This document shows positions 1 through 64,000 of a stretch of DNA of 64,000 bases, in pieces. A program made the translations under genes and the position numbers. The DNA comes from an uncultured euryarchaeote (lineage in GTDB: Archaea; Thermoplasmatota; Poseidoniia; Poseidoniales; Poseidoniaceae). Location of the stretch: assembly GCA_937899865.1 (NCBI GenBank), contig CALBRH010000033.1, positions 1,873 through 65,872 of the forward strand, given 5' to 3'. The notes under the pieces are model-generated. The model was not told where the DNA came from and did no database searches. It saw only the letters and a program-made list of their open reading frames with translations. How positions within the stretch are numbered: position 1 is the first letter of the stretch; the number at the start of each line of letters is the position of its first letter.

Positions 1-8979: not shown

Positions 8980-9000
8980 CTACCCAATTGTAGTAATTTT

Positions 9001-12000
9001 ATGGTAGAGAAAAGGGGTTCTAAGAAAGGCGGACCACGCAAGTATTTCTCTACCCTTTACTATTCAAATCAAGAATCAAGAACTTCACTACCAACTGCTG
9101 AGGAGCAAGCAGAATTGGCAAAACTAACAACCGATTATGAGGGTACAAGATATCAAGTTCCGGCTGGTATGCATGATGTTCGAGATGCGAGGAAATTGTT
9201 CAAAGAAATTGATGAAGACTATGATGCTAATGCTGCCAATAAAGATGATATTCGATGGAATAGGGAACATTCCTTAGACAATAAAAATAGTGACTATGAC
9301 TATCGTTTTTGGTTACAATATCAGAGCGAAGAAATCTCTGCAGGCAATCGATCCATGCAATTGATGAAGAGCCGAAGCAAAGAATTTCGAGATGCGATGA
9401 GTAAACTATCAGATTTAACTGTGGAAGTTGCAGAGAATCTATATTCGATGAGTTATGATGTTGTAAATACTGATTCTAAAACATCTAAACTCCACCCACT
9501 TGCACATCTAATTGAGCTAAACAGACTGATGTTGAAAGAATCAAACACTACTACTAAGGGATTGGGTGAGATTATTTTGCAAAGAACAAAAACATGGAGT
9601 TATGTGATGGACATTAATTTCTCGTTTGAAAAAGACAACGGTGGCAAAAACCTCGAGTATCTTAAAGAAAAGCCACTATTTTACCATCTTGCGAACACTA
9701 TGCTACAGGTTTATTTCAAGTCAATCCGCAAATCCACTAAATTGAGAACATTCAAAAATAACGACGAGTTAATCGAAGCACTCAATGAACTTGGTTATGA
9801 AGATACTGAAGGCAAGGCTAAAAAGGAACTTAAACAAGAGTTGAAAGAACAATTATTGATAACAAGCGATAAAGATTTAACCAATAAAAATTACAAAATC
9901 ACATATGTATGTGAAACCAATTCTTTCTTTAGGAAACTTCACAAAAAAATCGGTAAAGTTTTGTCTAAATGGACGGGATATTACACTATATTACCAGGTA
10001 AGAAAGATCCTTTTTTTGAACAGTTAAAGCATGTGTTAGACTATCCAGTAAACGAATTTTTGACAGTTGATTTCATTACTCCTGCGCTGGAAAAGTTCCG
10101 TAGAACGTGCATAAAAACTGCTGCAAGTTGTTTATTTAGCGCACAGCTGGCAGGTTACATCAATTTCGATTCTGCATCAGTAGATGAATTAGATTCTCTT
10201 TACGATTCAGAGTATGAAGGCTCTAATACCTCTTATCCAAATGTGGTTCGAATGTCAAAGAAATTGCTGAATGATTTGAATCAAGGTGACCATGCTATAA
10301 TCAGACATTTCCAGATGGACAGAAAGCGTAACATGTATTGTCTGCCAAAATCGCATGTTAGACAATCAGACGAAGAAAGGCAAAGTTCCGCAAAAAGCAG
10401 TAAGGGCAATGGAGGTTTTTTGCATAATGATAGTATGACTGTATCTATACATCCTGCATTAACCAACCTGATCGAGGAAGGCAGTTTAACTCACACAAGA
10501 TTCGAACCCTCTGAAGATACAATTAATGCTCTAAATATCTTACAAAAAACCCAATGGTCGATAAATTTAGATTTTCTTGATTTCATTGCTTATTTTACCT
10601 ATGAAGGAGAAAAAATTACACCATATCCAGAAGATATTCGCCAAGTTGCCTGGCAACGTTCAGACAATATGATGTTAAGAGATATATTCATTGAAAGAAT
10701 GGGTTTACGGAGTAGCGATACTTCAATGGAATCTCGTTTCCGTGACATTAAATTTATTCTCAAACAAGCAAGAAAAAATCTACTTAATGCAGGCAACATT
10801 TTTTGGCACCCATGGTTTTGTGATTGGCGTGGTAGGTTTAACACTAAAGTAAACGAATTAAGCCCTCAGGGCGACGACCTATCAAAAGCAATGCTATTGT
10901 TTGCTAAATGGAAGCCATTAGGAGAGAGAGGACGATATTGGCTCTATGTAAGAGCATATGAATTATTAAGGAAAATACCTAAAATTAACGATGGCTTTCC
11001 TAAGTTAGATGCATTCGATAGACAAGTCGAGTGGGTTGAGGAAAGGTTAGATAAGATCATAAAGTATGGCAAAAAATTGAATCGAAAAACCTCTGAAATT
11101 GAGCTTGAGAAGTTATTACAGGATTTGAAAGTGGATAAGCCGAAACCAAAGTCGGAAATTTTTCAACGAATTGCATTCCTCATTGAATTTGTCAGAATTC
11201 ACGAAGTTTACGACAAAGAGAAAGATTGGGATAAGGTGAAATCTGGCTTACCTATACACTTGGATGCCTCATGTAATGGCTTTCAGCACATTGCTGCATT
11301 AACCCGATTAACCCGAAATGAAGAATTAGCGGAAGATGAATTAGAAAAAAAAGAAGAATTAGCAAAAGAGGTCAATCTGCTAAACAAAAGTACTCTTGCT
11401 AAAGGAGATTTGTACAAAGAGGTTGCAGTGATTGCAAAGAACAATCTGGATGAAGACTTCGTCGAGGCAAAACAAATCAAAAAACTAATTGATGACCTTG
11501 AGTTGAATGAGAACTCAAGAAACGCCCTAGAGGAAAAAATATTTTCCAGGGAATTCTGCAAACCATTAGTAATTCTTGCAGGATACGGAGCTAGAGATTT
11601 ACATTCAACTATCATGAATTTCAATGGCAAAAAATTACGCGGTGGCAGGTACAAGCCAAAGAAAGGAAGTAAGTCTGAAGTAACATTACACTTAGAATCA
11701 GAATTATATCAAGTAATTGAGGAACTTGCTAAAGAATATCCCGGCGAATTTGACAAATTAGTGTTAAAGAAACAGAATGAGGACAAGGAATATTTAATTC
11801 CAGTAGAAAATTGCAAACTAGCCCACCGCTTTGGCCTAGATTTGTCGCATTATATTCACAAGTGTATAGTCAAAGCAACCCATAATACATTAGGTGAAAT
11901 AAAGGAGAAATTGAAGGAAATATATTCCAATATTGATACACTAGGCATCAAAACTGAAACGGATTTGCAACAATTAGACGCTATGACTCATAAAGGCCTA

Positions 12001-12990
12001 GGTAAACTGTTGCAGAGTAACAATAAGCCATTTAGTAAATTAAACAAAGCGGAAAGGTTAGACTCAGTAAAGGAACTAGTAATTGAAAAATGGAAGAATA
12101 AATTGTATTTCTCTTGGCAAGCCAATGAAACTTCTTCAATAGTTCGTTATATTAAGTGGAAATTGGAAAATGAGCGTGGTATGGCTAAATTGCCAACAGC
12201 AATCCTGCCTAAAGATTACATAGATCCAGGGCCAGAAGAAATCCAAAATTTCATCATTAACAGCCCCGACCTTTCACCCGGTCTTTTGAAAGAATTACTT
12301 GAAGCTCAAGAAAAAGTCCATGAGTCTCGCAAAGAGAAAAAATCTAGTTTAAAATCAAACCCACAGTCTTGGCAGGAAAGAAAATTAACGAGTAGGGTTT
12401 TTATGTGCTTACGCAACATCATATTACGAACTAAAGATGATGAGCATAGAGAGATTGCCAAAAACCATTATTATGCTAGATTTATCGATTTGCCAAAAGG
12501 TCGAATTAAGGAAGGGATTAAGCAGGGCAACCTTTACTCGATAGACACGAGTTACAGTATGAAGTTCAAAACAGATAAGAAAGGTTTGAAGGAGGCAGTC
12601 AACAAATTAAGAGACTTGAGTAGTGATATTGTTTTGGGAATGTTACCTAATTATATCCATTCTTTTGATGCTCTTCACATGCAAAATGTTGTGTTGGAAC
12701 TTGACAAGAAAGGAATACAGGATATTTGGGCGGTTCATGACTCATTTGGTGTTCATGCTTGTGATATCGAGTATTTACGAGATATTGTACGTGAAACTTT
12801 TGTTGAAATTCATCAAGATCCAATTCAGGTTCATTTGAAGCGAATTGTCGAACTGAATAGGTCAATTTTAGAGCCAAAATTTGTCGATAAATACATAGTA
12901 AAAATCGATAAGGAAATTGAGGAAATAAACCGTTCCCCTAATAATGATTGGATAAATAATGTACTGCATTCCAATTACCTAATTTCTTAG
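9001..12990 (+). CDS. T7-like single-subunit DNA-dependent RNA polymerase (~1329 aa)
   Basis: Catalytic and structural motifs align to T7 RNAP. HPWFCDWRGRFN matches T7 YNMDWRGRVY. Motif A is IHLDASCNGFQHIAAL (T7 QDGSCSGIQHFSAM), at 11257-11301. Motif B is REFCKPLVILAGYGA (T7 RSVTKRSVMTLAYGS), at 11548-11592. LPNYIHSFDALHM matches T7 APNFVHSQDGSHL. Motif C is WAVHDSFGVH (T7 LIHDSFGT), at 12727-12756. Start set at M29 (9001) rather than the track start at 8917. Confidence 0.92.
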   Translation: MVEKRGSKKGGPRKYFSTLYYSNQESRTSLPTAEEQAELAKLTTDYEGTRYQVPAGMHDVRDARKLFKEIDEDYDANAANKDDIRWNREHSLDNKNSDYDYRFWLQYQSEEISAGNRSMQLMKSRSKEFRDAMSKLSDLTVEVAENLYSMSYDVVNTDSKTSKLHPLAHLIELNRLMLKESNTTTKGLGEIILQRTKTWSYVMDINFSFEKDNGGKNLEYLKEKPLFYHLANTMLQVYFKSIRKSTKLRTFKNNDELIEALNELGYEDTEGKAKKELKQELKEQLLITSDKDLTNKNYKITYVCETNSFFRKLHKKIGKVLSKWTGYYTILPGKKDPFFEQLKHVLDYPVNEFLTVDFITPALEKFRRTCIKTAASCLFSAQLAGYINFDSASVDELDSLYDSEYEGSNTSYPNVVRMSKKLLNDLNQGDHAIIRHFQMDRKRNMYCLPKSHVRQSDEERQSSAKSSKGNGGFLHNDSMTVSIHPALTNLIEEGSLTHTRFEPSEDTINALNILQKTQWSINLDFLDFIAYFTYEGEKITPYPEDIRQVAWQRSDNMMLRDIFIERMGLRSSDTSMESRFRDIKFILKQARKNLLNAGNIFWHPWFCDWRGRFNTKVNELSPQGDDLSKAMLLFAKWKPLGERGRYWLYVRAYELLRKIPKINDGFPKLDAFDRQVEWVEERLDKIIKYGKKLNRKTSEIELEKLLQDLKVDKPKPKSEIFQRIAFLIEFVRIHEVYDKEKDWDKVKSGLPIHLDASCNGFQHIAALTRLTRNEELAEDELEKKEELAKEVNLLNKSTLAKGDLYKEVAVIAKNNLDEDFVEAKQIKKLIDDLELNENSRNALEEKIFSREFCKPLVILAGYGARDLHSTIMNFNGKKLRGGRYKPKKGSKSEVTLHLESELYQVIEELAKEYPGEFDKLVLKKQNEDKEYLIPVENCKLAHRFGLDLSHYIHKCIVKATHNTLGEIKEKLKEIYSNIDTLGIKTETDLQQLDAMTHKGLGKLLQSNNKPFSKLNKAERLDSVKELVIEKWKNKLYFSWQANETSSIVRYIKWKLENERGMAKLPTAILPKDYIDPGPEEIQNFIINSPDLSPGLLKELLEAQEKVHESRKEKKSSLKSNPQSWQERKLTSRVFMCLRNIILRTKDDEHREIAKNHYYARFIDLPKGRIKEGIKQGNLYSIDTSYSMKFKTDKKGLKEAVNKLRDLSSDIVLGMLPNYIHSFDALHMQNVVLELDKKGIQDIWAVHDSFGVHACDIEYLRDIVRETFVEIHQDPIQVHLKRIVELNRSILEPKFVDKYIVKIDKEIEEINRSPNNDWINNVLHSNYLIS

Positions 12991-12991
12991 T

Positions 12992-13016
12992 CAATTCCTA
13001 TACTATAGGTTAGGAG
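12992..13016 (+). promoter_or_regulatory. Phage-type (T7/SP6/K11-like) promoter candidate P1
   Basis: Sequence caaTTCCTATACTATAGGTTaggag lies 2 nt after the ssRNAP stop and 76 nt before the paralog-1 ATG. It shares the consensus AWTCCYAYACTAKAGGTT with P2 and P3. The core ACTATAGG is identical to the T7 promoter -7..+2. Confidence 0.55.
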
Positions 13017-13091
13017 AAAAATTAGCCGCATAATTTTAGCATAATTTATGCCAAAATAATGGAAAAAATACCCTGCCGAGGAGGTGAAAAA

Positions 13092-14390
13092 ATGAATAGT
13101 ATAACTAAATCAGTAAGTTGTGATAGTTGTGGTAATGACATCACGGTTCTTAATATTGGTAAAGATCCAGAATTACCGTTGTGTTTAATATGCACGCCAT
13201 GGGTGAATAATTCTCTAGACTATAGTCCTCATAAAATCGCAGGCGTAACCATAGATGATTTAGAATTATTCAGGAAATATCGTTCAATTACCAAGGGAAT
13301 TAATATTCCTAATGACGATTATAGTTGGAACTTATTCATCTGTGCGATAGTTAAGGCTAATGGTGATAATAACCTACTTGAAGAGGTACAGCAAGATTAT
13401 CAAACTAGATTAAAAATCCATCCAGAGCTTAGAGATTTCCTGACAATATCCTGGTCTGAAATACCTGAGAATGATGTGCTGAGAAAGACTTATTCTGATG
13501 TTGATATTGTAAATGATATCATCTCGGTATTCAAATCATATGAAATAGAGCAAGAGTATTTGGTAGCATTGTATGAATGTAGCCAGAAATATGAAAAGTA
13601 TCTTTCCACCTTAGGTAAATATGATTCCCAACCGGCAAACAGTTCATATTTTGCAGATTTTGAAACAGCAAAAAAGAATTTAGAAGGGAAATTGTACAAA
13701 ATACAATCGATTACAATTCCTGGCAAAATTATTGGTGATGCGTTGAGAATTGAGACAAACTGTATTTCTCGAGAATTTATTATCCAATTACTATATGATT
13801 ATGTCAAAAGCGACCAATCATACTCGTTCAATGATGCTTTGAATAACGTTACAAAATCAGTCACTTTACTTGACAAACTAATGGATCATCATGCCAATTT
13901 GCCATTCAAAAGATATCCAAACTCGCCTTTGGTTTTGGAAATTCTTAGCAAAATAATCAGTGGAGAGTACTGCAAAAACTCACAATACTCATTATTATCG
14001 GTCATAGCAAATAACAACGATTGTTATGACCAATCATGTAATTACTATCATAGAGATCGTAAAATATGGCAGAAATCATTTCAGTTATTAGAAGGGGTTA
14101 TCAGAACGTTAACAATTTCAAATGTTATAATTTGTAATGATGGACTAAAAGTTAGAGGCAAAAGCGGTAGATGGTATCTAGTGGAGCCAAGAGAAGGTAC
14201 CCCTATTTCCCAAAATGATGACTTTGTTGTAACTACTCTTGATGAAGGAGACAATGTTTGTATTCACATGAGATATCCATTTCGAGATATGCCGCTCGGC
14301 GACCAGTTAGCTTCTCTAGTGATGACTTTGTATAATGACAAAGTATTATTTGATAAAATTGATGTTCGTATTGACCCTTACTACTACTGA
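13092..14390 (+). CDS. Zinc-ribbon protein, island paralog 1 (~432 aa), unknown function
   Basis: N-terminal CDSC...x20...CLIC ribbon. The C-terminal block is shared with paralog 2: SFQLLxGxI, GxSGRWYxxEP, NxxCI, MPxGDQLASxVxTLxND. Start set at 13092, directly after the GGAGGTGA Shine-Dalgarno site. Confidence 0.75.
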   Translation: MNSITKSVSCDSCGNDITVLNIGKDPELPLCLICTPWVNNSLDYSPHKIAGVTIDDLELFRKYRSITKGINIPNDDYSWNLFICAIVKANGDNNLLEEVQQDYQTRLKIHPELRDFLTISWSEIPENDVLRKTYSDVDIVNDIISVFKSYEIEQEYLVALYECSQKYEKYLSTLGKYDSQPANSSYFADFETAKKNLEGKLYKIQSITIPGKIIGDALRIETNCISREFIIQLLYDYVKSDQSYSFNDALNNVTKSVTLLDKLMDHHANLPFKRYPNSPLVLEILSKIISGEYCKNSQYSLLSVIANNNDCYDQSCNYYHRDRKIWQKSFQLLEGVIRTLTISNVIICNDGLKVRGKSGRWYLVEPREGTPISQNDDFVVTTLDEGDNVCIHMRYPFRDMPLGDQLASLVMTLYNDKVLFDKIDVRIDPYYY

Positions 14391-14528
14391 ACTAAATTTC
14401 ATTTAGTAAATATTTGATTCAATCTTTTATGACTTTATTCAGATATTGTTGCAAATAATTTTCATGAAACAAACCCTATTTGCAAAACCAAAACGGCCCA
14501 CTGAACCAACACAAACTGTCAATAATTA

Positions 14529-14550
14529 CAATTCCCACACTAGAGGTTCG
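14529..14550 (+). promoter_or_regulatory. Phage-type promoter candidate P2
   Basis: Sequence caaTTCCCACACTAGAGGTTcg lies in the 277-nt spacer between the two paralogs. Confidence 0.5.
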
Positions 14551-14641
14551 CCACTACCAATATTTCAACACAACAATGTTCCATGTTCATCTCAACCAAA
14601 TAGCGTTTAGATATACCGCTTGAAAAATATCAAGTGCGGTG

Positions 14642-14664
14642 AAAATCCTACACTAGAGGTTACG
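14642..14664 (+). promoter_or_regulatory. Phage-type promoter candidate P3 (overlaps the paralog-2 Shine-Dalgarno site)
   Basis: Sequence aaaATCCTACACTAGAGGTTacg ends 4 nt before the ATG at 14668. GAGGT could also act as a ribosome-binding site, so the call is ambiguous. Confidence 0.45.
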
Positions 14665-14667
14665 AAA

Positions 14668-15975
14668 ATGTCTGAAAATATTATGAGAACAAATTGTGAA
14701 AGTTGTAAGACCAAACTAGCAACTGTAGATTTATCACAAGAACCCGACTTAATTTTGTGTGAGTTGTGTAAGCCATGGGTATTACATTCAATATATCAAG
14801 TGCCTAAGTCAGTAATTGGTATTGCGATCAAAGATCCTGAAATGTTTAGACATGGTCTAAAATTGATGGAAGGGTTTACCGAACCCGAACATGAGCGTGA
14901 CTGGTTGACTCTTCTGTGTCACATATTTTCAAAAAAAATATACGATGAAGAAACGTACGTGTCGACTTTAGGTACAGACATGGTAAATTCCCTTAGACAA
15001 GACTATGGTAACAGATGGAAGATATACGATGATGAAGCACTTGAGATGTTTGATATGTCCAAAAAAGTGGATTGCATTGAACCCGAAGCACTCGAACATA
15101 TTGAGTTTGAACATTGGGCTAATGATTTAACATTTCATTCAGAGTTTATCTCCGAGATGAAAGAAATACTCACCTTTTACCTAGATAGACGCAAAGAAAA
15201 CCAAGAGCACCAAGATTCACTCAAAGCATCTGGCTGGGGAGACTATGTAAAACTTCTAAACTTCAATGACGATGAACCGAAAATCTACAAAATTAATCAT
15301 CGTTTTGAAATTACGACCGAGCAAATTTACAAGGTTCTAGACTGGGCTGAAAAATATGATATTAGCTACGATTTCGTCCTCCAATTATTCTTTGATTGGG
15401 CGACATCTCATGCTCATAGTACAATCGATGGTTTGTTGTATGAAGCTAATATATATGCGCCTAAAATTCGTTTGGCATCATTCAAACATATGCCCAATTC
15501 GACGGAATTGTGTCGCCAAATTTATTGTTTGGCTAAAGGATATCATGGGCAAAATTTGCAATATCTCATACTTGCAGCAATACATCGATGGGGTCAGCAA
15601 CTATCGCCTTCACACCATTTTCTAGTTAGAGATGAAGAGGTTTGGTCTCGTTCATTTCAACTGCTAAGAGGCATTATTGAATCATTGGGTAGTAAACGAG
15701 CCAGAATTGATGTCGGACTAATCAAAATTAAAGGTGAGAGTGGTAGATGGTATGGAATTGAACCTGCAACATACAAGACAGATCTCCAACATTGGCAGGT
15801 AACTTCACTACCTAAAGGAAATTACATTTGTATTGATATTCAAGAACAGCATCTGAAAATGCCGATTGGTGACCAATTAGCATCAGTAGTTCTTACACTA
15901 GCCAACGACATTCTAATGGAACAAGAAGTACACACTTTACGACCTGAAAATTTTGGAAGAATACTACGACAATGA
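14668..15975 (+). CDS. Zinc-ribbon protein, island paralog 2 (~435 aa), unknown function
   Basis: N-terminal CESC...CELC ribbon and the same C-terminal blocks as paralog 1 (GESGRWYGIEP, GNYICIDIQ, MPIGDQLASVVLTLAND). Start moved from 14620 to M17, because motif P3 lies inside the longer ORF. Confidence 0.75.
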   Translation: MSENIMRTNCESCKTKLATVDLSQEPDLILCELCKPWVLHSIYQVPKSVIGIAIKDPEMFRHGLKLMEGFTEPEHERDWLTLLCHIFSKKIYDEETYVSTLGTDMVNSLRQDYGNRWKIYDDEALEMFDMSKKVDCIEPEALEHIEFEHWANDLTFHSEFISEMKEILTFYLDRRKENQEHQDSLKASGWGDYVKLLNFNDDEPKIYKINHRFEITTEQIYKVLDWAEKYDISYDFVLQLFFDWATSHAHSTIDGLLYEANIYAPKIRLASFKHMPNSTELCRQIYCLAKGYHGQNLQYLILAAIHRWGQQLSPSHHFLVRDEEVWSRSFQLLRGIIESLGSKRARIDVGLIKIKGESGRWYGIEPATYKTDLQHWQVTSLPKGNYICIDIQEQHLKMPIGDQLASVVLTLANDILMEQEVHTLRPENFGRILRQ

Positions 15976-16037
15976 TTCGCAAAAAGACTTGCCAGTCTAA
16001 AATGGCGCTGTAATCCCAGCATAGGATAAAACAAGAA

Positions 16038-16331
16038 ATGGAGGAAAATATAATGAAAAAAATAAGCAAGAAAACAGAGCAAGCAAACCAAGATGAGGGT
16101 AAACTCATCAAAGTAGAAGTGGCTGACCCAGCCCATGGGCATCAAACTTTGATGCTAAAACCTAAGGAGACTCAAGAATATTTGAGCACTCAATCTGACA
16201 AATGGATATTTGTCGACAACGAATTTACTCAAATTGAGAATCTATCCTTGGTCAACTGGAATACCACTGATACTGTTAGAGTCCTGCCAGGTTTAGTTGG
16301 AGGAATGATTAACAATGAGTATCGAAGATAA
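16038..16331 (+). CDS. Ubiquitin-like (ThiS/MoaD/SAMP-type beta-grasp) protein precursor with an internal diglycine
   Basis: The C-terminal region FVDNEFTQIENLSLVNWNTTDTVRVLPGLVGG-MINNEYRR has the ThiS/MoaD pattern (xVNxxxV...DxVxxxPxxxGG). The GG codons are at 16299-16304 and are followed by an 8-residue tail. The ORF overlaps the E1 gene by 17 nt. An alternative start is at 16053, after a GGAGG site. Confidence 0.7.
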   Translation: MEENIMKKISKKTEQANQDEGKLIKVEVADPAHGHQTLMLKPKETQEYLSTQSDKWIFVDNEFTQIENLSLVNWNTTDTVRVLPGLVGGMINNEYRR

Positions 16332-16971
16332 GTCGGACAAAATAAAAATTCTAGTCGTTGGACTTGGTGGCATTGGTTCGCAATTAACTGAATTAATTGT
16401 TCCAGCCTTAGACATAAGCGGCCTTAATGTTGAGTTGAACTTGATGGATGGGGATGTAGTTGAGAATAATAACCTCGCACATCAGAGGTTTTCTAGCGAA
16501 GATGAAAACAGTCCTAAAGTCGAAGTACTTCAGCAAAGGTACCAACGATATGAACACGTTAAGACAATAGCATACAATAACAACTTGACCACACAATCGC
16601 AATTGGAAGGTTATGACATCATCGTTGTTGCAGTCGATCGGCAAGAACCACGTAATCTAGTACACAAGAGTGACGCACACTGGGTAGACATGAGATGTCA
16701 AGGGGATGGTTGGTTACTAATCGATAGCGATACCAACAAAAGCATTCTCGACAAGATTCCCAACAACAAACAACCAGTCGGTTGTCAACTACCTGGCGCT
16801 ATTGAAAGTGGCAACATAGAGTTTGGATTTGCCGCAGTGGCAGCACTTGGTGCTCAGTGGGTTATGCAGAAACTAAGGATAATCAATGGACATCAATCAA
16901 GGACGCCCAAATTCAGCATGGGATATCTAACCCATGGGCAAATGAAGACATCAGTATTGGAGGAGATTTGA
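16315..16971 (+). CDS. Minimal E1-like adenylyltransferase (ThiF/MoeB/UBA family, 218 aa)
   Basis: Rossmann loop ILVVGLGGIGSQL, then MDGDVVENNNLAHQRF (the ThiF xDxDxVxxSNLxRQ motif), then IIVVAVDRQEPRNLV (the Mg/ATP aspartate and arginine). Confidence 0.8.
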   Translation: MSIEDKSDKIKILVVGLGGIGSQLTELIVPALDISGLNVELNLMDGDVVENNNLAHQRFSSEDENSPKVEVLQQRYQRYEHVKTIAYNNNLTTQSQLEGYDIIVVAVDRQEPRNLVHKSDAHWVDMRCQGDGWLLIDSDTNKSILDKIPNNKQPVGCQLPGAIESGNIEFGFAAVAALGAQWVMQKLRIINGHQSRTPKFSMGYLTHGQMKTSVLEEI

Positions 16972-17550
16972 ATGGATATTAACTTCTTCAAAGAAATACC
17001 AGAGCCTGTAATTGACGTCGAATCAGAATCCAGTATAGATTTTGTAATTAATTTGGCAAAAAAATGTAATTGGAATTTGATTTACCTGCTGAGTAAATGT
17101 GTCTCTAGAGAAGTGTCAATACTTGTCGATAGCAAAGACAACTACTTTGTTGATTGGGGGACGATTGGCAGCGTTGAATTAAGTCCACCAGTAGGTGCTG
17201 TATTACCATTCAAACTGTGGGTTCACACCCACCCCTCGAACACAGCTTACTGGAGTATTACCGATCGAAACACCCTTGAGATCGCCAAAGGTATACTCGA
17301 TAAAGCCTTAGTTCTAGGTGAAAACGGTCTACTTTCAACAATACTTCAGCCGATAAGTTCATCCACCGATGACACTGTAAATTCTAATCTACGGTGGACG
17401 GAGGAAGAGGTGATGGATTGGTTGGAATACAATCTAAACCACTTGGATTACGATTTTACAGATGATTTGTATTCTCCAGATTTCAAATTTAGATGGGATG
17501 GAAGGAAAGTATTCACTGATAATTTTGGTAGTGATGGAAAGGATTGGTAA
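16972..17550 (+). CDS. JAB/MPN (JAMM) metalloisopeptidase
   Basis: An exact JAMM signature H-x-H-x7-S-x2-D: VHTHPSNTAYWSITD (17224-17265). Its start abuts the E1 stop (TGAATG). Confidence 0.85.
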   Translation: MDINFFKEIPEPVIDVESESSIDFVINLAKKCNWNLIYLLSKCVSREVSILVDSKDNYFVDWGTIGSVELSPPVGAVLPFKLWVHTHPSNTAYWSITDRNTLEIAKGILDKALVLGENGLLSTILQPISSSTDDTVNSNLRWTEEEVMDWLEYNLNHLDYDFTDDLYSPDFKFRWDGRKVFTDNFGSDGKDW

Positions 17551-17625
17551 AACAATCTACACTTTCAAATTTGGTTAAACATGCCAATAAATGATGTTCG
17601 CATGGGTGCAAAGCCCAATATGTAG

Positions 17626-17859
17626 GTGAGAAAAATGAAAGAAAATAAAGATAACAAAGAAGAAAAAGAAAACAAAAATCATACAGATATGAAAGAATTT
17701 ATGTCAGCTTTGTACAAGTTGATAATTGCTCAAACTGAGAGTTTAGAATTAGAATCCAAATTAAACAAGCAATTCATGAAGGATCGTGGAATTGGTGCTA
17801 AAGCGGAATTTGATTCTAAGCAGGATTGGCCTGATGAATTTTCAGAGGAGTGGGGCTAA
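17626..17859 (+). CDS. Small acidic helical protein (74-77 aa), unknown function
   Basis: The ORF has a GGTGAG Shine-Dalgarno site, then a GTG at 17626 or an ATG at 17635. It has a K/E/N-rich N-terminus. No motif recognised. Confidence 0.4.
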   Translation: MRKMKENKDNKEEKENKNHTDMKEFMSALYKLIIAQTESLELESKLNKQFMKDRGIGAKAEFDSKQDWPDEFSEEWG

Positions 17860-17950
17860 TTATCACAAATATGTGTAAACGTAGCACACTATTGGCGTTT
17901 GAACAGGTGCAAGACCTGTATAATATTGATAAGAATAGGAGAATGAAAAA

Positions 17951-19348
17951 ATGAGTAAAGAAGAAGAAACAAATGGAATAATAGAGCAAAGAGAAGGTGA
18001 GGAAAACAACGATACTAAATTCACAATCAACAGTCCGATTGGAGACGTTTCAGTCGATATGCTAGAGTATGAGGCAGCAAAGAAAATTGCGAAAAAGCAG
18101 GTTAATCCACCAGAATTAAGTCTACTAACCCAAAAGGCACAGAAGTTCCTTGGTGGGCAAGAAGAAACCGATTTTATATATTTTAGACCGAGATTAGGTT
18201 CTCTAATCAAACTACACATTGATGACGAGTTCGATGACTATGAGGTAGTGAAAGAATTTTATTTACACGGTGGCATAGAAATACCCGCCATTTATTCAAA
18301 CACTGAAGTTGATAATTCTGAAAAGAAAAGATTCCTCCAAATAGGTGTTAGATTTTATGAAAACGAAACGGAGAAATTTGTTGTTGTATGTACAGTGGAT
18401 GATTATGACAACGATGAGCGAATCACTATTATGACAACAGAAGAGGGTAGAGGATTGGAACTTCTCCAAAGACTTGAGGATGGTTTCTATGCCAGAGGTG
18501 TACTAAAGAATGCCTTCTTTGATATGGAATACAATTTTATTTCAAGAAATGAAATGGTTGATACCTTGATTGCTTGGAATGACGATATCAAAAAGCAACT
18601 CGATAAGGATGTCATAGAGTTCTTGAAAATAATGCCGCTGCTAAAACAAAAAGGGCTGCCTAATTCACGTGGAATTATCTTGTCAGGTCCACCAGGTACA
18701 GGAAAGACAATGATGGCTAAATCACTGGCTGCTCAAGCAAATGTCACAACCATACTAATTTCAGCTGAGATGATTCAGGGGCCTAGTCAAGTCAAAAGGG
18801 CGTTCAAATTAGGTAGAAAGTTAGCGCCGACCTTGATGATTATCGAAGATATAGATACTGCAGGAACGGTAAGTCGAAGATTTACCGATCACCCAATTTT
18901 GGGTGAGTATCTTCAAGCAATGGATGGCATGGAATCCAATGATGGTATGCTGATTTTAGCAACCACCAACCACACTGAGAACATTGACCCAGCGATTTCT
19001 GACCGACCAGGTAGATTTGACAGGATTATCGATGTTCCACTACCAAACGTCAAGCAGAGAGAACTTATGATACAGAATTTGCTTACCAATATGCCATCTG
19101 AAGATATGCCCAAATCGGTTATTTCTGAAGTCGCTAAGAAGAGTGAAGGTTTGTCTGGTGCTTGGCTGCGAGAAGTAATCCAATGTTCACTGATAGAGGC
19201 TATCTATGAGGGTAAGGAGCAGATAGGCGTCAAGAATCTTGAGGATGGGCTTGTCGATGTTCTAAAGCGAAGAGGCATGGCTTATCAACCAACACCAAAT
19301 CTAGCAGGATTATATGACTCAAGGAAAGCCGACGTCTACACTATGTGA
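17951..19348 (+). CDS. Classic-clade AAA ATPase (Cdc48/FtsH/proteasomal-ATPase-like single AAA module) with a unique ~230-aa N-domain
   Basis: Walker A is GPPGTGKT (18686-18709). Walker B is LMIIEDID. Sensor 1 is ATTN. The second region of homology and Arg finger are DPAISDRPGRFDR. Confidence 0.9.
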   Translation: MSKEEETNGIIEQREGEENNDTKFTINSPIGDVSVDMLEYEAAKKIAKKQVNPPELSLLTQKAQKFLGGQEETDFIYFRPRLGSLIKLHIDDEFDDYEVVKEFYLHGGIEIPAIYSNTEVDNSEKKRFLQIGVRFYENETEKFVVVCTVDDYDNDERITIMTTEEGRGLELLQRLEDGFYARGVLKNAFFDMEYNFISRNEMVDTLIAWNDDIKKQLDKDVIEFLKIMPLLKQKGLPNSRGIILSGPPGTGKTMMAKSLAAQANVTTILISAEMIQGPSQVKRAFKLGRKLAPTLMIIEDIDTAGTVSRRFTDHPILGEYLQAMDGMESNDGMLILATTNHTENIDPAISDRPGRFDRIIDVPLPNVKQRELMIQNLLTNMPSEDMPKSVISEVAKKSEGLSGAWLREVIQCSLIEAIYEGKEQIGVKNLEDGLVDVLKRRGMAYQPTPNLAGLYDSRKADVYTM

Positions 19349-19376
19349 TTTCAATAGATTATACTACAATTCCAAC

Positions 19377-19392
19377 TTCCTTTATAAAGGAA
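19377..19392. repeat. Perfect 16-nt palindrome TTCCTTTATAAAGGAA between convergent genes
   Basis: Read directly from the sequence. It lies 29 nt after the AAA stop and 32 nt after the stop of the minus-strand gene. It could be a bidirectional terminator hairpin or an operator. Confidence 0.6.
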
Positions 19393-19423
19393 CTAAGAAG
19401 AGATGTCTCAGCAATCTTTGCTA

Positions 19424-19990
19424 CTAACTTCTACTGGTTTTGTGAAGCCAAACCAACTCAACTAACCTAGCAAGACAAGGCGCCCACATGCGCTTAAAAA
19501 CCAAATGATTGACAAGTCCGGATTCTATGGATATTAGTTCCTGTTTTAGCTCATTTATCGCAAGTGATAAATTCGGCATTACTAAGGTAATATCCTGCTT
19601 TTTACCAGATTTGTAATCTATATTTTGCAACAATATCTGGCATAATTTACTATATTCCATATTGAATAATAGCATAATTTCACGGCGTAACAGGTGCCTA
19701 ATTCCACTAGCAGGGCGACCTCGAGACTTATCTCGTCTGCCATGGGGGCCAGTTTTACTCAAGATAGCATTTACAACTTCTCGATCTAATCTCAATGTAT
19801 GCCTATTATTATGCTTAATTGATTCCCATAATTTAGTGTGTACTAAACCGAGATGACCTTTGCTTTGCTTAACATAATTGAGCCTTTTTTCAGGCATATC
19901 AGAATCGTCAAAAATTAACCTGTGTTGCACGATTCTAAGGTCGGCAAGAATAGGTTTGAGGTCCATGTTATAACGTATTGGTGGCCACAA
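19424..19990 (-). CDS. Basic hypothetical protein (188 aa), the only minus-strand gene in the island
   Basis: An ORF with Arg/Lys/His-rich stretches (GPHGRRDKSRGRPASGIRHLLRRE). No motif recognised. It is divergent from the 20162 operon. Confidence 0.5.
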   Translation of the reverse strand: MWPPIRYNMDLKPILADLRIVQHRLIFDDSDMPEKRLNYVKQSKGHLGLVHTKLWESIKHNNRHTLRLDREVVNAILSKTGPHGRRDKSRGRPASGIRHLLRREIMLLFNMEYSKLCQILLQNIDYKSGKKQDITLVMPNLSLAINELKQELISIESGLVNHLVFKRMWAPCLARLVELVWLHKTSRS

Positions 19991-20161
19991 ATAAACCCTT
20001 CGAAAACCGATGCTTTATTCGCTTTAAAAAATTAGACTTTGCCGCAGTGTTTTGGTTTAGTCTATGGTTGGTTAAGTAGTATGAAATTGTAATTAAGCGC
20101 GAAGAAGGGTGCAGCTGAGTGCAGCCCAAAAAATAAGAAAAAAACAAAAAGAGATGATAAT

Positions 20162-20575
20162 ATGAAACAAGAAACAGAAAAAAAACAAGAAAACAAGAAA
20201 ACAGAACAAAAGACGCGTTGGTATGACGAAGACTTACCCTCATTGATTGAGGTGGATTTACAGACCAGCTTGTCCCATAACGCTAGAAAGTGGGCACTAG
20301 ATTTTTCCAACCCTGAACATATTGGGGAGTATACATGGAACGAGTTCTGTGGCTTATTGCTGCAGAATGCCGGAGATTACCGAGTAAGATGTATTTTAGC
20401 GATTGATTGCTTTGATGCAAAGATTGGTTTGTCGATGTATAAAACAACATTTAACGCGATTGGAGTAGAGCTTGAACTAGGGGAGTTCACTATAGTTGCC
20501 CCTGACAGACGTGAAGACCAAGCCGCTTCCGAAGAGGTAAAAGTTGCAGAAGCACCTGGCATGGAGGTGGTCTGA
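20162..20575 (+). CDS. Hypothetical protein (137 aa), first gene of a translationally coupled operon
   Basis: The ORF has a K/E/Q-rich N-terminus. Its stop overlaps the next start (ATGA at 20573-20577). Confidence 0.55.
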   Translation: MKQETEKKQENKKTEQKTRWYDEDLPSLIEVDLQTSLSHNARKWALDFSNPEHIGEYTWNEFCGLLLQNAGDYRVRCILAIDCFDAKIGLSMYKTTFNAIGVELELGEFTIVAPDRREDQAASEEVKVAEAPGMEVV

Positions 20576-20748
20576 TGTGCCCATATACAAGTCCTCAAGC
20601 CATTGCATTTTGGAGTAAAGCTTGTAACTTCTGTCGTGGTTCAGACCTGAACCATAAGTGTGGCAACCCTGCTGCTTGCAAACGAACTTTAGACAAAGCA
20701 AAGTCTGCAGAAGCAAGTCACCTTTTATTTGTAGAGGAGTGGCAGTAA
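20575..20748 (+). CDS. Unlisted small Cys-rich protein (57 aa)
   Basis: Own translation: MCPYTSPQAIAFWSKACNFCRGSDLNHKCGNPAACKRTLDKAKSAEASHLLFVEEWQ. It is below the track length cutoff. It has an ATGA overlap upstream and a TAATG overlap downstream, so it fills the gap exactly. Confidence 0.45.
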   Translation: MCPYTSPQAIAFWSKACNFCRGSDLNHKCGNPAACKRTLDKAKSAEASHLLFVEEWQ

Positions 20749-21071
20749 TGTGGGTATTTACCTCAACAGGTATGCTTTCTGTTGTTGCTCATAGGGATCT
20801 GAAAGGGTCCTTACTTGTTAGAGCTAGAAGTCCTTTCCACATTCGGGAAATGTTTCCATACGCTGCAGTAGAGCAGACTCCTAATGCTGACTATCCATTT
20901 AGGGCAATAATTGAGCGTGAAACATTTGCTAATGTCATGTTAGACTACTCACTTAACATTGACTATGACAATTTCAAGAATAGTATTGAGGAAAAGAACT
21001 TCCAAGAACACTGTCTTGAGGTTTGGGCAACCATGCGCCGATATGGCTTAAACTGGGGGAGTTTTGAATGA
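20748..21071 (+). CDS. Hypothetical protein (107 aa)
   Basis: Start moved to MWVFTSTGMLSVVAHRD..., which couples to the small-ORF stop. The stop overlaps the next start at 21068. Confidence 0.55.
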   Translation: MWVFTSTGMLSVVAHRDLKGSLLVRARSPFHIREMFPYAAVEQTPNADYPFRAIIERETFANVMLDYSLNIDYDNFKNSIEEKNFQEHCLEVWATMRRYGLNWGSFE

Positions 21072-21691
21072 GCAGAAATTATCGTAATAGTCGTTCTCAT
21101 AAACTGAAAATAACCTGGATACCAATATGGTACGACAAGAAGACTGCAGGTCATATTGGGATGACATTTTGCCCTGGTAAAGTCCAGCCTTGGTCAATGA
21201 CCGGTGGATGGCATAGAGATCTTGATTTGGACATTAGAGAACTGAAGAAGGCTAATGTTGGTCATGTAATTTCACTGATTACTAAGGATGAAATGGAAGA
21301 GTTAAGAGTCAAAAATTTGGGTAAAAAATTACAATCCAATCGTATAGAATGGTATCATGCACCAACTCCGGATGAAGAAGTTCCAGATAACATGTGGTTT
21401 ATCAGATCATTATCGATAATAAAACAGGTTATGCCAAATTTCTACAGAGGCAAACGCGTTGTTGTTCACTGTAAAGGTGGAATAAGTCGAGCAGGTGTCT
21501 TTACTTGTATTGTAATATGGTTGTTGTCAGGATTTGATATGACTAGCGCAATTTCAATGGTAAGAGAAATGCGGGACCCTCGCGGCATAAATGAAGGCCA
21601 AGAGCAGTTTTTACTTGATTATGAGAAAAATTGGCAGACTTGGATTCAAAATAACACCGTAGCTGATGAATGGTTGGAGGAGATGGCATGA
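21068..21691 (+). CDS. Cys-based dual-specificity/tyrosine protein phosphatase
   Basis: P-loop VVHCKGGISRAG (the HCx5R signature, ~21466-21495), with an upstream PTPDEEVP general-acid region. Confidence 0.8.
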   Translation: MSRNYRNSRSHKLKITWIPIWYDKKTAGHIGMTFCPGKVQPWSMTGGWHRDLDLDIRELKKANVGHVISLITKDEMEELRVKNLGKKLQSNRIEWYHAPTPDEEVPDNMWFIRSLSIIKQVMPNFYRGKRVVVHCKGGISRAGVFTCIVIWLLSGFDMTSAISMVREMRDPRGINEGQEQFLLDYEKNWQTWIQNNTVADEWLEEMA

Positions 21692-22524
21692 GGGATATAG
21701 AATTAGAAATGAAATTACAGAAATCATTGAATGAAGGCAACAATGTATGGGTTGTTGGCGATGTTCATGGGTTTAATCTAACACTAAGGGAACTTGTTTC
21801 AAAACTTGAAATAAAGACAGGTGATTATGTTGTGTTACTTGGAGATTTGATTGACCGTGGACCTGATTCATATGATGTAATTCAATTTGTCAAGAACTCG
21901 CCAAACATGACTACAGTAAAGGGCAATCATGAGAAAATGATGGCGAAAGTATTCTCAGTTTCTCGTCTTGAGAAACCAGACTTACGTATTTCAACATGGT
22001 TCTATAATGGCGGCTTAGCAACTGCAACATCTTACATCAATGCATATACTGATTCTAGTGGCAATGAGAATACACAAGAACTTCATCAAGCGATTGAGCG
22101 AGATAAATTGTGGATCGAACAATTACCGAGTCAAATTGTGTTAGATGATTGGCGACTGGTCCATGCAGGATATGATCCAAACGTGGATTTAGATTGTCAT
22201 ACAGACAGTGAATTGTTACATGTTAGGAAACCCTTCCATCGAGCAAAAGAGCCAATAGACATACATCGAACAATACTTTTTGGCCATTCAATTACCATAA
22301 CTTTACCTGGAATGAGTAAAGAAAATTGGGGCGATCCATGGTTTTCATCAATTAGGTTGGAAGATGGTAGACCTGCTGCAATAGGGCTAGACACTTGCGT
22401 GTTTCATACTGCAGACAGTCCAGCAATGCTGACGGCTTACAATTTGCAAGATGGCAGGTTTGTTCAGCAACTCAGAGTTGAACCATGGAATAAGCGAGCA
22501 ATAAACAAAGCAAATAATGTATAG
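21688..22524 (+). CDS. PPP-family metallophosphoesterase (lambda-phosphatase / PrpA / ApaH-like Ser/Thr phosphatase)
   Basis: Motifs GDVHG, GDLIDRGPDS, GNHE, HAG and GH occur in canonical order. Start set at the ATGA overlap with the upstream stop. Confidence 0.85.
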   Translation: MRDIELEMKLQKSLNEGNNVWVVGDVHGFNLTLRELVSKLEIKTGDYVVLLGDLIDRGPDSYDVIQFVKNSPNMTTVKGNHEKMMAKVFSVSRLEKPDLRISTWFYNGGLATATSYINAYTDSSGNENTQELHQAIERDKLWIEQLPSQIVLDDWRLVHAGYDPNVDLDCHTDSELLHVRKPFHRAKEPIDIHRTILFGHSITITLPGMSKENWGDPWFSSIRLEDGRPAAIGLDTCVFHTADSPAMLTAYNLQDGRFVQQLRVEPWNKRAINKANNV

Positions 22525-22535
22525 GAGGAAAAAAC

Positions 22536-22811
22536 ATGAAATTTTATGAAGAAATAGGCAAAGAAAAACAAGCAAAATATCAGGATAGAATACTTAGTTG
22601 GAATAATTCAGTAATGGATTTTGAAGAAGGACGTATCTCTGCTAGAGGTACTGTAGAAATTACCGCAGATGACTGGGGTGTGAAGATCATATTTACTTCC
22701 GAATCCTTTGATAATCCAGTCAGGTTATCAGGTGTTTGGTCGATTTTATCTGTTGGAGAACGTAGTATTAGTTCAGCGTATACCAATTGGTATCTTTGTT
22801 TAATTGATTAG
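22536..22811 (+). CDS. Hypothetical protein (91 aa)
   Basis: The ORF is preceded by a GGAGG Shine-Dalgarno site. No motif recognised. Confidence 0.5.
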   Translation: MKFYEEIGKEKQAKYQDRILSWNNSVMDFEEGRISARGTVEITADDWGVKIIFTSESFDNPVRLSGVWSILSVGERSISSAYTNWYLCLID

Positions 22812-22891
22812 AACATTATAATACAAGTTTTTTTGGTACTTTCAAGGTGTTCTTTATCTTGTGGTGGCTGTAGGGCAACACAGGGCACATC

Positions 22892-23149
22892 ATGACACAA
22901 GGCGAAGATAATGTTTCTCGAATAGCAGGTATGGATGTATACTTGCCAACCGGTCAGAAACTCGGCGTTGTTTATGATATAGTGATTGATACTGATGGGA
23001 TTAGATGTACGCATTTATTTGTTAGAGAAACCGACCATGAGTTAGTTGAAGGGGGAATAAATGTCGCAATTCCTTGGCGCTGGGTTCGTGGAATTAATGA
23101 CATTGTACTGCTGAGATGGTTTCCACCAACTCCAATTCCAATGAATTAA
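22892..23149 (+). CDS. PRC-barrel domain protein
   Basis: The pattern IAGMDVYLPTGQKLGVVYDIVIDTDGIRCTHLFV is typical of small archaeal PRC-barrel proteins. Confidence 0.6.
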   Translation: MTQGEDNVSRIAGMDVYLPTGQKLGVVYDIVIDTDGIRCTHLFVRETDHELVEGGINVAIPWRWVRGINDIVLLRWFPPTPIPMN

Positions 23150-23162
23150 TGAGGTTCAATTT

Positions 23163-24287
23163 ATGAGCATTGAAGTGCATATTTTGGGGACCTCTTCGGC
23201 ACGCCCAACAAGCATTCGCCAAGTTAGCGGCAGTTTGATTTCTTGCCAAGATGGTATCGCGATAGTTGATGCTGGAGAAGGTTTTCAATCAAGATTCGCA
23301 ATTCAAAGAAAGCGCATGAAAACCTATGAAACATATAACTTGAAATCAAGTAAAGTTAGCGTATTATGTTTGACACATGGCCATCTAGATCATACTTGGG
23401 GTGTTCTTCCATGGTTACAATCAATGGCATTAGACAATCGTAATCAACCATTGTTAGTTCTTGGCCCAACAACTAATGAGGTAATCGATTCCTTGCTTGA
23501 AAATCAATCTTTACCAGATGAAACCCCTGCTTCAGACTTGGCAGTTCAATACCAATTCTGGCACAAACTTGGCGGAATATCAAGTAACCTTGGCTATCCT
23601 GTAAAATGGGTATTGGGTGCGGTAAATGAGGGGCGCTGGATTGAATTTACTGATAGTGGCGAGGTAATTGAGTTGTCAGAGATGCCTCAGCCGGAAGGTT
23701 GGCGACATAATAGAATTGAAGCACTGCCTACTATTCACACAATTCCATCTTGTGCTTGGAAACTTTCCACAGCAAAGAAAAAAGGTAAATTCAATCGTCA
23801 AAGAGCAATAGAACTTGGGTTGAGTGAAGATGAAACTGCGACTCTTGCTGCTGGTAAAGATCTACAACATAAGGGAGATTTATTGCTAAGTAAGGATTTC
23901 CGAGGTAGTGAAATCGAATCACTTTCTATCATAATTTCAGGTGATACATCTGAGATGGCACCAGGAATCACGTCATTGGATGGATGCGATTTGTTAGTTC
24001 ATGAAGCCACGTTCCTTGATGATTTTAGTCAACATGCAGATGATTACCTCCATAGCACCGCATCGGGTGCAGCTCGTACTGCTATTGCTTGTGGAGCCAA
24101 ACATTTGGTTTTGACACATTATGGTGCGAGAATAAAACAAACAGATGAATCATTGAATGAAGCAAAAGTAGTGCTGGCAGATTCACAAACTACTCTAAGT
24201 GCTGCATGTGATGGAGATCGAATACTAATCGAGAACCCCAATGAAATAACTCATCTATATTGGCGTAATGATGGTTGGATTCGTTGA
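23163..24287 (+). CDS. rnz: Metallo-beta-lactamase-fold ribonuclease, RNase Z-like
   Basis: Motifs ILGTSSARPT, DAGEG, LTHGHLDHTWG, SGDT, LVHEATF, HST and LVLTHY. It carries an insertion relative to short RNase Z. Probably housekeeping. Confidence 0.75.
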   Translation: MSIEVHILGTSSARPTSIRQVSGSLISCQDGIAIVDAGEGFQSRFAIQRKRMKTYETYNLKSSKVSVLCLTHGHLDHTWGVLPWLQSMALDNRNQPLLVLGPTTNEVIDSLLENQSLPDETPASDLAVQYQFWHKLGGISSNLGYPVKWVLGAVNEGRWIEFTDSGEVIELSEMPQPEGWRHNRIEALPTIHTIPSCAWKLSTAKKKGKFNRQRAIELGLSEDETATLAAGKDLQHKGDLLLSKDFRGSEIESLSIIISGDTSEMAPGITSLDGCDLLVHEATFLDDFSQHADDYLHSTASGAARTAIACGAKHLVLTHYGARIKQTDESLNEAKVVLADSQTTLSAACDGDRILIENPNEITHLYWRNDGWIR

Positions 24288-24333
24288 TTCATCAAAGCGT
24301 TCATTTGAAGTGTATGGCACACTACAGCGAGTT

Positions 24334-26820
24334 ATGCGTTGTACAGCATTAGCCACATTCTTGGTTTTGCTGTTATTGATGCCGGCAGTCTCTTCTCAAA
24401 CATCTGGAAGAGATGCGCCAAATTGTTTAGAGCGAGATATTGACCAATTACTTAACTCGATATCAGTAGATAGTGGAGTATGTGTTAAAGTTGACTTAGG
24501 TACACTACAACCCGGTGATGTTTACGATGTTAGCGTTTCAATTATCAACGATGAAATCGATTTGCTATTCTTTGACCAAAATCAAATTTTAACCTATGAT
24601 GCAGGACAATCTTATCGTTCACAATTCAATCAAATAATTTCAACTGAAAGCGCTCTTGGTGGCTATAGTTTTCATTGGAAGATTCCATCTTCATTAAATC
24701 CAAAGACATGGTATATGGTGTTAGATAATTTAGCTCATGATGGTGATAATGGTCAAGGTGACCAAGGTGGCTCAACCAGTCAAGTCGGTGTGACATTTTC
24801 AAAGATTGAAGAGTCATACTGGACACCATATCATGATGTCATAGCAGTTGATGCTAATGATTTTACCACATTACTTTCTGGTGATGCGCTGAAGTTAGAT
24901 GCTGGAACTACAGTGGTAGTCACCGCTTGGGCACTTGAAGGTGAGGCAGATATTTACTTACAAACTCGAGCAATGCATGATTTGTATGCCTCTGGTGGCG
25001 TTGGTCAACTTTTTATTCAAGATTTAGATTTACAATCTGTCATCGATTCAGATTCAGATTCTTGGACAGTTCCACAAGAATTAGATGGAGAGGAGTTGCT
25101 GGTTGTTGTAGATAATACAGATTCACCAGTGGGTGGTGGAGTTGGTGACTCAAACATTAGAATAAGTGTTAGAGTTGAATTAGCCCCAGTTATTGCTCCA
25201 ATCATTAATGCTCTCAATAATGGTACGACAACTATTGGTCAAACCTTGTCACTTGACGCCAATGATTCACCAAATAAAGTAGGTCAAATTAGTACTCTGT
25301 CATGGGATTTTGATGATTCTATTGATGTTGACCAAGACGGAATTTTCACAAATGATAATGAAGCTCAAGGTTTTGAAGTTCAAGCCCTTTGGACAACTAT
25401 TGGAACAAAGGTTGTCACGCTTACTACTACATCGCCCAATTCACAAATTTCTACAATCAACTATTCAGTAGAAGTAAGTGACATAGTTGCGCCTACTCCT
25501 GTGGTTAGTAGTAGTGCAGAGTTGTTTACTGGTGGCTGGAAAACAAGCATCAATCAAGAGACAGCGTTTAGTTGCAGTTCAAGTACTGATGACGATATTA
25601 TTGCCAGTTGTCTATGGGAGTGGGGTTCTGTATTTTCTGATACAAATAGTTCAACATCGATAACATGGCCGAATATCGGTACTTATCAAGTCAATTTGAC
25701 AGTAGTAGATAATTCAGGAAATTCTGCTACGACTACGGCAATAGTTGTAGTTGATGACTCGTCAATACCTTCACTGAATCAACAGTCAATAGAGCAACTT
25801 CCATCTTCTACAATCGAGGGAGAATCCTTAACTTTGAGTATCGATGCAATAGATGCTTATGATCAATCATATCAGTTAATTTACCATTGGGACCTTAATC
25901 CGAATTCAGATAGTGATGCTAATGGCGACCCTACAGATGACCCTGATTTCATAGGTTCTTCAGTAGATGTTGAATTTGAGCAAGGCGGTAGAAAAGACAT
26001 TGTTGTAACTGTGTTTGACCAATCTGGAAATTCTGATTCACACGCGTTTTCAATTAATGTTGACAATGCTGCTGAACCTACAAGTGCTATTGGTTTAGTC
26101 ATGGTAGCAATGTTTGTCGGATTGGTGACCATCTCAGTTGCGATGATTGGTTTTAGAAGATGGCAAGCCGGTTTAGCAGTGCAATTATTACAAGGTAGGG
26201 GCCTTTCTGAAGCTGAAGCGAAACAACATATTGCGATGGTAAAACAAAGAAAAAAGATACCACTTTTTGCCGATGCATCAGTTATAGCAGGGCTCGATTC
26301 AGGTCAGCAAATTGTAACTAGCGAACAAAAATCACAACAACGCCAAGATGCTGAATATGCATCAATTTATGGCAATTCTAGCAATCAAACTCAAACCTCA
26401 GAAACATTTGCTCCACGGACTAATACGTATGCTCCTTCTGGATTTGCACCAATACAAAATCAATATGGCATGGGCACACAATCTGCTGCAGCAGACGCCA
26501 TGGCTATGTTTGCTGAAGAAGAAAATGAAGAAATCATTGAGACTAATAAGCAAGAAGGCGTAATTGAGAAAGTTACCAAAGTGATTAGTGGAGGTGTTGA
26601 ATTACCTCATCAAGTAAAGGCACAGATTGATGTCAATGATGCGGTAGAAGATGAGCAATCATCTATTGAAGCAACAGATACTACTGCAGATAATCAAAAC
26701 GTTCAACAGGTTTCTTGCCCGCTTTGTTCAAGCAATTTTGAGATTGCAATTCCAGATGTTGATGAAGCAATTGTTGAGTGCCCAACGTGCAACCAAGATT
26801 TCAAGTTAAGATTTGACTAA
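24334..26820 (+). CDS. Large surface protein with PKD/Ig-like repeats, one TM helix, and a cytoplasmic zinc-ribbon tail
   Basis: Signal peptide MRCTALATFLVLLLLMPAVSSQ (the track start at 24268 overlaps rnz). TM helix AIGLVMVAMFVGLVTISVAMIGF. C-terminal ribbon CPLC...x17...CPTC. Confidence 0.7.
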   Translation: MRCTALATFLVLLLLMPAVSSQTSGRDAPNCLERDIDQLLNSISVDSGVCVKVDLGTLQPGDVYDVSVSIINDEIDLLFFDQNQILTYDAGQSYRSQFNQIISTESALGGYSFHWKIPSSLNPKTWYMVLDNLAHDGDNGQGDQGGSTSQVGVTFSKIEESYWTPYHDVIAVDANDFTTLLSGDALKLDAGTTVVVTAWALEGEADIYLQTRAMHDLYASGGVGQLFIQDLDLQSVIDSDSDSWTVPQELDGEELLVVVDNTDSPVGGGVGDSNIRISVRVELAPVIAPIINALNNGTTTIGQTLSLDANDSPNKVGQISTLSWDFDDSIDVDQDGIFTNDNEAQGFEVQALWTTIGTKVVTLTTTSPNSQISTINYSVEVSDIVAPTPVVSSSAELFTGGWKTSINQETAFSCSSSTDDDIIASCLWEWGSVFSDTNSSTSITWPNIGTYQVNLTVVDNSGNSATTTAIVVVDDSSIPSLNQQSIEQLPSSTIEGESLTLSIDAIDAYDQSYQLIYHWDLNPNSDSDANGDPTDDPDFIGSSVDVEFEQGGRKDIVVTVFDQSGNSDSHAFSINVDNAAEPTSAIGLVMVAMFVGLVTISVAMIGFRRWQAGLAVQLLQGRGLSEAEAKQHIAMVKQRKKIPLFADASVIAGLDSGQQIVTSEQKSQQRQDAEYASIYGNSSNQTQTSETFAPRTNTYAPSGFAPIQNQYGMGTQSAAADAMAMFAEEENEEIIETNKQEGVIEKVTKVISGGVELPHQVKAQIDVNDAVEDEQSSIEATDTTADNQNVQQVSCPLCSSNFEIAIPDVDEAIVECPTCNQDFKLRFD

Positions 26821-26893
26821 ACAGTCTATTGTTTCGGTCTTTGAATAAACTTATAGGCGATAGTTTATCGTAGTTTGAAGATGACCAAATGAT

Positions 26894-29800
26894 ATGGATG
26901 AGCGTGCGCTAAGGCTAGTAAGCCCGGGCTTGCCTCAATCTGGAGACCCTCGAAAGCCTGCAATTTTCTTGATTTTGTTGATGTTAGTAGCCATTTCAAA
27001 TCCAGTAGCAGCAGATACATCCATTTCTCGAGATGATTTTGATGTTATCGATGCTCTTATGGAGACTTTAGCGGATAGAACACAAGGCGGAGAGCCAGAT
27101 GTTGCTATCAATGCTGCACAAGGTGCATTGGCTCAGGTTGATGCTAACGCACGAGGCATTTCTGAGTCTGACCCACTAGCAGTATCCAATTCTTTCTTAG
27201 ACAATATTTCTATGCGTGATTCCTCTTCTTTTGAGCCTGACCATCCAAGACCTTACGAATTTTTGATGGATGCATCAACTCAACCAGAGGGATTCCCTAA
27301 CAATTTATTTGAAACATTATTTTCAGTGAATAATCTTGATTTAAACAATATTCTTGCTATAGGAATCAATACCTATGCAGTATATGTAAACTTCACCTCT
27401 AGAGATAGTGGTCCCTCTTATGAAGCATGGGCTCAAGGTACTTTTACCGGTGAGTTGATTGTTGATGGGCAACTCGTATTGTTCGCAAATTATATCGATA
27501 TAGATGGTGATGGAGCCGACGATTTATCAGTTGCATTGACCATTGAAGGCATTCTAAATCAAGGAGATGGCTGGGGTGTTGAAACAAGTGGTGGACTAAT
27601 TCCGATCATTGAGAAACTATGGATAAATCCTACTTTCCAGTGGGAAGTCAGCGCATTAGATCAGACCGACCCATTATGGGACTCTCTGCAACATTTAGAA
27701 ATTAGTTTAATGAAAGGTTTAGCTTTTGACATCACTCTAGATGATTCTGAATCATATGCTATTGTAATTGACACACGATTCACCCAACCTCCTCATGAAT
27801 TTACATTAGGAGTAGGAATAGAGCGGATTGAGTTTAATATCGCACCACAGGATTTGATCTCATTCCTCGCCTCTTTGCTGATTGGAACTGTTAATTCAAG
27901 CGAATTTTCCCTCTCTTCCATAACCGCTCCTTATTCGGTACAAATTAGAAATCCTAATGCACCAGGCACAGATATCCAAACAGATTGTCAAGATGAATCA
28001 TATTACGACCCAATTGCCGATAATGAAGCACCGAGTCATGAGCACAAATGTGGCTTTGGCATTGGTGTGGGATATATTCGGTTTGACGGCGATGGAGGGG
28101 GCTCTTCAGCACCAGTATTGGAAATGAGTTACCTCGATGCTGGTTTCCACCCAGAAATTGGAGATACAAAACTGCCAGAAGAAGTTGACCTAACAATTAG
28201 AAATGATAATCTAGGCGAGAATTCTTTTGATTCAGTAGAAATATATTCTGACAAAGGTTCTGATGTTTATCTTCATTACTTTGAGGATAGAGCTAATGTA
28301 CAAGATGGAGAATCTGAGTTTGGTAATGTCACAGATGCAAGAGCATGGATTCATGGTTTGCCATCTGGAACTATGCCACAACAAGAGATTAATTCAATTT
28401 TCACAATGATTGGTGAAGCACCAAATTCAGTAAATCTTCCTGGTGAAGTGCCCGATCGTCTTTCATTAATTATTGCAATAAAGAATTTCACTGGAGACAC
28501 TTCTGCCAACGTAAATGACCCAACTTTGCCAGTGAACCCCACAGATGCACCTAATACGCTAATTGCCGTAGTAGGGACTGAATCAATCGATCGGCTCGAA
28601 TACAAATCAACTTTTGAGCGAGGTGGAGTATCAACAGACAGTTCTTCCCTTGAGGTAGTTGTTGAAGATGTGCCTAATGCAATATTGATCGAGGGTAGTT
28701 TCTTAGTTTCGCCAACTGGCATAGATAGAGTGAATTATGACAATCCTAATCTAAACACAATTGCTCAAATCTTTGACAACGCATTGCTAACTGTGGTTCA
28801 AGTCGTACTTGATATCGGCGACATAGTCAACTCTCTTCCTGATTCAATAATCAGCACTACTGGTTCAGAAGGAGGGACTCTAGAAGTTCATTGTTATGAT
28901 CAAATCACAGGTAATCTTGGAGGTGACCCTCGAGAGTCTATGGAAATAGGTGTACTCGAGCTGTCATTTTCCAGTAGCGACAATCCAATAATTCCTGACC
29001 AAGACCATATTTTGTTGGCTGAAGACACCAATATTGAGCAAGTAATCAGTAGATCGGGAGAACCAATCAAACCTCTAGTACCGGTTGCAATCAGTGTTCG
29101 GGTTTCTGGAATTTCTGATATTGTCCAAACATTTGATTCCCAAACCGATGTAAGGGATATCGAAATTTTAGGTTCAACAGGAGAATCAATACTCGTAGGA
29201 CATATCAAACATAATGATGGTGATCAAGCCAATGCAATTACTCAATCTGCTATGGTTTCTAACCGACCAGACACACTGAAAATCATTCAAACCTCGAGCG
29301 CTCTGACCTATCAAGCCAGTGAGCCAATACAGTCGATTACCTACGGAGGTAAGAGCCCATCTCAACAAAATTCAATCCAATTAAATGGTTTACCATCTGA
29401 TTTTTCTTTAACTTTAGGTGATACTTTAGGATACACAGGCAATCAACCAATTGAATCTATAATCATTCAATTAACAAATGCTAGTGAACCTAAGACCATG
29501 GATGGTGATCATTTCAGATTTTGGATTGACCAAGACACTGCAGAAGCTAGTATGAGTCTGAAGATTTCAGATATCATTAGCCTTACAAGATTTTCGCCAC
29601 AAGTTCCCGATGCAGTTGGCCCAGAGGGTAATTCACAGATTGAGATGATTAGAAGCCAATCATCGCCATTCTACATTATGTTTGAAGATGAATCACAATA
29701 TGAAGACGAATTTTTAGGCATGAATGGCAAAGCAATTCTTCAACCACTGCCGTCTAATATTTCGGTAGAATTCCCTAGTACAGTTGATTCTTCAAGCCTT

Positions 29801-31555
29801 GAATTACCAAGTTTCGATGAAGGGGAAGGAATTGAGTCATTGTCTTTCTTCTTAGGCGATTTGGTAGATTTCGGTAGTTCGATAAATGACTTAATTTATG
29901 ACTTTACCAAAGACTTGCTTGGAACCGATGGTGACGATGAAGACTTTGCTCTTGAATTAGACTTGCTTACTGGAGAGACTTTCAATCTCACAGTTGACAT
30001 GCGTAAAGGAGCGACAGTCGTTGATGAGCCAGAATGGACTCATGGTGTAGCAATGAATGTGAATGAAGCTACTAAATTAGAATTTAATCTTTCAAGGCTG
30101 CCGCTCTTAACGCAATCCGATATCCAACAGTCAAATGAAATCTTAGCAGACTACAAAATTGACCGAACAGAAAAAGATTTGGCAATCGACATTTTGGTTC
30201 GTTCCAATATTACCGAAGCAACAAAATTAGTCGATGCACTTGAAGATGGAGTTATTTTTGATGATGAATTGGATTCATTAAACCAAACATTGCTGGAAGA
30301 AGAGGGGATCACTCTTGATTTCAGACGCTCTTGGCATAATCGTTTGTGGCTTCCACAATTACCAGCAGGAGAAATTTCACTTGAATATGATTTCAGAATG
30401 ATTGGCGATATACCACAATATGAATTTGATTTATTCTTTGGACAATGGAAACCATTACGTGAACAGATTAGCATTGTCATCAATGGACTTCAAGGCAGAG
30501 ATATGGATTTGGTAATCGATGGTCTCGATATTACTAAACCAAATGATGTTAGTGTAAATGCAGTATTTTTCACGCAGGATAATTTGATAGTTCCAAGATT
30601 TAATGTTGTTATGAATTATGACTTTGGCTCAAACCTTGATTCAGTATATGCAACATTTATCGATAGAATTGAGCAAACCAGAGTTGAATCGTTGTTTATC
30701 GATGTCGCTCAATCAATGAATTTCTCTGCTACAATTGGTGATATTTTCAATATCACAATGAATGTTCCAGAGGAGTTTAGAACTCAAGGCAAATTTTCTG
30801 CTGAGAAATTAATGATTCAACAAATGCGTTTAGTCGATGGGAAATGGTGGCCTGCCACTACCTTCATGCGTAATTTGCCAAGTGAAATGTCATTATCTGC
30901 AGTTCCAGCCAATGATTTTGATATTAGAGCAGATACCTCATTCCAAGGTATGATGACTCTAGATTACTCTTCAAATGAAGAAAATCTCGACCTATATCTC
31001 GAAGCTAGTGGTCCAGCAGTTGACTTTAGAGGAGATGTATTGATGATTGCCCAGGGTCTTCCATCGACATTTAAATTGCAGCCAACCGATGATTGGGGTA
31101 TGCGAGTAGCCTCTTCGGGAGATGGTGTGAAAAGCCTTTACATGAAACAGGAAAATGTGCCAGTTCAGCCTGGAGTAATGGTTGATCGACTAGAATTAAT
31201 TGGTGAAGACTTGAAGTCGGCAGTTATCAATATCAAACGTGGCCCATATGAATATCCAATAATAATTCTTGACGAAATCACTTCTGGTAGAATTGTCGCA
31301 AGTTCGCAAGTTACTACTCAACCAGGTTACTATGTTGATTTCTTCGGCGATAGAGAGTTTGACGGACGCGCAGTTATGTTAGATACACAATTTACTGGAA
31401 TAATTCCGGTCTCATCTTCTCTTGGAGTTAATGGAATGGTTTCAGATTTGAGTTTGATTGGTACTATTACCGGAGGTAATGTTGAAACAAAACATATTTT
31501 GCTGGTTGAACCGGTTACCTCGTTAGTTGCTAGTACGCTTGCGATGTTGGGTTGA
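26894..31555 (+). CDS. Giant secreted/surface protein (1553 aa), acidic, unknown function
   Basis: A long uninterrupted ORF with an N-terminal signal (AIFLILLMLVAISNPVAA) and a short hydrophobic C-terminus. Confidence 0.7.
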   Translation: MDERALRLVSPGLPQSGDPRKPAIFLILLMLVAISNPVAADTSISRDDFDVIDALMETLADRTQGGEPDVAINAAQGALAQVDANARGISESDPLAVSNSFLDNISMRDSSSFEPDHPRPYEFLMDASTQPEGFPNNLFETLFSVNNLDLNNILAIGINTYAVYVNFTSRDSGPSYEAWAQGTFTGELIVDGQLVLFANYIDIDGDGADDLSVALTIEGILNQGDGWGVETSGGLIPIIEKLWINPTFQWEVSALDQTDPLWDSLQHLEISLMKGLAFDITLDDSESYAIVIDTRFTQPPHEFTLGVGIERIEFNIAPQDLISFLASLLIGTVNSSEFSLSSITAPYSVQIRNPNAPGTDIQTDCQDESYYDPIADNEAPSHEHKCGFGIGVGYIRFDGDGGGSSAPVLEMSYLDAGFHPEIGDTKLPEEVDLTIRNDNLGENSFDSVEIYSDKGSDVYLHYFEDRANVQDGESEFGNVTDARAWIHGLPSGTMPQQEINSIFTMIGEAPNSVNLPGEVPDRLSLIIAIKNFTGDTSANVNDPTLPVNPTDAPNTLIAVVGTESIDRLEYKSTFERGGVSTDSSSLEVVVEDVPNAILIEGSFLVSPTGIDRVNYDNPNLNTIAQIFDNALLTVVQVVLDIGDIVNSLPDSIISTTGSEGGTLEVHCYDQITGNLGGDPRESMEIGVLELSFSSSDNPIIPDQDHILLAEDTNIEQVISRSGEPIKPLVPVAISVRVSGISDIVQTFDSQTDVRDIEILGSTGESILVGHIKHNDGDQANAITQSAMVSNRPDTLKIIQTSSALTYQASEPIQSITYGGKSPSQQNSIQLNGLPSDFSLTLGDTLGYTGNQPIESIIIQLTNASEPKTMDGDHFRFWIDQDTAEASMSLKISDIISLTRFSPQVPDAVGPEGNSQIEMIRSQSSPFYIMFEDESQYEDEFLGMNGKAILQPLPSNISVEFPSTVDSSSLELPSFDEGEGIESLSFFLGDLVDFGSSINDLIYDFTKDLLGTDGDDEDFALELDLLTGETFNLTVDMRKGATVVDEPEWTHGVAMNVNEATKLEFNLSRLPLLTQSDIQQSNEILADYKIDRTEKDLAIDILVRSNITEATKLVDALEDGVIFDDELDSLNQTLLEEEGITLDFRRSWHNRLWLPQLPAGEISLEYDFRMIGDIPQYEFDLFFGQWKPLREQISIVINGLQGRDMDLVIDGLDITKPNDVSVNAVFFTQDNLIVPRFNVVMNYDFGSNLDSVYATFIDRIEQTRVESLFIDVAQSMNFSATIGDIFNITMNVPEEFRTQGKFSAEKLMIQQMRLVDGKWWPATTFMRNLPSEMSLSAVPANDFDIRADTSFQGMMTLDYSSNEENLDLYLEASGPAVDFRGDVLMIAQGLPSTFKLQPTDDWGMRVASSGDGVKSLYMKQENVPVQPGVMVDRLELIGEDLKSAVINIKRGPYEYPIIILDEITSGRIVASSQVTTQPGYYVDFFGDREFDGRAVMLDTQFTGIIPVSSSLGVNGMVSDLSLIGTITGGNVETKHILLVEPVTSLVASTLAMLG

Positions 31556-31559
31556 TATT

Positions 31560-32159
31560 ATGGTTGAAGAGGAAAATGGTGTCATTGTTAATGATGAGGG
31601 AGAACTCCTCATACATGAGGACACTATTGTAGAAACAACTCAAATGTCTGCTGAAGATTTGGCAATTCTCCAAGCATCAAAAGACGCTGCGGAATTTGTT
31701 AAAGAATTACAGAAAGAAATAACTCCAAATCGAGTTGCAACAGCTGGCCTAATTCTTCTATTGTTAATGGGAGCAATCTTCTGTACTTGGTATTGGGTGA
31801 TTCCGAGAGATTCAGTGATGGTAGAAACATTGTACATGCAAAGAAGTGGGCATTTGGTTATGTCAGAAATTCATAATACAGGTAGTAGAGAAATTACTGA
31901 TGTTGAAATTCAGGTGTCTTTCCAATCTTTGGATGGAGAAGTCCTCGAAACAATGGGTATCGAAGTAGAATCTATTTCCGCGCACTCTTCAATAGCGGGT
32001 GATGATTTAGAAATGTTAATTGCCGGTTATACAGTTTGGGATAATTATGTCATTGCTATCGACTTAAAATATACTGATCATCGTGGTGATTTACAAATCA
32101 TGTTGGTAACTCATGAAGTAGGTGATTGGGCTTGGGAAGAGTTCAATGATAGAAATTGA
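31560..32159 (+). CDS. Single-pass membrane protein
   Basis: Start moved to the ATG 5 nt after the upstream stop. TM helix ATAGLILLLLMGAIFCTWYWVI. Confidence 0.5.
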   Translation: MVEEENGVIVNDEGELLIHEDTIVETTQMSAEDLAILQASKDAAEFVKELQKEITPNRVATAGLILLLLMGAIFCTWYWVIPRDSVMVETLYMQRSGHLVMSEIHNTGSREITDVEIQVSFQSLDGEVLETMGIEVESISAHSSIAGDDLEMLIAGYTVWDNYVIAIDLKYTDHRGDLQIMLVTHEVGDWAWEEFNDRN

Positions 32160-32215
32160 GCAAATTCTCACACAATACCCCAAGCAATAAAACGCACCGG
32201 AACTAGGACTTAATT

Positions 32216-35200
32216 ATGCAAAGCAGGCGTTCTGTGGGGGCGGTAATGTTCCTTGTGACTCTGTTTATATTGCAAAGTGCGTCTCAATTAGCAATAAATG
32301 GCCCTTCAAATGTCGAAGTTGTCGATGACATAAATCAAATTGAAAGAGTGTATTTTGAATTGAGAGATGACGTTTTCAGTGAAGCGGTTGGAACGTATAA
32401 TTACAACGAATTTTTAGAGGATAGATTGATTCAAGCAAATACCATAATTGGAACCTTTGATGAATATGGTCTTGAATTATCACGTCCTATTAGTGCTGAA
32501 TGGCTACAACCACGTGACGATTTAATGCTGGTTTTAGCCTCTAATGATGTCAATTTAAAGGATGTTCGAATGGAAATTAATGCACTCGAGGGTTTGGTAA
32601 TTAGAGAATATTTACCACCATCCGGTTTGGTATTGCAAGGCACACAATCAGCATTAAACAAAGCAGCAAATCTTGAATCTATTGTTGCAGTTCACAATGT
32701 TCCACTCGCATTAATTTTACAAGCAGAATTACAAGATGTCTTATTGTTACAAGATAGTGAGTCAGCATTGCTTGGAGAAAGAATGAGAATAGAAGGATGG
32801 TTTGGAGAGAATGGACCTGAACAAACCGTTTCATTTAGTGACGAATCCAGTGAAGTTAAGCAAGATATTGCTGATGTTGTAGATTTAGCCTTTGACAACA
32901 TAATTCAATGGGATATTGGAAGATATGAAGGAGACCTTGCTAATGCCGACATAATTAGTATCGCTCAACAACCGTCGGTGAGTGTAATTAGGTTTAATCC
33001 CGTTTTTGAGATTCAAAATAATAATGCAAGAAGTCATATGAAAATAAATAATATGGCGACTTATTTTACTACAGACCTTGATGGTTCAGGACAAATAGTT
33101 GCTGTTGCAGACTCGGGCTTAGATGAAGATCATGGCGATTTTGGAACGCGAGTTGTCGCTAATAACGACGTAATCAATGATGGCTCAACAGCAGATAGAT
33201 GGTCTGGACATGGAACTCATGTTTCATGTACAGTACTGGGTGATGGATACAGAGGTGGTTATGCAGGCGTTGCTCCGGAGGCACAATTGTATTTTCAAGC
33301 CATGGAAAATGATAATACTGGAAATTTTCAATCTCCTTCTCTTAACAGTTTAATTAATTCTGCATACAGTGCAGGTGCTCGAACTCATACCAATTCGTGG
33401 GGTAATAATGGTGGCTTCGGAGAATATTCTTCCGAGAGCAGAGATGTAGATGATCGTGCCAGTAATTATGACAGATACTATTCTGGTGGCGAAGGCTTGA
33501 CAATACTGTTTGCAGCAGGTAATGATGGTCCGGATTCAGATACAGTTTCCCCTCCAGCAACTGCAAAGAATGTAATAACTGTTGGAATGCATCAAAATCG
33601 CTATCAAGGTGCACCAGATTATATCATGCAAGGCTCTTCTAGAGGTCCAGTTGATGATGGGAGAATAAAGCCAGATGTTCTTGCTCCAGGTGGCTATGTT
33701 TGGTCGTGTCGTGCTCAAGAGGCGGCAGATACTGGCGGCGCTTCAGGTAGCTCAACTTGGTATCTTGAATATACGGGTACTTCTATGGCGACTCCTAATG
33801 CAGCGGGCGCTTCCGCAATGATACGAGAATATCTCGAGGAAATAGCGTTACGAGAATCCCCTCAAGGTGCTCTTGTCAAGGCACTTCTAATCTTGGGTGC
33901 TGAAGATGTTGGAAGTCGAGATATTCCAAATAGTGATGAAGGATGGGGTAGAGTAAATCTACGAAATTCACTTGCACCACCAGATGGACAGGGAGTTTGG
34001 GTAGATGATAGATCATTACTTTCAGCAACCGGCAATTCAAAGTCTTATACATTCGATATAGATCAATCAGGAGATCAATTCAAAGCGGTTTTAGCGTGGT
34101 CAGATGAAGCAGCATCCACTTGGTCTTCAACGCAATTAGTCAATAACTTGAATCTCGAGGTCACTGACCCTAATGGACTAACTTATTTGGGTAATGATTT
34201 TGCTAATGGGCGTTCAACAACAGGTGGCAATACTGACACACTAAACAATGTCGAAGTAGTTTTAATCGATTCAGCAATTATTGGAACATGGACAGTTGAA
34301 GTCATAAATGCCAATCATGGAGGAAGCAGAGGTCAACCTTACTCCTTAGCGATAATGGGGCATGGAATAAACGATCTTAAGCCAGATTTAGTTACAGTTG
34401 ATGACGGATTCTTAATCGATATAGCGATTCCAAGTGTCGGTCAAGAAACCGAATTAGAGTGCGTAATTGAGAATACAGGAAATATCCGTTCAAATCCTTT
34501 TGATGTCACCTTAGAAGTCGATGGAGTAGAAATTAGTTCTCAGTCAATGGAACTTGGCGGTGGAAGTCAACGAACATTAGTTTGGTCATGGACTCCACAA
34601 ACAGCAGGTGCTAATACAGTTTCATTCATTATTGACAAAGATGACAATATTGTTGAAACGCTTGAGACAAATAACCGCCAAGACATAATTGTGAATGTAT
34701 CTGAACCTGGTGTTGCAATTACTTCAACTCAACAAATTCAACAACTCCAAAATTCTGAACAAACCTCTACTACTTGGCAAATTAATTTGCAAAATACCGG
34801 CTTGCTAAGCACTAATGCTTCAATAGTTGAATCACCAATTACTTTTCTCGAAGATGGTTCAGAATTGAATTGGTATGTTGGCATGTCAGGCTCTCAGTAT
34901 GAATTACAAGGCAGTGAATCTGTAGAGCTTACCGTCACAGTTGTGCATCCAAAATCTCCAACACCCGGAACTTACAGAATTGTTGTCATAGCAACTGATT
35001 TGGATAATTCAATAACAACTTCATTTGATTTAGATATGGTAGTTGGAGAAATACCTAACATAGGAATAGAATCAGATTATGATGTTATTCCTGTAAGTCC
35101 AATAGAAGCAACTTCCGTGCCGTTATACTTGTTCAATTATGGTAATACTGAAATTGCTTATGATTTACAAGTTCAGCCGCCAAATGGCTGGGATGCTTAT

Positions 35201-36805
35201 TTTGTTCAAGACTTTACTGAAAGTCAATTTGCTACCAGTTCTACAATACCAGTTGGTATGTCGGATACGATTGAAATGTTAATCCAGCCACCTTCAATTG
35301 TACCCAATTCAGGTTTGCAAACCTCAGTTACAATAAGTGTTAATTCGGTAACAGATCCAGTAGTAAATTGGATTATTGAATTACCAATCGAGGTTGAAGC
35401 GGTAAAATCTGTAGAGATAAGAACGGATACTTCATTGGTTAATTTATTGCCAAATTCCGATTTAGTAACGGTTTTTAACATTGAAAATAAAGGCAATGTT
35501 GCAGTCAAATTATTGCCGACATTTACCTTGCCTCAAGGAGTTCAAATTATTAGTTCTCCAGGCGCAGTGGAGTTGGGAATAGGTCAATCAGAACTTTATC
35601 TTGTTACTTTCCAACTTTCAAAGAATGCTAAGTCTGGACAAGCAACATTACACTTTGATAATGGTTCAGATAGGTTTACGTGGTCGGAAAACTTTGACAT
35701 CCAAATATTCCCACAACCAAGTTTACAATTCAAAAAAGTAGTTTTCCCTGACGATAAAGAGTATACTGCGTCTTTCTATGGCTCTGGATCTCATCCAGCA
35801 GGTGCAGAGATTCAGTTTGTTTGGCAACTTACTAATGATGCCGATATTGCATGGCAGCCAGTTGTGACACCAGTTAGTGACCCGCAATTATCTATAACGT
35901 GTGATACGCCAATAATGATTGGTTACCAAGAGTCGACAGATTTGTCTTGTACTGTATTCACTAGTTCACAGGCAGTTCCATTTAGTGAGCCGAATTTTAT
36001 CTTGAAGTTTAGTGGTTCAGGTGCTGATTATTCAGAAACGTTTTCATTATACATTGGCGGATATGAAGCAGTTTCATGGTCTGGTTTGTCATCTAATACA
36101 TTTGTAGAAGGAGAAGCAAAAGAGATACAAGTTTTGGCCACTAATTCAGGAACATTACCGTTTAATCATGTGATTTCGGGTTCTTCAAATCAAGGTTGGA
36201 AAATTGAGGTGGTTGGTGATGGCATAGTTGATCTGGCAGTTGGGGAATCTAATACAATCAAATTGTTAGTTACTCCAACTTCAGATGGATTATCTGATAT
36301 TTCTTTGACTTTCAATACGGCAGAAAATGCGGATACTGCAACATATCTTTTCACTGCCAATGCTGAAAAACAAAGTTCAGAATCAGCTGCCTTTGGCCTG
36401 CCTGCAACTCAAATCGGATTGATTGCAATTTTAATTATCGCACTAATAGGTGCTGGAATATTAATTCTCAAACCCAAATCACCAAAGCAACACATACCAA
36501 TTATGCCGTTACCAGTCAATACATTGACAAATCAACAAATTATTCCGAGGCAATCTCCAATGATGGCGTCACAAGTACCTGCCAAGGCGTTAAGTATACC
36601 GCCTCCTCAAGAAACTATTACCCCAGTACAACAAAAGCAGGCACCAATTTGCTGGCAATGCCGCAGTCCGATAGTCGGCAAAGTGGTAGGTTGTCCGAAA
36701 TGTGGTGCAAGGTATTGTGGTGATGATTCAGAAAGTTGTGAAATTTCGACTCTAGAAGAATGTTTGAGTTGTCAATCTCCAGCCTCGACATTCATCAGTG
36801 AGTAG
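32216..36805 (+). CDS. Subtilisin-like (S8) serine protease fused to many Ig/CARDB-like repeats, with a TM anchor and a cytoplasmic Cys-rich zinc-ribbon tail
   Basis: The catalytic triad is in canonical context: VAVADSGLD, GHGTHVS, GTSMATPNAAG. TM helix IGLIAILIIALIGAGILIL. Tail CWQC...CPKCGARYC...C...CLSC. Confidence 0.9.
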   Translation: MQSRRSVGAVMFLVTLFILQSASQLAINGPSNVEVVDDINQIERVYFELRDDVFSEAVGTYNYNEFLEDRLIQANTIIGTFDEYGLELSRPISAEWLQPRDDLMLVLASNDVNLKDVRMEINALEGLVIREYLPPSGLVLQGTQSALNKAANLESIVAVHNVPLALILQAELQDVLLLQDSESALLGERMRIEGWFGENGPEQTVSFSDESSEVKQDIADVVDLAFDNIIQWDIGRYEGDLANADIISIAQQPSVSVIRFNPVFEIQNNNARSHMKINNMATYFTTDLDGSGQIVAVADSGLDEDHGDFGTRVVANNDVINDGSTADRWSGHGTHVSCTVLGDGYRGGYAGVAPEAQLYFQAMENDNTGNFQSPSLNSLINSAYSAGARTHTNSWGNNGGFGEYSSESRDVDDRASNYDRYYSGGEGLTILFAAGNDGPDSDTVSPPATAKNVITVGMHQNRYQGAPDYIMQGSSRGPVDDGRIKPDVLAPGGYVWSCRAQEAADTGGASGSSTWYLEYTGTSMATPNAAGASAMIREYLEEIALRESPQGALVKALLILGAEDVGSRDIPNSDEGWGRVNLRNSLAPPDGQGVWVDDRSLLSATGNSKSYTFDIDQSGDQFKAVLAWSDEAASTWSSTQLVNNLNLEVTDPNGLTYLGNDFANGRSTTGGNTDTLNNVEVVLIDSAIIGTWTVEVINANHGGSRGQPYSLAIMGHGINDLKPDLVTVDDGFLIDIAIPSVGQETELECVIENTGNIRSNPFDVTLEVDGVEISSQSMELGGGSQRTLVWSWTPQTAGANTVSFIIDKDDNIVETLETNNRQDIIVNVSEPGVAITSTQQIQQLQNSEQTSTTWQINLQNTGLLSTNASIVESPITFLEDGSELNWYVGMSGSQYELQGSESVELTVTVVHPKSPTPGTYRIVVIATDLDNSITTSFDLDMVVGEIPNIGIESDYDVIPVSPIEATSVPLYLFNYGNTEIAYDLQVQPPNGWDAYFVQDFTESQFATSSTIPVGMSDTIEMLIQPPSIVPNSGLQTSVTISVNSVTDPVVNWIIELPIEVEAVKSVEIRTDTSLVNLLPNSDLVTVFNIENKGNVAVKLLPTFTLPQGVQIISSPGAVELGIGQSELYLVTFQLSKNAKSGQATLHFDNGSDRFTWSENFDIQIFPQPSLQFKKVVFPDDKEYTASFYGSGSHPAGAEIQFVWQLTNDADIAWQPVVTPVSDPQLSITCDTPIMIGYQESTDLSCTVFTSSQAVPFSEPNFILKFSGSGADYSETFSLYIGGYEAVSWSGLSSNTFVEGEAKEIQVLATNSGTLPFNHVISGSSNQGWKIEVVGDGIVDLAVGESNTIKLLVTPTSDGLSDISLTFNTAENADTATYLFTANAEKQSSESAAFGLPATQIGLIAILIIALIGAGILILKPKSPKQHIPIMPLPVNTLTNQQIIPRQSPMMASQVPAKALSIPPPQETITPVQQKQAPICWQCRSPIVGKVVGCPKCGARYCGDDSESCEISTLEECLSCQSPASTFISE

Positions 36806-36874
36806 TTATTTTTTGTTAAAATAACATAAACATGAAAGGATAGGCTTTTGATACTAAGTCGTTCACCCCTAAAC

Positions 36875-39800
36875 ATGGTCAACCGAGGGGAAACCGTATC
36901 TCGTTCTAATCGAGCAGCATTTTTCCTTGTCAGTTTGATGCTAGTTTCAATGTTGCCAATGATAGCAACACCTGTTTCAGCTGCTCCAAGTATTAACCTA
37001 TATGTGACTCCAAATTCGCAAACTGTAAACCCAGGAGATTCTGGAGAATACACTGTTAGAGTAACAAATACTGGAAGCGATCCTGTAACAGTTAATTTAC
37101 AATCAAGTAATGAGCCAGGTGAAGATTGTAATGGTTTTACATCAGCAATTGGGCAAATACCTGGTCAAATAGATGCAGGCCAAACAGAAGAAACAACAAT
37201 GAATGTCACAGTCGGACAAACTGTAGAAGCAGATACTGCCTGTGATACCACAGTTACTGCAACTATTACTGCAGTCATCGGTGCTCCAGCTGCTGAGATA
37301 CCAGAACCTTCTACTCAAACTGTTACTACAACCGCAGGCGATGGCGCTGGCGGCGCATTATGGGGAGTTGACCTTTATTTTGACGGCGTCAAAGATAGAA
37401 ACCAAAAGACACTAACTTACACAGGTTCATCATCGGAAATTAGATACGAGATTACTGTTGAAAACACTGGGCAACAAAATTCGACTACAGTTAACTTGAC
37501 TTTAGTAGAACGAGATGATAGTGGATGTGGGAATGCAGGTGGCTTAACTGCTGAGTTAAGTGATAATACTGTGACATTAGATGCCGAAGACGAGGATGAT
37601 GATGATGCAAACAAACAAGTTGTATATGTCGATGTTGAAGTGCCAGACGGCCAAGAAGCAGATGACTATTGTTGGGAGGTTACAGGTACGGTTACAACGC
37701 CAAATCCTACTGAAGAGATTTCGGATACGGTTGATTTGGAACTTGAGGTTCCTGTACTCAAAGAGTGTTCTATGTCATTATCAAAGACAAGTATGAACCT
37801 AAATCCTGGGCAGGAGGGGACCTTCACTGCAACCCTAACCAATGACGGAAATAGTGATTGGTCAGTATCAATGGCGCGCACCGGGGAGCGAGCAAGTTGG
37901 GTCTCTTTTGATGGACCATCTAGTGGAGTGTTACCTTATGATGATGGTTCTGGTACGAAAACTTTTGATTTGATCGTCGTGCCGGATGACTCGGAAAATG
38001 CAGGTTCATCCAATTCGATTACCATTCAAGCAAAAGATGGCAATACTATGAAATGTAGCAAAGTGATTTCAATCGTGTTAGGACAATCTTTTGGCGCCGA
38101 ATTAAGTCTTACTACAAGCTCATTAGGCCCTATCGAGCCAGGTGAAAATAGAACATCTTCTCTAACAATTACCAATACAGGAAATGGGCAAGATAACTTG
38201 AGGATATCTGTTTCATCACCACCTTCTGGCTGGGGCATACAACTTGACCAATCAACTGTTACCGTTAATAGCAGGCATGGATCTGGGAAATCAGCCAATG
38301 TCCAATATACGGTAACAGTCCCTCTTGATGCACTTGCGACCGAAAGCATAGAACTTACATTTTCAGTATTGCCTGCAGGTGGTGGAGCAGCGTACCAAAC
38401 AAAAATACTGACTGTTACTGTGAGTGAAACACATGGCATGGCTACAAGTTCGATAATTCCAATTGATAATCAAGGATATATTTCGCAAACCGGCGATTAT
38501 AATGACATTTTAGTGTTCCCAATCGAGGTTGAAAACCTAGGAAATAACGATGATGTATTCCGCTTTTACACTAAACAACAACGACCTTCGTCAGGCGGAA
38601 ATTGGGATATAACATTCACTGATTCTCAAGATAATCAACAAACTGAGTTTAATATCCCAGCGCGACAAATTGTGGTGATAAATGTCAATGTGTTAGTGCC
38701 CAATGTTGGAAATTACAACAATAATGACATCATAATCGAAGTAACAAATTTAGAACACTCCACCAACGCAGATGAGAATGATGACGGCTTGCCGGATAAT
38801 AAAGCTCAGTTCAGTATTCGAGCAATAAAAAACAACATCACTTACGTCATGGACGCAAGATTTGGCGATGGTGAATATAATTCTGTGACCATCGACAATA
38901 AAGCCGCCTCGGCCGTGTTGGCGCCTGAGGGTGTAGTGAGTTTTGAATTTTGGATTGAAAATATTGGAACTCCCCAAGAAGGTCCAGCAGGCCTTCTGCG
39001 ATCAGATTTGGCAGTTATTGACGTCAACGGGCTAGAAGGAATAGCCACAAGACAGATTCTAATTGACGGAGAATTGTATGATGAAAGTATACCAATTACT
39101 ACTAAAGTTGGTATATTTAATCTAACCAGCCAATCATATCTTACCGACGAAGACGGAAACATAATCTTGGCAGAGTTGGAATCTGCAATGTCCAACTACA
39201 TAAATGGAACAAATATATCAATGGATGATAAAGAAATAAGAAAATTCAAGCAAAAGGTCACAGTTATTGTTGAAGTAAACCCTACTGCGCAAACTGGTGA
39301 CGCCGGAATTCTCGAAATAGTCGTCTTTAGTCAGAATAATGCTGCTGATAGAACTTCAGGAAGGATTATTCTAAATTTGGAAGTTCAAACGATTTATGAT
39401 ATTCAATTCAGCGAAGAGGTTGAGTTGTATCATGAACTAGAATATCCTGACCGAAAGAGCATTCCTGTGACCATTGTTAATGATGGTAATACTCGAACTG
39501 AATTCATAATTTATACACCAGAAGGATTCCGTGGATGGTCTATCTTGCTAGAAGAAGATAATACTGAATGCAAAGATTTCGATGAAGATCTAAAGTGTAC
39601 ATTGGACACTGGTGCTTCGACGACAATCGAGGTAATTGTTAGACCACCTAATAACGCAGAAATCAAAGATAACTATACCTTTACTCTGTCCGTAGAGCCG
39701 ACTGAAATCGGTGTTGTAGGTAGAGAAAACATTGAGATTTCAGTATTGGGTCAGCCAGATGAGGGCATTCTTGGTCTTGGACTTTCACAAGAAGAAATTG

Positions 39801-39898
39801 CTAGTGGAATATATTTCATTGTCGCCTTACTATTTGTTGGACTGTTATATCGTGTTGGAAAACCAACAATTTCTCAACTATTTCGTAGGAAAAAGTAA
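36875..39898 (+). CDS. Surface (S-layer/adhesin-like) protein with repeated beta-sandwich modules and a C-terminal TM anchor
   Basis: Signal peptide ending PVSA-AP. Recurrent blocks of the type 'xYTVTVTNTGN' (CARDB/NEW3-like). C-terminal anchor IYFIVALLFVGLLY followed by RRKK. The track start is a TTG at 36848. Confidence 0.7.
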   Translation: MVNRGETVSRSNRAAFFLVSLMLVSMLPMIATPVSAAPSINLYVTPNSQTVNPGDSGEYTVRVTNTGSDPVTVNLQSSNEPGEDCNGFTSAIGQIPGQIDAGQTEETTMNVTVGQTVEADTACDTTVTATITAVIGAPAAEIPEPSTQTVTTTAGDGAGGALWGVDLYFDGVKDRNQKTLTYTGSSSEIRYEITVENTGQQNSTTVNLTLVERDDSGCGNAGGLTAELSDNTVTLDAEDEDDDDANKQVVYVDVEVPDGQEADDYCWEVTGTVTTPNPTEEISDTVDLELEVPVLKECSMSLSKTSMNLNPGQEGTFTATLTNDGNSDWSVSMARTGERASWVSFDGPSSGVLPYDDGSGTKTFDLIVVPDDSENAGSSNSITIQAKDGNTMKCSKVISIVLGQSFGAELSLTTSSLGPIEPGENRTSSLTITNTGNGQDNLRISVSSPPSGWGIQLDQSTVTVNSRHGSGKSANVQYTVTVPLDALATESIELTFSVLPAGGGAAYQTKILTVTVSETHGMATSSIIPIDNQGYISQTGDYNDILVFPIEVENLGNNDDVFRFYTKQQRPSSGGNWDITFTDSQDNQQTEFNIPARQIVVINVNVLVPNVGNYNNNDIIIEVTNLEHSTNADENDDGLPDNKAQFSIRAIKNNITYVMDARFGDGEYNSVTIDNKAASAVLAPEGVVSFEFWIENIGTPQEGPAGLLRSDLAVIDVNGLEGIATRQILIDGELYDESIPITTKVGIFNLTSQSYLTDEDGNIILAELESAMSNYINGTNISMDDKEIRKFKQKVTVIVEVNPTAQTGDAGILEIVVFSQNNAADRTSGRIILNLEVQTIYDIQFSEEVELYHELEYPDRKSIPVTIVNDGNTRTEFIIYTPEGFRGWSILLEEDNTECKDFDEDLKCTLDTGASTTIEVIVRPPNNAEIKDNYTFTLSVEPTEIGVVGRENIEISVLGQPDEGILGLGLSQEEIASGIYFIVALLFVGLLYRVGKPTISQLFRRKK

Positions 39899-40080
39899 GC
39901 AGTTTTCTTGACTGCGATAAACCAGCATATATCGGACTTTTTTGAATGGTAGAAGTGTTGAATAAAGACGTGGTTTAAACCGGGTTTCAAACGGGAAAAA
40001 AAATCAAACATTTGGCAACCCTTATTGAGGGGTAATTATTGGAAGGTTTGCTAAGCGTATGCTTTGCACTGGGTGAATCA

Positions 40081-40566
40081 ATGTCCGGACTAGAATCAGT
40101 GCCAAGTGCGTATCTCTCAATTGGCTTTCTAACCGTTGTTGGGATACTGATGCCGCTTACGAATTTCATCATTACTTGGGTGGTAAGGCCACGAGTAGAT
40201 CCAGCCCGTCCACACATCACTAAATCTTACCTTTTAGAAGGATATGAAAGAGATCACAGTTTGTATCCAAGAAGACTAACCACTTTTGAGTGTGGTAGTG
40301 AGCCAGTTGGAGAAGCAATGATCCAATTCCATTTCCAGTATTACTGGTATGCCATCATTTTCCTAGTTTTCGATGTAGCATTCATGTTCTTAGTTCTTGG
40401 TGGCATGGTTGCTTCAGACGCAACAGCCCAAGACTTAGCTGACAGCGCAAGAGAGGGAGCAGTAGCCAAAGCCAAAGACGCTCTATTGGTGTTATGTGGC
40501 TACTTTGCCATAATGTCACTCGGCGTGTGGTATGTGTTCAGAAAAAGAGGCAGAATATACATTTGA
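40081..40566 (+). CDS. nuoA: NADH-quinone oxidoreductase (complex I-like) subunit A
   Basis: Motifs FECGSEPVG and FHFQYYWYAIIFLVFDV. Start set at the ATG after a GGTGA site (the track uses a TTG at 40039). Confidence 0.85.
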   Translation: MSGLESVPSAYLSIGFLTVVGILMPLTNFIITWVVRPRVDPARPHITKSYLLEGYERDHSLYPRRLTTFECGSEPVGEAMIQFHFQYYWYAIIFLVFDVAFMFLVLGGMVASDATAQDLADSAREGAVAKAKDALLVLCGYFAIMSLGVWYVFRKRGRIYI

Positions 40567-40575
40567 GGTGAAATC

Positions 40576-41169
40576 ATGGCAGATCCTGGAGAAAACTTTG
40601 CAGCATTTAACAGCCGAGCATTAGTTGAAATGGTTGGCGGAGTTACCGATGAAGCCCTCAAAGTAACCCGAATAAAACAATTCTTGAGTGTTCTTGCCGG
40701 ACGATTTTTCAATTGGGCCGGTAGAAAATCTCTGTTCACATTGCACCTTGGTATCAAGTGTTGCGCGATTGAAATGGCTGCAGCGGCAACTCCAAGATTT
40801 GACGGCGACAGATTCGGAGTTCTATTCCGTTCCTCGCCTAGACAATCAGATGTGTTATTGGTAAATGGGCCAATCTCAAAGAAATTCGCAGATAAAATTG
40901 TTAGATTGTGGGAGCAGATGCCAGAGCCAAAATATTGTATCGCCATGGGCGAATGTGCAATTTCAGGCGGCCCTTACTTCCAATCTTACAACATCTTAGA
41001 AGGCGTAGACACAGTGATTCCAGTTGACGTATACATTCCAGGATGCCCGCCAAGGCCAGAGGCTTTGATCGACGGATTTGGTTTGTTGCGCGAGAAGATA
41101 ATTAGAATTGGTGGTGCTCCAAGTTCTGGTAGGGATTCTGAAAAGCCAATTATTGTAGGTGATGAGTAA
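40576..41169 (+). CDS. nuoB: Complex I subunit B
   Basis: Motifs GIKCCAIEM, GECAISGGPY and IPGCPPRPEAL (ligands of the N2 cluster). Confidence 0.95.
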   Translation: MADPGENFAAFNSRALVEMVGGVTDEALKVTRIKQFLSVLAGRFFNWAGRKSLFTLHLGIKCCAIEMAAAATPRFDGDRFGVLFRSSPRQSDVLLVNGPISKKFADKIVRLWEQMPEPKYCIAMGECAISGGPYFQSYNILEGVDTVIPVDVYIPGCPPRPEALIDGFGLLREKIIRIGGAPSSGRDSEKPIIVGDE

Positions 41170-41822
41170 TGGGCATGGCAATCACTCTGGAACAAAATGC
41201 AGCAGCAGTTACTGAATGCGCTGATGCAATAAATGACCGTTTTAGTGGCAGCGGAATTAACGCCGACATCATCCAACATTCAAATGCTAAAAAATACTCA
41301 TTTGTTAGAATAATTGCTCCACCACAACATTGGCAAGCACTTGCAAAGTGGATGAAGTTCGAGTTAGGAGTGAATTATTGCTCGATGATTACTGGCACCC
41401 ATTTCCCCGATGGAGGAGACGAGAGAGGCTGGGAAGTAGTCTATCATTTGCTGCGCCAACCAATCGTCAATCAAGTTCCAAACACCAATACTGTATTTGT
41501 TGCTGAAAAAATGCTTGGCACCCAAGTACCAGTTGAATTTGAGATAATTATCAGCCTGCCAAATAACGATACACCATCTATACCAACTGTTCAGCATGTT
41601 TGGAATGGTGCAGATTGGAATGAAAAAGAAACCTGGGATTTAGTTGGAATCAATTTCGAAGGGCATGATAATATGCATAGAGTACTAAATCCACACGATA
41701 GCCCAGAAGGCTTTCATCCCCTACAGAAACAACACAAAATACGTTACCATGATTATAATGAAATGTATGATGACGCACAAGGCTTCGGTAGAAAACCGGC
41801 AGATGAGGGCCGGGTAAAGTGA
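41169..41822 (+). CDS. nuoC: Complex I subunit C (30-kDa)
   Basis: Called from position, size, the YHL / WNGADWxEKExWDLxGIxFEGH block, and HPL. It has a TAATG overlap with nuoB. Confidence 0.85.
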   Translation: MGMAITLEQNAAAVTECADAINDRFSGSGINADIIQHSNAKKYSFVRIIAPPQHWQALAKWMKFELGVNYCSMITGTHFPDGGDERGWEVVYHLLRQPIVNQVPNTNTVFVAEKMLGTQVPVEFEIIISLPNNDTPSIPTVQHVWNGADWNEKETWDLVGINFEGHDNMHRVLNPHDSPEGFHPLQKQHKIRYHDYNEMYDDAQGFGRKPADEGRVK

Positions 41823-41831
41823 GGTGAGATT

Positions 41832-42971
41832 ATGGCACAAATGTGGATTACAATGGGGCCTCAACATCCTATGACGCATGGCTTGTGGACTTTGAGGGTC
41901 AAGGTTGACGGTGAAACAGTTGTCGATACAGAAGCTGAACTAGGTTATATCCATCGTGGAGTAGAAAAAATCTGCGAAGCTAGGGATTTCACCCAAGTAA
42001 CACCGTATTGTGATAGGCTTTGCTATGTTAGTGCAATGACTTGGTCTAACTCGTACATCTATGCGGCAGAAGATTTACTCGAAGCGGATGTCCCTGAAAG
42101 AGCAGAATACATTCGACTGCTCGCCGCTGAATTACAAAGGCTCGCTAGTCACTTGATGTGGCTGGGTGCTTTTGGCCCAGATATAGGCAATCTAACTTTG
42201 ATGACCTGGTGTATGAGGGACAGAGAAATGTTCCTTGATTTATTACAAGAATTAGGCGGCTCAAGAATGCACTACAATTATCCAAGAATTGGTGGTGTTA
42301 AGCGAGATATCCCAATTGGCTTTGCAGACCGTATGATTGCCAAGGTAAAATTGTTTGAAAAGCGAATTGAAGAATATGAAATGATGCTTGATGAATCAAC
42401 TATATGGTTGGTTAGGCTTCAAGGAGTAGGTTATGCTAATGCAGAGGAAATGGTCGATGCAGGCGTATCAGGTCCAAATGTTCGTGCTGCTGGCGTAAAT
42501 TACGATATTCGTTGGGCTCACCCTTATTCAGTGTATGATGAAATCGATTGGGAGCCAGCAGTTGAAAAACCAACCTCGGTTAAAGGAGCAGATTGCTACG
42601 ATAGATACCGTGTAAGAATTGAGGAGATGCGTCAATCATGCCGTATGTTACTAGATGCCATAGAGAAAATCCCAGGTGGGAAGAATACACATTATACAAA
42701 TGGCGATGAAATGATTTACACTAAGGCGCCTACAAGAGCTCCTGAAGGAGCTACTGGTTTCAGTAATTATGAGTGTACTAGAGGAGCTTCACAGTTTTAC
42801 ATCCAAGGCGGAGGCGAGGGTAGAGGAAAAATGCCCTACAGGCTATCCATTCGTTCTCCAATGTTTATCACAATACCATTTGTTGCAAAAACAATGATTG
42901 GTTACAAAGTTGCTGATATACCTGCAATAATGGGTAGTTTTGATCCTTGTATCGGAGAGACAGATCGTTGA
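41832..42971 (+). CDS. nuoD: Complex I subunit D (49-kDa)
   Basis: Motifs MGPQHPMTHG, LGYIHRGVEK and ERLASHLMWLG. Confidence 0.95.
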   Translation: MAQMWITMGPQHPMTHGLWTLRVKVDGETVVDTEAELGYIHRGVEKICEARDFTQVTPYCDRLCYVSAMTWSNSYIYAAEDLLEADVPERAEYIRLLAAELQRLASHLMWLGAFGPDIGNLTLMTWCMRDREMFLDLLQELGGSRMHYNYPRIGGVKRDIPIGFADRMIAKVKLFEKRIEEYEMMLDESTIWLVRLQGVGYANAEEMVDAGVSGPNVRAAGVNYDIRWAHPYSVYDEIDWEPAVEKPTSVKGADCYDRYRVRIEEMRQSCRMLLDAIEKIPGGKNTHYTNGDEMIYTKAPTRAPEGATGFSNYECTRGASQFYIQGGGEGRGKMPYRLSIRSPMFITIPFVAKTMIGYKVADIPAIMGSFDPCIGETDR

Positions 42972-42980
42972 GGTGAAATC

Positions 42981-44483
42981 ATGGATGACAAGTATGATTT
43001 AAGGGAACTGATTTTCTCAACTTTTAATGACTTGATACCTTCATTGCTTGAGGGAACACCAGTAGAAGATAGTTCGGAGGCAATAGCCTTTGGATTAGCG
43101 ACATTTGCTGTAGTCAACATTGTGTTCTTGATGCTGTTTTTCTCTCAGTTCGCTATATTGTGGATTGAACGTAAGGCTGTTGCAAGAATGAATGACCGCC
43201 GTGGTGCTACAACTGCGCTTCGTTCACTTTGGGTTGGTGAAAATGGAGTTACTGCTGGAGATTGGTGGAACATGTTGCCATTCGGCTTAGGCAAACCTAT
43301 CGGTGCTTTGAACAAATGGCTGAATAAGAAATTTGGCAATCGTGATGAAAAATTTGCGACCGTAGACAGAGTAAACAATCGTTCTTGGATGGGATATTCA
43401 ATTTTCCCAGGTTTCTTCCAAAACGTCGCTGATGGTATGAAATTCCTTGTCAAAGAGCACATGGTGCCGCAACGTGCCGACCGATTAATTTTCGAAGTTT
43501 CACCGTTTTTGATTGTTTCTTCAACTCTACTTATTCTTGGAATTATTCCTCTATCTAGCGGAATCTATGCAACGAATCCAGAATTGTCAATCTTGTATGC
43601 AATTGCAATCTTTGGAATCGCTCCAATCGGTGTTTTCTTTGCAGGTTGGTCTTCTAACAATAAATATACTTTGATTGGTGGAATAAGGTCAGCGGCTCAG
43701 TTGACAGCCTATGAGATTCCTTTATTGTTGACTCTGCTTTCAGTTGCACTCCTAACAGGTACTTTCAATATCATTGAGAGTATTCATTTCCAGCACTCAG
43801 CAGGTTCTTGGAACCTATTCCTGATGCCTCTTGGCGCTGCTCTATTCTTGTTGACTATGATTGCTGAGGTCGAAAGAGTTCCATTCGATATGCCTGAGGC
43901 AGAAGCCGAATTGGTTGAAGGATGGTGGACTGAGTACGGCGGTATGCGATTTGGTATGCTGTTTATGGCTGAATATATTCGAACATATGCAGCCTGTTTC
44001 CTATTCACGCACTTCTTCCTTGGAGGTTGGCATTTACCATTCCAAGGACTGATCAGTCAAGTACCAGTGCTTGGTGATCTTTACTTGTTAATCCCTGGTG
44101 CTATTGTAGTTCTACTCAAATCATGGTTAGTATTCTTACTTGTCTTCGTTTGGGCAAGATTCTCTCTTGCAAGAATTAGAACTGATCAAATTCTTGAATT
44201 TGGTTGGAGAATCTTGTTGCCGCTTGCAGTATTGCAAGTTGTACTCGCTGGAATTTACCGCTTGTACTTATTTGACCCAACCGCAATGAAAGATACCGCT
44301 GCTGGTGGATGGGCTTGGGATGCATTTGGCATTCCTATGTTTGTGCCAATTGTAACAACAATTGTTTGGTTAGGAATCTTCGTTTTATTCCTCAATGATG
44401 AGGATAAAAGTGGAAATACAGAGCGTATGTTCCACGTCTATACAGAAAAGCCTGCGGGAACTTATGTCCCGGGGCAGGAGTGA
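42981..44483 (+). CDS. nuoH: Complex I subunit H, enlarged (500 aa)
   Basis: ERKAVARMNDRRG ... ADGMKFLVKE ... AEVERVPFDMPEAEAELVEGWWTEYGGMRFG. There is a ~60-aa insertion after the ERK motif and an N-terminal extension. Confidence 0.9.
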   Translation: MDDKYDLRELIFSTFNDLIPSLLEGTPVEDSSEAIAFGLATFAVVNIVFLMLFFSQFAILWIERKAVARMNDRRGATTALRSLWVGENGVTAGDWWNMLPFGLGKPIGALNKWLNKKFGNRDEKFATVDRVNNRSWMGYSIFPGFFQNVADGMKFLVKEHMVPQRADRLIFEVSPFLIVSSTLLILGIIPLSSGIYATNPELSILYAIAIFGIAPIGVFFAGWSSNNKYTLIGGIRSAAQLTAYEIPLLLTLLSVALLTGTFNIIESIHFQHSAGSWNLFLMPLGAALFLLTMIAEVERVPFDMPEAEAELVEGWWTEYGGMRFGMLFMAEYIRTYAACFLFTHFFLGGWHLPFQGLISQVPVLGDLYLLIPGAIVVLLKSWLVFLLVFVWARFSLARIRTDQILEFGWRILLPLAVLQVVLAGIYRLYLFDPTAMKDTAAGGWAWDAFGIPMFVPIVTTIVWLGIFVLFLNDEDKSGNTERMFHVYTEKPAGTYVPGQE

Positions 44484-44492
44484 GGTGAAAAT

Positions 44493-45476
44493 ATGCCAAT
44501 GCACCCCCATGCAAAGCCGAATTTTAGAAATCTATTTTGGTATCCGTTCAAGATTACTTTAATCACTGCATTGAGAACGTTCCCTATTTTTGGAAAGTGG
44601 TTTGGTAAGCGATTAGGTATGGGATATCATAATACTTCACATCCAGAATTTTTGGATGATGGTTCTAAAGCTAGAGCTAGTAAGAATAGTCAATTCAATG
44701 ACATTAGCCAGCAAGAATTTGCTCCAGACCGAGTAACTTCTGATTTGTTTCCTACACTTTGGAAGCCTCAAACTGTACAATATCCATATGAGAGATTAGA
44801 GGATATGGAGCCATGGTTATTCGTTCCAGGCAACTATAACGGCAGAATCGGTGTTATTTGGGAGACATGTACTGCTTGTAAGTTATGTGTAACCGCCTGT
44901 CCAAACGATTGCCTCCATATGACTACTGAGTTAAGAGTCGATGTACTTGATGGCGCTGATGGTGAACACGGTGGCCTTGGTAGTGAATTGGAAGTTGGCG
45001 GCTATGCCGCTCAATTGATTCCAGAGGTAGCAGAGACTCTTGATGATTTTAACCTTGTAACAGCACATTCCGATACCCCTGACCAGTGGCGATTTGCTGA
45101 AGTTTTGGATTTATCTGGCAATACTGCAACAGTTAGATGGAATGATTCTGGTATGGAACAAGATATTGAACAATCCGAACTATTCGTTGCTGACGATCAA
45201 ATCGTTTCTGGAAGAATTGACTTAGGTCGCTGTATGTTCTGTGGCCTTTGCATGGAGGCTTGTGGATTTACTTCTTTCTTCATGACTAACGAATATGATG
45301 GTATGTCAGGATTTACTCGTCAAGACTTGTGGTTTGATGCAAGTAGGACTCGAGTTTTGCCATCCGTTCACCAAGAAGCGGTTGATGCAGAGTTAGCCAA
45401 GCGTGCTAATAAGGAAAGAGATAAGCGTGCTAAGAAGGCTGCAAAGGCAAAAGCTGCTGCAGAGGAAGGTGCTTGA
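44493..45476 (+). CDS. nuoI: Complex I subunit I (2x[4Fe-4S] ferredoxin), greatly enlarged (327 aa)
   Basis: Cluster motifs CTACKLCVTACP (~44866-44905) and CMFCGLCMEAC (~45231-45263) are separated by ~105 aa. It also has an N-terminal extension and a Lys/Ala-rich tail. Confidence 0.9.
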   Translation: MPMHPHAKPNFRNLFWYPFKITLITALRTFPIFGKWFGKRLGMGYHNTSHPEFLDDGSKARASKNSQFNDISQQEFAPDRVTSDLFPTLWKPQTVQYPYERLEDMEPWLFVPGNYNGRIGVIWETCTACKLCVTACPNDCLHMTTELRVDVLDGADGEHGGLGSELEVGGYAAQLIPEVAETLDDFNLVTAHSDTPDQWRFAEVLDLSGNTATVRWNDSGMEQDIEQSELFVADDQIVSGRIDLGRCMFCGLCMEACGFTSFFMTNEYDGMSGFTRQDLWFDASRTRVLPSVHQEAVDAELAKRANKERDKRAKKAAKAKAAAEEGA

Positions 45477-45477
45477 G

Positions 45478-45753
45478 ATGGATGTTGCAGGTATTGTCGA
45501 AGCAGGAGTATTTTTCTTATTTGCCACGATTACCATTGGGGGCGCACTAGGGCTTATTTTAGCGCAAAGAGTTGCCCACTCAATGCTTTCACTAATCTTC
45601 TGTTTTATGGCAGTATCTGGAATTTTCATTCTTTTAGGAGCTGAATTTTTGGCTGCGATTCAAATCCTTGTTTATCTTGCTAGTGTAGGATTGGTTGTTT
45701 TGTTTGGTATTATGCTTACCAGAAGACAAATCTTGGAGGAGGATTTCGAATGA
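45478..45753 (+). CDS. nuoJ1: Complex I subunit J, N-terminal half
   Basis: Start set at MDVAGIVEAGVFF, 2 nt after the nuoI stop. Contains the FLAAIQILVYxxxV block. Confidence 0.8.
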   Translation: MDVAGIVEAGVFFLFATITIGGALGLILAQRVAHSMLSLIFCFMAVSGIFILLGAEFLAAIQILVYLASVGLVVLFGIMLTRRQILEEDFE

Positions 45754-46019
45754 AATTTGTTTCACTTGTTACTCGAATTGGCCTATTAGCACTGGCCATG
45801 ATACTAATTTCTGTACTCAGTGCTGAAGAGGTATGGGCTGATTCCAGTGATGAACAGCCTACGACCAATGGTTTAGCAGATTCATTACTCAATGATTGGG
45901 CATTGCCTTTACTATTTGTTGGAATTTTAATGGCAGCATCAATGATTGGCGCAGCGTACTTAATCCGTGACGAAAGGAGAGAAAATCTCCTTTGGGAATT
46001 TGGAGGTGAAGAAGAATGA
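45750..46019 (+). CDS. nuoJ2: Complex I subunit J, C-terminal half
   Basis: ATGA overlap with nuoJ1. The block LPLLFVGILMAASMIGAAYL is like the NuoJ C-terminal helix. Confidence 0.7.
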   Translation: MKFVSLVTRIGLLALAMILISVLSAEEVWADSSDEQPTTNGLADSLLNDWALPLLFVGILMAASMIGAAYLIRDERRENLLWEFGGEEE

Positions 46020-46318
46020 TAGATCCAGCATGGGTATCTGCACTTTCAGCAATATTGTTCATTATTGGTTTGGGTGGTGCTTTCACTAGAAAGAATGCCA
46101 TTATTGTACTAATGTGCATCGAATTGATGTTGAATGCGGCTAATATGCAATTTGCAGCAGCAGCAGTACATCATGGAGACCCAACTGGTTGGGTTTACAC
46201 AATCTTTGCCATTGCTATTGCTGCTAGTGAGGTGGCGATTGGATTAGCAATTTTCCTTGCCATGTATGGTAAGCATGAAACAATATCATTGGACGATGTT
46301 GACGTCCTGAGGAATTGA
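46016..46318 (+). CDS. nuoK: Complex I subunit K
   Basis: A 100-aa, three-TM protein with RKNAIIVLMCIELMLNAAN. Confidence 0.9.
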   Translation: MIDPAWVSALSAILFIIGLGGAFTRKNAIIVLMCIELMLNAANMQFAAAAVHHGDPTGWVYTIFAIAIAASEVAIGLAIFLAMYGKHETISLDDVDVLRN

Positions 46319-46324
46319 GGTGAG

Positions 46325-48598
46325 ATGATGGCGGGAACTGGTTCAAACGCTATAATCGATAGCGACATAATGCAATTTGCTCCGTTGATTATTCTTCTAC
46401 CAATGCTTGCTTTCCCAGTGATTTTGTTCCTGGGGCGAGTATTCAATCGTAATCCTTTCTGGAAAGACACCATGAAAGAAGGTGGAATAATTGCTCTGGT
46501 TGTGATGGCAGCAAGCTTGATTATCTCTTTACTACTCATCAAAGATCACATTGGAGGATTTGCTGGAATCAAAGACTCAGTAGATTTCCTTTGGCTAAAC
46601 TCAAGTGTTTACAATGGTGGAACATTGGAACCAATCAGTTTTGGTTTTGGTATTTACATTGACCACGTCACTGTAATGCTATTATTCGTTGCATCATTCC
46701 TATGTTTGTTAATCAATATATTCAGTATTGGTTACATGAATACTGACCCGATTAATGATAATCGCAATCATAGATTCTATGCTGAATTTGTACTATTTTG
46801 TTCAGGTATGCTAGGTATGGTCTTGGCTGATTCATTCCTTTGGCTATTCATCTTCTGGGAAATAATGGGTCTGTGTTCTTATCTATTGATTGGCTTCTAT
46901 TATGAGAAGCCAAGTGCAGCATATGCTGCAAAGAAAGCATTCTTGACCACCCGTGTTGGTGATGTGTTCTTGATGATTGGTCTAGTGATGATGTGGGATC
47001 TTTTCGGTTCGCTTGATTATGCAGTAGTATTCGATGAAGCAAATATTGCTGCAGTCGCAGCAGAATCCTCAGGAACCCTGCAATGGGCTCTAGGTATGAT
47101 GTTTATTGGTGCAGTTGGTAAATCTGCTCAATTCCCTCTTCACGTTTGGCTACCTGATGCAATGGAAGGTCCAACTCCGGTTTCAGCGCTAATTCACGCA
47201 GCTACAATGGTAAATGCAGGACTTTACTTGGTTGCAAGAATGTTCCCATTCTTTGGCGCAGAAGCTTTGCATAATGATTTAGTTGACCTTGCATTCATCA
47301 TTGCCTTAATTGGTGGTATTACTGCAGTTATGGCAGCAGCAATTGCCTTTGTTCAGCACGATTTAAAGAAGGTTCTAGCATACTCTACAATGAGTCAGCT
47401 AGCATACATTTTCACTGGCCTAGGATGTGCCATGTTCTTGGCAAATACCCTAGACTGGCACAACGACGATGGAGCACATTACATCGTTATAGTAGCATTT
47501 GGAGCAGCGCTATTCCATCTGTTTAATCACGCAATGGCCAAAGGTATGCTGTTCATGGCAAGTGGTTCGGTAATTCATGAGGTTCATCATGCTCATCATC
47601 ATCTACATCATCATGATCATCACGATGATGAGCATCACGGCCATGATGACCATCATGACGATGAATTTGATGCACAATCAATGGAAAACATGGGTGGCTT
47701 AGCATCTAAGATGCCATTAACCGCAACAGCGATGCTAGTTGGTTCTGCCTCAATAATGGGGCTTCCATTCATTGGTGGATTCTGGTCAAAAGAAGGAATT
47801 ATTGCTAATGCTTGGAGAGTTGCTTTAGAAGACCCACGATTTTTCATTCCAGCAATTTGTGTCTTAGTAGGTGCTGGTATGACTGGCTTTTACATGTCAA
47901 GAATGTGGTTGAAGACCTTTGCTGGTAAGCCAAAGACCGAAGTTGCAGCCCATGTTGGACCAACAAATACATGGATCAAAATACCATTATTTGTCTTAAC
48001 ATTCGTTTCACTTTCAGCAGTGCTATTCGCAGGTATGGGCTTTACTCATTGGGCACCAGATAGTGAATATGGCTTGATGTCAGAAAAGAGTCTAATCGAT
48101 GGAATACTCTATGAAATGAATCATGCGTTTGCAAATAGTGATGCCTTCTTCTTCATCCTAACCTATATTGCAATTGCTATTGGAGCAATATTGGGTCCAG
48201 GTATTGCTCTGTCATTGTATGGTGGTAGGCTTGCAGAAGGTGAAAAAGTTAAACCGTGGATGAAGCCAATAATTAGACTAAATACCTGGGTATTTGACCG
48301 GTTCCACTTTGATAATAAATCTGTAGCAAACTCAGGCTTATCCAAAGCATTAGAAAATCGATTGTACTTTGATCACTACTATGACATGGCAATGCTGAAA
48401 CTAGTTGCAGGTTTCTCAGACAAGTCTGCAGAGACTGATAAGAATGTGATTGACGGTGTAATCAAGAAGATTGAATCCGGTAGTCAATCAATTTCGAAGG
48501 TGGTACGTTCTATGACTACTGGTTCAGCTCGGGATTATATTTTGATGGTCTCAGTTGGAGCCATAGTGATTTTCTTCCTATTGTGGGGGGTGGCTTGA
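46325..48598 (+). CDS. nuoL: Complex I subunit L (antiporter-like) with a His/Asp-rich loop
   Basis: Motifs WEIMGLCSYLLIGF, GKSAQFPLHVWLPDAMEGPTPVSALIHAATMV and MGGL. The extra loop is at 47575-47668. Confidence 0.95.
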   Translation: MMAGTGSNAIIDSDIMQFAPLIILLPMLAFPVILFLGRVFNRNPFWKDTMKEGGIIALVVMAASLIISLLLIKDHIGGFAGIKDSVDFLWLNSSVYNGGTLEPISFGFGIYIDHVTVMLLFVASFLCLLINIFSIGYMNTDPINDNRNHRFYAEFVLFCSGMLGMVLADSFLWLFIFWEIMGLCSYLLIGFYYEKPSAAYAAKKAFLTTRVGDVFLMIGLVMMWDLFGSLDYAVVFDEANIAAVAAESSGTLQWALGMMFIGAVGKSAQFPLHVWLPDAMEGPTPVSALIHAATMVNAGLYLVARMFPFFGAEALHNDLVDLAFIIALIGGITAVMAAAIAFVQHDLKKVLAYSTMSQLAYIFTGLGCAMFLANTLDWHNDDGAHYIVIVAFGAALFHLFNHAMAKGMLFMASGSVIHEVHHAHHHLHHHDHHDDEHHGHDDHHDDEFDAQSMENMGGLASKMPLTATAMLVGSASIMGLPFIGGFWSKEGIIANAWRVALEDPRFFIPAICVLVGAGMTGFYMSRMWLKTFAGKPKTEVAAHVGPTNTWIKIPLFVLTFVSLSAVLFAGMGFTHWAPDSEYGLMSEKSLIDGILYEMNHAFANSDAFFFILTYIAIAIGAILGPGIALSLYGGRLAEGEKVKPWMKPIIRLNTWVFDRFHFDNKSVANSGLSKALENRLYFDHYYDMAMLKLVAGFSDKSAETDKNVIDGVIKKIESGSQSISKVVRSMTTGSARDYILMVSVGAIVIFFLLWGVA

Positions 48599-50227
48599 TT
48601 GATTGACTGGATTTCTATACCACTTGTTGCATTCCCAATAATTGCTAGCATGATATTATTGGCATTCGTCTCTAATGGGACAGAAAGAATGCGTGAGCGT
48701 TTAGGTAGACCAATTAGAATGACTTGCTTGATATTTTCTTTGGTTATGCTAGTAATTACTACAGGGATGTTTTTCCAATACTTTGGTGATGTAAGTTGGA
48801 TGAATATTGCATTCAATGAATACGAATATCAAACCAAGTATTCTTGGATTGAGAGCCTAGGAATTAATTGGGCAGTCGGATTAGATGCTCTATCATTCCC
48901 AATGGTTTGGTTGACCACTTTCTTATTACCGGTTACCATTATTGCTACTTGGAATGAGAAGAGCGGTGCAACCTATTTCCCGCTACTATTGCTGATGGGC
49001 GGTGCCCTGATTGGTGTATTCGTTTCTTTGGATCTATTCATGTTCTACGTATTTTGGGAATTAACATTAATCCCAATGTTCTTCCTAATTCTAAAGTGGG
49101 GTGGCAAAGATAGAAAGTATGCATCTCAAAAATTCTTCATTTACACATTTACTGCATCGGTAGTAATGTTACTTGGTCTGATTACTCTATATTTCTTACA
49201 AGACCCATATTCACTACCATCAGCAGGTACAATGACAGGTCGAAGTTTCTCAATTCCTGAATTAATTGATAGTGCTAGAGCTAGTAATGTTGGAGATAAT
49301 TGGTATCTCGGCGAACAAATGCAGAAGATACTATTCGTTATGCTAATGATTGGTTTCTTGGTAAAATTGCCTGCAGTACCATTCCATACTTGGTTGCCTG
49401 ATGCTCACGTTCAAGCACCAACAGGTGGTTCAATGCTACTTGCAGGTGTTATGCTAAAGATGGGCGCATATGGAATGTTTAGACTACCAATCAGCTTGTT
49501 CCCACATGCACTATATCACTTCCAGTTAGCATTGATGATAATCGGTATGATCTCTCTTGTTTGGGGGGCAATTGTGTGTCTAGGTCAAACCAATCTAAAG
49601 AAAATGGTTGCTTATTCATCAGTTTCTCACATGGGTGTAATCCTAATTGGTATTGCCACTATGCAACCGATGGGTTGGGCAGCAGCACTATTCATGATGT
49701 TCGCTCACGGAATCATCAGCCCAATGTTATTCGCAGTTTGTGGTGCATTCAAGCATCACTACCATAGCATGGAAATTGGAGCAATGCGAGGAATGGCAAA
49801 GCATTCACCATGGCTTGCAACCTCGATGATGTTCGCTTGGATGGCATCTTTAGGATTGCCATTATTGGCTGGATTCGTTGCAGAAATAATGATGCTTATT
49901 GCACTATGGCATATGATTTCTTTAGATGGCTGGAGTATATGGTGGATGGTAGGTCCAGCATTAGTTCTTGCACTTACAGCAGCATATTATCTATGGTCAA
50001 TGCAGAGAACCATTTTCGAAGGTGGCGAAGCAGGACAACCACCAGCAAATATGGTAGGTCACCCAATTCCTGATATTTCAAATTCAGAGAAATTCGCCAT
50101 GCTAATTATGGCATTCTTCACCATTTTATTCGGCATAATGCCGTGGATTGGACTAGATATGATGGATGATTGGACTAAACAAATATTCGATGGATTGATT
50201 GTTTTTGTCGGCAAGGGAGGTGCTTGA
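48599..50227 (+). CDS. nuoM: Complex I subunit M
   Basis: Motifs FYVFWELTLIPMFFLI, KLPAVPFHTWLPDAHVQAPTGGSMLLAGVMLKMG and KKMVAYSSVSHMG. The TTG start immediately follows the nuoL stop. Confidence 0.9.
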   Translation: MIDWISIPLVAFPIIASMILLAFVSNGTERMRERLGRPIRMTCLIFSLVMLVITTGMFFQYFGDVSWMNIAFNEYEYQTKYSWIESLGINWAVGLDALSFPMVWLTTFLLPVTIIATWNEKSGATYFPLLLLMGGALIGVFVSLDLFMFYVFWELTLIPMFFLILKWGGKDRKYASQKFFIYTFTASVVMLLGLITLYFLQDPYSLPSAGTMTGRSFSIPELIDSARASNVGDNWYLGEQMQKILFVMLMIGFLVKLPAVPFHTWLPDAHVQAPTGGSMLLAGVMLKMGAYGMFRLPISLFPHALYHFQLALMIIGMISLVWGAIVCLGQTNLKKMVAYSSVSHMGVILIGIATMQPMGWAAALFMMFAHGIISPMLFAVCGAFKHHYHSMEIGAMRGMAKHSPWLATSMMFAWMASLGLPLLAGFVAEIMMLIALWHMISLDGWSIWWMVGPALVLALTAAYYLWSMQRTIFEGGEAGQPPANMVGHPIPDISNSEKFAMLIMAFFTILFGIMPWIGLDMMDDWTKQIFDGLIVFVGKGGA

Positions 50228-50228
50228 T

Positions 50229-51956
50229 ATGTCAGGAGTAGAAAATATTGAGCCTTTTGCTGATGGTTTTGTATCAGCACTATGTCCTGAATTAGTTCTC
50301 TTTGCTGGTTTAGTTCTGTTAATTATTATTCCAAACTTAGGCAAAGGTACAGTTAGAATTCCAGGAACCCAAACCAGAGTAATGTGGTTTTTAGGCGGTG
50401 ATCGATTCAAACTTACCAGTAATCCAAGGCTTCCAGCATGGATTGCTACTATTACTCTTGGTGCAGCTTTTGTTCTTACTATGTTGTCATTCCAAGATGG
50501 CGTAGATAGAACTGCAATAGTTACTGATACTGGCAAGCAATTGATGTTAGTTAATGGCTTCAGTCGAGTGTTCGAATTAATTTTCTTTGGTGCCCTCGCT
50601 CTCGCAGCATTTGCTTCAATGAACCGTCTTGAAGTTAGAGGCGTTGGTCCAAACCTTTCAACAAACGACCTTTACAATAACCGCAGACAAGCAGATTTCT
50701 ACATTTTGATGTTGACTTGTGCTCTTGGAATGTCAGTGGTTGCATTGGCACAGGATTTGTTTGTCTTGTTCATTGGATTGGAACTTGCATCATTCTCAAC
50801 TTATGTCTTGGTAGCATTCTACAAAGAAACCAAAGCTGGAACAGAAGCAGGTATGAAATATTTCATAGTAGGTTCTGTGGCTTCTGGTGTTGGATTGTAT
50901 GGTTTGTCAATGCTTTATTTGTGGGCAGGATCTTTACAATTTGATGTCTTAGCAAGTCAGTTTGTCATTAATGGAACAGACCCATTGCCACTTATTGGAA
51001 TCGGCTTTGTTTTAGTTGGTTTTGGTTTCAAGGTTAGTGCAGCTCCGTTCCATTTCGCAGCACCAGATGCTTACGCAGGTGCAAGTAGTCCAATCGCTGG
51101 AATTTTGGCAACTGCTAGTAAAGCGATGGGTATTATCGGTTTGCTGAGAATGTTGTTAATCGTAGCTGCACCAGAAGCCAGTGAAGACGGAACAGTTTGG
51201 CTAACTTTACTTGGAATCCTCTCATTAGTTACTATGACTTGGGGTAATATTGCAGCATTAGGTAGTACTAATCCAAAGCGAATGTTGGCTTATTCTTCTG
51301 TTGCTCATGCAGGTTACATGCTAGCGGCAATAACTGCAATTGGAGCATGGAATTGGGATGACTCTCTTGCAGGCGATGCAGGTGAATCAGCAGTTGCAGT
51401 TCTTACTGCGCTAATATTCCATCTTGTGGTTCTTGTTGCTTTCAAACTCGGGGCTTTCTTGGTTTTGTCTATTTTAGAATCAGATGGCGATGCATCTCGA
51501 CTCTCCTCATTAGGCGGTCTTGCTAAGCGAGAACCATTCCTTGCAGTTGCTATGTTTATCTTTATGATCTCATTAGCAGGTGTACCACCACTTGCTGGTT
51601 TCGTATCGAAACTTTTGGTTATCATGGGGATAGTTAAGGTAGCAATTGGTCAAATGGGTGCTGAGATTGTTGCAGGAGGAGACCTTGGATTAGCAGATGT
51701 ACATTGGGTTTGGTGGCTTGCTTTTGCCATGGTCATTAACTCTGCAATATCTATGTATTATTATTTGAGAATCGGCGTAGTCATGTTCTTTGAAGAGGCA
51801 GAAGAAGGAAGAAGCGGACCTTTACCTGTTGGCTGGCAAGTTAGATTCGCAATACTTGCTTGTTTGATGGCTACTCTGTTCATGGGTGTGGCAAGTGACA
51901 AGTTGCTAGAGATTTGTGAAGTTGCCGCACAAAGTTTGAATTATGGTTGGAATTAA
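50229..51956 (+). CDS. nuoN: Complex I subunit N
   Basis: Motifs FKVSAAPFHFAAPDAYAGASSPIAG and KRMLAYSSVAHAGY. Start set at the ATG after a GGGAGGTG site (the track start at 50199 overlaps nuoM). Confidence 0.9.
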   Translation: MSGVENIEPFADGFVSALCPELVLFAGLVLLIIIPNLGKGTVRIPGTQTRVMWFLGGDRFKLTSNPRLPAWIATITLGAAFVLTMLSFQDGVDRTAIVTDTGKQLMLVNGFSRVFELIFFGALALAAFASMNRLEVRGVGPNLSTNDLYNNRRQADFYILMLTCALGMSVVALAQDLFVLFIGLELASFSTYVLVAFYKETKAGTEAGMKYFIVGSVASGVGLYGLSMLYLWAGSLQFDVLASQFVINGTDPLPLIGIGFVLVGFGFKVSAAPFHFAAPDAYAGASSPIAGILATASKAMGIIGLLRMLLIVAAPEASEDGTVWLTLLGILSLVTMTWGNIAALGSTNPKRMLAYSSVAHAGYMLAAITAIGAWNWDDSLAGDAGESAVAVLTALIFHLVVLVAFKLGAFLVLSILESDGDASRLSSLGGLAKREPFLAVAMFIFMISLAGVPPLAGFVSKLLVIMGIVKVAIGQMGAEIVAGGDLGLADVHWVWWLAFAMVINSAISMYYYLRIGVVMFFEEAEEGRSGPLPVGWQVRFAILACLMATLFMGVASDKLLEICEVAAQSLNYGWN

Positions 51957-52016
51957 TGCCTTTTCAAGTAGTGAATTCAATAAGGGATGTCTATTAGGCC
52001 GCAATAGTGAGCCTCA

Positions 52017-52691
52017 ATGGGTAGAAGACACGAAGAGAAAGTCGATGTAGAAGAATTAGCCCGTCTGGAGAATCCAGAGGACGGTTCATCTGGTAAGATT
52101 CGTGTCAAGATGCCTAACCGTAGAATTAACGAAATGTTTGCTCTTGCAGACCAAATTCTTGGTGGGAGAAGAGTTTCTGTTTTGTGTGAAGATGGCGAGA
52201 CAAGGCTTGCTAGAATCCCTGGAAAAATGCGTCGTCGCCAATGGGTAAGAGAAGGAGATTTGATCATTGTATGGCCGTGGGATTTTCAAGATTCTAAAGC
52301 TGATGTTAAACACCGATATACCAAAACTCAAGCGATGTATCTATCTCGAAAAGGCGTACTTCCAGATGATGTCGATGTCTTTGGCATGAATGTAACTCAT
52401 GATGACGATGATGAGCATGACGATCTGTTTGGAGTAGTCGAAGAAGAAACCGATGATGTAGATGACATGTTTGGTGGCGAAGAAGACGAGGACGATGATG
52501 AAGTTGATGATATGTTTGCATCATCTGATGATGTTACAGAAGAAGCATCTGAAGAGGCAGCAGAAGAGGCTCCTGAAGAGACAGTAGAAGAAGTAGAAGA
52601 AGAGTTTGTTCCAGTTGAAGAATATCCCGATTCGGGCGATGATGATGACGATGATGACGATGATATTGACATTGATTCGTTGTTTGGGTGA
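52017..52691 (+). CDS. eif1a: Translation initiation factor aIF-1A with a ~105-aa poly-acidic C-terminal tail
   Basis: An S1/OB core (RVKMPNRRINEMFALADQILGGRRVSVLCEDGETRLARIPGKMRRRQWVREGDLIIVWPWDFQ) is followed by a D/E-rich tail from ~52368. Confidence 0.9.
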   Translation: MGRRHEEKVDVEELARLENPEDGSSGKIRVKMPNRRINEMFALADQILGGRRVSVLCEDGETRLARIPGKMRRRQWVREGDLIIVWPWDFQDSKADVKHRYTKTQAMYLSRKGVLPDDVDVFGMNVTHDDDDEHDDLFGVVEEETDDVDDMFGGEEDEDDDEVDDMFASSDDVTEEASEEAAEEAPEETVEEVEEEFVPVEEYPDSGDDDDDDDDDIDIDSLFG

Positions 52692-52712
52692 GACGAGACC
52701 CGAGGTGGTCGA

Positions 52713-53678
52713 TTGAAAGACCGTAGAGACGATTGGGACGAACTTGCAATCAACAAGAATCGTAATCGAAGAAAGTCTAAGCGTTCTAAATCAAAGCAAC
52801 CTAGTCAAGATGAAATCGATGATAGGGACTTTATCGAATCCTTAGAAACTTCTTCAGGCAAATATGATTGGATGAAAGAAAAGCGTTACAAGTCAATATT
52901 TCGAGATATTGAAAATAAGATTCAAGGAGCAATGGGTAAAGGTCCATTTGAATGGGTCGATAGACGAGTCTTTGATCAAGTATTTGACCGTCTAACATTG
53001 ATGTCATTATACAAACTGATGAAGAATGAAGTAATTGATACCGTTGATTTTCCAGTTGCTAGAGGTAAGGAAGCTCATGTATTTCATGGCACTGACCCAG
53101 AAGGCAAACCAGTCGCAATCAAAATTTTCCATACTTCAAATGCAGTATTCAAGAATTTGATGCAATATATCGAAGGTGACCAAAGATTTTCTGGATTACG
53201 TCGCAGACATCGAGATTTGGTTGACATTTGGGTAAGGAAAGAACAGAGAAATTTAGCACGTTTATCAAAATGGGGCTTGAGCGTTCCAAAACCATTAGGT
53301 TTGAATAAAAATGTCCTTGTCATGGAATATCTTGGAGATGAGACATCACCTTATCCGAAACTACGTGAAGTTGTAGTAGATAATCCGCAAGAAGTTTTTG
53401 ATGAATTATTAGAGTTCCTTGCAGTGTCTTGGCAAAAAGCCAACCTTGTACATGGTGATTTTTCACCATTCAATATTTTGTGGAGTGATAACGGTCCAAT
53501 TGTGATAGATGTTGGTCAAGCAGTTATTCAATCACATCCAAAGGCTCAAGAATTTTTGATACGAGATGTAACCAGATTGGTTGAATGGGCAAATAAAAAT
53601 GACATTGAAATAGAATTAGCCGAAGCAATGTATGAAGTTCTAAATATGGATTTGAGCCATGTCAAGGAAGAATTGTGA
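52713..53678 (+). CDS. rio1: RIO-type serine protein kinase (Rio1-like)
   Basis: Motifs ARGKEAHVF, AIKIF, VMEYLG and LVHGDFSPFNIL...IDVGQAV. The TTG start is preceded by a GAGGTGG site. Confidence 0.85.
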   Translation: MKDRRDDWDELAINKNRNRRKSKRSKSKQPSQDEIDDRDFIESLETSSGKYDWMKEKRYKSIFRDIENKIQGAMGKGPFEWVDRRVFDQVFDRLTLMSLYKLMKNEVIDTVDFPVARGKEAHVFHGTDPEGKPVAIKIFHTSNAVFKNLMQYIEGDQRFSGLRRRHRDLVDIWVRKEQRNLARLSKWGLSVPKPLGLNKNVLVMEYLGDETSPYPKLREVVVDNPQEVFDELLEFLAVSWQKANLVHGDFSPFNILWSDNGPIVIDVGQAVIQSHPKAQEFLIRDVTRLVEWANKNDIEIELAEAMYEVLNMDLSHVKEEL

Positions 53679-53679
53679 A

Positions 53680-54423
53680 TCACTCTTCTTCCCAAACGAT
53701 ATTCTCGTCTTCGGACAATTCCATCATTTCAGCGACCGCCTCCTCATCTTCGGGGTCAACTTGACTAGCACGCATTTTTCTTGAGCGTCGGTCACTAATT
53801 TCTGACAATCCAGGGACGAGGTCTTCAAATCCGCCACTGTTTGGATTTTGAGACTTTAACTCGATTGAATCTAATGAGCGATTTGCCAGTTTTGATCTAC
53901 GACGGTCCTTTTCCAAGTAACCCAATACAGAACCATGTTCTGAACCCCCGGCTAACATTTCAATCGCTTGACGTGCTGCTGACAAACCTTCTTGTTCGCC
54001 AATTATCACTACTGTTGATTTGTAGATAGTAATTTCAGTATCTGTCAAGCCTTCGATAAGTTTGCGCACTTTTCCTTGGCTGCCGATGATTCTTGAGCGA
54101 ATTCGACGTTGTTGATTTGATCTCTTGCCAACAAAATCTCGTAAGTCAACCATTTCGAAAAAGTGCTGATCATCGAATAGTCTTATCGCGGCTTTTGGCG
54201 CCATTCCTCTACCAATTGCCTTGATGACATCTGGTAATTTCATGGCTTTTATTGGGTCATAACTTCCTGCTTCACCCCATTTAACTTCAACATCTCCGGT
54301 TTCAGAATCAATGTTTAATTCTTGACAACCAGATGCATTACGAATAGACTTTGCAGTAGCTCCTTTTGAACCAATCAAGACAGCAATTCTGTCTTTTGGT
54401 ACCCGAGGAAGTCCCTGTCGCAT
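53680..54423 (-). CDS. KH-domain RNA-binding protein (archaeal Dim2/Pno1-like)
   Basis: Two KH-like modules (IAVLIGSKGATAKSI; RIIGSQGKVRKLIE). It neighbours aIF1A and RIO, as in many archaea. Confidence 0.75.
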   Translation of the reverse strand: MRQGLPRVPKDRIAVLIGSKGATAKSIRNASGCQELNIDSETGDVEVKWGEAGSYDPIKAMKLPDVIKAIGRGMAPKAAIRLFDDQHFFEMVDLRDFVGKRSNQQRRIRSRIIGSQGKVRKLIEGLTDTEITIYKSTVVIIGEQEGLSAARQAIEMLAGGSEHGSVLGYLEKDRRRSKLANRSLDSIELKSQNPNSGGFEDLVPGLSEISDRRSRKMRASQVDPEDEEAVAEMMELSEDENIVWEEE

Positions 54424-54448
54424 GATGGAGCGTGCGGCTTCTTTCTTT

Positions 54449-56260
54449 TCAATCTCTTGTATTTTTTTGGATTAGAGCAATTACCAATCCACAAGCCAAA
54501 ATAGCACCAATAGAAGGCATAAATGATGGTGCGTTGATAATACTACTAACCGATGCACCGGTTACAACCATGTAATTCTCATTATTTCCTTCATTGTATT
54601 CATCTATTACATTGTTTGAGTCAATAACTAACCTTAAGTCGTATTGACCTTCATTGGGTACGGTATAATTCCAAGTCAATAATTCTGATTTGTCAGTCAA
54701 TGTTCCAGCATCAAGAGTATTGGATTCAATGATTGTCCATGATACATCTGCTGAGCGGTCTGCTGGTGCAGCTTCCAATCTTACGGTAACACTGCCACCA
54801 TAGTTTTCATTCACTTCTAAAAGGCCAGTTATAGTGACATTGCCAGTATTATCGCCAGGTTTGACAATCAATCTATCGACATTAGTATTGGTTAAATTCC
54901 ATTGAAAATCGATACTTGGTAATACTTGATAGAACACAGGGTTGGTTTGAATACTATTTCCAGCAACATCGGTAACGGTTGCTCTCAGCATTAGGTATTG
55001 TCGAGACTTTGTCGCCCAACTTGATTGAGCAACAGTACTGTCTAGTCCAGTTCCCATAGATGGCTGCCAGTTGCCTGAAATGTCAGGAGTTTGACCAAAG
55101 CCATTAGAATCGAATCCATATTCGATAAAGGAGTTAGTAATATCAATTCCAGAACTTGTATCGCTTGCGACAAACTCTACGCTTGCCGCACCAATTAGTG
55201 CGGTAGTCAATTCATCGACTATCCATTCGCCCTGAATTGGATTTTCGGTATCTACTTGAACCGTAATCTGGTTAATTTGACCGGTATTGCCAACATTATC
55301 AGTTGCTCGTAGAGATATTGTATGAATGCCATCATCCAAAGTTAGAGAATATGAGTCTGAAGTGGTTTGTGTCCAATCTACGCCATTTAGACTAACTTCA
55401 GTGTATGCAACTCCACTACCAAGGCCATCATCAACTGTGTTGATTAGTCCAGTAAGAGTAACCGATGAAGATGTTAACCAGCCGGAGCTTGATCCGGTGG
55501 AAATTATCCCGATAGTTGGACCAGTTCGGTCAATACCAATGAACATAGTTTGAGTCGCTGTTAGGCCAGAGTTGTCATATACAGTTAATCGAGGATTCCA
55601 TGTATCTTCTGAGAAACTTCCAGAAGACCAGTCCCAGCCATAATTGATATTTGATGGGCCATCGCTAGATGGAGCCCCTGGTCCAGGAACATTGGTCAAT
55701 GTTGCACGAAGTAAATCATCATCTACTGCATTCCAAGAGAATTCTAAGATTCCATCCGGTGCAGTTGAGAACCAGGCCCTATCCGATGCACTTGTACCGC
55801 TACCATATTCGATATTATTGATGCTAAATTCTGTAATAACTGGAACTTGATTATCAATGGTAAATGGTTGAGATATTTCAATAACATTTTCAGAGACAGT
55901 AGAGTCATGAGCAGTTGCTCGTAATTCATAGGCGCCGTTGGAAAAAGCAGTTGTATCAAGATATGTAACCCATGGAGATGAAGTTAAACTTGCAATATTA
56001 GTCCATAACGTGCTATCATCTGAAATTTCCACATCTAGTGATGAAACAGTGCCTGTACCGGAAAAACTGAATGAAAGAGTGTATACACCAGTTAGGCTTT
56101 GTCCATTTGTTGGACCATTAGAGAAACTAATTACTACATCAGAATTAGATTCAGCAATATTGGTTGCCTCAACCAATAATACGGTGTTATCATCATTATT
56201 AGGAATGCTAGCAATTACCATCAATAAACACATTATTGATGCCGTAAGAACTGCTCGCAT
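54449..56260 (-). CDS. Surface protein with Ig-like repeats and a C-terminal TM anchor
   Basis: N-terminal signal peptide, repeated T/S-rich beta-type modules, and C-terminal anchor IGAILACGLVIALI followed by QKNTRD. Confidence 0.7.
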   Translation of the reverse strand: MRAVLTASIMCLLMVIASIPNNDDNTVLLVEATNIAESNSDVVISFSNGPTNGQSLTGVYTLSFSFSGTGTVSSLDVEISDDSTLWTNIASLTSSPWVTYLDTTAFSNGAYELRATAHDSTVSENVIEISQPFTIDNQVPVITEFSINNIEYGSGTSASDRAWFSTAPDGILEFSWNAVDDDLLRATLTNVPGPGAPSSDGPSNINYGWDWSSGSFSEDTWNPRLTVYDNSGLTATQTMFIGIDRTGPTIGIISTGSSSGWLTSSSVTLTGLINTVDDGLGSGVAYTEVSLNGVDWTQTTSDSYSLTLDDGIHTISLRATDNVGNTGQINQITVQVDTENPIQGEWIVDELTTALIGAASVEFVASDTSSGIDITNSFIEYGFDSNGFGQTPDISGNWQPSMGTGLDSTVAQSSWATKSRQYLMLRATVTDVAGNSIQTNPVFYQVLPSIDFQWNLTNTNVDRLIVKPGDNTGNVTITGLLEVNENYGGSVTVRLEAAPADRSADVSWTIIESNTLDAGTLTDKSELLTWNYTVPNEGQYDLRLVIDSNNVIDEYNEGNNENYMVVTGASVSSIINAPSFMPSIGAILACGLVIALIQKNTRD

Positions 56261-56427
56261 GTTAACTTCACATTGGCCGTAAGCCTTGAATGCTACCCTT
56301 GTTTATTGGTAATTCTACTAATTGGAAGATAAATCGACGTGGCCGAGTTAATTCAACGCGCAATATATTGATATTTTGCTTGTATTAGAGATGGGTTCAA
56401 GTGCTTCATCATTAGTCCATAGAACTG

Positions 56428-59217
56428 ATGGCACGCATCAGGGCGCTTTTGATGGCAGCTATATTGGCTGCTATGCTTGCTTTACCACTTGGTGTTTCAG
56501 CGTATAACAGCGGTGGAATTGAAGCATCTGAAAGCCAAGTAGCAATGATCCCATCAACTGGATTAAATGTTGGCGATTCAGTCACTTTTTATCTCACTTT
56601 AACCAATACTCAACAAAGCGAAGCAAATAATGTCGGCTATGCTTTTTACAAAAATCAGTATAGTTCTGAAAACAAATTCGTTGAGAATGTAATTGATATC
56701 CAAGGGGATTCATCACAAACTGTTGAAGCAACTTGGGATGGCTTGTTGGAGAGTGATGATAAAATTTGGATAACATTCGAATATCCTCGTAATAGCGGCA
56801 ATGAGGTCTCCTTTTTCGTTGAATTTGAGGTGACTGGACTGCCAAACCTTAGAGTAATCCAAACCGAATTAACTCCATCAACTACGATTAATTCAGGGGA
56901 TACAGTACAGATTTCTAATCTAGTCAAGAATACAGGTTCACAACCTGCAGGTGCCAGTCAACTTGAAGTAAATTTACCAGGAAATTTAGCTAATCAATAT
57001 CTTCAAACCAAATCTCTCAACGCCAGTGAAGAAACATGGGTAAACACTACATTTACTGCACCACAAACAGGTTCTTACACAATTTATGTAACTCCAGATT
57101 TCAATGATGAGGTTTTGGAAGCTTCTGAACAAGGCAAATCAGTTGATGTCAATCTTTTGGTCGAGCCAAGAATGGACCTCTATCATATTGGAGATATATC
57201 TGTTTCACCAAGTTCTGGCTCATACGAAGGCCCATGGACCGTTGATGGAATAATTGGAAGAACTGGGGAATCAGGTAGTACCGATGTTACCATGTGGTTA
57301 GAAATCGATCATAATGACGGCATGTTGGCAAGCCAACCATTCACAGTGACTCTTGTTGGTTCAGAAACTTCTCAGCAATCATGGAGTACTTCTTTTGATG
57401 ATGGATTGGTAGGGACTTTAGCTCCAGGAAGTTATCAGGTTACAGCGGTTATTGACCCCTTCTTAGATGGGGCATTTACTCAAGAAGATACTAGCAATGA
57501 TAGAATTAGTACTTCGTTCGTTATACTGGAAGAGCCGGATGTATTAGTGGATTCAATTGCCTTACCTTCTTCTTCAGTAGTCAAAGCTGGTGAGAAAGTA
57601 ACTTGGGGTGTTTCGGTAACTAATCTTGGAGGCGAAGCAGTTACTGGTAATCTAATTTATACATTTGAAGGAGTTACCAGCACTTCAATATTGATTTCAC
57701 TAAATGCAGGAGAATCATATTATTGGACCGCAGAGTTAAACACAGCAGCAGGCTCACATAGTGCTGAATTTATTGCGGAATGGACTCCTTCGATAGATTC
57801 TACAGATCGAGATTTAACCAACAATATTGCAACCAATACCATTACCGTAGAATCTGGTTTGGTACTCAATTGGGCAGGTTCCAGTTTACGTATCCTTGAT
57901 GCAGAAGGAAACGCAGTATCTTTACCACTTGATGAAGGTGAACAATACACTTTCGCAATTAATCTAACAAGCCAAGAACTTGGTTCTTTAACAATTGATT
58001 GTTTTGATTCAACAATCAATTCATTGATTACAACAATTCCAGTCAATGTAACCTCCATAGGACAAAAGGTTTCAATCGAGTGTCAATTCATTGCATCAGC
58101 ACCTTCTACAACAATTCAGATGGTTCCATCAGACCCATCAGTAACTAACACATATACTAGAAAACTAACAGCCATTTCAACAGTTTCTAATGATGTCGAA
58201 GGGGAACAATCTGGAATGGGCACTGCAGCATTAATTGGTATCGCAGTAGTAATTTTGATTGCCATTTTCGTTGCTGCTATCTGGTTGACTAGAGATTCCG
58301 AAGAAGAAGTTGAGAGAGATATTTTCGATTATTGTCCTGCGTGCGATGGCGAAATTGAAGGAGATGAGAAACACTGTCCTCACTGTAGTTTTAATCTTGC
58401 AAAGGCGAGAAAACAATTCCATCCTTGTCATGAGTGTGGGGAATCAGTACCAGATTTGATGGAGAATTGTCCTTATTGCGGAGCTATACAGGATGTGTCC
58501 TCATTCTTCGAGAGACGAGAAAAGCGAGAAAGGAAAGTAGTTCCAAAACAAGAGATAGCCTTGCCAGAAGAGGACGAAGATGCAATAGTTTCCGGTACCG
58601 AAAACTTTGCTGAAGCGGTCAAGGAATTCGGTTATGATGAAGATCAATTAGAAGATGATTGGGATGAGAATATTGCATCTGCTGAGGCTGAAATCGCTGA
58701 AATTGAACAGATGTACGAGGAAGAATTTGATACTGAAGGACTAACTCCTGAAGAGATTGAAGAACTAGAGTCACAAGTAACTACCAAATTAAAGACACTC
58801 AAAGAGATGAGTGACGGAATGCAAGATCTTGATGAAATGTTGGCTGCTAAAGGAGAGTTAAAGGCTCACAAAGATGATGATTCAGAATTATCTGCCAGCG
58901 ATGCTGAAATTAGAGGTAGGCTGTATGAGATAACCGGTGAAGAGGGTGTGATGCCAGGTGACGAAGTTCATATTGGTATGGGACTTTCTGATTCCTCAAT
59001 TGCTGGTAACGAGATTGAAGATATAAGTTCTGACTTCACAGTAGAAGATGATGATCAACCACTATCAAAGATTGATGTTGATGATGAACTTCAACCTAGT
59101 AGACAAAAGCCTAAACGACGCCAATCGACAAAGAAGACCGCTGAATGTGGAGCCTGTGGTGCTGAAATACCAGTAATGGCAAAGCAATGTCCTGTTTGTG
59201 GGGCAGAATTTGAGTGA
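56428..59217 (+). CDS. Surface protein (CARDB-like repeats), TM helix, and a long acidic cytoplasmic tail with three zinc ribbons
   Basis: Signal peptide ...LGVSA-Y. TM helix ALIGIAVVILIAIFVAAIWL. Ribbons CPAC..x10..CPHC, CHEC..x10..CPYC and CGAC..x10..CPVC. Confidence 0.75.
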   Translation: MARIRALLMAAILAAMLALPLGVSAYNSGGIEASESQVAMIPSTGLNVGDSVTFYLTLTNTQQSEANNVGYAFYKNQYSSENKFVENVIDIQGDSSQTVEATWDGLLESDDKIWITFEYPRNSGNEVSFFVEFEVTGLPNLRVIQTELTPSTTINSGDTVQISNLVKNTGSQPAGASQLEVNLPGNLANQYLQTKSLNASEETWVNTTFTAPQTGSYTIYVTPDFNDEVLEASEQGKSVDVNLLVEPRMDLYHIGDISVSPSSGSYEGPWTVDGIIGRTGESGSTDVTMWLEIDHNDGMLASQPFTVTLVGSETSQQSWSTSFDDGLVGTLAPGSYQVTAVIDPFLDGAFTQEDTSNDRISTSFVILEEPDVLVDSIALPSSSVVKAGEKVTWGVSVTNLGGEAVTGNLIYTFEGVTSTSILISLNAGESYYWTAELNTAAGSHSAEFIAEWTPSIDSTDRDLTNNIATNTITVESGLVLNWAGSSLRILDAEGNAVSLPLDEGEQYTFAINLTSQELGSLTIDCFDSTINSLITTIPVNVTSIGQKVSIECQFIASAPSTTIQMVPSDPSVTNTYTRKLTAISTVSNDVEGEQSGMGTAALIGIAVVILIAIFVAAIWLTRDSEEEVERDIFDYCPACDGEIEGDEKHCPHCSFNLAKARKQFHPCHECGESVPDLMENCPYCGAIQDVSSFFERREKRERKVVPKQEIALPEEDEDAIVSGTENFAEAVKEFGYDEDQLEDDWDENIASAEAEIAEIEQMYEEEFDTEGLTPEEIEELESQVTTKLKTLKEMSDGMQDLDEMLAAKGELKAHKDDDSELSASDAEIRGRLYEITGEEGVMPGDEVHIGMGLSDSSIAGNEIEDISSDFTVEDDDQPLSKIDVDDELQPSRQKPKRRQSTKKTAECGACGAEIPVMAKQCPVCGAEFE

Positions 59218-59361
59218 TGTCCGTCGGCTTTCATAGGGTTCGTCATCGCTATTGCTCGGCCACCATGTGCGTCATTCGGACAACCGGCGATAATTTTCTA
59301 CACTTCAAATAGTCGCCCTAATAATCACTTAATTGATAACCAAGTTAACTATCGCAACATC

Positions 59362-59922
59362 ATGAGGAGAAATAGTGTAGTAGTATTTCTTCTAATGACA
59401 TTGATGACATCTAGTCTCTCAGGATGTTTAGGTTTGTTACAAGCAAGAGAGACCATTGAAGGGCTACGTGATGATGTATACCAAGTATCATATCCAGATA
59501 AAGTAGACATGGCACACACATTTTCTACAATCACGGTACAACCGTATTCCAACCAGACTTCATTCCCAGTTGATAGTGCTGTGGAGAGAATAGAGATTTA
59601 TTTCAAAGTTGGAATGAGTGGTTCTGACACAGTATCATGCTTTGATGAAGTAATTTCTAGCGAGTTGCGTTATGTTCGTGCTGAAGTTACCACTCCCTCA
59701 GGAGTTTCATTTTGGCTACAAGATGTCTGTGAGGATGTTCCACCTGCTGTGGATACTTTTGAGCCAAACCCTGAATTTGAGACAGGCGACTGGAAATTAG
59801 AGGTCGAGGCTAGAGGTTGGGGTGAGAATACATTTGGAGCATTCCAAGATAATTTCATCATAGTAATCACTGTTCATCGAGTATGTCAACAGTATCCTAT
59901 CGAACCACCTTGTGATGAATAA
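59362..59922 (+). CDS. Putative lipoprotein
   Basis: Signal peptide with a lipobox-like LSGC (MTLMTSSLSGCLG). Confidence 0.55.
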   Translation: MRRNSVVVFLLMTLMTSSLSGCLGLLQARETIEGLRDDVYQVSYPDKVDMAHTFSTITVQPYSNQTSFPVDSAVERIEIYFKVGMSGSDTVSCFDEVISSELRYVRAEVTTPSGVSFWLQDVCEDVPPAVDTFEPNPEFETGDWKLEVEARGWGENTFGAFQDNFIIVITVHRVCQQYPIEPPCDE

Positions 59923-61119
59923 TCACGCTAGAGACTCGTCACAAGCGTATTTTCTTGAACAGTTTTGGCATTTGCCAACTCGTTCATGATTACGTTTTGC
60001 GCCACCTTCAACCATCAACCGCTGGATTTCTTGAACTTCATCAAATAATTCAGATTTTGCAGCATCATCCCATATAATTTGGTGAATATTTTCATTACCA
60101 TATTGTAAGATTCCGTATGGTGTATTTCGCTTAGTATTTATTTCAACAAGATGGATATAGGCTAACAATTGACGGCGATGAGATGTATGCGGGCGTTTAG
60201 GGATTCTTCCTGTTTTTTGCTCGATTGGAATAAATTCTCCATCGATTATTACAATTTGATCAGGTCTGCCTCTAATTCCAGTTTGTTTGTCAACAAGTAA
60301 TCCTGCTGTCTCTTCATCATCAGAATAGGCTACTTCAGAACCGGGTTCAAGGCCAACATCTTTTCTTGCTAATTCAGATTCATTTTCAGAAATAAGCGCT
60401 TTTTGCAATTGCCAAGAAGCTGCTAACGTCCATATCATTGCTAAAATTATCAATATAAATCCAGCTTGTATGCGATTTTCAGCAGCATTAAGCGCAATTG
60501 AATGAAGACCTAGTAACATGGCAGCGAATAGTAAACTGATTTCTACTTTCCCTGCTTCAAACCATCCACCTTCGAAATCATTAGGTTCCCATTCAGGTTC
60601 CATAATTTTAGTTTCTTCAATCAATTTGTTCTTTTCTCTTCTAAGGTTCTCAGTTAAACCAAACCATTTCCGCCATGGAATATAGATTGTAATTATGCCA
60701 GCGGCTAGTACGGTTAGGCTCCACATTGCGAGATATCTTGCCATATCTTTTGGATATAACAACACATCATCAATCATCATGAATGCTATTGAATCAATAA
60801 CGATAGCAACTATTACGGAAAACCACCAAGTCCAAATTATCATTTGACGCTTGAACTGGATTTGTTTTGATTTGAAATCTGTAACCTTTTGATGTATTTG
60901 TGCATGTTTGGTTTTACCCATTTCAACAGATTCTCCTTTGCCGCTTTTGCCTTTTTTTGCCAATTCCCAAGATACGGGGCAGTATGAGTGGCGTTCGATA
61001 TCACTAGCACTTACTTTTAGGAGATTGTTGTTCTCATCACGCCAAAAACCATCTTTACTTTTCTTTGCTTTAGATAGGTCAAAATCAGGAGAATTCAGGC
61101 TTACTGTTGTCTCCCCCAT
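59923..61119 (-). CDS. Cas4/RecB-like PD-(D/E)xK nuclease with a 4-Cys cluster and four inserted TM helices
   Basis: N-terminal HSYCPVSWE. Then a GKTKH motif, about four hydrophobic helices, and RGRPDQIVIIDGEFIPIEQKTG (D...ExK). Then RRQLLAYIHL (QxxxY) and the C-terminal CQNCSRKYAC (CxxCx5C). Confidence 0.7.
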   Translation of the reverse strand: MGETTVSLNSPDFDLSKAKKSKDGFWRDENNNLLKVSASDIERHSYCPVSWELAKKGKSGKGESVEMGKTKHAQIHQKVTDFKSKQIQFKRQMIIWTWWFSVIVAIVIDSIAFMMIDDVLLYPKDMARYLAMWSLTVLAAGIITIYIPWRKWFGLTENLRREKNKLIEETKIMEPEWEPNDFEGGWFEAGKVEISLLFAAMLLGLHSIALNAAENRIQAGFILIILAMIWTLAASWQLQKALISENESELARKDVGLEPGSEVAYSDDEETAGLLVDKQTGIRGRPDQIVIIDGEFIPIEQKTGRIPKRPHTSHRRQLLAYIHLVEINTKRNTPYGILQYGNENIHQIIWDDAAKSELFDEVQEIQRLMVEGGAKRNHERVGKCQNCSRKYACDESLA

Positions 61120-61260
61120 ACTATGCGTTTCATGTCTTGAGACTTCTAATCTTCGCCAAATTGAGTCAATTTTTGGAAAAATTTCTCATCTTACAAAATT
61201 TGTATTATTGCGAAGCGGTTTAATATGGGGGTCAAGTGGGGCGAATGCTGAGGTCATTTC

Positions 61261-61869
61261 ATGTCTGAAGAAGCAAGCCTACTATTGCCGTTTGAAACCT
61301 ATGAAGAGAATGCTGTTAATATCGGTACTCAACAGAAGAGTGCAGATATGGCAAGATTCATTGATACCGTTAGAGATGATGGACTTTACTTGCTTGATGT
61401 AAACATGACTGATTCAAGAATAAGAAGTACTGCGACTTTTCTTAACAAGTTTGATTCTCCTAGAATTATGGTCGTCTCTGCACGACAATATGGTCAAAGG
61501 CCAGCAAGACTGTTTGCTGAAGCAATCGGTGCTAACGCAGCGGTTGGCCGTTTTATCCCTGGCTCTCTAACCAATCCAGCTCTTCGATCATACGTTGAGC
61601 CAGATGTATTATTCGTAACTGACCCTGCAGCAGATCAACAAGCATTGAAGGAAGCAGTAAATTCAGGGCTTCCAATTGTTGGAATTGTTGATGCTAACAA
61701 TAACTTGAGAAATGTCGATATTGCAGTTCCAGCAAATAACAAGGGACGCAGATCACTTGCTCTAATTTACTGGCTATTGGCTAGAGAGGTTCTCAAGGCT
61801 CGTGGAGAAACCACTGATGAGGATTGGGCAGCAGCTCAAGATGTTGAAGAGTGGCAATCTACTTTCTGA
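61261..61869 (+). CDS. rps2: 30S ribosomal protein uS2
   Basis: Archaeal uS2 pattern: LLPFETYEENAVNIGTQ, VVSARQYGQRP, DPAADQQALKEA, IPIVGIVDANN. Confidence 0.9.
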   Translation: MSEEASLLLPFETYEENAVNIGTQQKSADMARFIDTVRDDGLYLLDVNMTDSRIRSTATFLNKFDSPRIMVVSARQYGQRPARLFAEAIGANAAVGRFIPGSLTNPALRSYVEPDVLFVTDPAADQQALKEAVNSGLPIVGIVDANNNLRNVDIAVPANNKGRRSLALIYWLLAREVLKARGETTDEDWAAAQDVEEWQSTF

Positions 61870-61874
61870 TTGTT

Positions 61875-62624
61875 TCACCAATAACCTAGATTTTTAGTCG
61901 CCTCGGCGATATACATTATACCACTGGCAACTATAGCGATAAGTATACCAGTTCTAATGTGTGTTTGCTTCCACTTAGTCAGCCAACGTTTACCCAAATT
62001 GACTCCTAATATTGCTGATATAACTAAGCATGGAATCAGTATATATTCGTCAAGTATTGCACTACCCTCGAACATAATGTAGATCGGTATGCGAGTGATA
62101 TCTACTGCTAAAGCCAAAATACTCGCAGTAGCCGCATACGCTACTTTATCTGGTAATCGCTTTTGTAGAAACATTGCTCTCAAAGCGCCTTGATGTCCGG
62201 TTAAGCCACCAAAGAACCCAGAACCAAATCCTCCGATTCTATCTTCGGTATCTGGCAGTCTAATGTTTGTCCATCTTTCAGTAACTGATAGAATTGGTAG
62301 AATAATTAACGCAACTCCAACAACTAGTAGCAATGGGTCTGAAGGAATATGAGAATGCAGCACTGCACCAATTATTGCACCAATTACCAATGCCCACCCA
62401 TAGCGTTTTACTGCGGTAAAATCAACACTAGATTTTAACAATTTTAGTTTCCAAGCATTATGCGCTCCATGAATAATTGCAACAACGGCAATAGCTTCAT
62501 GCGGTGGTAGCCAAAGTAGAATTACTGGAGTAAGCATAGTTGCTAAGCCAAAACCTGCAGGAACTGTCAATGCTGCCGCAAGAATAGTGATTATCATGCT
62601 CACTACAATCAAAACAAGTTCCAT
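61875..62624 (-). CDS. TauE/SafE-family anion permease (polytopic membrane protein)
   Basis: About eight TM helices with a two-fold internal repeat and a GGLTGHQGALR-type motif. Confidence 0.65.
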   Translation of the reverse strand: MELVLIVVSMIITILAAALTVPAGFGLATMLTPVILLWLPPHEAIAVVAIIHGAHNAWKLKLLKSSVDFTAVKRYGWALVIGAIIGAVLHSHIPSDPLLLVVGVALIILPILSVTERWTNIRLPDTEDRIGGFGSGFFGGLTGHQGALRAMFLQKRLPDKVAYAATASILALAVDITRIPIYIMFEGSAILDEYILIPCLVISAILGVNLGKRWLTKWKQTHIRTGILIAIVASGIMYIAEATKNLGYW

Positions 62625-62899
62625 GACATCAACAATACGATGTAATCAATAAGTCTGTCTAAATAGATTACATGCTAGTTCACATTTTAACTTAGTCTAA
62701 TCTCATCGATAATTAACTGAATATGTCGGTTGAATCTTTTTCTATTAGAATAAGTTGTTAAGCGGTATGTTAGGAGGCTATATTGAGGCTCAGATGCTAT
62801 CTTTTCCCAGTTTGGTTTGCTTGATTCGGGGCAATTTCTTGGCCGGCATTCATGGTCTTAATTTGGCAAAAGGCGTCTCAAAATAGTCTAGGTGTAAGT

Positions 62900-63868
62900 A
62901 TGAACATAGCGGTTACAGGAGCTACTGGTACACTTGGAAAAGCGATTATGTTTAGACTTAGAGAAGCTGGTAATTCTGTAGTTGGCATAGGTATGAACCA
63001 AGCCAAAATTAGCGCTATGGAAGAGCAAAATTTTGTTATGAAACGTTGTGATATAACGAAGTTAGAAGATTTAGATGATGCAGTAAAAAATTGTGAGATA
63101 ATCATTCATTGCGCAGCCTATGCAGCACCTTTTGGAAGTAAGAAAAGATTCTTTCAAACCAACGTTGAAGGAACTGAAAATGTATTCAAAGTCAGTCAAA
63201 AAAATTCTTGTTCTCGTATAATTATGGTTTCTTCTGCGTCAATTTTTGACCGAATGAATCATGATAAACCGCATACAGATGCTACACCTGAAGTAAAATT
63301 TAGACCAAAGCATCACTATGGAGCAAGTAAGTATGATGCAGAATTATTTTGTCACTCACAACCAAAACATCAGTGGATAGGGCTTAGACCTAGAGCGGTT
63401 TTTGGACCTGGGGATCAAACATTACTTCCTCGGTTAAAGCGGTTGATTGGCAAAAATAATTACAAGACTATTGGAAATGGTGAGGCGCTAATCGATGTAA
63501 CCTGTCTTTCAAATTTTGTCGACGCAGTCTGTCTTGCAATTAAAGCCCCTGAGGAGAGTTTAGGTAAATTTTACAATATTTCCAACGGTGATCCTCGAAC
63601 TTTTAATTCAATTATGCAAGCCTATACAGCTAAATCTAAAGGGGAATATCGTCAGCGTAAACTACCTTATCTGCCAATCTTTTTACTCGCTCATTTTAGC
63701 AATGCAATCGCCTCAATTATTCCGGGTAAGCCTTGGGAGCCTACACTTACTCCGTATGGTCTAAGACAGGCCACTGGTTCACTAACATTGGATATTTCAG
63801 GAGCGAAAGCAGCATTAAATTGGCAGCCAATAAAAACCTTTGAAGAAGGCATGGAGGAATTGGAATGA
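62900..63868 (+). CDS. NAD-dependent epimerase/dehydratase (extended SDR)
   Basis: Motifs MNIAVTGATGTLG (GxxGxxG), VSSAS and YGASK (YxxxK). The track start at 62852 lies further upstream. Confidence 0.8.
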   Translation: MNIAVTGATGTLGKAIMFRLREAGNSVVGIGMNQAKISAMEEQNFVMKRCDITKLEDLDDAVKNCEIIIHCAAYAAPFGSKKRFFQTNVEGTENVFKVSQKNSCSRIIMVSSASIFDRMNHDKPHTDATPEVKFRPKHHYGASKYDAELFCHSQPKHQWIGLRPRAVFGPGDQTLLPRLKRLIGKNNYKTIGNGEALIDVTCLSNFVDAVCLAIKAPEESLGKFYNISNGDPRTFNSIMQAYTAKSKGEYRQRKLPYLPIFLLAHFSNAIASIIPGKPWEPTLTPYGLRQATGSLTLDISGAKAALNWQPIKTFEEGMEELE

Positions 63869-64000
63869 ACAAATTTAGGACGTTATTTCGTTATTTAATG
63901 ACGCCAAAAAAATTCCACAGCCGTCAACGTATTGAAAAGATTCAGCGTAAAGCAATCAAGCGTCACATAAAATTCGTCAGGAAAAATTCTCCATTTTATG
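63865..64000 (+). CDS. 5' end of an adenylate-forming (phenylacetate-CoA ligase / F390-synthetase-like) gene, truncated by the window
   Basis: Own translation: MNKFRTLFRYLMTPKKFHSRQRIEKIQRKAIKRHIKFVRKNSPFY. It has an ATGA overlap with the epimerase stop. The family assignment rests only on the N-terminal pattern and is weak. Confidence 0.35.
   Translation, partial: MNKFRTLFRYLMTPKKFHSRQRIEKIQRKAIKRHIKFVRKNSPFY

Follow-up and report, generated by a model that had tools for sequence, protein, structure and literature searches.

The locus considered here raises the question of what a single-subunit RNA polymerase (ssRNAP) of the T7 type does in the chromosome of an archaeon, and what role is played by a short motif that recurs three times directly downstream of its gene. 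So far, T7-type RNA polymerases with their promoters have been known from phages and organelles and from a few prophages and plasmids; what is new is to find polymerase and likely promoters in chromosomal DNA of an archaeal group that is among the most abundant in the surface ocean. The original prediction for this DNA took the three motif copies (P1, P2, and P3) to be the cognate promoters of the adjacent ssRNAP. The comparisons reported below make this very likely, as the strand, position, and conservation of the motif, its clade-specific variants, and the identity of its core to that of phage promoters all speak for it.

The stretch of DNA that was analysed (64 kb, hereafter the window) is chromosomal DNA of a Marine Group II archaeon (Ca. 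Poseidoniales), not of a phage or a bacterium. It encodes aIF1A, a RIO kinase, a KH/Dim2-like protein, ribosomal protein S2, the nuo operon and zwf-pgl-edd-eda, its genome matches are all Marine Group II archaeal MAGs, and the gene cluster is found on a contig of 819 kb. The locus does not reside in a phage genome of the Autographiviridae-like kind: capsid, terminase, and integrase genes are absent from the cluster, as are PHROG structural genes, and a protein-pattern scan of 2.9 million viral contigs gave no relative of the polymerase. The genes form a cluster that is conserved in the chromosome, with no obvious sign of a mobile island. Viruses carrying the same promoter were sought with TTCCTAYACTAKAGGT in the 2.9 million viral contigs; the 44 matches were single-copy, none lay beside genes of the cluster, and their number is about that expected by chance from the estimated size of the collection. 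A scan for sigma-70 promoters and intrinsic terminators stayed at the level of shuffled sequence and is irrelevant, since the host is archaeal.

An ssRNAP gene had been predicted just upstream of P1, and it is real. The product matches PF00940 (Pfam, E = 5.8e-40) and is a member of this single-subunit RNAP family; in the PDB it matches chains of T7 RNAP and mitochondrial RNAP at about 1e-21 to 1e-18, and hhalign aligns it to T7 RNAP with 99.3% probability, including T7 D537, K631, and Y639. The mechanically defined open reading frame spans 8917-12990 from a TTG at 8917, and M29 is the start in all homologs. Residues D783, K882, Y890, H1248, and D1275 align with T7 D537, K631, Y639, H784, and D812. 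The catalytic residues are invariant in 23 homologs, motifs A, B, and C are conserved and the reading frame is intact; judged by these residues the polymerase is catalytically competent. An AF2 model of moderate confidence (pLDDT 71.6) finds the folds of mtRNAP and T7 RNAP in Foldseek (E = 1e-12 to 1e-9). Just before the conserved GMVPNFIHSFD, where T7 RNAP has its specificity loop, there is a clade-specific hypervariable segment, which the model shows as a strand and a loop, and this segment may be the equivalent of the specificity loop by position only; the model has a TM-score of just 0.3-0.44 to T7 RNAP, and no N-terminal recognition elements could be assigned in the polymerase.

Yeast Rpo41 and human POLRMT are of the same family and fold, and the best Foldseek matches are the yeast and human mitochondrial initiation complexes (E ~1e-12). 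Like the mitochondrial RNAPs, the archaeal enzyme is encoded in a cellular genome, where it would be expressed by the cell's own multisubunit RNAP, and it carries, compared with T7 RNAP, a long extension at its N-terminus. Its sequence similarity to POLRMT is no higher than that to T7 RNAP. Mitochondrial RNAPs need a separate rRNA-methyltransferase-like factor (Mtf1 or TFB2M) and use short promoters that do not resemble those of T7. A methyltransferase-like domain was not found among the cluster proteins with Pfam, NCBIfam, or PHROGs, i.e., an RNAP paired with an Mtf1/TFB2M-like factor, as in a mitochondrial-type promoter system, is not seen within the cluster; unlike mitochondrial promoters, the motif is of phage type in length and sequence.

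The ssRNAP gene is preceded by a conserved archaeal BRE/TATA-like element (Table 1), which emerged from an anchored comparison of 17 loci (RNAP identities of 39-99%) over the 80 nt preceding the RNAP ATG. The TATA-like octamer TTTATTTA (8972-8979) lies at -29..-22 from the ATG and fits archaeal BRE-TATA criteria, and its position implies a leaderless ssRNAP mRNA made by the host RNA polymerase. By the established geometry of archaeal promoters the element would act as a promoter.

Table 1. The ssRNAP gene, its associated sequence elements, and the genes downstream (positions are those of the window).
Feature	Position	Strand	Description
Archaeal BRE/TATA-like element upstream of the ssRNAP gene	8965-8980	+	GAGTTAGTTTATTTAC; anchored comparison, 17 loci
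Single-subunit (T7/mitochondrial-type) RNA polymerase gene	9001-12990	+	1329 aa from the conserved ATG
P1, putative ssRNAP promoter	12992-13014	+	caaTTCCTATACTATAGGTTagg; -17..+6 = 12991-13013; predicted +1 = G13008
Zinc-ribbon paralog 1	13092-14390	+	432 aa, no known family; first gene after P1
P2, putative ssRNAP promoter	14529-14551	+	caaTTCCCACACTAGAGGTTcgc; -17..+6 = 14528-14550; predicted +1 = G14545
Conserved block upstream of P3	14602-14640	+	AGCGTTTAGATATAGCGCTTGAAAAATATC...GGTG; alignment of 13 loci
P3, putative ssRNAP promoter	14642-14664	+	aaaATCCTACACTAGAGGTTacg; -17..+6 = 14641-14663; predicted +1 = G14658
Zinc-ribbon paralog 2	14668-15975	+	435 aa; family member kept across all RNAP clades
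Ubiquitin-like protein	16038-16331	+	97 aa; conserved ...PGLVGG, then a short tail; profile matches PDB ubiquitin/polyubiquitin
E1-like ThiF-family adenylyltransferase	16315-16971	+	PF00899; NCBIfam PRTRC ThiF, SAMP E1; PADLOC E1-E2 models
JAMM/MPN+ metallopeptidase	16972-17550	+	E...HTHP...AYWSxTD; weak AMSH and Rpn11 PDB matches over the motif
AAA+ ATPase (PAN/CDC48/FtsH-like)	17951-19348	+	co-oriented
Remainder of the cluster	20162-22524	+	two small proteins, function unassigned (20162-20575, ~20748-21071)
Dual-specificity phosphatase	21068-21691	+	
Calcineurin-like metallophosphoesterase	21670-22524	+	

A search of the whole 64 kb with TCCYAYACTAKAGGTT gave three perfect matches, all on the plus strand (12996-13011, 14533-14548, and 14646-14661), and no other site with two or fewer mismatches; the next-best sites have three, which is the level of shuffled sequence. 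The looser sub-patterns AYACTAKAGG and TCCnAnACTA likewise picked out P1-P3 alone in the window, and the RNAP gene itself is not preceded by any copy there. Base composition predicts about 0.04 matches per strand per 279 kb for a looser 14-nt form of the motif, so that three exact copies inside 1.7 kb are far beyond chance. The three plus-strand copies that had been predicted downstream of the ssRNAP gene are all present as quoted; the coordinates given for P3 were exact, whereas P1 had been drawn 2 nt too long (to 13016) and P2 ends at 14551 and not at 14550. The two genes that follow had been described as paralogs, and with 25-28% identity and a common N-terminal CxxC...CxxC they are.

The copies differ in their surroundings. 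P1 starts 4 nt past the TAG stop codon of the ssRNAP gene (12988-12990). Its predicted leader of 84 nt opens with a 5' stem-loop that begins at the predicted +1, and it includes a Shine-Dalgarno-like GGAGGTG (13080-13086) ahead of the ATG at 13092; the leaders predicted from P1 across loci have a stem-loop at or near +1 in most cases. P2 has C at -9 and is kept together with its own flank ACAATTCCCACACTAnAGGTTCGCCAC in three other loci (L006, L007, and L014). From the predicted +1 of P3 to the ATG at 14668 there are just 10 nt, and the mRNA would hence be nearly leaderless. P3 is conserved as GGTGAAAATCCTAYACTAnAGGTTACGRAAATG in 10 non-identical loci.

When orthologous loci were included (279 kb together with the window), the motif had 41 matches on the strand of the polymerase gene and none on the opposite strand, and all 41 were intergenic and 5-1741 nt downstream of the RNAP stop codon; as many of the loci are related these are not 41 independent events, and the independent evidence amounts to about 8-10 lineages. 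The possibility, raised with the original prediction, that the motif is a generic repeat scattered over the genome is not borne out by this distribution. It had also been proposed to look beside orthologous ssRNAP genes, and in the clade with 46-99% RNAP identity the motif is indeed found there, at the same position wherever the sequence past the stop codon is included, while the flanking non-coding DNA diverges. One copy stands 5-6 nt past the RNAP stop codon in every locus of the clade that extends this far (24 of 24), the P1-type sites having been found by position and not by pattern. Positions from about -14 to +3 are rich in information, with a drop on either side. The ends of two short contigs (L139 and L140) were examined in case these represent assembled transcripts. 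Their starts, within the motif in L139 and within the TATA-like block in L140, are more consistent with breaks in the assembly than with 5' ends. The placement of the motif, i.e., intergenic, co-directional, in several copies and encoded together with a PF00940 RNAP, is that of T7-type promoters.

The same holds for its make-up. GenBank records give the consensus promoters of T7 (TAATACGACTCACTATAGGG), K11 (AATTAGGACACACTATAGGGAGA), and SP6 (AnTTAGGTGACACTATAGAAG), all three of which the original prediction had given correctly. It had further described the core from -8 to +2 as phage-like and placed a lineage-specific block where phage promoters carry their specificity determinants, and both points are upheld: the core ACACTATAGG equals that of K11 and SP6, and -12..-8 differs from the phage promoters. 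Compared with 13 annotated T7 promoters the motif is identical at -6, -5, -4, -3, -1, +1, and +2 and different at -12..-8, and position -2 is variable in the motif and in T7 promoters alike. Position by position it is an asymmetric element of about 19-23 bp with the T7-type core and a G as the predicted initiating base. The likeness to the T7 group (T7, T3, K11, and SP6; Autographiviridae) extends to the pairing of a PF00940 single-subunit polymerase with an asymmetric element of about 23 bp, to the predicted initiation at GG, the A/T-rich -17..-13 and the specificity block at -12..-8, and to the several co-directional copies between genes with leaders that, here by prediction, start with stem-loops. 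L002/L004 have the T3-like form CACTAAAGG. A first promoter directly past the RNAP stop codon is also seen in phages, where K11 phi1.05 starts at 10 nt and T7 phi1.1A initiates at 26 nt. On the other hand the block reads TCCYA here as opposed to CGACT in T7 and GGRCA in K11, +3 is T and not G or A, there are just 2-3 promoters for one gene cluster, and in many lineages an ATG at +1/+2 would give a leaderless mRNA. Unlike in the T7 group, the RNAP gene is under a putative archaeal TATA promoter, and the setting is a chromosomal locus of an archaeal host rather than a phage genome. The polymerase is only 25-30% identical to any phage RNAP in GenBank, and this over about one third of its length; it exceeds T7 RNAP by about 450 aa, including the conserved N-terminal extension.

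More distant RNAP clades have their own versions of the motif at the same two kinds of position, often abutting the ATG of the next gene. These are TTCCCACTCTAATAGA (L024/25, two copies), AAAATTTCCATACTAGTAGA (L134/135, two to three), AAAATTCTACCCTAATAGA (L136, three), AGTCTTAGACATATG (L028-31, two), GCGCCACATAACACATA (L033/36, three to five), and CGAAACTTACCAGTATCGAGG (L065, two), and distinct motifs were also found in the clades L042/59/60, L037/58/61/63/68, and L039/45/55. At least five of these clades have the 3' end of the motif right next to the ATG of the following gene, an arrangement that is sensible only if transcription begins there and gives a leaderless mRNA. A lineage-specific recognition block that co-varies with the RNAP is thereby seen, and the comparison indicates that motif and RNAP co-evolve over deep divergence, down to an RNAP identity of about 30%.

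The following course of events may be proposed from these alignments. The host archaeal RNA polymerase with TBP/TFB would transcribe the ssRNAP gene from the TATA-type promoter at 8965-8980 into a leaderless mRNA. The ssRNAP, either alone in the manner of T7 RNAP or with a factor as in mitochondria, would in turn bind the asymmetric element of about 19-23 bp, with A/T-rich -17..-13, TCCYA at -12..-8, and the core YACTAnA|GG, of which -12..-8 may be read by a segment of the polymerase such as the hypervariable one. Initiation would fall at the GG, with the first G (13008, 14545, and 14658) as the predicted start site, and proceed rightward through the genes of the zinc-ribbon paralogs and probably onward into the co-oriented ubiquitin-like, E1, JAMM, and AAA genes.

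It is conceivable that the motif acts in RNA instead, as a ribosome-binding or translation-enhancing site or as an RNase processing site within a long host transcript that begins upstream of the ssRNAP gene and continues into those downstream, but we regard this as very improbable. Every copy is on the sense strand, as an RNA element requires, and the stretch from the RNAP gene to P1 showed no terminator-like hairpin. The genome uses ribosome-binding sites of the GGAGGTG type, e.g., before the ATG at 13092, and P3 has GAGGT 8 nt before the ATG at 14668, so that conservation of P3 could partly reflect ribosome binding on transcripts begun upstream. However, P1, P2, and P3 stand 84, 123, and 10 nt, respectively, from the next ATG, in other clades the gap is 0-1 nt, and no single ribosome-binding or processing role therefore fits all copies; moreover, loci without paralog 1 have about 200 nt lacking any ORF after P1. 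A base-for-base match to the T7/K11 promoter core is not expected of an RNA element, nor is a change of the motif with RNAP clade, and neither an RNA structure nor an Rfam family was found in the regions searched (see below). A site for a host DNA-binding protein, be it TBP/TFB at an unusual TATA/BRE promoter or a transcription factor at its operator, is slightly less probable still. The host is an archaeon that uses TATA-box promoters, the core TATACTATA is A/T-rich, and P1 contains a near-palindrome of 13 bp, CCTATA-C-TATAGG, symmetric save for its centre. Yet this palindrome is not kept, as -2 may be T, G, C, or A while its symmetry partner is invariant and the C/T changes at -7 are uncompensated, and the orientation is the same in all 41 copies. 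With its invariant C and G positions the motif makes a poor TATA box, as does the P2 variant CCCACACTAGAGG, and many loci have the ATG within 0-10 nt of the motif's end, as against the roughly 26 nt by which archaeal TATA boxes lie upstream of the start site. P1-P3 accordingly do not conform to an archaeal BRE-TATA promoter, and the genuine host-type element before the RNAP gene, GTTTATTTAC at -29..-22, differs from them.

Least probable of all is that the sites are functionless relics, i.e., promoters of a decayed virus or plasmid module beside a disused ssRNAP. ssRNAPs are typically phage enzymes, the genes flanking the cluster on the chromosome vary between lineages, and P1 and P3 both precede paralogs, so that one copy could stem from duplication. 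Against decay, the motif is kept down to 46% RNAP identity while adjacent non-coding DNA is not, it co-evolves with the RNAP in deeper clades, and the RNAP reading frame is intact with its catalytic residues invariant. The lack of capsid, terminase, and integrase genes in the cluster, and of any relative among the 2.9 million viral contigs, likewise speaks against it.

With P1-P3 taken as cognate promoters, it seems rather likely that Marine Group II archaea keep a chromosomal, apparently vertically inherited, orthogonal transcription system of phage type, in which a large ssRNAP under an archaeal TATA promoter would serve co-evolving private T7-like promoters and yield leaderless or short-leader mRNAs for a ubiquitin-like/E1/JAMM/AAA+/phosphatase cluster. 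If true, Archaea would have their first described ssRNAP-promoter pair, and a cellular, non-organellar gene cluster would for the first time be seen with its own ssRNAP; no published description of an archaeal ssRNAP-promoter system was found in the literature searched, which is not proof of absence. Such an arrangement might serve to maintain expression of the cluster, or to gate it tightly, at times when transcription by the host is impaired, e.g., during virus infection. Confirmation would extend the host range of the ssRNAP family to Archaea and provide a natural case in which an orthogonal polymerase serves a cell as a dedicated expression switch, and it would add about ten naturally matched polymerase-promoter pairs of differing specificities that can be tested in vitro and may be useful as orthogonal expression tools. 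For an uncultured lineage the system also opens a way into the study of gene regulation, and it bears on the domestication of a phage-type polymerase by a cell, as in mitochondria.

The conserved block upstream of P3 resembles the element upstream of the RNAP gene, and TTTAGATA (14606-14613) within it is a candidate second host-type TATA promoter that would give paralog 2 dual promoters. An RNA structure in this block was considered and dropped, RNAalifold giving -1.4 kcal/mol without compensatory pairs, and the only Rfam match to 12800-16400 was a fragment of RNase P at chance level (E = 0.21). Paralog 1 is confined to the closest relatives of the window. Paralog 2 has an invariant Cys388 after a four-strand beta-meander; its AF2 model (pLDDT 68.5) has no significant PDB match and weak matches to E2 (UbcH7) at E = 2-6. 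The zinc-ribbon proteins are without matches in Pfam, NCBIfam, PHROG, and PADLOC, and it is tempting to speculate from the model that they are E2-like.

Downstream of the promoters the cluster resembles prokaryotic ubiquitin-like cassettes (archaeal SAMP/UbaA/JAMM; bacterial Ubl-E1-E2-JAB operons, e.g., of the PRTRC, Bil, and CBASS-Cap2/Cap3 types) in having a beta-grasp ubiquitin-like protein that ends in GG and a tail, a ThiF-type E1, a JAMM protein, which is fused to the E1 at some loci, and an AAA+ ATPase. It differs from these cassettes in that no clear E2 was found in it, and PADLOC matched no defence system as a whole. We know of no such cassette reported with a dedicated ssRNAP and private promoters. 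Two proteins of 137 aa gave no PDB profile matches. In the L028/L031 clade the AAA+ ATPase gene lies upstream of the RNAP gene, and in the most distant RNAP clades (L032-L070) the flanking genes encode an SF1 helicase, a radical-SAM protein, a NERD nuclease, and a subtilase, which are taxonomically uninformative.

The three motif copies P1, P2 and P3, located 3' of the single-subunit RNA polymerase (ssRNAP) gene, are very probably promoters of the adjacent ssRNAP, as the original prediction had proposed. The support comes from conservation, strand bias, the match to phage promoters and co-variation with the RNAP clade. A direct check of the sequence found all three copies as quoted and on the plus strand, although P1 had been given an end coordinate 2 nt too long. 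Across the 64 kb window the degenerate 16-mer TCCYAYACTAKAGGTT matches perfectly at three places, the runners-up have three mismatches each, i.e., the level of shuffled sequence, and looser sub-patterns of the motif recover P1–P3 only. Upstream of RNAP, a motif scan found the T7-like motif nowhere in the window's clade.

Coordinates of the motif copies and of other features in the window and in related loci (L numbers)
Feature	Locus	Position	Strand	Remark
P1 motif copy	window	12992-13014	+	direct check of sequence; predicted +1 G13008
P2 motif copy	window	14529-14551	+	direct check of sequence; predicted +1 G14545
P3 motif copy	window	14642-14664	+	direct check of sequence; predicted +1 G14658
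GAGTTAGTTTATTTAC element	window	8965-8980		21-36 nt upstream of RNAP ATG
AGCGTTTAGATATAGCGCTTGAAAAATATC...GGTG block	window	14602-14640		upstream of P3
Zinc-ribbon paralog 1	window	13092-14390
Zinc-ribbon paralog 2	window	14668-15975
Ubl, ThiF-type E1, JAMM peptidase	window	16038-17550		consecutive
5' stem-loops of predicted transcripts (examples)	L009; L016; L133; L135	4050-4100; 4092-4140; 8644-8690; about 8750-8775
Extended hairpin GGAAGAAGG...CCTTCTTCC	L002; L004	4200-4290; 5710-5800
Extra copies of GAAACTTGCAACAATAGTA	L039; L045; L055	1588; 538; 3626	minus	upstream of RNAP gene
zwf, pgl, edd, eda	window	960-5428	minus
Three very large ORFs	window	26894-39898
Cas4-like nuclease gene	window	59923-61119	minus
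Contig starts at motif or TATA-like block	L139; L140	1; 1
Flanking genes of distant clades	L033; L053	1-8302; 14472-18463

That the ORF ending at 12990 encodes an ssRNAP, as first read from the sequence, was confirmed by a Pfam match to PF00940 (E = 5.8e-40) and by PDB matches to chains of T7 and mitochondrial RNAPs. The start kept in homologs is ATG 9001 (the mechanical TTG start is 8917), which gives a protein of 1329 aa. Profile alignment with T7 RNAP (99.3% probability) places motif A (T7 D537) and motif B (K631, Y639), PDB comparison also aligns T7 H784 and D812, and the residues at all five positions are invariant across 23 homologs. The closest GenBank phage RNAPs have just 25–30% identity over about one third of the protein. 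In a fold search, an AF2 model of pLDDT 71.6 matches mitochondrial RNAPs and T7 RNAP with E = 1e-12 to 1e-9 and a TM-score of only 0.3–0.44. The segment directly before GMVPNFIHSFD, at about residues 1195–1235, is kept within clades and is hypervariable, with insertions and deletions, between clades. In T7 RNAP the specificity loop occupies the same position, before the equivalent motif. The two may correspond, but by position only, because of the modest pLDDT and TM-score of the model.

About 90 related loci were collected from genomes and metagenomes, and post-stop (P1-type) sites were located in them by position, not by pattern. Presence of the motif beside orthologous ssRNAP genes had been named as a check, and it is found 5–6 nt past the RNAP stop in every locus of the 46–99% identity clade that covers the sequence after the stop. 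P2-type sites (ACAATTCCCACACTAnAGGTTCGCCAC) and P3-type sites (GGTGAAAATCCTAYACTAnAGGTTACGRAAATG) are conserved with their own flanks. In 279.5 kb, comprising the window, L001–L027 and L133, a 14-nt pattern has 41 matches on the RNAP strand and none on the opposite strand, with about 0.04 expected per strand; many of the loci are related, so that the 41 sites are not independent and represent about 8–10 lineages. All 41 lie 5–1741 nt past the RNAP stop. There are 33 unique sites. Information content stays high over about -14 to +3, except at -2, and drops on either side. Two short contigs with zinc-ribbon genes (L139, L140) start inside the promoter motif or inside a TATA-like block, probably reflecting assembly breaks from the repeated motif and not transcript ends.

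The likeness to phage promoters was borne out against GenBank records, i.e., 13 annotated T7 promoters (NC_001604), K11 (NC_011043) and the SP6 sites (NC_004831). T7 promoters and the archaeal motif have the same bases at -6, -5, -4, -3, -1, +1, and +2, and both are variable at -2 (T or A in T7) and A/T-rich at -17 to -13, whereas -12 to -8 reads CGACT in T7 and TCCYA in the archaeal motif. The annotated K11 promoters and the SP6 sites have ACACTATAG(G) exactly in common with the archaeal motif, and the T3-like form CACTAAAGG is found in L002 and L004. The placement is likewise phage-like, as K11 phi1.05 begins 10 nt and T7 phi1.1A initiates 26 nt past the RNAP stop.

The window's motif is absent from the deeper RNAP clades, each of which instead has a 15–21 nt motif of its own directly 3' of the RNAP stop, repeated one to four times further downstream on the same strand, and there are more such motifs than the six locus groups tabulated. 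There appear to be roughly ten co-evolving polymerase-promoter pairs. In several deeper clades the motif runs at its 3' end straight into the ATG of the following gene, a geometry understandable only with transcription starting at the motif and giving a leaderless mRNA. Leaderless mRNA is a common arrangement in archaea. In one distant clade (L039, L045, and L055) there is an extra, opposite-strand copy of the clade's motif GAAACTTGCAACAATAGTA upstream of RNAP, which suggests a divergent ssRNAP-driven unit there.

Clade-specific motifs directly 3' of the RNAP stop in deeper clades
Loci	RNAP identity to window's	Motif	Copies
L024/25	39%	TTCCCACTCTAATAGA	2
L134/135	40-42%	AAAATTTCCATACTAGTAGA	2-3
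L136 (NCBI Poseidoniaceae MAG)	37%	AAAATTCTACCCTAATAGA	3
L028-31	32-36%	AGTCTTAGACATATG	2
L033/34/36	about 32-34%	GCGCCACATAACACATA	3-5
L065	about 33%	CGAAACTTACCAGTATCGAGG	2

The abutting ATG is also hard to square with an RNA-processing site, and an RNA-level element in general does not fit, as the distance from motif to ATG varies, a 200-nt stretch without ORF follows P1 in many loci, and phage promoters are matched base for base. Neither can the same geometry easily be reconciled with a TATA box or an operator. A host TBP site or operator does not fit copies that are all in one orientation, that do not maintain a palindrome, that have invariant C and G positions and that lie just 0–10 nt from an ATG. 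A functionless relic, finally, would not be expected to be conserved and to co-evolve with an RNAP whose ORF is intact.

In the wiring proposed here, the mRNA of the ssRNAP itself would be produced by the host RNAP. An element distinct from the T7-like motif, GAGTTAGTTTATTTAC, is strongly conserved upstream of the RNAP ATG, with a TATA-like octamer at -29 to -22. Orthologs of 39% to 99% identity have it, and it is kept at the same position in L005, L009–L025, and L133–L136. Its appearance is that of an archaeal BRE/TATA promoter giving a leaderless mRNA, and the geometry fits that of a TBP/TFB promoter. The "protein" similarity that translated searches gave 5' of the true RNAP start is spurious and comes from this conserved DNA. 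Initiation by ssRNAP at P1 would give an 84-nt leader with GGAGGTG before ATG 13092, initiation at P2 a 123-nt leader, and initiation at P3 a 10-nt leader before ATG 14668. Most predicted P1 leaders have a stem-loop at or near +1, varying in sequence by locus; stable examples at or just after the predicted +1 are GGGGCAAAAAACCCC and AACCCCCAAGAGGGTTT. In this they resemble T7 late mRNAs, which carry 5' hairpins. A conserved block of about 40 nt (AGCGTTTAGATATAGCGCTTGAAAAATATC...GGTG) upstream of P3 contains the TATA-like TTTAGATA and is similar to the host-type element upstream of RNAP; no RNA structure is supported for it, and Rfam gave no match. As a lead, paralog 2 may have in this block an additional promoter of host type. 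A strong extended hairpin lies in the long leader that separates P1 from the following gene in L002 and L004; it could act in termination, attenuation or processing.

The genes downstream of RNAP form a ubiquitin-like conjugation cassette that accompanies every RNAP clade, even the most distant. The order is one or two zinc-ribbon proteins, a 70–100 aa protein ending ...PGLVGG plus a short tail (Ubl; its profile matches ubiquitin and polyubiquitin chains in the PDB), a ThiF-type E1, a JAMM peptidase (E...HxH...S..D), an AAA+ ATPase of PAN/CDC48 type, two small proteins without assigned function, a dual-specificity phosphatase, and a metallophosphoesterase. E1 and JAMM are fused in some loci (L037, L055, L061, and L068), and a fusion of Ubl with another protein, about 400 aa long, occurs in L033, L060, and L062. 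In the window, the genes from 14668 to 19348 are in the same orientation and tightly spaced. The two zinc-ribbon genes are paralogs with N-terminal CxxC...CxxC, for which no known family and no significant structural match was found. In alignments A5 and A7 a cysteine that follows a four-strand beta-meander is invariant (Cys388 of paralog 2), and Foldseek gives weak matches to the E2 UbcH7 (E = 2–6). On these grounds it is tempting to speculate that the zinc-ribbon proteins could fill the missing E2-like role.

Mechanistically, an ssRNAP paired with a T7-type promoter is of a known kind. The presumed cargo, a ubiquitin-like conjugation cluster, is new, as are the setting in an archaeal chromosome and the set of roughly ten polymerase-promoter pairs, and so would be the proposed wiring from host TATA promoter to ssRNAP to private promoters to leaderless mRNAs. 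A full-text literature search of incomplete coverage brought up no account of ssRNAPs from Marine Group II or any other archaea. The window is neither phage nor bacterium: no RNAP relatives were found among 2.9 million viral contigs, and the RNAP matches in species-representative genomes are all (6/6) in Marine Group II archaeal MAGs (Poseidoniales, Poseidoniaceae or "Euryarchaeota"). The window carries adjacent archaeal-type informational genes (aIF1A, RIO kinase, and a KH/Dim2-like protein), ribosomal protein S2 and a complex I operon. An ortholog lies on an 819 kb contig with unchanged gene order, adjoining photolyase, carotenoid cleavage (BCD-family) and lycopene cyclase genes. Near the RNAP cluster this archaeal chromosome has a complete bacterial-type Entner-Doudoroff/oxidative pentose phosphate set (zwf-pgl-edd-eda). 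Elsewhere in the window a PKD-domain protein is followed by three consecutive ORFs of very large size (1553, 1529, and 1016 aa); they may encode cell-surface proteins, and the first has no Pfam match. A solitary gene for a Cas4-like PD-(D/E)XK nuclease has no CRISPR array or other cas genes near it within the window. In distant clades (L033 and L053) the genes on either side of the cluster encode an SF1 helicase, a radical-SAM protein, a NERD nuclease and a subtilase, a setting reminiscent of defence islands.

Follow-up and report, generated by a model that had tools for sequence, protein, structure and literature searches.

Ubiquitin-like conjugation machinery in prokaryotes has been described in several forms. 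The UBC-fold E2 enzymes, including the E2-like families of Bil, Bub and CBASS-Cap2 operons, are encoded next to a ubiquitin-like protein (Ubl), an E1 and a JAB protease. Prokaryotic Ubl-E1-JAB gene neighbourhoods have also been described (Iyer, Burroughs and Aravind 2006, PMC1779556), and these, like the archaeal SAMP/UbaA/JAMM system, combine a β-grasp-type Ubl ending in Gly-Gly with a removable tail, a ThiF-type adenylating E1 and a JAMM protease. SAMPylation has no recognizable E2. T7-like phage early regions, a quite different kind of gene set, pair a single-subunit RNA polymerase (ssRNAP) with class-specific promoters that lie directly downstream of the polymerase gene. Here we describe an archaeal locus that resembles each of these in part and that contains two members of an undescribed protein family, which we call par1 and par2.

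A conserved cassette with two cysteine-containing paralogues

We analyzed a 64,000-nucleotide stretch of DNA from an uncultured euryarchaeote (the window; assembly GCA_937899865.1, contig CALBRH010000033.1, positions 1,873 to 65,872). The window is a chromosomal region of a Poseidoniales (Marine Group II) archaeon and not a phage: the cassette is flanked by core metabolic genes, and it was not found in IMG/VR or in GenBank phages. Its features are collected in Table 1, in which loci that carry family members elsewhere are designated L001 to L026.

Table 1. Features of the cassette, in positions of the 64-kb window
Position	Strand	Feature	Supporting observations
8917..12990	+	T7-like ssRNAP (1357-aa ORF), upstream of both paralogues, which it probably transcribes	PF00940 E 5.8e-40; phrog_414 E 9e-70; 25-30% identical to autographivirus RNAPs over the catalytic part; motifs HLDASCNGFQH, KPLVILAGYG and VHDSFG readable in the translation
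12994..13011	+	T7/SP6/K11-like promoter motif, ATTCCTATACTATAGGTT, starting 4 nt after the ssRNAP stop, upstream of par1	Same motif at the same place in L001, L002, L003, L004, L005, L016 and L017
13092..14390	+	par1, 432 aa: C4 zinc ribbon, helical middle region, Cys-containing C-terminal domain; an accessory slot	Orthologues at least 69% identical, found only in Poseidoniales MAGs; slot empty in L001, L004 and L005, different paralogue in L003
13119..13205	+	par1 ribbon, C10-x2-C13-x17-C31-x2-C34, followed by PWV	Invariant in 24 sequences
14043..14387	+	par1 C-terminal domain (residues 318-432); invariant Cys390 encoded at 14259-14261	
14531..14548	+	Second promoter motif, ATTCCCACACTAGAGGTT, in the par1-par2 spacer	Conserved in L002, L016 and L017
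14644..14661	+	Third promoter motif, AATCCTACACTAGAGGTT, ending 6 nt before the par2 ATG	Conserved in L001, L002, L004, L016 and L017
14668..15975	+	par2, 435 aa, same architecture as par1	The paralogue that always lies directly upstream of the Ubl gene
14695..14781	+	par2 N-terminal C4 ribbon, followed by PWV	
15628..15972	+	par2 C-terminal domain (residues 321-435); invariant Cys388 encoded at 15829-15831, invariant Asp of GD is residue 402, invariant Asp of ND is residue 414	AF2 model, pLDDT 91.7
16038..16331	+	Ubl, 97 aa: lysine/glutamate-rich N-terminal leader, core of about 66 aa ending LPGLVGG, 8-residue tail	Homologous to Ubl domains fused twice to the E1 in L020
16315..16971	+	Minimal ThiF-type E1 (218 aa) with no rhodanese domain and no CxxC zinc site	PF00899 E 5e-16; best NCBIfam match PRTRC_ThiF, 5.5e-13, below its cut-off; nearest solved structures MccB (8e-8) and ThiF
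16972..17550	+	JAB/JAMM metalloprotease with intact motif HTHPSNTAYWSITD (H-x-H-x7-S-x2-D)	Motif read from the translation; orthologues in L020 and L025 hit Prok-JAB weakly
17951..19348	+	Classical AAA+ ATPase (PAN/FtsH/Cdc48-like)	PF00004 E 2e-23; NCBIfam matches; conserved in this version of the cassette

The two genes had been singled out in a preliminary description as tandem zinc-ribbon paralogues with shared sequence blocks, and this observation is confirmed. The par1 ORF opens at 13059, but orthologues align from the ATG at 13092, which has GGAGGTG 7 nt upstream. BLASTP aligns par1 with par2 over their full length at 28% identity (E 2e-43), with 29% identity in the ribbon, 19.5% in the middle region and 39.6% in the C-terminal domain. 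All of the shared blocks are present (IWQKSFQLLEGVI / VWSRSFQLLRGII, KVRGKSGRWYLVEP / KIKGESGRWYGIEP, GDNVCIHM / GNYICIDI and MPLGDQLASLVMTLYND / MPIGDQLASVVLTLAND), although the ribbon spacer is x17 and not x20 as first described. In 24 orthologues of both paralogues, the four ribbon cysteines, PWV, the C-domain cysteine and P-x-GDQL are invariant. The neighboring ssRNAP, Ubl, E1 and JAB genes are also as described.

The promoter-like motif is equally real. The pattern [AT]TCC[CT]A[CT]ACTA[GT]AGGTT occurs at the three positions in Table 1 and nowhere else in the 64 kb, against a chance expectation of 0.2-0.5. Its core, ACACTA[TG]AGG, is almost identical to SP6/K11/T7 promoters. With a PF00940 polymerase whose catalytic motifs are intact and a conserved motif upstream of the target genes, the locus fits the description of a T7-like ssRNAP regulon, which concerns the context and not the par proteins, although transcription from the motif itself was not tested. 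No plus-strand terminator-like hairpin was found between par1 and JAB. The locus differs from T7-like phage early regions in that it is chromosomal in an archaeon, has only three promoter copies, and carries a Ubl system instead of virion or replication genes.

Members of the family have an N-terminal C4 zinc ribbon, a variable helical middle region and a conserved α/β C-terminal domain of about 110 aa. The family has no hit in Pfam, PHROGs, NCBIfam, PADLOC or PDB, and every member that carries an organism name comes from Poseidoniales or unclassified euryarchaeal MAGs. The ribbon, in the form C-x2-C-x(8-35)-C-x2-C-x-PW, is kept in most full-length members. To ask how far the C-domain cysteine is conserved, we examined 71 C-domains taken from cluster representatives at 50% identity, which are down to about 22% identical to par2. 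The cysteine, the Asp of GD and the Asp of ND are present in 71 of 71. Loss of the cysteine among orthologues had been named in advance, together with a non-UBC fold, as grounds for abandoning the E2 proposal, and it was not observed. The local pattern is [IVL]-C-[IL]-[H/D/E mostly], in which hydrophobic residues flank the cysteine and a polar residue sits at +2. This would put the cysteine on the non-core face of the strand, but its exposure is inferred from the sequence pattern alone, as the coordinates of the model were not inspected.

Linkage to the Ubl system

We next asked whether the family keeps company with the Ubl genes, and found the linkage in five diverged versions of the cassette, with one to three family members directly upstream of, or interleaved with, the Ubl system. 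Version A (the window, L001-L008 and L016-L017) has the order ssRNAP, one or two par genes, Ubl, E1, JAB. Version A' (L025-L026) has ssRNAP, further genes, par, Ubl, E1, JAB and AAA. In version B (L020-L022), the ssRNAP is followed by a TFIIB-ribbon protein, a 520-aa par, a Ubl-Ubl-E1 fusion and JAB, and the par stop overlaps the start of the fusion gene. Version C (L011-L015) consists of a TFIIB-ribbon protein, one or two par genes and the Ubl, while version D (L023-L024) has par, par, Ubl, a ribbon-less C-domain protein, E1 and JAB, with no ssRNAP in 2.5 kb upstream. The ssRNAP is therefore present in only three of the five, with the caveat that one of the two versions without it was seen only on contigs under 3 kb. 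Synteny of a Gly-Gly Ubl, a ThiF-type E1 and a JAMM protease holds in 20 loci (L001-L008, L013, L015-L017, L020-L026), and the Ubl is homologous across cassettes. Not all of the family is linked in this way. Large subfamilies stand alone in housekeeping neighborhoods with no adjacent Ubl or E1, namely proteins of about 740-850 aa in L009/L010 and of 259 aa in L018/L019.

Compared with the described Ubl-E1-JAB neighbourhoods and the SAMP system, this set has its own T7-like RNA polymerase with matching promoters, a new Cys-domain family as a constant fourth component, an E1 with neither a zinc site nor a rhodanese domain and, in some versions, two Ubl domains fused to the E1. As in SAMPylation, no E2 is recognizable, and we identified no other candidate E2 in any version of the cassette.

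Comparison of the C-terminal domain with E2 enzymes

The preliminary description proposed that the C-terminal block may be a divergent E2 active site, on the grounds that the cysteine motif recalls the UBC signature and that the operon otherwise lacks an E2. This interpretation is partly supported. We ran the suggested comparison of a predicted structure with known folds. The AF2 model of the par2 C-domain has the order helix, five strands, cysteine, 11-residue loop and three helices, the same order of elements as in UBC (α1, a four-strand antiparallel meander, the active-site loop and α2-α4). However, Foldseek found no PDB hit at E≤1e-3. Nine UBC chains appear in the top 50, but only at E 1.2-2.1, TM 0.30-0.38 and rmsd 6-9 Å (UbcH7, TM 0.34-0.38 at E about 1), and frataxin/CyaY scores as well or better (E 0.2-0.4, TM 0.32-0.37). 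The model thus agrees with UBC in the order of its elements without matching it significantly, and on this evidence the question of a UBC fold stays undecided.

Neither par1 nor par2 hits Pfam at E≤0.1, and none of 50 C-domains hits UQ_con or Prok-E2 even at E≤10. An hhalign comparison with UBC, for which we used an alignment of four human E2 sequences not retrieved from a database, gave a probability of 0.24% and P of 0.25, and frataxin gave a probability of 0.1%. The best path against UBC does place the family cysteine on UBE2D2 C85 and the following helix on α2, but the positional equivalence rests only on this non-significant alignment. A cysteine at the end of the last strand, 10-17 residues before the long helix, is a constant feature, and the motif G-x(1-3)-[IV]-C-[IL]-[DH]-[IL] followed by that helix resembles the UBC pattern G-x-[IV]-C-L-D-I-L...SPA helix. 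In contrast, the cysteine follows the last strand immediately instead of sitting about 15 residues after β4, and neither HPN nor any conserved His-Pro-Asn-like triplet occurs in the 10 residues before it, although some atypical E2s also lack this motif. The par C-domain further differs from the E2s in sitting at the C-terminus of a 430-aa zinc-ribbon protein, in occurring in one to three copies per cassette, and in having been found only in Poseidoniales-type MAGs. We conclude that membership in the UBC superfamily is not shown.

The argument that an E2 must be present is also weak for an archaeon. It is true that Bil and Bub systems encode one, but at the time of PMC2948915 no E2 or E3 had been detected in archaea, although archaeal Ubl (SAMP) conjugation was already known.

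Possible roles of the par proteins

Our preferred explanation, which we hold only tentatively, is that the par proteins are a cysteine-dependent Ubl-transfer or targeting component of a new fold. In this view, the host RNA polymerase makes the ssRNAP, which fires from the three T7-like promoters, transcribes par1 and par2 (its first genes and, by motif count, its only direct targets in the window) and, with no terminator detected, probably reads on into Ubl-E1-JAB. JAB would trim the Ubl tail to expose the Gly-Gly end and the E1 would adenylate it. The C-domain cysteine would then take part in passing the Ubl on as a thioester carrier or ligase, E2/E3-like in function but not demonstrably a UBC fold, while the variable ribbon and middle region and the variable number of paralogues would set what is targeted. 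The invariance of the cysteine and two aspartates, the linkage to the Ubl system in five diverged cassette versions, the UBC-like order of elements, the recurrence of UBC chains among the weak Foldseek hits, the best hhalign path, the absence of any other recognizable E2 candidate and the promoter evidence speak for this view, and the AAA+ ATPase next door fits protein tagging. Our analysis establishes the paralogy, the invariance of the cysteine and two aspartates, the novelty of the domain by sequence and its lack of any significant structural match, the conserved linkage to Ubl-E1-JAB and the conserved promoters, whereas every biochemical step involving the par proteins is inferred; neither a Ubl~Cys thioester nor contact with the E1 or Ubl was assayed or modeled. 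Several findings weigh against this view. No statistically significant sequence, profile or structural similarity links the domain to any E2, E3 or other Cys-dependent enzyme, and because SAMP systems conjugate without an E2, nothing need be missing. Up to three family members in one cassette is unusual for E2s, subfamilies exist without an adjacent Ubl or E1, and an invariant cysteine with two invariant aspartates could equally be a metal site.

Among the alternatives, the least unlikely is that the par proteins are what the cassette acts on or through, either as dedicated substrates of Ubl conjugation or as Cys-dependent effectors whose activity or stability is switched by Ubl attachment, JAB removal and the AAA+ unfoldase. 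One to three rapidly diverging paralogues per cassette with a variable middle region fit cargo or effector genes better than a core enzyme, they are the genes placed directly under the strong dedicated promoters, stand-alone paralogues exist elsewhere in the genome, and SAMP conjugation needs no E2. However, no lysine is invariant in the family, no similarity to any toxin, nuclease, protease or other effector family was found, and the invariant Cys/Asp/Asp has no assigned chemistry under this reading. Somewhat less likely is a role as zinc-ribbon transcription factors or regulators, whether specificity or processivity factors or inhibitors of the ssRNAP (an alternative also raised in the preliminary description) or ribbon proteins that bind the host RNA polymerase, with the C-domain as a regulatory or sensor module. 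The conserved ribbon, the position directly after the ssRNAP and behind its presumed promoters, and the TFIIB-type ribbon protein immediately upstream in versions B and C are consistent with this, and the best hit of the full-length model, though not significant, is the RNAP-bound activator PafBC, with Pol III pre-initiation-complex chains also in the list. Like TFIIB/TFB-type factors, the par proteins have an N-terminal C-x2-C-x(n)-C-x2-C ribbon followed by a helical region. Yet neither PF08271 nor any DNA-binding family hits them (at E≤0.1 for PF08271), while the neighboring 327-aa and 398-aa proteins of versions B and C hit PF08271 at E 1.7e-4 and 1e-5, below the gathering score. Their signature is C-x2-C-x-PW(V) and not C-x2-CG-x-V, and no cyclin repeats were detected. 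T7-like RNA polymerases recognize their promoters unaided, a factor needed for its own promoter is circular, and this reading does not explain an invariant cysteine in the most conserved domain. Moreover, versions C and D keep par with the Ubl, and version D also with E1-JAB, with no ssRNAP in view, which favors a role in the Ubl pathway over one specific to the polymerase.

We consider two further readings very unlikely. One is the strict form of the E2 proposal, in which the domain is a true, highly diverged member of the UBC/RWD superfamily, with Cys388/390 homologous to the catalytic cysteine and the MP(L/I)GDQLAS helix to UBC α2; the order of elements, the local motif, the best hhalign path, the nine UBC chains in the Foldseek top 50 and the linkage to E1, Ubl and JAB speak for it, and the statistics given above, the lack of an HPN motif and the position of the cysteine immediately after the last strand against it. 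The other is a sulfur-carrier system of the ThiS/MoaD/CysO/QbsE type, in which the C-domain cysteine would carry a persulfide that converts the adenylated Ubl to a thiocarboxylate, or would accept sulfur from it. The E1 is a minimal ThiF/MccB-like adenylase without its own rhodanese domain, E1-Ubl-JAB triads without an E2 are typical of sulfur transfer (for example Mec+/CysO and QbsCDE), the weak top fold hits are frataxin/CyaY, and the 259-aa ribbon-less subfamily lies divergently next to NTP_transf_3 and XdhC, which are molybdenum-cofactor maturation genes. Nevertheless, no biosynthetic enzyme that would use a thiocarboxylate is present in any version of the cassette, the AAA+ unfoldase and the tandem Ubl-Ubl-E1 fusions point to protein tagging, and the frataxin match is not significant.

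Implications for Poseidoniales

Poseidoniales are among the most abundant archaea of the surface ocean, and none has been cultured. A bolder possibility, which is not excluded but which we regard as doubtful, is that Marine Group II archaea carry a self-contained ubiquitin-like tagging module that brings its own T7-type RNA polymerase and promoters, and whose Ubl-transfer or targeting enzyme is a new cysteine domain unrelated to UBC, in effect a new class of E2/E3. This domain has expanded into several paralogous subfamilies, including one on a virus-like contig, and the pattern would suit a virus-host conflict or stress-response system.

If our reading is right, the cassette would represent a fourth kind of prokaryotic ubiquitin-like conjugation machinery, after SAMP, Bil/CBASS-Cap2 and Bub, with a transfer component that has no detectable relationship to E2. 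It would also be the first chromosomal archaeal gene circuit driven by a T7-like ssRNAP with recognizable T7-type promoters, and it would add a protein domain, so far found only in this lineage, with a single invariant cysteine whose chemistry is unknown. Even if the par proteins turn out to be substrates or regulators, the conserved cassette gives a directly testable handle on Ubl biology and on orthogonal transcription in archaea, and the polymerase-promoter pair might also serve as a tool for archaeal genetics.

Two tandem paralogs in an archaeal chromosome

The preliminary description reported two tandem paralogous zinc-ribbon proteins with several shared blocks, and this observation is confirmed and lies far beyond chance. 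Both open reading frames are present on the + strand (see table). The par1 frame opens at 13059, but orthologs align from the ATG at 13092, which has a GGAGGTG box 7 nt upstream. The two proteins align over their full length at 28% identity (E 2e-43), with 29% identity in the ribbon, 19.5% in the middle region and 39.6% in the C-terminal domain. Every shared block that had been described is present, and the only correction is that the ribbon spacer is 17 residues rather than 20. In 24 orthologs of both paralogs, the four ribbon cysteines, PWV, the W..SF helix, G-x-S..WY, the C-domain cysteine (C390 in par1, C388 in par2) and P-x-GDQL are invariant.

We considered whether the window might come from a phage and rejected this reading. 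The cluster is flanked by 6-phosphogluconate/dihydroxy-acid dehydratase (EDD), glucose-6-phosphate dehydrogenase (G6PD) and a nuo operon, and an orthologous cluster lies on a 1.1-Mb contig elsewhere. Searches of GenBank phages by DNA and by protein returned no match, and scans of IMG/VR with four different queries found no relative. Every homolog that carries an organism name is labelled Candidatus Poseidoniales, Poseidoniaceae, 'Euryarchaeota archaeon' or Methanobacteriota archaeon. We conclude that the window is a piece of a Marine Group IIa archaeal chromosome.

Coordinates of features in the window and in related loci
Sequence	Position	Strand	Feature	Remarks
Window	5647-8898		Region upstream of the cassette	Unknown ORFs and a DUF454 protein
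Window	8917-12990		T7-like single-subunit RNA polymerase (ssRNAP)	Catalytic motifs intact
Window	12994-13011		Promoter-like motif, first copy	Starts 4 nt after the ssRNAP stop codon
Window	13092-14390	+	par1	432 aa
Window	14531-14548		Promoter-like motif, second copy	
Window	14644-14661		Promoter-like motif, third copy	Ends 6 nt before the par2 ATG
Window	14668-15975	+	par2	435 aa
Window	17626-22524		Continuation of the cassette	Conserved genes of unclear role, including a 77-aa ORF with a lysine/glutamate-rich N-terminus and the six entries below
Window	17951-19348		AAA+ ATPase	PAN/FtsH/Cdc48-like
Window	19424-19990	-	Conserved unknown ORF	
Window	20162-20575		Conserved unknown ORF	
Window	20658-21071		Conserved unknown ORF	
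Window	21068-21691		Dual-specificity phosphatase	
Window	21670-22524		PPP-type phosphatase	
Window	24268-26820		PKD-domain protein	
Window	26894-39898		Three very large ORFs	1553, 1529 and 1016 aa; co-directional; follow the PKD-domain protein; not examined
L013	1-2817		Small unit with TFIIB-ribbon protein, par-like gene and Ubl gene	Circular permutation of L015
L015	1-2827		Small unit with TFIIB-ribbon protein, par-like gene and Ubl gene	77-bp exact terminal overlap
L018 and L019	8001-8780		259-aa ribbon-less par relative	
L020	2134-9251		Compact cassette with Ubl-Ubl-E1 fusion	Also in L021 and L022
L023	319-5262		Cassette with three C-domain proteins	Also in L024
L027	2267-4882		871-aa protein (P0116) with two Cys domains	Also in L028

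A family with an invariant cysteine

To place these proteins in a family, we scanned par1, par2 and ten distant relatives against Pfam, PHROGs, NCBIfam and PADLOC, and none of them hit any model. Searches of PDB sequences with the full-length and C-domain profiles returned only noise, namely an antibody light chain and designed 'Cake' repeat proteins that match the G-x-SG strand. In contrast, an exhaustive HMMER search of 1.84 billion cluster representatives found 105 relatives, whereas a third homolog search with the C-domain profile added only 8 short fragments. Most full-length relatives keep the N-terminal C-x2-C-x(8-35)-C-x2-C-x-PW ribbon, and all share the C-terminal domain of about 110 aa. 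The subfamilies comprise proteins of about 430 aa (this cassette), 520 aa, 360-430 aa from genomes with higher G+C, 740-850 aa with the domain in the middle, 259 aa without a ribbon, and an 871-aa protein with two domains and two ribbons. Two fragments of a roughly 740-aa relative (P0173 and P0176, 107 and 145 aa) could have been taken for eukaryotic exons, but the apparent introns are frameshifts in nanopore assemblies that lie in archaeal gene context.

In the 871-aa protein (P0116), each of the two copies of the Cys domain is followed by a zinc ribbon. Its gene lies in a run of 16 co-directional, tightly packed ORFs with no Pfam hit (34.5% G+C), which may be a virus or mobile element of Marine Group II. 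One large neighboring ORF had no GenBank phage match.

Loss of the C-domain cysteine in orthologs had been named in advance as an outcome that would count against an E2-like role. We found the opposite. In an alignment of 71 C-domains, down to 22% identity, three residues are present in 71 of 71: the cysteine, the aspartate of 'GD' and the aspartate of 'ND'. An alternative is that the cysteine and the two aspartates form a metal site. The local pattern is [IVL]-C-[IL]-[H 29, D 11, E 7, ...].

Comparison of the C-terminal domain with E2 enzymes

The preliminary description proposed that the C-terminal block may be a divergent E2 (UBC-like) active site, and suggested comparing predicted structures with UBC folds. 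A model built from the 50-sequence domain alignment is confident (pLDDT 91.7, pTM 0.84). Its elements run from an 18-residue helix through a five-strand meander, with two short strands, two long ones and one short one, to the cysteine immediately after the last strand, followed by an 11-residue loop, a 13-residue helix that starts at GD and ends at ND, and two more helices. This is the same order of secondary-structure elements as in UBC.

Nevertheless, the tests for homology are negative. Foldseek against 350,000 PDB chains gave no hit at E<=1e-3. The best hits are frataxin/CyaY, at E 0.2-0.4 and TM 0.32-0.37, while UBC chains (UbcH7, Cdc34, Ubc7 and a bacterial E2) recur only at E 1.2-2.1, TM 0.30-0.38 and rmsd 6-9 A. 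A Foldseek search of BFVD with the C-domain model returned only uncharacterized proteins, at E>=0.03, and the full-length model (pLDDT 68) gave nothing usable. None of 50 domains hits UQ_con or a Prok-E2 family, even at E<=10, and there is no HPN motif. Alignment by hhalign against a small UBC alignment gave a probability of 0.24% and P 0.25, although its best path does put the family cysteine on UBE2D2 Cys85 and the GD helix on alpha2, exactly as had been proposed. The same test against CyaY gave 0.1%. There is likewise no significant support for the C-domain being a WYL, Sm or Tudor barrel, or being frataxin-like. Taken together, the resemblance to E2 enzymes is real at the level of motif and order of elements but statistically unsupported, so membership of the UBC superfamily is not shown and the proposed interpretation is only partly supported. 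The domain is best described as new.

Conserved association with a ubiquitin-like cassette

The most informative evidence came from gene context. Within Poseidoniaceae, the gene order is conserved while the polymerase diverges to 46% identity: ssRNAP, one or two par genes, Ubl, E1, JAB, a small ORF, an AAA+ ATPase, three unknown ORFs, a dual-specificity phosphatase and a PPP-type phosphatase. The par2 type always abuts the Ubl gene. Among the related loci from other genomes, the par1 slot is empty in L001, L004 and L005 and holds another paralog in L003, and the versions in L003 and L005 lack the AAA+ gene. The cassette sits in different chromosomal neighborhoods, as in three other genomes (L001, L016 and L017) it lies directly downstream of a photolyase gene, and in L001 upstream of retinal/carotenoid genes, in place of the upstream neighbors seen in the window. 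No tRNA gene was found in the window, and no integrase family appeared among the neighboring ORFs that were scanned.

We identified four further, much more diverged versions of the cassette. In version A' (L025 and L026, 33% G+C), the order is ssRNAP, further genes, par, Ubl, E1, JAB, a small ORF and AAA. Version B (L020-L022, 51% G+C) is compact, with a 780-aa ssRNAP, a 327-aa protein with a TFIIB-type zinc ribbon, a 520-aa par, one gene that fuses two Ubl domains (..LVPGLVGG and ..IMPQLIGG) to the ThiF E1, then JAB and a small ORF, and the par stop overlaps the start of the fusion gene. Version C (L011-L015, 54-60% G+C) carries a 398-aa TFIIB-ribbon protein, one or two par genes, and then Ubl. 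Two of its marine metagenome contigs, L013 and L015 (59-60% G+C), are permutations of a unit of about 2.75 kb that carries only the TFIIB-ribbon protein, a par-like gene and a Ubl gene, and that is either a very small circular element or a collapsed tandem repeat; L011 and L012 are variants with two par-like genes. Version D (L023 and L024, 49% G+C) has the order par, par, Ubl, a 239-aa ribbon-less C-domain protein, E1 and JAB, so that three C-domain proteins (426, 363 and 239 aa) are interleaved with the Ubl system, and no ssRNAP lies in the 2.5 kb upstream. The Ubl of L023 ends ..ALVGGC.

The Ubl cores of these cassettes are homologous and end P-x-L-[VI]-G-G. The constant partnership is therefore that of the par family with Ubl, joined by E1 and JAB wherever the contig extends far enough (all versions except C), whereas the polymerase is present in three of the five versions. 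This favors a role in the Ubl pathway over a role specific to the RNA polymerase. No other candidate E2 is recognizable in any version. Against a strictly Ubl-bound role, two subfamilies stand alone among housekeeping genes. The roughly 740-aa subfamily lies near MCM, GatB and PTH2, and the 259-aa subfamily, present in many Poseidoniaceae contigs (L018 and L019 here), is divergently transcribed from NTP_transf_3 and XdhC, which are molybdenum-cofactor maturation genes, with a ThiF-rhodanese gene 8 kb away.

A T7-like polymerase and its putative promoters

The alternative raised in the preliminary description was that the par proteins are promoter-specificity or regulatory factors for the ssRNAP, each being preceded by a promoter-like motif. 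The motif, [AT]TCC[CT]A[CT]ACTA[GT]AGGTT, occurs at three sites and nowhere else in the 64 kb, against a chance expectation of 0.2-0.5. Its core, ACACTATAGG / ACACTAGAGG, is nearly that of the SP6, K11 and T7 promoters. The motif is kept at the same positions in L001-L005 and L016-L017, including genomes whose polymerase is only 46% identical. The polymerase itself keeps the T7 catalytic motifs and is 25-30% identical to autographivirus polymerases. No + strand terminator-like hairpin lies between par1 and JAB. The simplest reading is that the ssRNAP specifically drives par1, par2 and, by read-through, the Ubl-E1-JAB genes. On this reading the par genes are targets of the polymerase, and nothing requires them to be its cofactors.

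Discussion

Our best explanation, which we hold only tentatively, is that the par proteins are the cysteine-dependent transfer or targeting components of this Ubl pathway. They would be E2/E3-like in function and built on a new fold, and the ribbon, the middle region and the number of paralogs would provide target diversity. All of the biochemical steps in this view are inferred. Among the alternatives, it is possible but doubtful that the par proteins are dedicated substrates or effectors of the pathway, and somewhat less likely that they are zinc-ribbon transcription regulators. We consider it unlikely that the domain is a genuine but unrecognizable UBC homolog, and equally unlikely that the par proteins are persulfide carriers of a sulfur-transfer pathway. 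The preliminary description also argued that an E2 is missing from the adjacent operon, but this argument is not compelling on its own. At the time of PMC2948915, no E2 had been detected in archaea, although SAMP conjugation was already known. Bacterial Bil and Bub systems do encode one (10.1101/2023.09.04.556158 and PMC11601596).

Literature searches for a single-subunit RNA polymerase or a Ubl cassette in Poseidoniales found no paper that mentions either in the library searched. While the cassette is strange and testable, the specific claim of an E2 is unproven. The Ubl-E1-JAB triad is already known as a kind of system, but three features of the cassettes described here are new variations on it: the constant extra component with an invariant cysteine, the dedicated T7-type polymerase and promoters in an archaeal chromosome, and the Ubl-Ubl-E1 fusion.

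Follow-up and report, generated by a model that had tools for sequence, protein, structure and literature searches.

A candidate four-part ubiquitin-like protein conjugation cluster with a T7-like RNA polymerase gene in Poseidoniales archaea

Gene organization and conservation of the cluster

The window, that is, the whole stretch of 64,000 nucleotides that was analyzed, belongs to a chromosome of Candidatus Poseidoniales (Marine Group II archaea, MGII). The ORF check of the window found the genes of a ubiquitin-like protein (Ubl), an E1, and a JAMM peptidase (JAB), all as described in an earlier sequence-only reading of this DNA, and the ORF coordinates, the overlap of Ubl with E1, the abutment of E1 and JAB, and the JAMM motif were reproduced. 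That reading had taken the cassette to be compact, which had to be abandoned, as a larger conserved cluster was found with candidate E2 genes (ZnA and ZnB) upstream of Ubl. The features are summarized in Table 1.

Table 1. Genes and sequence elements of the cluster in the window
Feature	Position (nt)	Strand	Description
T7-like single-subunit RNA polymerase (RNAP), divergent	8917..12990	+	Listed from TTG; true start perhaps further downstream
Promoter-like motif, copy 1	12993..13011	+	AATTCCTATACTATAGGTT; 3 nt past RNAP stop, 48 nt 5' of ZnA ATG
ZnA	13059..14390	+	N-terminal CxxC..CxxC zinc ribbon, helical middle, putative C-terminal E2-like domain; ZnB paralogue, 28% identity
Promoter-like motif, copy 2	14530..14548	+	AATTCCCACACTAGAGGTT; between ZnA and ZnB
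ZnB	14620..15975	+	Zinc ribbon (C26, C29, C47, C50), helical region, candidate UBC/E2-like C-terminal domain (~residues 335–440)
Promoter-like motif, copy 3	14643..14661	+	AAATCCTACACTAGAGGTT; 6 nt 5' of ATG 14668
Ubl precursor	16038..16331	+	97 aa; ends VRVLPGLVGG-MINNEYRR
Ubl, beta-grasp core	16098..16304	+	~Residues 21–89
Ubl, GG codons	16299..16304	+	GGAGGA
Ubl, tail	16305..16328	+	8 residues
Minimal E1	16315..16971	+	218 aa; single adenylation domain; overlaps Ubl ORF by 17 nt
JAMM/MPN+ metallopeptidase (JAB)	16972..17550	+	192 aa; first base directly after E1 stop; E47, H85, H87, S95, D98
Small acidic protein	17626..17859	+	77 aa; between JAB and AAA ATPase; conserved in MGIIa-type loci
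AAA+ ATPase	17951..19348	+	Classical Cdc48/VAT/PAN/FtsH clade; one AAA domain, unique N-terminal region

The cassette was kept in 21 fetched Poseidoniales loci, with approximately 147 protein clusters, and it was concluded that the Ubl–E1–JAB cassette is real and not a chance feature. It had previously been placed in an accessory island away from molybdopterin and thiamine genes. The second half of this statement held, since a Pfam scan of 44 window ORFs, with nearly all non-nested ORFs of at least 110 aa among them, detected no Moa or Thi genes; the rest of the genome was outside the scope of the scan. The label of accessory island became doubtful because MGIIb-like loci have the cluster at one and the same conserved place on the chromosome, and across Poseidoniales the identity of its component proteins falls to 40–56%. 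The common flanks of the MGIIb loci include a glycosyltransferase-like gene (L016, L018, and L020) and a Tyw1-like gene (L016 and L020).

A literature search on Poseidoniales or MGII with ubiquitin, T7-like RNAP, or DUF7737, and on Ubl with single-subunit RNAP, returned nothing describing the cluster. In a 2014 survey, a single-cell genome of MGII was listed with genes for RING and UCH proteins, which are unrelated to the cluster.

The Ubl precursor

The sequence-only reading would have been refuted if the small ORF did not fold as a beta-grasp. In the AlphaFold2 model, obtained with a 20-sequence alignment, a beta-grasp with the element order b-b-a-b-b-a-b was predicted. The pLDDT was mostly at least 90 for residues 21–87, with block means of 90–94 up to residue 80, and residues 88–97 were modeled as a disordered tail. 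In agreement with the model, the top 50 Foldseek matches in the PDB were all ubiquitin, SUMO, ISG15, or FAT10 (probability 0.77–0.99, E approximately 6e-3 to 3e-2). No Pfam match was obtained for the Ubl, and the Pfam, NCBIfam, and PADLOC scans gave nothing usable. In public gene calls, the Ubl starts at M6, which gives 92 aa.

The view that the Ubl is a precursor in need of C-terminal processing gained support from the orthologues. PGLVGG was kept in all of them with both glycines invariant, and the residues after GG were unconserved and unrelated, with a length of 3 to approximately 40. Moreover, Ubl-Ubl-X is encoded by a single ORF in L014 and L015, where the fusion partner is the E2-like domain, and Ubl-Ubl-E1 by a single ORF in L016, L017, L020, and L021. 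With such polyprotein ORFs, a free GG terminus could be obtained only through cleavage. C-terminal processing of the Ubl, as inferred from these comparisons, is supported, with no biochemistry behind it.

The tandem Ubl units had the same protein sequence, except for one terminal residue in L015, and differed at 4 and 13 of 204 nucleotide positions; species-specific amino-acid changes were common to both units. On these alignments, it was concluded that strong purifying selection acts on the Ubl repeats. Eukaryotic polyubiquitin likewise consists of head-to-tail units with GG joined directly to the next unit, and its protein-identical units likewise differ at synonymous sites. Ubiquitin-fusion genes, which join the modifier to an unrelated protein, are a further parallel, but the partners here are the E1 or E2-like protein of the pathway itself. 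Furthermore, the Ubl belongs to a sequence family unrelated to ubiquitin, and a JAMM enzyme is proposed for its cleavage, whereas polyubiquitin is cut by UCH/USP cysteine proteases.

The minimal E1

The E1 exceeded the cut-off of Pfam ThiF (PF00899; 59 bits against 28.1, E 5e-16) and thus met the criterion for the E1/ThiF superfamily. With hhalign, it was aligned to MoeB/ThiF across the whole domain at 96.7% probability. G16–G21, D45, N53, Q57, K68, and D108 were located in the sequence, and the nucleotide-binding residues, including G16–G21, D45, K68, and D108, were invariant in the orthologue alignment. C128 and C157 are the only cysteines, and neither CxxC pairs nor a rhodanese domain were found, which bears out the description of a minimal ThiF-type E1 without zinc or rhodanese extras. 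C157 (in CQL), which the prediction places in the crossover-loop region, is the sole cysteine also kept in the phage relatives, even in phage E1s of 27–32% identity; its position relative to C187 of MoeB was ambiguous in the profile alignment. In all of the approximately 147 clusters, the E1 was a single domain of the 218-aa type or was fused only to Ubls.

In the PDB, the E1 profile matched MccB, Uba1, ThiF, Uba6, SAE2, NAE, and MoeB. MccB was the best match, but MccB-like peptide adenylation was ruled out because the match spans only the shared Rossmann half and because the partner here is a folded, GG-ended Ubl. The best NCBIfam match, PRTRC ThiF, was rejected as well, since it reached 48.8 bits and its cut-off is 144.75, and the PADLOC E1–E2 models covered only residues up to approximately 116 (1e-7). 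The E1 was far under the NCBIfam equivalog cut-offs of ThiF (48.2 against 159 and 36.2 against 275 bits), MoeB (26.1 against 376), and UbaA (26.5 against 450). Grouping with sulfur-carrier activators, another outcome that would have refuted the sequence-only reading, was not supported by these scores.

The scores also bear on the possibility that the Ubl is a sulfur carrier, thiocarboxylated by the E1 for thiolation of a cofactor, tRNA, or metabolite, with the JAB acting only in trimming, as in CysO/Mec+ and PdtFGH. The E1 is indeed small and ThiF-like, carriers of the ThiS/MoaD type with E1 and JAB neighbors are known (rows 4a–4e of PMC1779556), and, given CysO/Mec+-type operons, a JAB adjoining Ubl and E1 is not enough to rule out sulfur chemistry (PMC1779556). 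Nevertheless, 26–48 bits stand against ThiF/MoeB/UbaA cut-offs of 152–450, and no rhodanese, CxxC zinc site, MoaE, ThiG, NcsA, or cysteine synthase was found among the scanned window ORFs. Moreover, the structural neighbors of the Ubl are ubiquitin and SUMO, and the polyUbl and Ubl–E2-like fusions, the Cdc48-like ATPase, and the phage relatives are ill-suited to biosynthesis. The sulfur-carrier reading is considered distinctly improbable. The earlier preference for protein tagging over sulfur transfer was supported, as were the other main claims of that reading: the lack of Moa/Thi genes among the scanned ORFs, the E1 scores, the candidate E2 cysteine, and the Cdc48-like ATPase favor it, but the arrangement of JAB beside Ubl and E1 does not decide the matter, and biochemical data are absent.

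The JAMM peptidase

The JAB contains WVHTHPSNTAYWSITD, which corresponds to HxHx7SxxD, and E47, H85, H87, S95, and D98 were invariant in 12 orthologues of 31–79% identity; thus, the JAMM motif criterion was met. The score against Pfam Prok-JAB was 12.4 bits, under the threshold of 25, and Prok-JAB was the family weakly matched by all 12 JAB members (best E 0.0018). When the JAB profile was compared with the PDB, the top matches were AMSH-type JAMM deubiquitinases at an E of 0.04. The positional equivalents in the phage cassettes matched Prok-JAB at 4e-15 and 8e-10, and the alignment of the Poseidoniales profile with these phage JABs was weak outside the motif (P 0.006). The assignment as a JAMM peptidase rests on the invariant motif and on the phage-cassette counterpart, which is a clear Prok-JAB (4e-15). 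Of the profile searches recommended in the sequence-only reading, only that for ThiF passed its cut-off; the JAB stayed below the Pfam threshold, and the Ubl had no Pfam match.

ZnA and ZnB as a candidate E2 family

As judged from their sequences, ZnA and ZnB form a new Zn-ribbon family, which had been overlooked in the earlier reading. The family had no Pfam match, and Pfam, NCBIfam, and PADLOC gave nothing usable; the E2 models in Pfam (including UQ_con) and PADLOC were not matched by either protein. The true start of ZnB is probably the ATG at 14668, and its closest orthologue, P0209, has 435 aa in public gene calls. In the alignments, Cys404 (GNYICIDIQ), P415, D418, and D430 were invariant in the C-terminal domain of ZnB, and no HPN motif was present. 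The candidate catalytic cysteine was also present in all eight distant members inspected from 206 cluster representatives. Phage proteins without the zinc ribbon were among the members that kept this cysteine. In ten distant E2-like proteins, no Pfam domain was found at all, and the only annotation was weak DUF7737 matches in phage members.

The AlphaFold2 model of ZnB (pLDDT 79.6) had the topology a1, b1–b4, Cys loop, a2 at high pLDDT. When the ZnB domain was aligned with six E2s using hhalign, Cys404 fell on the catalytic cysteine with equal Cys-to-Pro and Cys-to-Asp spacing (P 8e-4), the probability being only 24%. The score of 26.1 was compared with 18.4 ± 2.4 for block shuffles, and none of the 60 shuffles scored as high. 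The Foldseek search of the PDB with the full-length ZnB model gave nothing significant (best E 0.6); low-probability matches included UbcH7, UbcH5c, and FANCL, with E2s at an E of 2.6–4.1 and a probability of 0.05–0.15. Against BFVD, the only matches were two viral proteins without a name and similar in size, and the comparison of the E2-like domain profile with PDB sequences yielded noise only. The C-terminal domain of ZnA and ZnB is put forward as a candidate UBC/E2-like domain on weak, non-significant similarity and predicted topology.

Because of this weakness, a system without an E2 has to be weighed, in which, as in SAMP systems, the Ubl is matured by the JAB and conjugated by the E1 unaided, and ZnA and ZnB serve the RNAP as transcription factors or are targets or adaptors. 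That SAMP/UbaA works without an E2 is established (PMC2948915, PMC4895103). In addition, a zinc ribbon is found at the N-terminus of ZnB proteins, and a weak match to the TFIIB ribbon was obtained with one protein of the cluster. Two MGIIb-type loci point the same way: L016 has intact Ubl-Ubl-E1 and JAB genes with no E2-like or RNAP gene nearby, and L018 has intact E1 and JAB with no detectable Ubl and no ZnB-family gene nearby. From these losses, the E2 is perhaps not obligatory or is encoded elsewhere. However, the cysteine was invariant in the alignments and in every inspected distant member, including the ribbon-less phage proteins, and hhalign placed it on the E2 catalytic cysteine within a UBC-like predicted topology. 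The Ubl–E2-like fusions of L014 and L015 also find a parallel in BubAB, where a Ubl–E2 fusion is cleaved by its JAB (PMC11601596). Conjugation without an E2 was judged rather unlikely, and ZnA and ZnB were retained as the candidate E2s.

The T7-like RNA polymerase and the promoter-like motif

The RNAP gene, which the earlier reading had likewise overlooked along with the motif behind it, was located 5' of the cassette in 13 of the 14 loci with enough upstream sequence. It matched Pfam RNA_pol (PF00940) at an E of 5.8e-40 (137.9 bits against 22), and DASCNGFQH, KPLVILAGYG, and HDSFG were visible in its translation, which we take to be the catalytic motifs A, B, and C of T7. The identity to Autographiviridae RNAPs was only 24–32% over about half its length. 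In most loci, the protein has 1.3–1.36 kaa with a long N-terminal extension.

A 19-nt T7-promoter-like motif with the core CACTAtAGG was found after the RNAP stop and again 5' of ZnB. Orthologous copies are located 3–6 nt past the RNAP stop in seven further loci (L003, L004, L006, L007, L009, L012, and L019), and the RNAPs of the loci with the 19-nt motif in common are just 46–56% identical. Divergent lineages have a repeated motif of their own on the + strand. Scans for sigma-70 promoters and intrinsic terminators were uninformative, as expected in an archaeon. That the motif is a promoter is inferred only from resemblance and conservation. With this inference, the RNAP would probably transcribe the genes of the E2-like proteins, Ubl, E1, and JAB, which directly follow it, from conserved T7-like promoters. 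The system would then be a module expressed orthogonally, with an ancestry that is likely viral.

T7 promoters are located downstream of gene 1. Similar to the T7-type modules of Autographiviridae, the cluster combines a PF00940 RNAP having motifs A, B, and C with a CACTAtAGG-core element directly 3' of the polymerase gene. Unlike those modules, it is chromosomal and seemingly vertically inherited in an archaeal order, and its cargo is a Ubl system instead of phage replication and structural genes.

Downstream neighbors and jumbo-phage relatives

The AAA ATPase matched Pfam AAA at 2e-23 and PADLOC IetA at 8e-25, its best PDB matches were VAT, Cdc48, and p97 (approximately 1e-50), and its matches to NCBIfam FtsH, PAN, and CDC48 were under the cut-offs. 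Its gene was present in L001–L003, L005, L007, L010, and L011, and no such gene adjoins the cassette in L009, L019, or the loci of MGIIb type, so the linkage is not universal. By analogy, it is a candidate unfoldase for conjugates. For the small neighbor proteins, Pfam, NCBIfam, and PADLOC gave nothing usable.

The closest cassette outside Poseidoniales was that of jumbo phages, with the same four-part cassette, unnoticed in the earlier reading, on two jumbo-phage contigs. In both groups, the E2-like gene lies immediately 5' of Ubl. Such relatives, together with the phage-type RNAP, could suggest that the cluster is what remains of an integrated virus or plasmid and is decaying or selfish, the RNAP and its cargo no longer serving the archaeon. 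The GC content of 0.33–0.37 over 7–16 kb, somewhat below the window mean of approximately 0.40, and the loss of parts in L016 and L018 would also fit a remnant. However, the cassette ORFs were intact and their catalytic motifs invariant across orthologues of 31–98% identity, purifying selection on the Ubl repeats is strong, and the MGIIb loci have chromosomal flanks in common. In addition, no integrase was found in the scanned window ORFs, no tRNA in the window, and no close relatives in 2.9 million viral contigs. A remnant was regarded as highly improbable.

Comparison with known systems

Type I Bub of bacteria (6E.1; Ye et al. 2024, PMC11601596; row 6e of Iyer et al. 2006, PMC1779556) likewise has a single-domain ThiF/UBA5-like E1, Ubls with 1–3 beta-grasp domains, whose maturation by a JAB cut after a conserved Gly is inferred here, a truncated UBC fold without the last two helices, here only predicted for the candidate E2 domain, and a Ubl–E2 fusion precursor, whose counterpart was found here only in L014 and L015. 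However, JAB and E1 are separate here and fused in BubCD, the invariant residue of the E2-like domain is Cys instead of the Ser of BubB, and the E1 crossover-region cysteine (C157) is kept here and missing in BubCD. Moreover, no DUF6527 (BubE) match was found among the cassette neighbors, the E2-like domain belongs to another, unannotated family that has a zinc ribbon at the N-terminus, and the cluster is archaeal and coupled to a T7-like RNAP. The criteria for Type I Bub were not met, the Ubl–E2-like fusion alone being shared.

In the case of the antiphage system Bil (BilABCD; Chambers et al., PMC10557695), the four roles of Ubl, E2, JAB, and E1, the JAB pre-processing of the Ubl C-terminus, and the lack of an E3 are alike, with the E2 role and the processing inferred here, but the E1 there is a large IAD–AAD–CYS protein, unlike the single 218-aa adenylation domain here. 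No ISG15-like/Bil-type model was matched in the PADLOC scans, and membership as defined in PMC11601596 was not met, the E1 being single-domain or fused only to Ubls. CBASS Cap2/Cap3 lacks a free Ubl, which the cassette has, and its E1–E2 fusion acts on the C-terminus of a CD-NTase; the scanned window ORFs contained no CD-NTase, and the criteria for this group were not fulfilled.

Among archaeal systems, SAMP/UbaA/HvJAMM1 similarly has a GG-ended beta-grasp modifier, a ThiF-type E1, and a JAMM protease. Unlike the E1 described here, which has no CxxC, UbaA is MoeB-like with a CxxC zinc site and also takes part in sulfur transfer, and SAMP systems have no E2. To our knowledge, SAMP genes are not arranged as one cassette. 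Membership in ThiF/MoeB/UbaA was not met in view of low scores, no CxxC or rhodanese, and no MoaE, ThiG, or NcsA nearby. In the Caldiarchaeum and Asgard ubiquitin operons (PMC6043591, PMC5654768), an archaeal precursor tail is removed by a JAMM enzyme (Rpn11) before the E1 and E2 steps, as is proposed here. However, the components there are true ubiquitin, an E1 of the UBA1 type, a UBC E2 of the canonical kind, and a RING E3, which Pfam recognizes without exception, and the cassette proteins matched none of the Pfam models of such components. It was concluded that the system is distinct from SAMP/UbaA, Bil, Bub, Cap2/Cap3, and ThiF/MoeB. It was classed, with nothing experimental, within the prokaryotic Ubl–E1–E2–JAB conjugation systems.

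Proposed mechanism and implications

The gene order, its conservation, the motifs, the predicted folds, the fusions, and the conserved promoter-like motif are observed. They make it fairly probable, in our judgment, that the cluster is a four-part, RNAP-transcribed Ubl conjugation system of Poseidoniales with likely viral ancestry. No experiments were conducted, and every chemical step of the following scheme is inferred. The JAMM peptidase would cut the Ubl precursor directly after Gly89, removing MINNEYRR, and in other lineages it would free Ubl units from Ubl-Ubl-X or Ubl-Ubl-E1. The minimal ThiF-like E1, probably homodimeric, would adenylate the exposed glycine, and the Ubl might then be held as a thioester on Cys157 of E1 before being handed to Cys404 in the E2-like domain of ZnB and to the equivalent cysteine of ZnA. 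Target choice would fall to the zinc ribbon at the N-terminus of ZnA and ZnB and to their helical region, and the targets would be modified on lysine. The tag would probably also be removed by the JAMM enzyme, and the AAA ATPase encoded two genes downstream would probably unfold or extract tagged proteins.

The biological role is likewise inferred; virus–host conflict or stress-triggered proteolysis is a guess. A more far-reaching reading, which is held only tentatively and with somewhat less than even confidence, is that of a vertically inherited, virus-derived module. In this module, a T7-like RNAP with its own promoters would express a complete Ubl system: a precursor that is polyubiquitin-like or tailed, its JAMM maturase, the minimal E1, an E2 family that depends on Cys and had not been recognized before, and an unfoldase resembling Cdc48. 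It may act as an orthogonally transcribed switch for tagging or degradation, for example, as an antiviral one when host transcription is compromised, and jumbo phages would carry a sister version.

The proteins are short, the cleavage site is defined, and two candidate catalytic cysteines and a 19-nt putative promoter are available; thus, testable reagents are at hand. We know of prokaryotic Ubl conjugation shown so far only in bacterial immune operons (Bil, Bub, and CBASS) and in a few archaeal systems (SAMP and Caldiarchaeum/Asgard). If the interpretation is true, a new candidate E2 family of approximately 200 clusters, almost unannotated, would be added, and natural polyubiquitin-like and Ubl–E1 polyprotein precursors would exist outside eukaryotes. 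The cluster would also be the first case found in our searches of a phage-type RNAP that, with its cognate promoters, has become fixed in the chromosome of an archaeon and is tied to protein tagging. Poseidoniales are among the most abundant planktonic archaea, and an order-wide system would be added in this dominant oceanic archaeal group.

Cassette genes and their family assignments

The sequence-only reading had described a three-gene cassette in which a ubiquitin-like precursor (Ubl) overlaps a minimal ThiF-type adenylating protein (E1), which in turn abuts a JAMM peptidase-like protein (JAB). These three ORFs were exactly as claimed. However, a candidate fourth component, encoded by the paralogous zinc-ribbon genes ZnA and ZnB upstream of Ubl, had been overlooked. 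The earlier observation was confirmed, and its interpretation was supported and extended. The features are summarized in the table.

Positions of the cassette, its relatives, and neighboring features
Feature	Sequence	Position	Strand	Remarks
T7-like single-subunit RNA polymerase (RNAP)	window	8917-12990		1357 aa; directly upstream of ZnA/ZnB-Ubl-E1-JAB; PF00940, 5.8e-40
19-nt motif, copy 1	window	12993-13011	+	3 nt past RNAP stop
ZnA	window	13059-14390		zinc-ribbon family
19-nt motif, copy 2	window	14530-14548	+	ZnA-ZnB spacer
ZnB	window	14620-15975		zinc-ribbon family; probable start 14668
19-nt motif, copy 3	window	14643-14661	+	6 nt 5' of probable ZnB start
Ubl	window	16038-16331	+	97 aa; C-terminus ...VRVLPGLVGG-MINNEYRR
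E1	window	16315-16971	+	218 aa; 17-nt overlap with Ubl ORF
JAB	window	16972-17550	+	192 aa; first base directly after E1 stop
Acidic protein	window	17626-17859		77 aa; conserved after JAB, before AAA ATPase
188-aa protein	window	19424-19990	-	no Pfam match
Dual-specificity protein phosphatase and calcineurin-like metallophosphatase	window	21068-22524		further downstream of cassette
Very large secreted/surface proteins	window	24268-39898 and 54449-59217		850-1553 aa; PKD, subtilase S8, CARDB, NEW3 domains
398-aa protein	window	59923-61119	-	C-terminal Cas4/PD-(D/E)XK nuclease domain
Orthologous 19-nt motifs	L003; L007; L009; L012; L019	7499, 7706; 898, 1092; 5624; 8329; 4117
Polyubiquitin-like two-unit gene	L014; L015	8544-9995; 8586-9995
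Reduced locus	L016	9449-11235		intact Ubl-Ubl-E1 and JAB; flanking genes same as L020
Reduced locus	L018	3272-4467		E1 and JAB only; Ubl not detectable
Phage cassette	L031; L032	6183-10579; 6361-10618		E2-like C-terminal protein, Ubl, JAB, E1

E1 was a genuine ThiF-family member, reaching 59 bits for PF00899 (cut-off 28.1). As claimed, it had neither a rhodanese domain nor CxxC pairs, and it contained two Cys only. Its profile matched MccB, Uba1, ThiF, Uba6, SAE2, NAE, and MoeB via the Rossmann half, and hhalign against MoeB and ThiF sequences gave 96.7% probability across the whole domain. Its scores fell well short of the curated thresholds that define ThiF, MoeB, UbaA, and PRTRC ThiF members. 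The absence of molybdopterin and thiamine genes also held among the window ORFs scanned.

In the case of JAB, the proposed catalytic site was present (HTHPSNTAYWSITD, HxHx7SxxD), and E47, H85, H87, S95, and D98 were kept in 12 orthologues (31-79% identity). All 12 matched Pfam Prok-JAB only weakly, with a best E of 0.0018 and a score under the Pfam threshold, which leaves the fold assignment formally tentative. The top PDB matches of the family profile were AMSH-type JAMM deubiquitinases, at the motif.

Predicted fold and proposed processing of Ubl

Ubl was not recognized by sequence-family libraries. The claimed beta-grasp fold was obtained with AlphaFold2 from an alignment of 20 homologues: the core was confident (residues 21-87, mostly pLDDT of at least 90), the order was b-b-a-b-b-a-b, and tail residues 88-97 were disordered. 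The best 50 Foldseek matches in the PDB were all ubiquitin, SUMO, ISG15, or FAT10, with modest E values (6e-3 to 3e-2) and probabilities of 0.77-0.99.

The internal diglycine with its eight-residue tail was found as described, and processing was assessed by comparison over 21 Poseidoniales loci. All Ubl orthologues keep PGLVGG with both Gly invariant, and the residues after GG show no conservation and vary in length from 3 to about 40. In L014 and L015, one ORF contains two tandem Ubl units (LVGG-AKLIRIEI...) followed by a domain of ~310 aa, and L016, L017, L020, and L021 encode Ubl-Ubl-E1 in one ORF. Judged from these sequences, a free GG terminus can only be obtained from such proteins by endoproteolysis. 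At the protein level the tandem units of L014 and L015 are identical, save for the terminal residue in L015; their nucleotide sequences differ at 4/204 (L014) and 13/204 (L015) positions, and species-specific substitutions are common to both units. Polyubiquitin genes show this pattern.

The Gly codons of the window Ubl, GGAGGA (16299-16304), read as a perfect Shine-Dalgarno-like sequence and lie 10 nt 5' of the E1 start (16315). Since these codons double as a putative ribosome-binding signal for an overlapping gene, the tail may in part have arisen from translational coupling.

Candidate E2 module of ZnA and ZnB

ZnA and ZnB share 28% identity, and their family was confined to Poseidoniales in a word-indexed search, which gave 52 clusters and no Pfam domain. 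An invariant CxxC..CxxC ribbon lies at the N-terminus, and the C-terminal module carries an invariant Cys404 (GNYICIDIQ) followed by P415, D418, and D430. In the AlphaFold2 model of ZnB (pLDDT 79.6, pTM 0.75), helix 339-356, four strands, the Cys loop, and helix 416-428 follow one another; this predicted order is that of the UBC fold minus the last two helices. An equally truncated UBC fold occurs in the Cap2 E2 and BubB (PMC11601596). When aligned by hhalign with six eukaryotic E2 sequences, Cys404 fell on the catalytic Cys with a score of 26.1 (P 8e-4), which none of 60 block-shuffled controls attained (18.4 ± 2.4). However, Foldseek found nothing significant in the PDB for the ZnB model (UbcH7, UbcH5c, and FANCL at E 1.2-4.1 only), and neither ZnA nor ZnB matched any E2 library model. 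Weighing these points, we regard assignment to E2 as a hypothesis that has support and is fairly probable.

The only confident structural neighbors of the ZnB model were two unnamed viral proteins in BFVD, A0A516M0H5 and A0A516MG04 (441 and 452 aa; Foldseek probability 0.99-1.00, E about 5e-3). An exhaustive profile search located the C-terminal module in 206 cluster representatives of varied architectures; the Cys404 equivalent was kept in 8 of the 8 inspected, and none of the ten scanned against Pfam showed a domain. In L014 and L015, Ubl-Ubl is followed in the same protein by a domain weakly related to this module, a fusion that parallels BubAB, a Ubl-E2 precursor.

Phage-type polymerase and promoter-like motif

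RNAP shared 24-32% identity with Autographiviridae enzymes and has a long N-terminal extension. It lay upstream of the cassette in 13 of 14 loci with enough upstream sequence and is conserved at order level in the archaeal chromosome; literature on single-subunit RNA polymerases in Poseidoniales was not found. A 19-nt motif, AAWTCCYAYACTAKAGGTT, occurred three times in the window. Its core, CACTAtAGG, is that of the T7, T3, and SP6 promoters. Orthologous copies (0-3 mismatches) were found in L003-L007, L009, L012, and L019, both 3-6 nt past the stop of RNAP and a short way 5' of ZnB, and the RNAPs of these loci are only 46-56% identical. Divergent lineages had their own repeated plus-strand motif at equivalent intergenic positions: GCGCCACATAACACATA.. 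in L014 and L015 (three and five copies), and GGGTTAA..AGGGCAAG upstream of a Zn-ribbon gene in L020, with a looser copy (6 mismatches in 22) upstream of its Ubl-Ubl-E1 gene. Transcription of the E2-like, Ubl, E1, and JAB genes by RNAP is no more than an inference.

Reduced loci and jumbo-phage cassettes

L016 and L018 occupy the same chromosomal site beside a glycosyltransferase-like gene, with a Tyw1-like gene too in L016. No RNAP or E2-like gene was present within 10 kb in L016. This leaves two options: partners that are encoded at another site, or a core that can act without them.

Among 2.9 million viral contigs searched with the E1 profile, there were no close relatives, but two IMG/VR jumbo-phage contigs, L031 (210 kb) and L032 (207 kb), encoded full-length E1s (27-32% identity). 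C157 (CQL) is the sole E1 Cys retained there, C128 being replaced by Ser; it sits in the predicted crossover-loop region, and its exact equivalence to MoeB C187 is ambiguous. The first phage protein (734 or 769 aa) aligns at its C-terminus to the ZnB module (invariant G, V, C-I, D, D; blastp 5.8e-4; HMM rank just under the family). The phage Ubl ends in LYGG-K in L031 and is fused as Ubl-LKGG to a ~200-aa domain in L032, and the phage and Poseidoniales Ubl families aligned end to end, GG on GG, with 80% probability (hhalign). At the JAB position, both contigs encode a protein that belongs unambiguously to Prok-JAB (4e-15 and 8e-10). Neighboring genes include those for a sigma-70-like factor and PolA in L031, and one for a metallophosphatase adjoins the cassette of L032.

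Origin and wider neighborhood

The window E1 was 100% identical to a Candidatus Poseidoniales MAG protein, and the window also contains Entner-Doudoroff genes, a Nuo operon, eIF-1A, a RIO kinase, and large S8/CARDB surface proteins. Thus, it represents archaeal chromosome. No tRNA genes were present in the window, and no CRISPR array was noted near the Cas4-domain gene. Two Bacteroidota-labelled public records carrying the cluster, L013 (Crocinitomicaceae bacterium) and P0193 (Saprospiraceae bacterium), are probably mis-binned contigs.

The 77-aa protein matched no family; it is rich in Lys and Glu at the N-terminus, and its C-terminus is acidic and aromatic (DWPDEFSEEWG). The nearest solved relatives of the following AAA ATPase are VAT, Cdc48, and p97 (about 1e-50); both genes adjoin the cassette in loci of the Marine Group II subgroup MGIIa type, not in every locus. 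The phosphatase pair is syntenic with the cluster in L003, L009, and L019. The 188-aa protein shows 88-92% identity between loci that share only about 66% in E1, and on this comparison the gene appears unusually constrained, with no assigned function.

Comparison with known systems

The cassette system is considered to work like prokaryotic Ubl-E1-E2-JAB pathways, without experimental support. The closest match was Type I Bub, which it resembles in its single-domain E1, the inferred maturation by JAB after Gly, multi-domain Ubls, a fusion of Ubl to the E2-like module, and the predicted truncated UBC-like fold. It does not show the features by which Bub, Bil, Cap2/Cap3, SAMP/UbaA, or the eukaryote-like ubiquitin operons of archaea are defined, and literature searches found no published description of the system. 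Its unusual features are a new candidate E2 family, precursors of the polyUbl and Ubl-E1 types, sister cassettes in jumbo phages, and a putatively dedicated phage-type RNA polymerase, and their combination makes experimental follow-up well worthwhile.

Follow-up and report, generated by a model that had tools for sequence, protein, structure and literature searches.

The window analysed here is a stretch of 64,000 nucleotides from an uncultured euryarchaeote (GCA_937899865.1, CALBRH010000033.1:1873-65872). ORF calling returned a single ORF at 59923..61119 on the minus strand, encoding 398 aa plus the stop codon, and these are exactly the boundaries that a preliminary description, made from the sequence alone, had proposed. 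The gene is flanked by a conserved ORF on one side and a ribosomal protein gene on the other, and all features of the locus and of the encoded protein are summarized in Table 1.

Table 1. Features of the nuclease locus and segments of the encoded protein; positions are counted from the first letter of the window.
Feature	Position (nt)	Strand	Remarks
Conserved 186-aa ORF	59362..59922	+	N-terminal signal or lipobox-like segment; convergent, stop codon abuts the nuclease stop
Whole gene, 398-aa membrane-embedded Cas4-family nuclease	59923..61119	-	Stop codon 59923-59925; Pfam Cas_Cas4 and PDDEXK_1; >1000 homologues
C-terminal part, predicted cytoplasmic	59926..60402	-	Helical stalk and linker, residues 240-279; catalytic core, residues 280-398
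Core residues		-	D287, nt 60259-60261; E300-x-K302, nt 60214-60222; Q317...Y321, nt 60157-60171; C384-xx-C387-x5-C393, nt 59941-59970
TM hairpin 2	60403..60549	-	TM3, residues 191-212, nt 60484-60549; TM4, residues 217-239, nt 60403-60471; tandem duplicate of hairpin 1
Inter-hairpin loop, residues 149-190, predicted cytoplasmic	60550..60675	-	Poseidoniales-type extension; invariant GGW..G motif at its end; predicted disordered
TM hairpin 1	60676..60843	-	TM1, residues 93-116, nt 60772-60843; short outside loop; TM2, residues 126-148, nt 60676-60744; from hydropathy and AF2
N-terminal half of the nuclease fold, residues 34-92, predicted cytoplasmic	60844..61020	-	C47, nt 60979-60981; metal-binding G68...H72, with H72 at nt 60904-60906
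Divergent intergenic region, A/T-rich, 141 bp	61120..61260	.	Common to the nuclease and uS2 genes; presumably holds both promoters
Ribosomal protein uS2, divergent neighbour	61261..61869	+	TIGR01012 uS2_euk_arch at 2e-71; synteny

The protein carries the Cas4 motifs in their usual order, namely SASDIERHSYC47PVSW, G68KTKH72, GRPD287QIVIIDGEFIPIE300QK302, Q317LLAY321 and C384QNC387SRKYAC393. These contain the RecB nuclease series of His, D, ExK and QxxxY (H72, D287, E300-x-K302 and Q317-xxx-Y321) as well as the four-Cys pattern of the Cas4 family, with C47 near the N-terminus and a C-terminal CxxCx5C (C384, C387, C393). A count over the whole sequence gave these four cysteines and no others, and every Cas4/DUF83 hallmark quoted in the preliminary description was found. 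In an alignment of 115 sequences reaching down to approximately 25% identity, C47, H72, D287, E300, K302, Q317, Y321, C384, C387 and C393 are invariant, as is G68; a broader alignment of 30 sequences has E300 in at least 90% of its members and H72, D287, K302, Q317 and Y321 in all of them. Since the motif residues are invariant in the 115 sequences and 585 relatives were confirmed when 185,579 species genomes were scanned for the motifs, it can be concluded from sequence comparison that the ORF with its motifs is not a product of chance. The four-Cys site is predicted to bind an Fe-S cluster.

Profile searches place the protein in the Cas4 family. PF01930 (Cas_Cas4) was matched with 38.1 bits (E 2.1e-9), above its curated cut-off of 22.7, and the match runs in one stretch from residue 283 to 393, covering only positions 53-158 of the 160 profile positions because of the membrane insert described below. 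PDDEXK_1 of Pfam was matched at 1.2e-6, the Cas4 models of PADLOC down to 2e-18, and a PHROGs family annotated as 'CRISPR/Cas system associated' at 3.8e-13. The NCBIfam model TIGR00372 (cas4) scored 58.9 bits over residues 272-393, below its equivalog cut-off of 65 bits, and rose to 61.5 bits, still short of the cut-off, when the insert was removed in silico. After deletion of residues 93-239, PDDEXK_1 aligned end to end (positions 2-247 of 247), and the N-terminal piece can therefore be regarded as the first third that this domain had seemed to lack. While a search of PDB profiles with the single sequence gave no meaningful match, a profile of the 115-member family found the Cas4 structures 4r5q (3.5e-6), 8d3l (5.8e-5) and 4ic1 (9.5e-5), and its YCP...G..H segment was aligned with the N-terminal Cys/His segment of both 4r5q and 8d3l. 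The RecB motifs, from H72 through D287 and E300-x-K302 to Q317-xxx-Y321, also fell on their counterparts in these two structures.

Structure prediction led to the same family. A first AlphaFold run with 19 close homologues was unusable (pLDDT 48), and the 115-sequence alignment was used instead, giving an AF2 model with a pLDDT of 81.9 and a pTM of 0.74 that is uncertain only at residues 1-11 and 156-189. When this model was compared with the PDB by Foldseek, type I-C Cas4 (8d3l_I/J) ranked first with an E-value of 1.2e-4 and a target TM score of 0.48-0.50, followed by the Cas4-Cas1 structure 7mi5 and, at lower ranks, by Dna2, ACE1, MGME1, AdnAB, RecE and EXO5. The modelled protein thus has the three-dimensional Cas4/RecB fold, and the PD-(D/E)xK assignment made earlier was borne out by PF01930, by the PADLOC Cas4 models, by 4r5q and by the Foldseek ranking. 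What it lacks is the compact, contiguous soluble domain of approximately 160-220 aa, as four transmembrane (TM) helices lie between H72 and D287. Taken together, profile matches and model support a membrane-embedded protein of the Cas4/PD-(D/E)xK Fe-S nuclease type that stands outside a CRISPR context.

The Kyte-Doolittle profile peaks at residues ~93-116, 126-148, 191-212 and 217-239, and the AlphaFold helices 63-115, 123-146, 191-212 and 216-255 agree with these peaks, so the four hydrophobic helices noticed earlier between motif I and the catalytic core are seen by both methods. The earlier size of about 190 aa for the insert was roughly right: the gap from H72 to D287 spans 214 residues, and the purely membrane part approximately 147 aa. 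Between the two hairpins, the loop is approximately 40 aa longer than in relatives of 330 aa, and pLDDT values fall below 50 at residues 156-189. In the AF2 model, the helix bearing H72 (residues 63-115) is continuous into TM1, and the TM4 helix extends to residue 255. The modelled nuclease would therefore be held immediately below the membrane by a pair of helical stalks.

The sidedness of the two nuclease halves was deduced from helix numbers and loop charges. A profile search of 1.84 billion sequences yielded 922 matches at E<=1e-3, and in its full-length representatives we counted the helices that separate the N-terminal Cys motif from GxPD. In a first count, the number was even in 49 of 54 representatives (four helices in 27, eight in 13 and two in 9). 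With a slightly laxer threshold and more rows, it was even in 68 of 70 diverse relatives (four in 37, eight in 15 and two in 16); the two odd numbers, 1 and 7, are apparent miscounts, and a form with six TM helices was found in none of the 70. Averaged over the 115-sequence alignment, the two flanks and the middle loop are rich in K+R (N-terminal flank 3.2, TM2-3 loop 3.3, C-terminal flank 3.5) and the two short loops are poor (TM1-2 loop 0.3, TM3-4 loop 0.9), which sums to approximately 10 inside versus 1.2 outside. Because of the even helix number and the positive-inside charges, both halves of the nuclease, and hence all four cysteines, are predicted to be on the cytoplasmic side. A placement of the Cys ligands on opposite sides of the membrane, named in the preliminary description as incompatible with a single cluster, is thus not what the parity in 68 of 70 relatives and the loop charges point to.

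The two hairpins are tandem duplicates, as profile alignment shows. Hairpin 1 (residues 86-152) was aligned with hairpin 2 (residues 186-252) by hhalign at a probability of 97.5% (E 5e-12) and a score of 56, compared with 14.6 for the best of 30 column shuffles and 11.3 for the reversed control. On a tree restricted to the soluble parts, forms with the same number of helices cluster (16 changes versus a shuffled mean of 29); the number nevertheless changed several times, and at least two separate groups with strong support contain forms with eight helices. In two other Thermoplasmatota families, the gene is split into two adjacent ORFs, with the break exactly at the hairpin loop and one helix per half. 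The first ORF (89-106 aa) contains the Cys/His segment and one C-terminal TM helix, and the second (172-189 aa) starts within 1-2 nt and combines one N-terminal TM helix with the catalytic core.

Within the Poseidoniales, the TM helices are conserved like the core, with a majority fraction of 0.67-0.82 versus 0.80. Residues W96, W98, W99, F100 and D109 of hairpin 1 are invariant in 26 Poseidoniales sequences, and the invariant membrane residues of this order include the polar D109, E193, Q218, T231 and Q237. This conservation and the invariant polar residues suggest that the membrane part does more than anchor the enzyme, a point for which the explanation preferred below does not account.

Close homologues carry the names Candidatus Poseidoniaceae or Poseidoniales (marine Group II), and with increasing distance the names change to Thermoplasmata or Thermoplasmatota; one form with two TM helices comes from the cultured methanogen Methanofollis formosanus. 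Matches at E<=1e-10 were obtained in 282 of 401 sampled Thermoplasmatota genomes, which is an upper estimate of the intact TM forms because the weakest matches (1e-13 to 1e-35) include split forms, as checked in family f34. In the window's own family, all 57 sampled genomes have the nuclease, usually in single copy, and in the source genome (2.01-Mb assembly) it is the only Cas4-family gene, with a single PF01930 match. The sister family has it in 11 of 37 genomes, and those of its genera with streamlined genomes of 1.3-1.5 Mb are without it. The absence from these streamlined Poseidoniales implies that the gene is dispensable.

The uS2 gene is adjacent and head-to-head in 79 of 80 Poseidoniales species loci (53-93% identity), and the 186-aa, secreted-looking ORF, which matched nothing in Pfam, PADLOC or PHROG, is present in 77 of the 80. 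For the forms with eight TM helices, the gene of ribosomal protein eL15 lies directly upstream and co-directional in all three loci. The gene behaves as a vertically inherited, conserved, single-copy core gene of the chromosome. Among the neighbours, no match to the defence models of PADLOC-DB 2023, a release that predates SNIPE, was found, and a defence-island context was rejected on these grounds. Nor did the IMG/VR viral contigs, when scanned, reveal a relative; there is therefore no sign of mobility through viruses, and a viral or mobile origin was rejected as well. Both in its conservation and in its context, the gene is unlike typical defence genes.

The earlier remark that the surroundings hold neither cas genes nor a CRISPR array also stands for the whole 2.01-Mb assembly (91% complete), in which neither Cas1 nor, by a k-mer scan, a CRISPR-like array was found; cas genes were likewise not found among the neighbours. 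Cas1 was present in none of the 57 genomes of the window's own family (f1), and the counts in further nuclease-carrying families from the same 401 genomes were 1/37 (f2), 0/10 (f3), 1/9 (f9), 0/19 (f28), 0/5 (f22) and 0/4 (f24). The locus thus has no cas1 or cas2 beside an array, as would be expected of a CRISPR-associated Cas4. It has the features of a solo-Cas4, located outside a CRISPR-cas locus and off mobile elements in a chromosomal core context beside uS2. The nuclease is CRISPR-independent. Because Cas1 is absent or rare in the carrier families, the label 'CRISPR-associated protein Cas4' given by annotation pipelines is misleading for the membrane branch.

Two kinds of partner were also considered. 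In one clade, a PF14811 TPD gene (CDIN1-like PD-(D/E)xK) lies directly upstream of the nuclease. A general partnership was rejected because the TPD gene of the source genome is on another contig and because the phyletic patterns do not match: TPD versus nuclease was found in 0/14 versus 14/14 genomes of family f4, 0/53 versus 50/53 of f15, 48/48 versus 2/48 of f5 and 37/37 versus 11/37 of f2. Neither a helicase domain in the protein nor a conserved helicase neighbour was found.

With regard to function, we consider it likely that the protein is a membrane-anchored nuclease of the Cas4/RecB type that faces the cytoplasm and processes DNA ends at the membrane. It would be a metal-dependent enzyme with a predicted four-Cys [4Fe-4S] site, permanently anchored in the cytoplasmic membrane, and its catalytic domain would be assembled from two cytoplasmic pieces. 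The first piece (residues 34-92) would provide the first cluster ligand C47 and the metal-binding H72 on a long helix leading directly into TM1. The second (residues 240-398), following the helix that continues out of TM4, would contribute D287/E300/K302, Q317/Y321 and the remaining ligands C384/C387/C393. On the membrane side, the pieces would be connected by the two homologous TM hairpins, and on the opposite side they would be stapled by the Fe-S cluster, so that cluster and hairpins together may clamp the two half-domains.

Catalytic activity and substrate of this membrane Cas4 are predicted from the motifs and by analogy. The enzyme may cleave DNA ends or flaps in a Mn/Mg-dependent manner, like Cas4 and the Solo-Cas4 of Methanosarcina mazei, and the most likely targets would be ends or flaps that arise at, or reach, the inner membrane face, where they would be cut or resected. 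Tethering would limit its reach to nucleic acid at this face, and the bulk chromosome would be spared a potentially harmful nuclease. As to the biological role, housekeeping DNA-end processing is favoured because the pattern is vertical, syntenic and non-diversifying, and we put it forward tentatively, with somewhat less than an even chance of being right. A role of yet another kind is rather unlikely, and one in DNA uptake is improbable.

The most serious competitor, close to the action on incoming DNA in defence or uptake that the preliminary description had suggested, is a location-based innate defence in which viral or plasmid DNA is destroyed upon entry at the membrane, self and non-self being told apart by place. 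This reading has a precedent in SNIPE, a constitutively membrane-bound nuclease that cleaves phage DNA during injection (PMC13190303). It would suit a lineage without CRISPR, as the sampled Poseidoniaceae are (Cas1 in 0/57), and the active site is predicted by the model to lie just beneath the membrane. However, this is a near-universal gene, conserved vertically as a single copy in fixed synteny with uS2; its neighbours are without a PADLOC match, IMG/VR viral contigs hold no relative, and the TM region shows strong conservation instead of diversification. We therefore regard the destruction of incoming DNA as unlikely, although it is the alternative to which we give the most weight.

The preferred reading of a membrane-anchored, DNA-end-processing nuclease could be extended by giving the hairpin array an active part. 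The helices are conserved like the active site and contain invariant polar residues, their number varies by whole hairpins (2, 4, 8) and natural splits fall at the hairpin loop. This would be in keeping with an array that forms an oligomer in the membrane and engages a partner or lets DNA pass; the enzyme would then supply the nuclease activity of an archaeal apparatus, so far unrecognised, for the surveillance or processing of membrane-crossing DNA. We consider this a long shot. If true, Thermoplasmatota as a phylum would have a CRISPR-independent equivalent of entry defence of the SNIPE type or of a DNA-import machine.

A tethered nuclease could also act on RNA, or on both RNA and DNA, in nucleic-acid turnover, as a functional analogue of RNases Y and E, which are membrane-bound in bacteria. 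This was kept as a minor rival because ribosomal protein genes are neighbours in two separate clades (uS2 divergent in 79/80 loci, eL15 upstream in 3/3 loci of the 8-TM forms) and because one relative is fused to two C-terminal TRAM domains, nucleic-acid-binding domains that usually bind RNA. However, the fusion is confined to a single cluster, and ribosomal genes are frequent neighbours by chance. Moreover, the characterised Fe-S 'iron-staple' nucleases Cas4, AddB, Dna2 and EXO5 act on DNA, as do the structural matches including MGME1, and an RNA substrate appears quite improbable. Very little probability is assigned to a catalytically inactive membrane protein in which the Cas4 fold is reused as a DNA-binding, structural or redox-sensing module. 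The TM region, conserved as strongly as the core, does suggest functions beyond anchoring, and Fe-S clusters can sense the redox state, but all 115 aligned sequences retain H72, D287, E300, K302, Q317 and Y321, and in the 30-sequence alignment five of them are invariant and E300 reaches at least 90%. A canonical adaptation Cas4 that drifted from its locus and still works with Cas1-Cas2 is hardly credible, as the pipeline names given to relatives at NCBI and JGI are contradicted for this lineage by a source genome without Cas1 or a CRISPR-like array and by Cas1 counts of 0/57 in the family and absent or rare in the other carrier families.

To our knowledge, earlier descriptions of Cas4-family nucleases are limited to soluble enzymes that serve CRISPR adaptation and to the enigmatic 'solo' proteins. 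Full-text literature searches found no description of a transmembrane Cas4, in agreement with the preliminary description, which knew of no characterised Cas4 with this topology. The membrane-embedded Cas4 is a well-supported and widespread structural variant of a known nuclease family that has apparently gone undescribed. A whole branch of the family would be threaded through the membrane in most Thermoplasmatota, including the very abundant Poseidoniales of the ocean, and the threading would fix where the enzyme can act, which offers a concrete handle on the role of solo-Cas4 proteins. The architecture itself, a single catalytic domain split by duplicating TM hairpins, comes with natural versions divided into two genes. 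For annotation, the label 'CRISPR-associated Cas4' on genes from sampled genomes that lack Cas1 could mislead surveys of archaeal immunity.

Compared with CRISPR-associated Cas4 (PF01930 / TIGR00372 / COG1468; structures 4IC1 of SSO0001, 4R5Q, type I-C 8D3L and Cas4-Cas1 7MI4/7MI5), the present protein shares the RecB-like fold and the motif order of N-terminal Cys, His, D, ExK, QxxxY and C-terminal CxxCx5C, and Cas4 gave the best matches in both profile and structure searches. In contrast, a membrane insert of 147 aa with four helices interrupts the domain here, after the His helix and ahead of the first catalytic strand, the TIGR00372 score is below the cut-off, and no cas1, cas2 or CRISPR occurs in the genome, nor Cas1 in the 57 sampled genomes of the family. 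A further comparison is with the archaeal solo-Cas4 proteins (Hudaiberdiev et al. 2017, PMC5704561), members of the Cas4 family that are likewise encoded away from CRISPR-cas loci. For the Solo-Cas4 of M. mazei, binding of a [4Fe-4S] cluster and Mn/Mg-dependent DNA cleavage have been described (Rentz et al. 2025, PMC12501428). However, the solo proteins described so far are soluble, whereas the fold studied here is interrupted by TM helices (2, 4 or 8) or divided between two genes; the word 'transmembrane' is absent from the main text of both papers, and the lone 'membrane' in PMC5704561 belongs to the name of an unrelated gene.

The iron-staple domains of AddB, Dna2, EXO5 and MGME1/ACE1, which followed Cas4 among the Foldseek matches, have a similar PD-(D/E)xK core pinned by four cysteines. 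These domains are soluble, and a helicase is usually their fusion or interaction partner, in contrast to the membrane-embedded nuclease, which has none. With SNIPE, an E. coli nuclease directed against phages (Saxton et al. 2026, PMC13190303), the likeness is in concept only, in that a nuclease is held constitutively at the membrane and its location could define the target; homology would not be expected. While SNIPE is a patchily distributed bacterial defence gene with diversified domains, the gene described here, standing outside a defence context, is a conserved archaeal core gene.

Across the nuclease family, the number of TM helices was 2, 4 or 8, and no 6-TM form was found among 70 representatives, as if the entire array of hairpins had been doubled rather than single hairpins added. 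In two other Thermoplasmatota families, f15 and f34, the nuclease occurs naturally as two genes (loci L135, L143/L137, L147, L144-L146 and L138), with an N-fragment of 89-106 aa that ends in one TM helix and a C-fragment of 172-189 aa that begins with one, the start codon of the latter lying 1-2 nt past the stop of the former. A further family member from a metagenome, P0220 (635 aa), carries two TRAM domains (PF01938, 1.5e-15) C-terminal to the Cas4 core, and the N-terminal Cys/His segment is absent from the protein as called.

At its 3' end, the nuclease gene meets a conserved, convergent ORF of 186 aa (Table), which was found at 77 of the 80 Poseidoniales loci and matched none of the Pfam, PADLOC and PHROG families searched. 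The stop codon of the nuclease gene (59923-59925) follows directly on the end of this ORF at 59922 with zero spacer, and because the convergent genes abut, there is no space for a terminator between them. The 164-aa ORF that lies opposite the beginning of the nuclease gene is most likely spurious.

Table. Features in the window and in the same genome (G000)
Feature	Location	Strand	Remarks
Conserved 186-aa ORF	window 59362-59922	+	N-terminus signal or lipobox-like (…LSGCLG…)
164-aa ORF	window 60908-61402	+	antisense to nuclease gene 5' end, overlapping start of the ribosomal protein gene uS2
TPD gene	G000:C24:3126-3509
Two neighbouring ORFs, 594 and 635 aa	contig C22, about 8550-11430		PDDEXK_1 pieces N- and C-terminal in each
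1215-aa protein	contig C15, 17672-18706		PDDEXK_1
441-aa protein	contig C38, 24705-25499		PDDEXK_1

The scan of the genome for CRISPR-like repeats returned a single match, a 20-mer, CCATCTTGACCGTCAGCACC, in three copies at a spacing of ~72 nt (G000:C51:829-973); it was rejected as a CRISPR array for being too short, and probably represents a tandem repeat in coding sequence. The genome also encodes several further PDDEXK_1 (RecB-like) nucleases besides the membrane Cas4, and the proteins on contigs C22, C15 and C38 gave no PF01930 match.

In one clade (loci L034, L035, L038, L041, L043, L044 and L053), the membrane Cas4 is preceded, at a distance of 25-100 nt, by a co-directional gene for a TPD protein (PF14811). 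TPD was detected in 226 of the 401 sampled Thermoplasmatota genomes, in a phyletic pattern unrelated to that of the nuclease. The protein is similar to eukaryotic CDIN1/C15orf41 and bears a KTPD...WIESK motif resembling PD-(D/E)xK.
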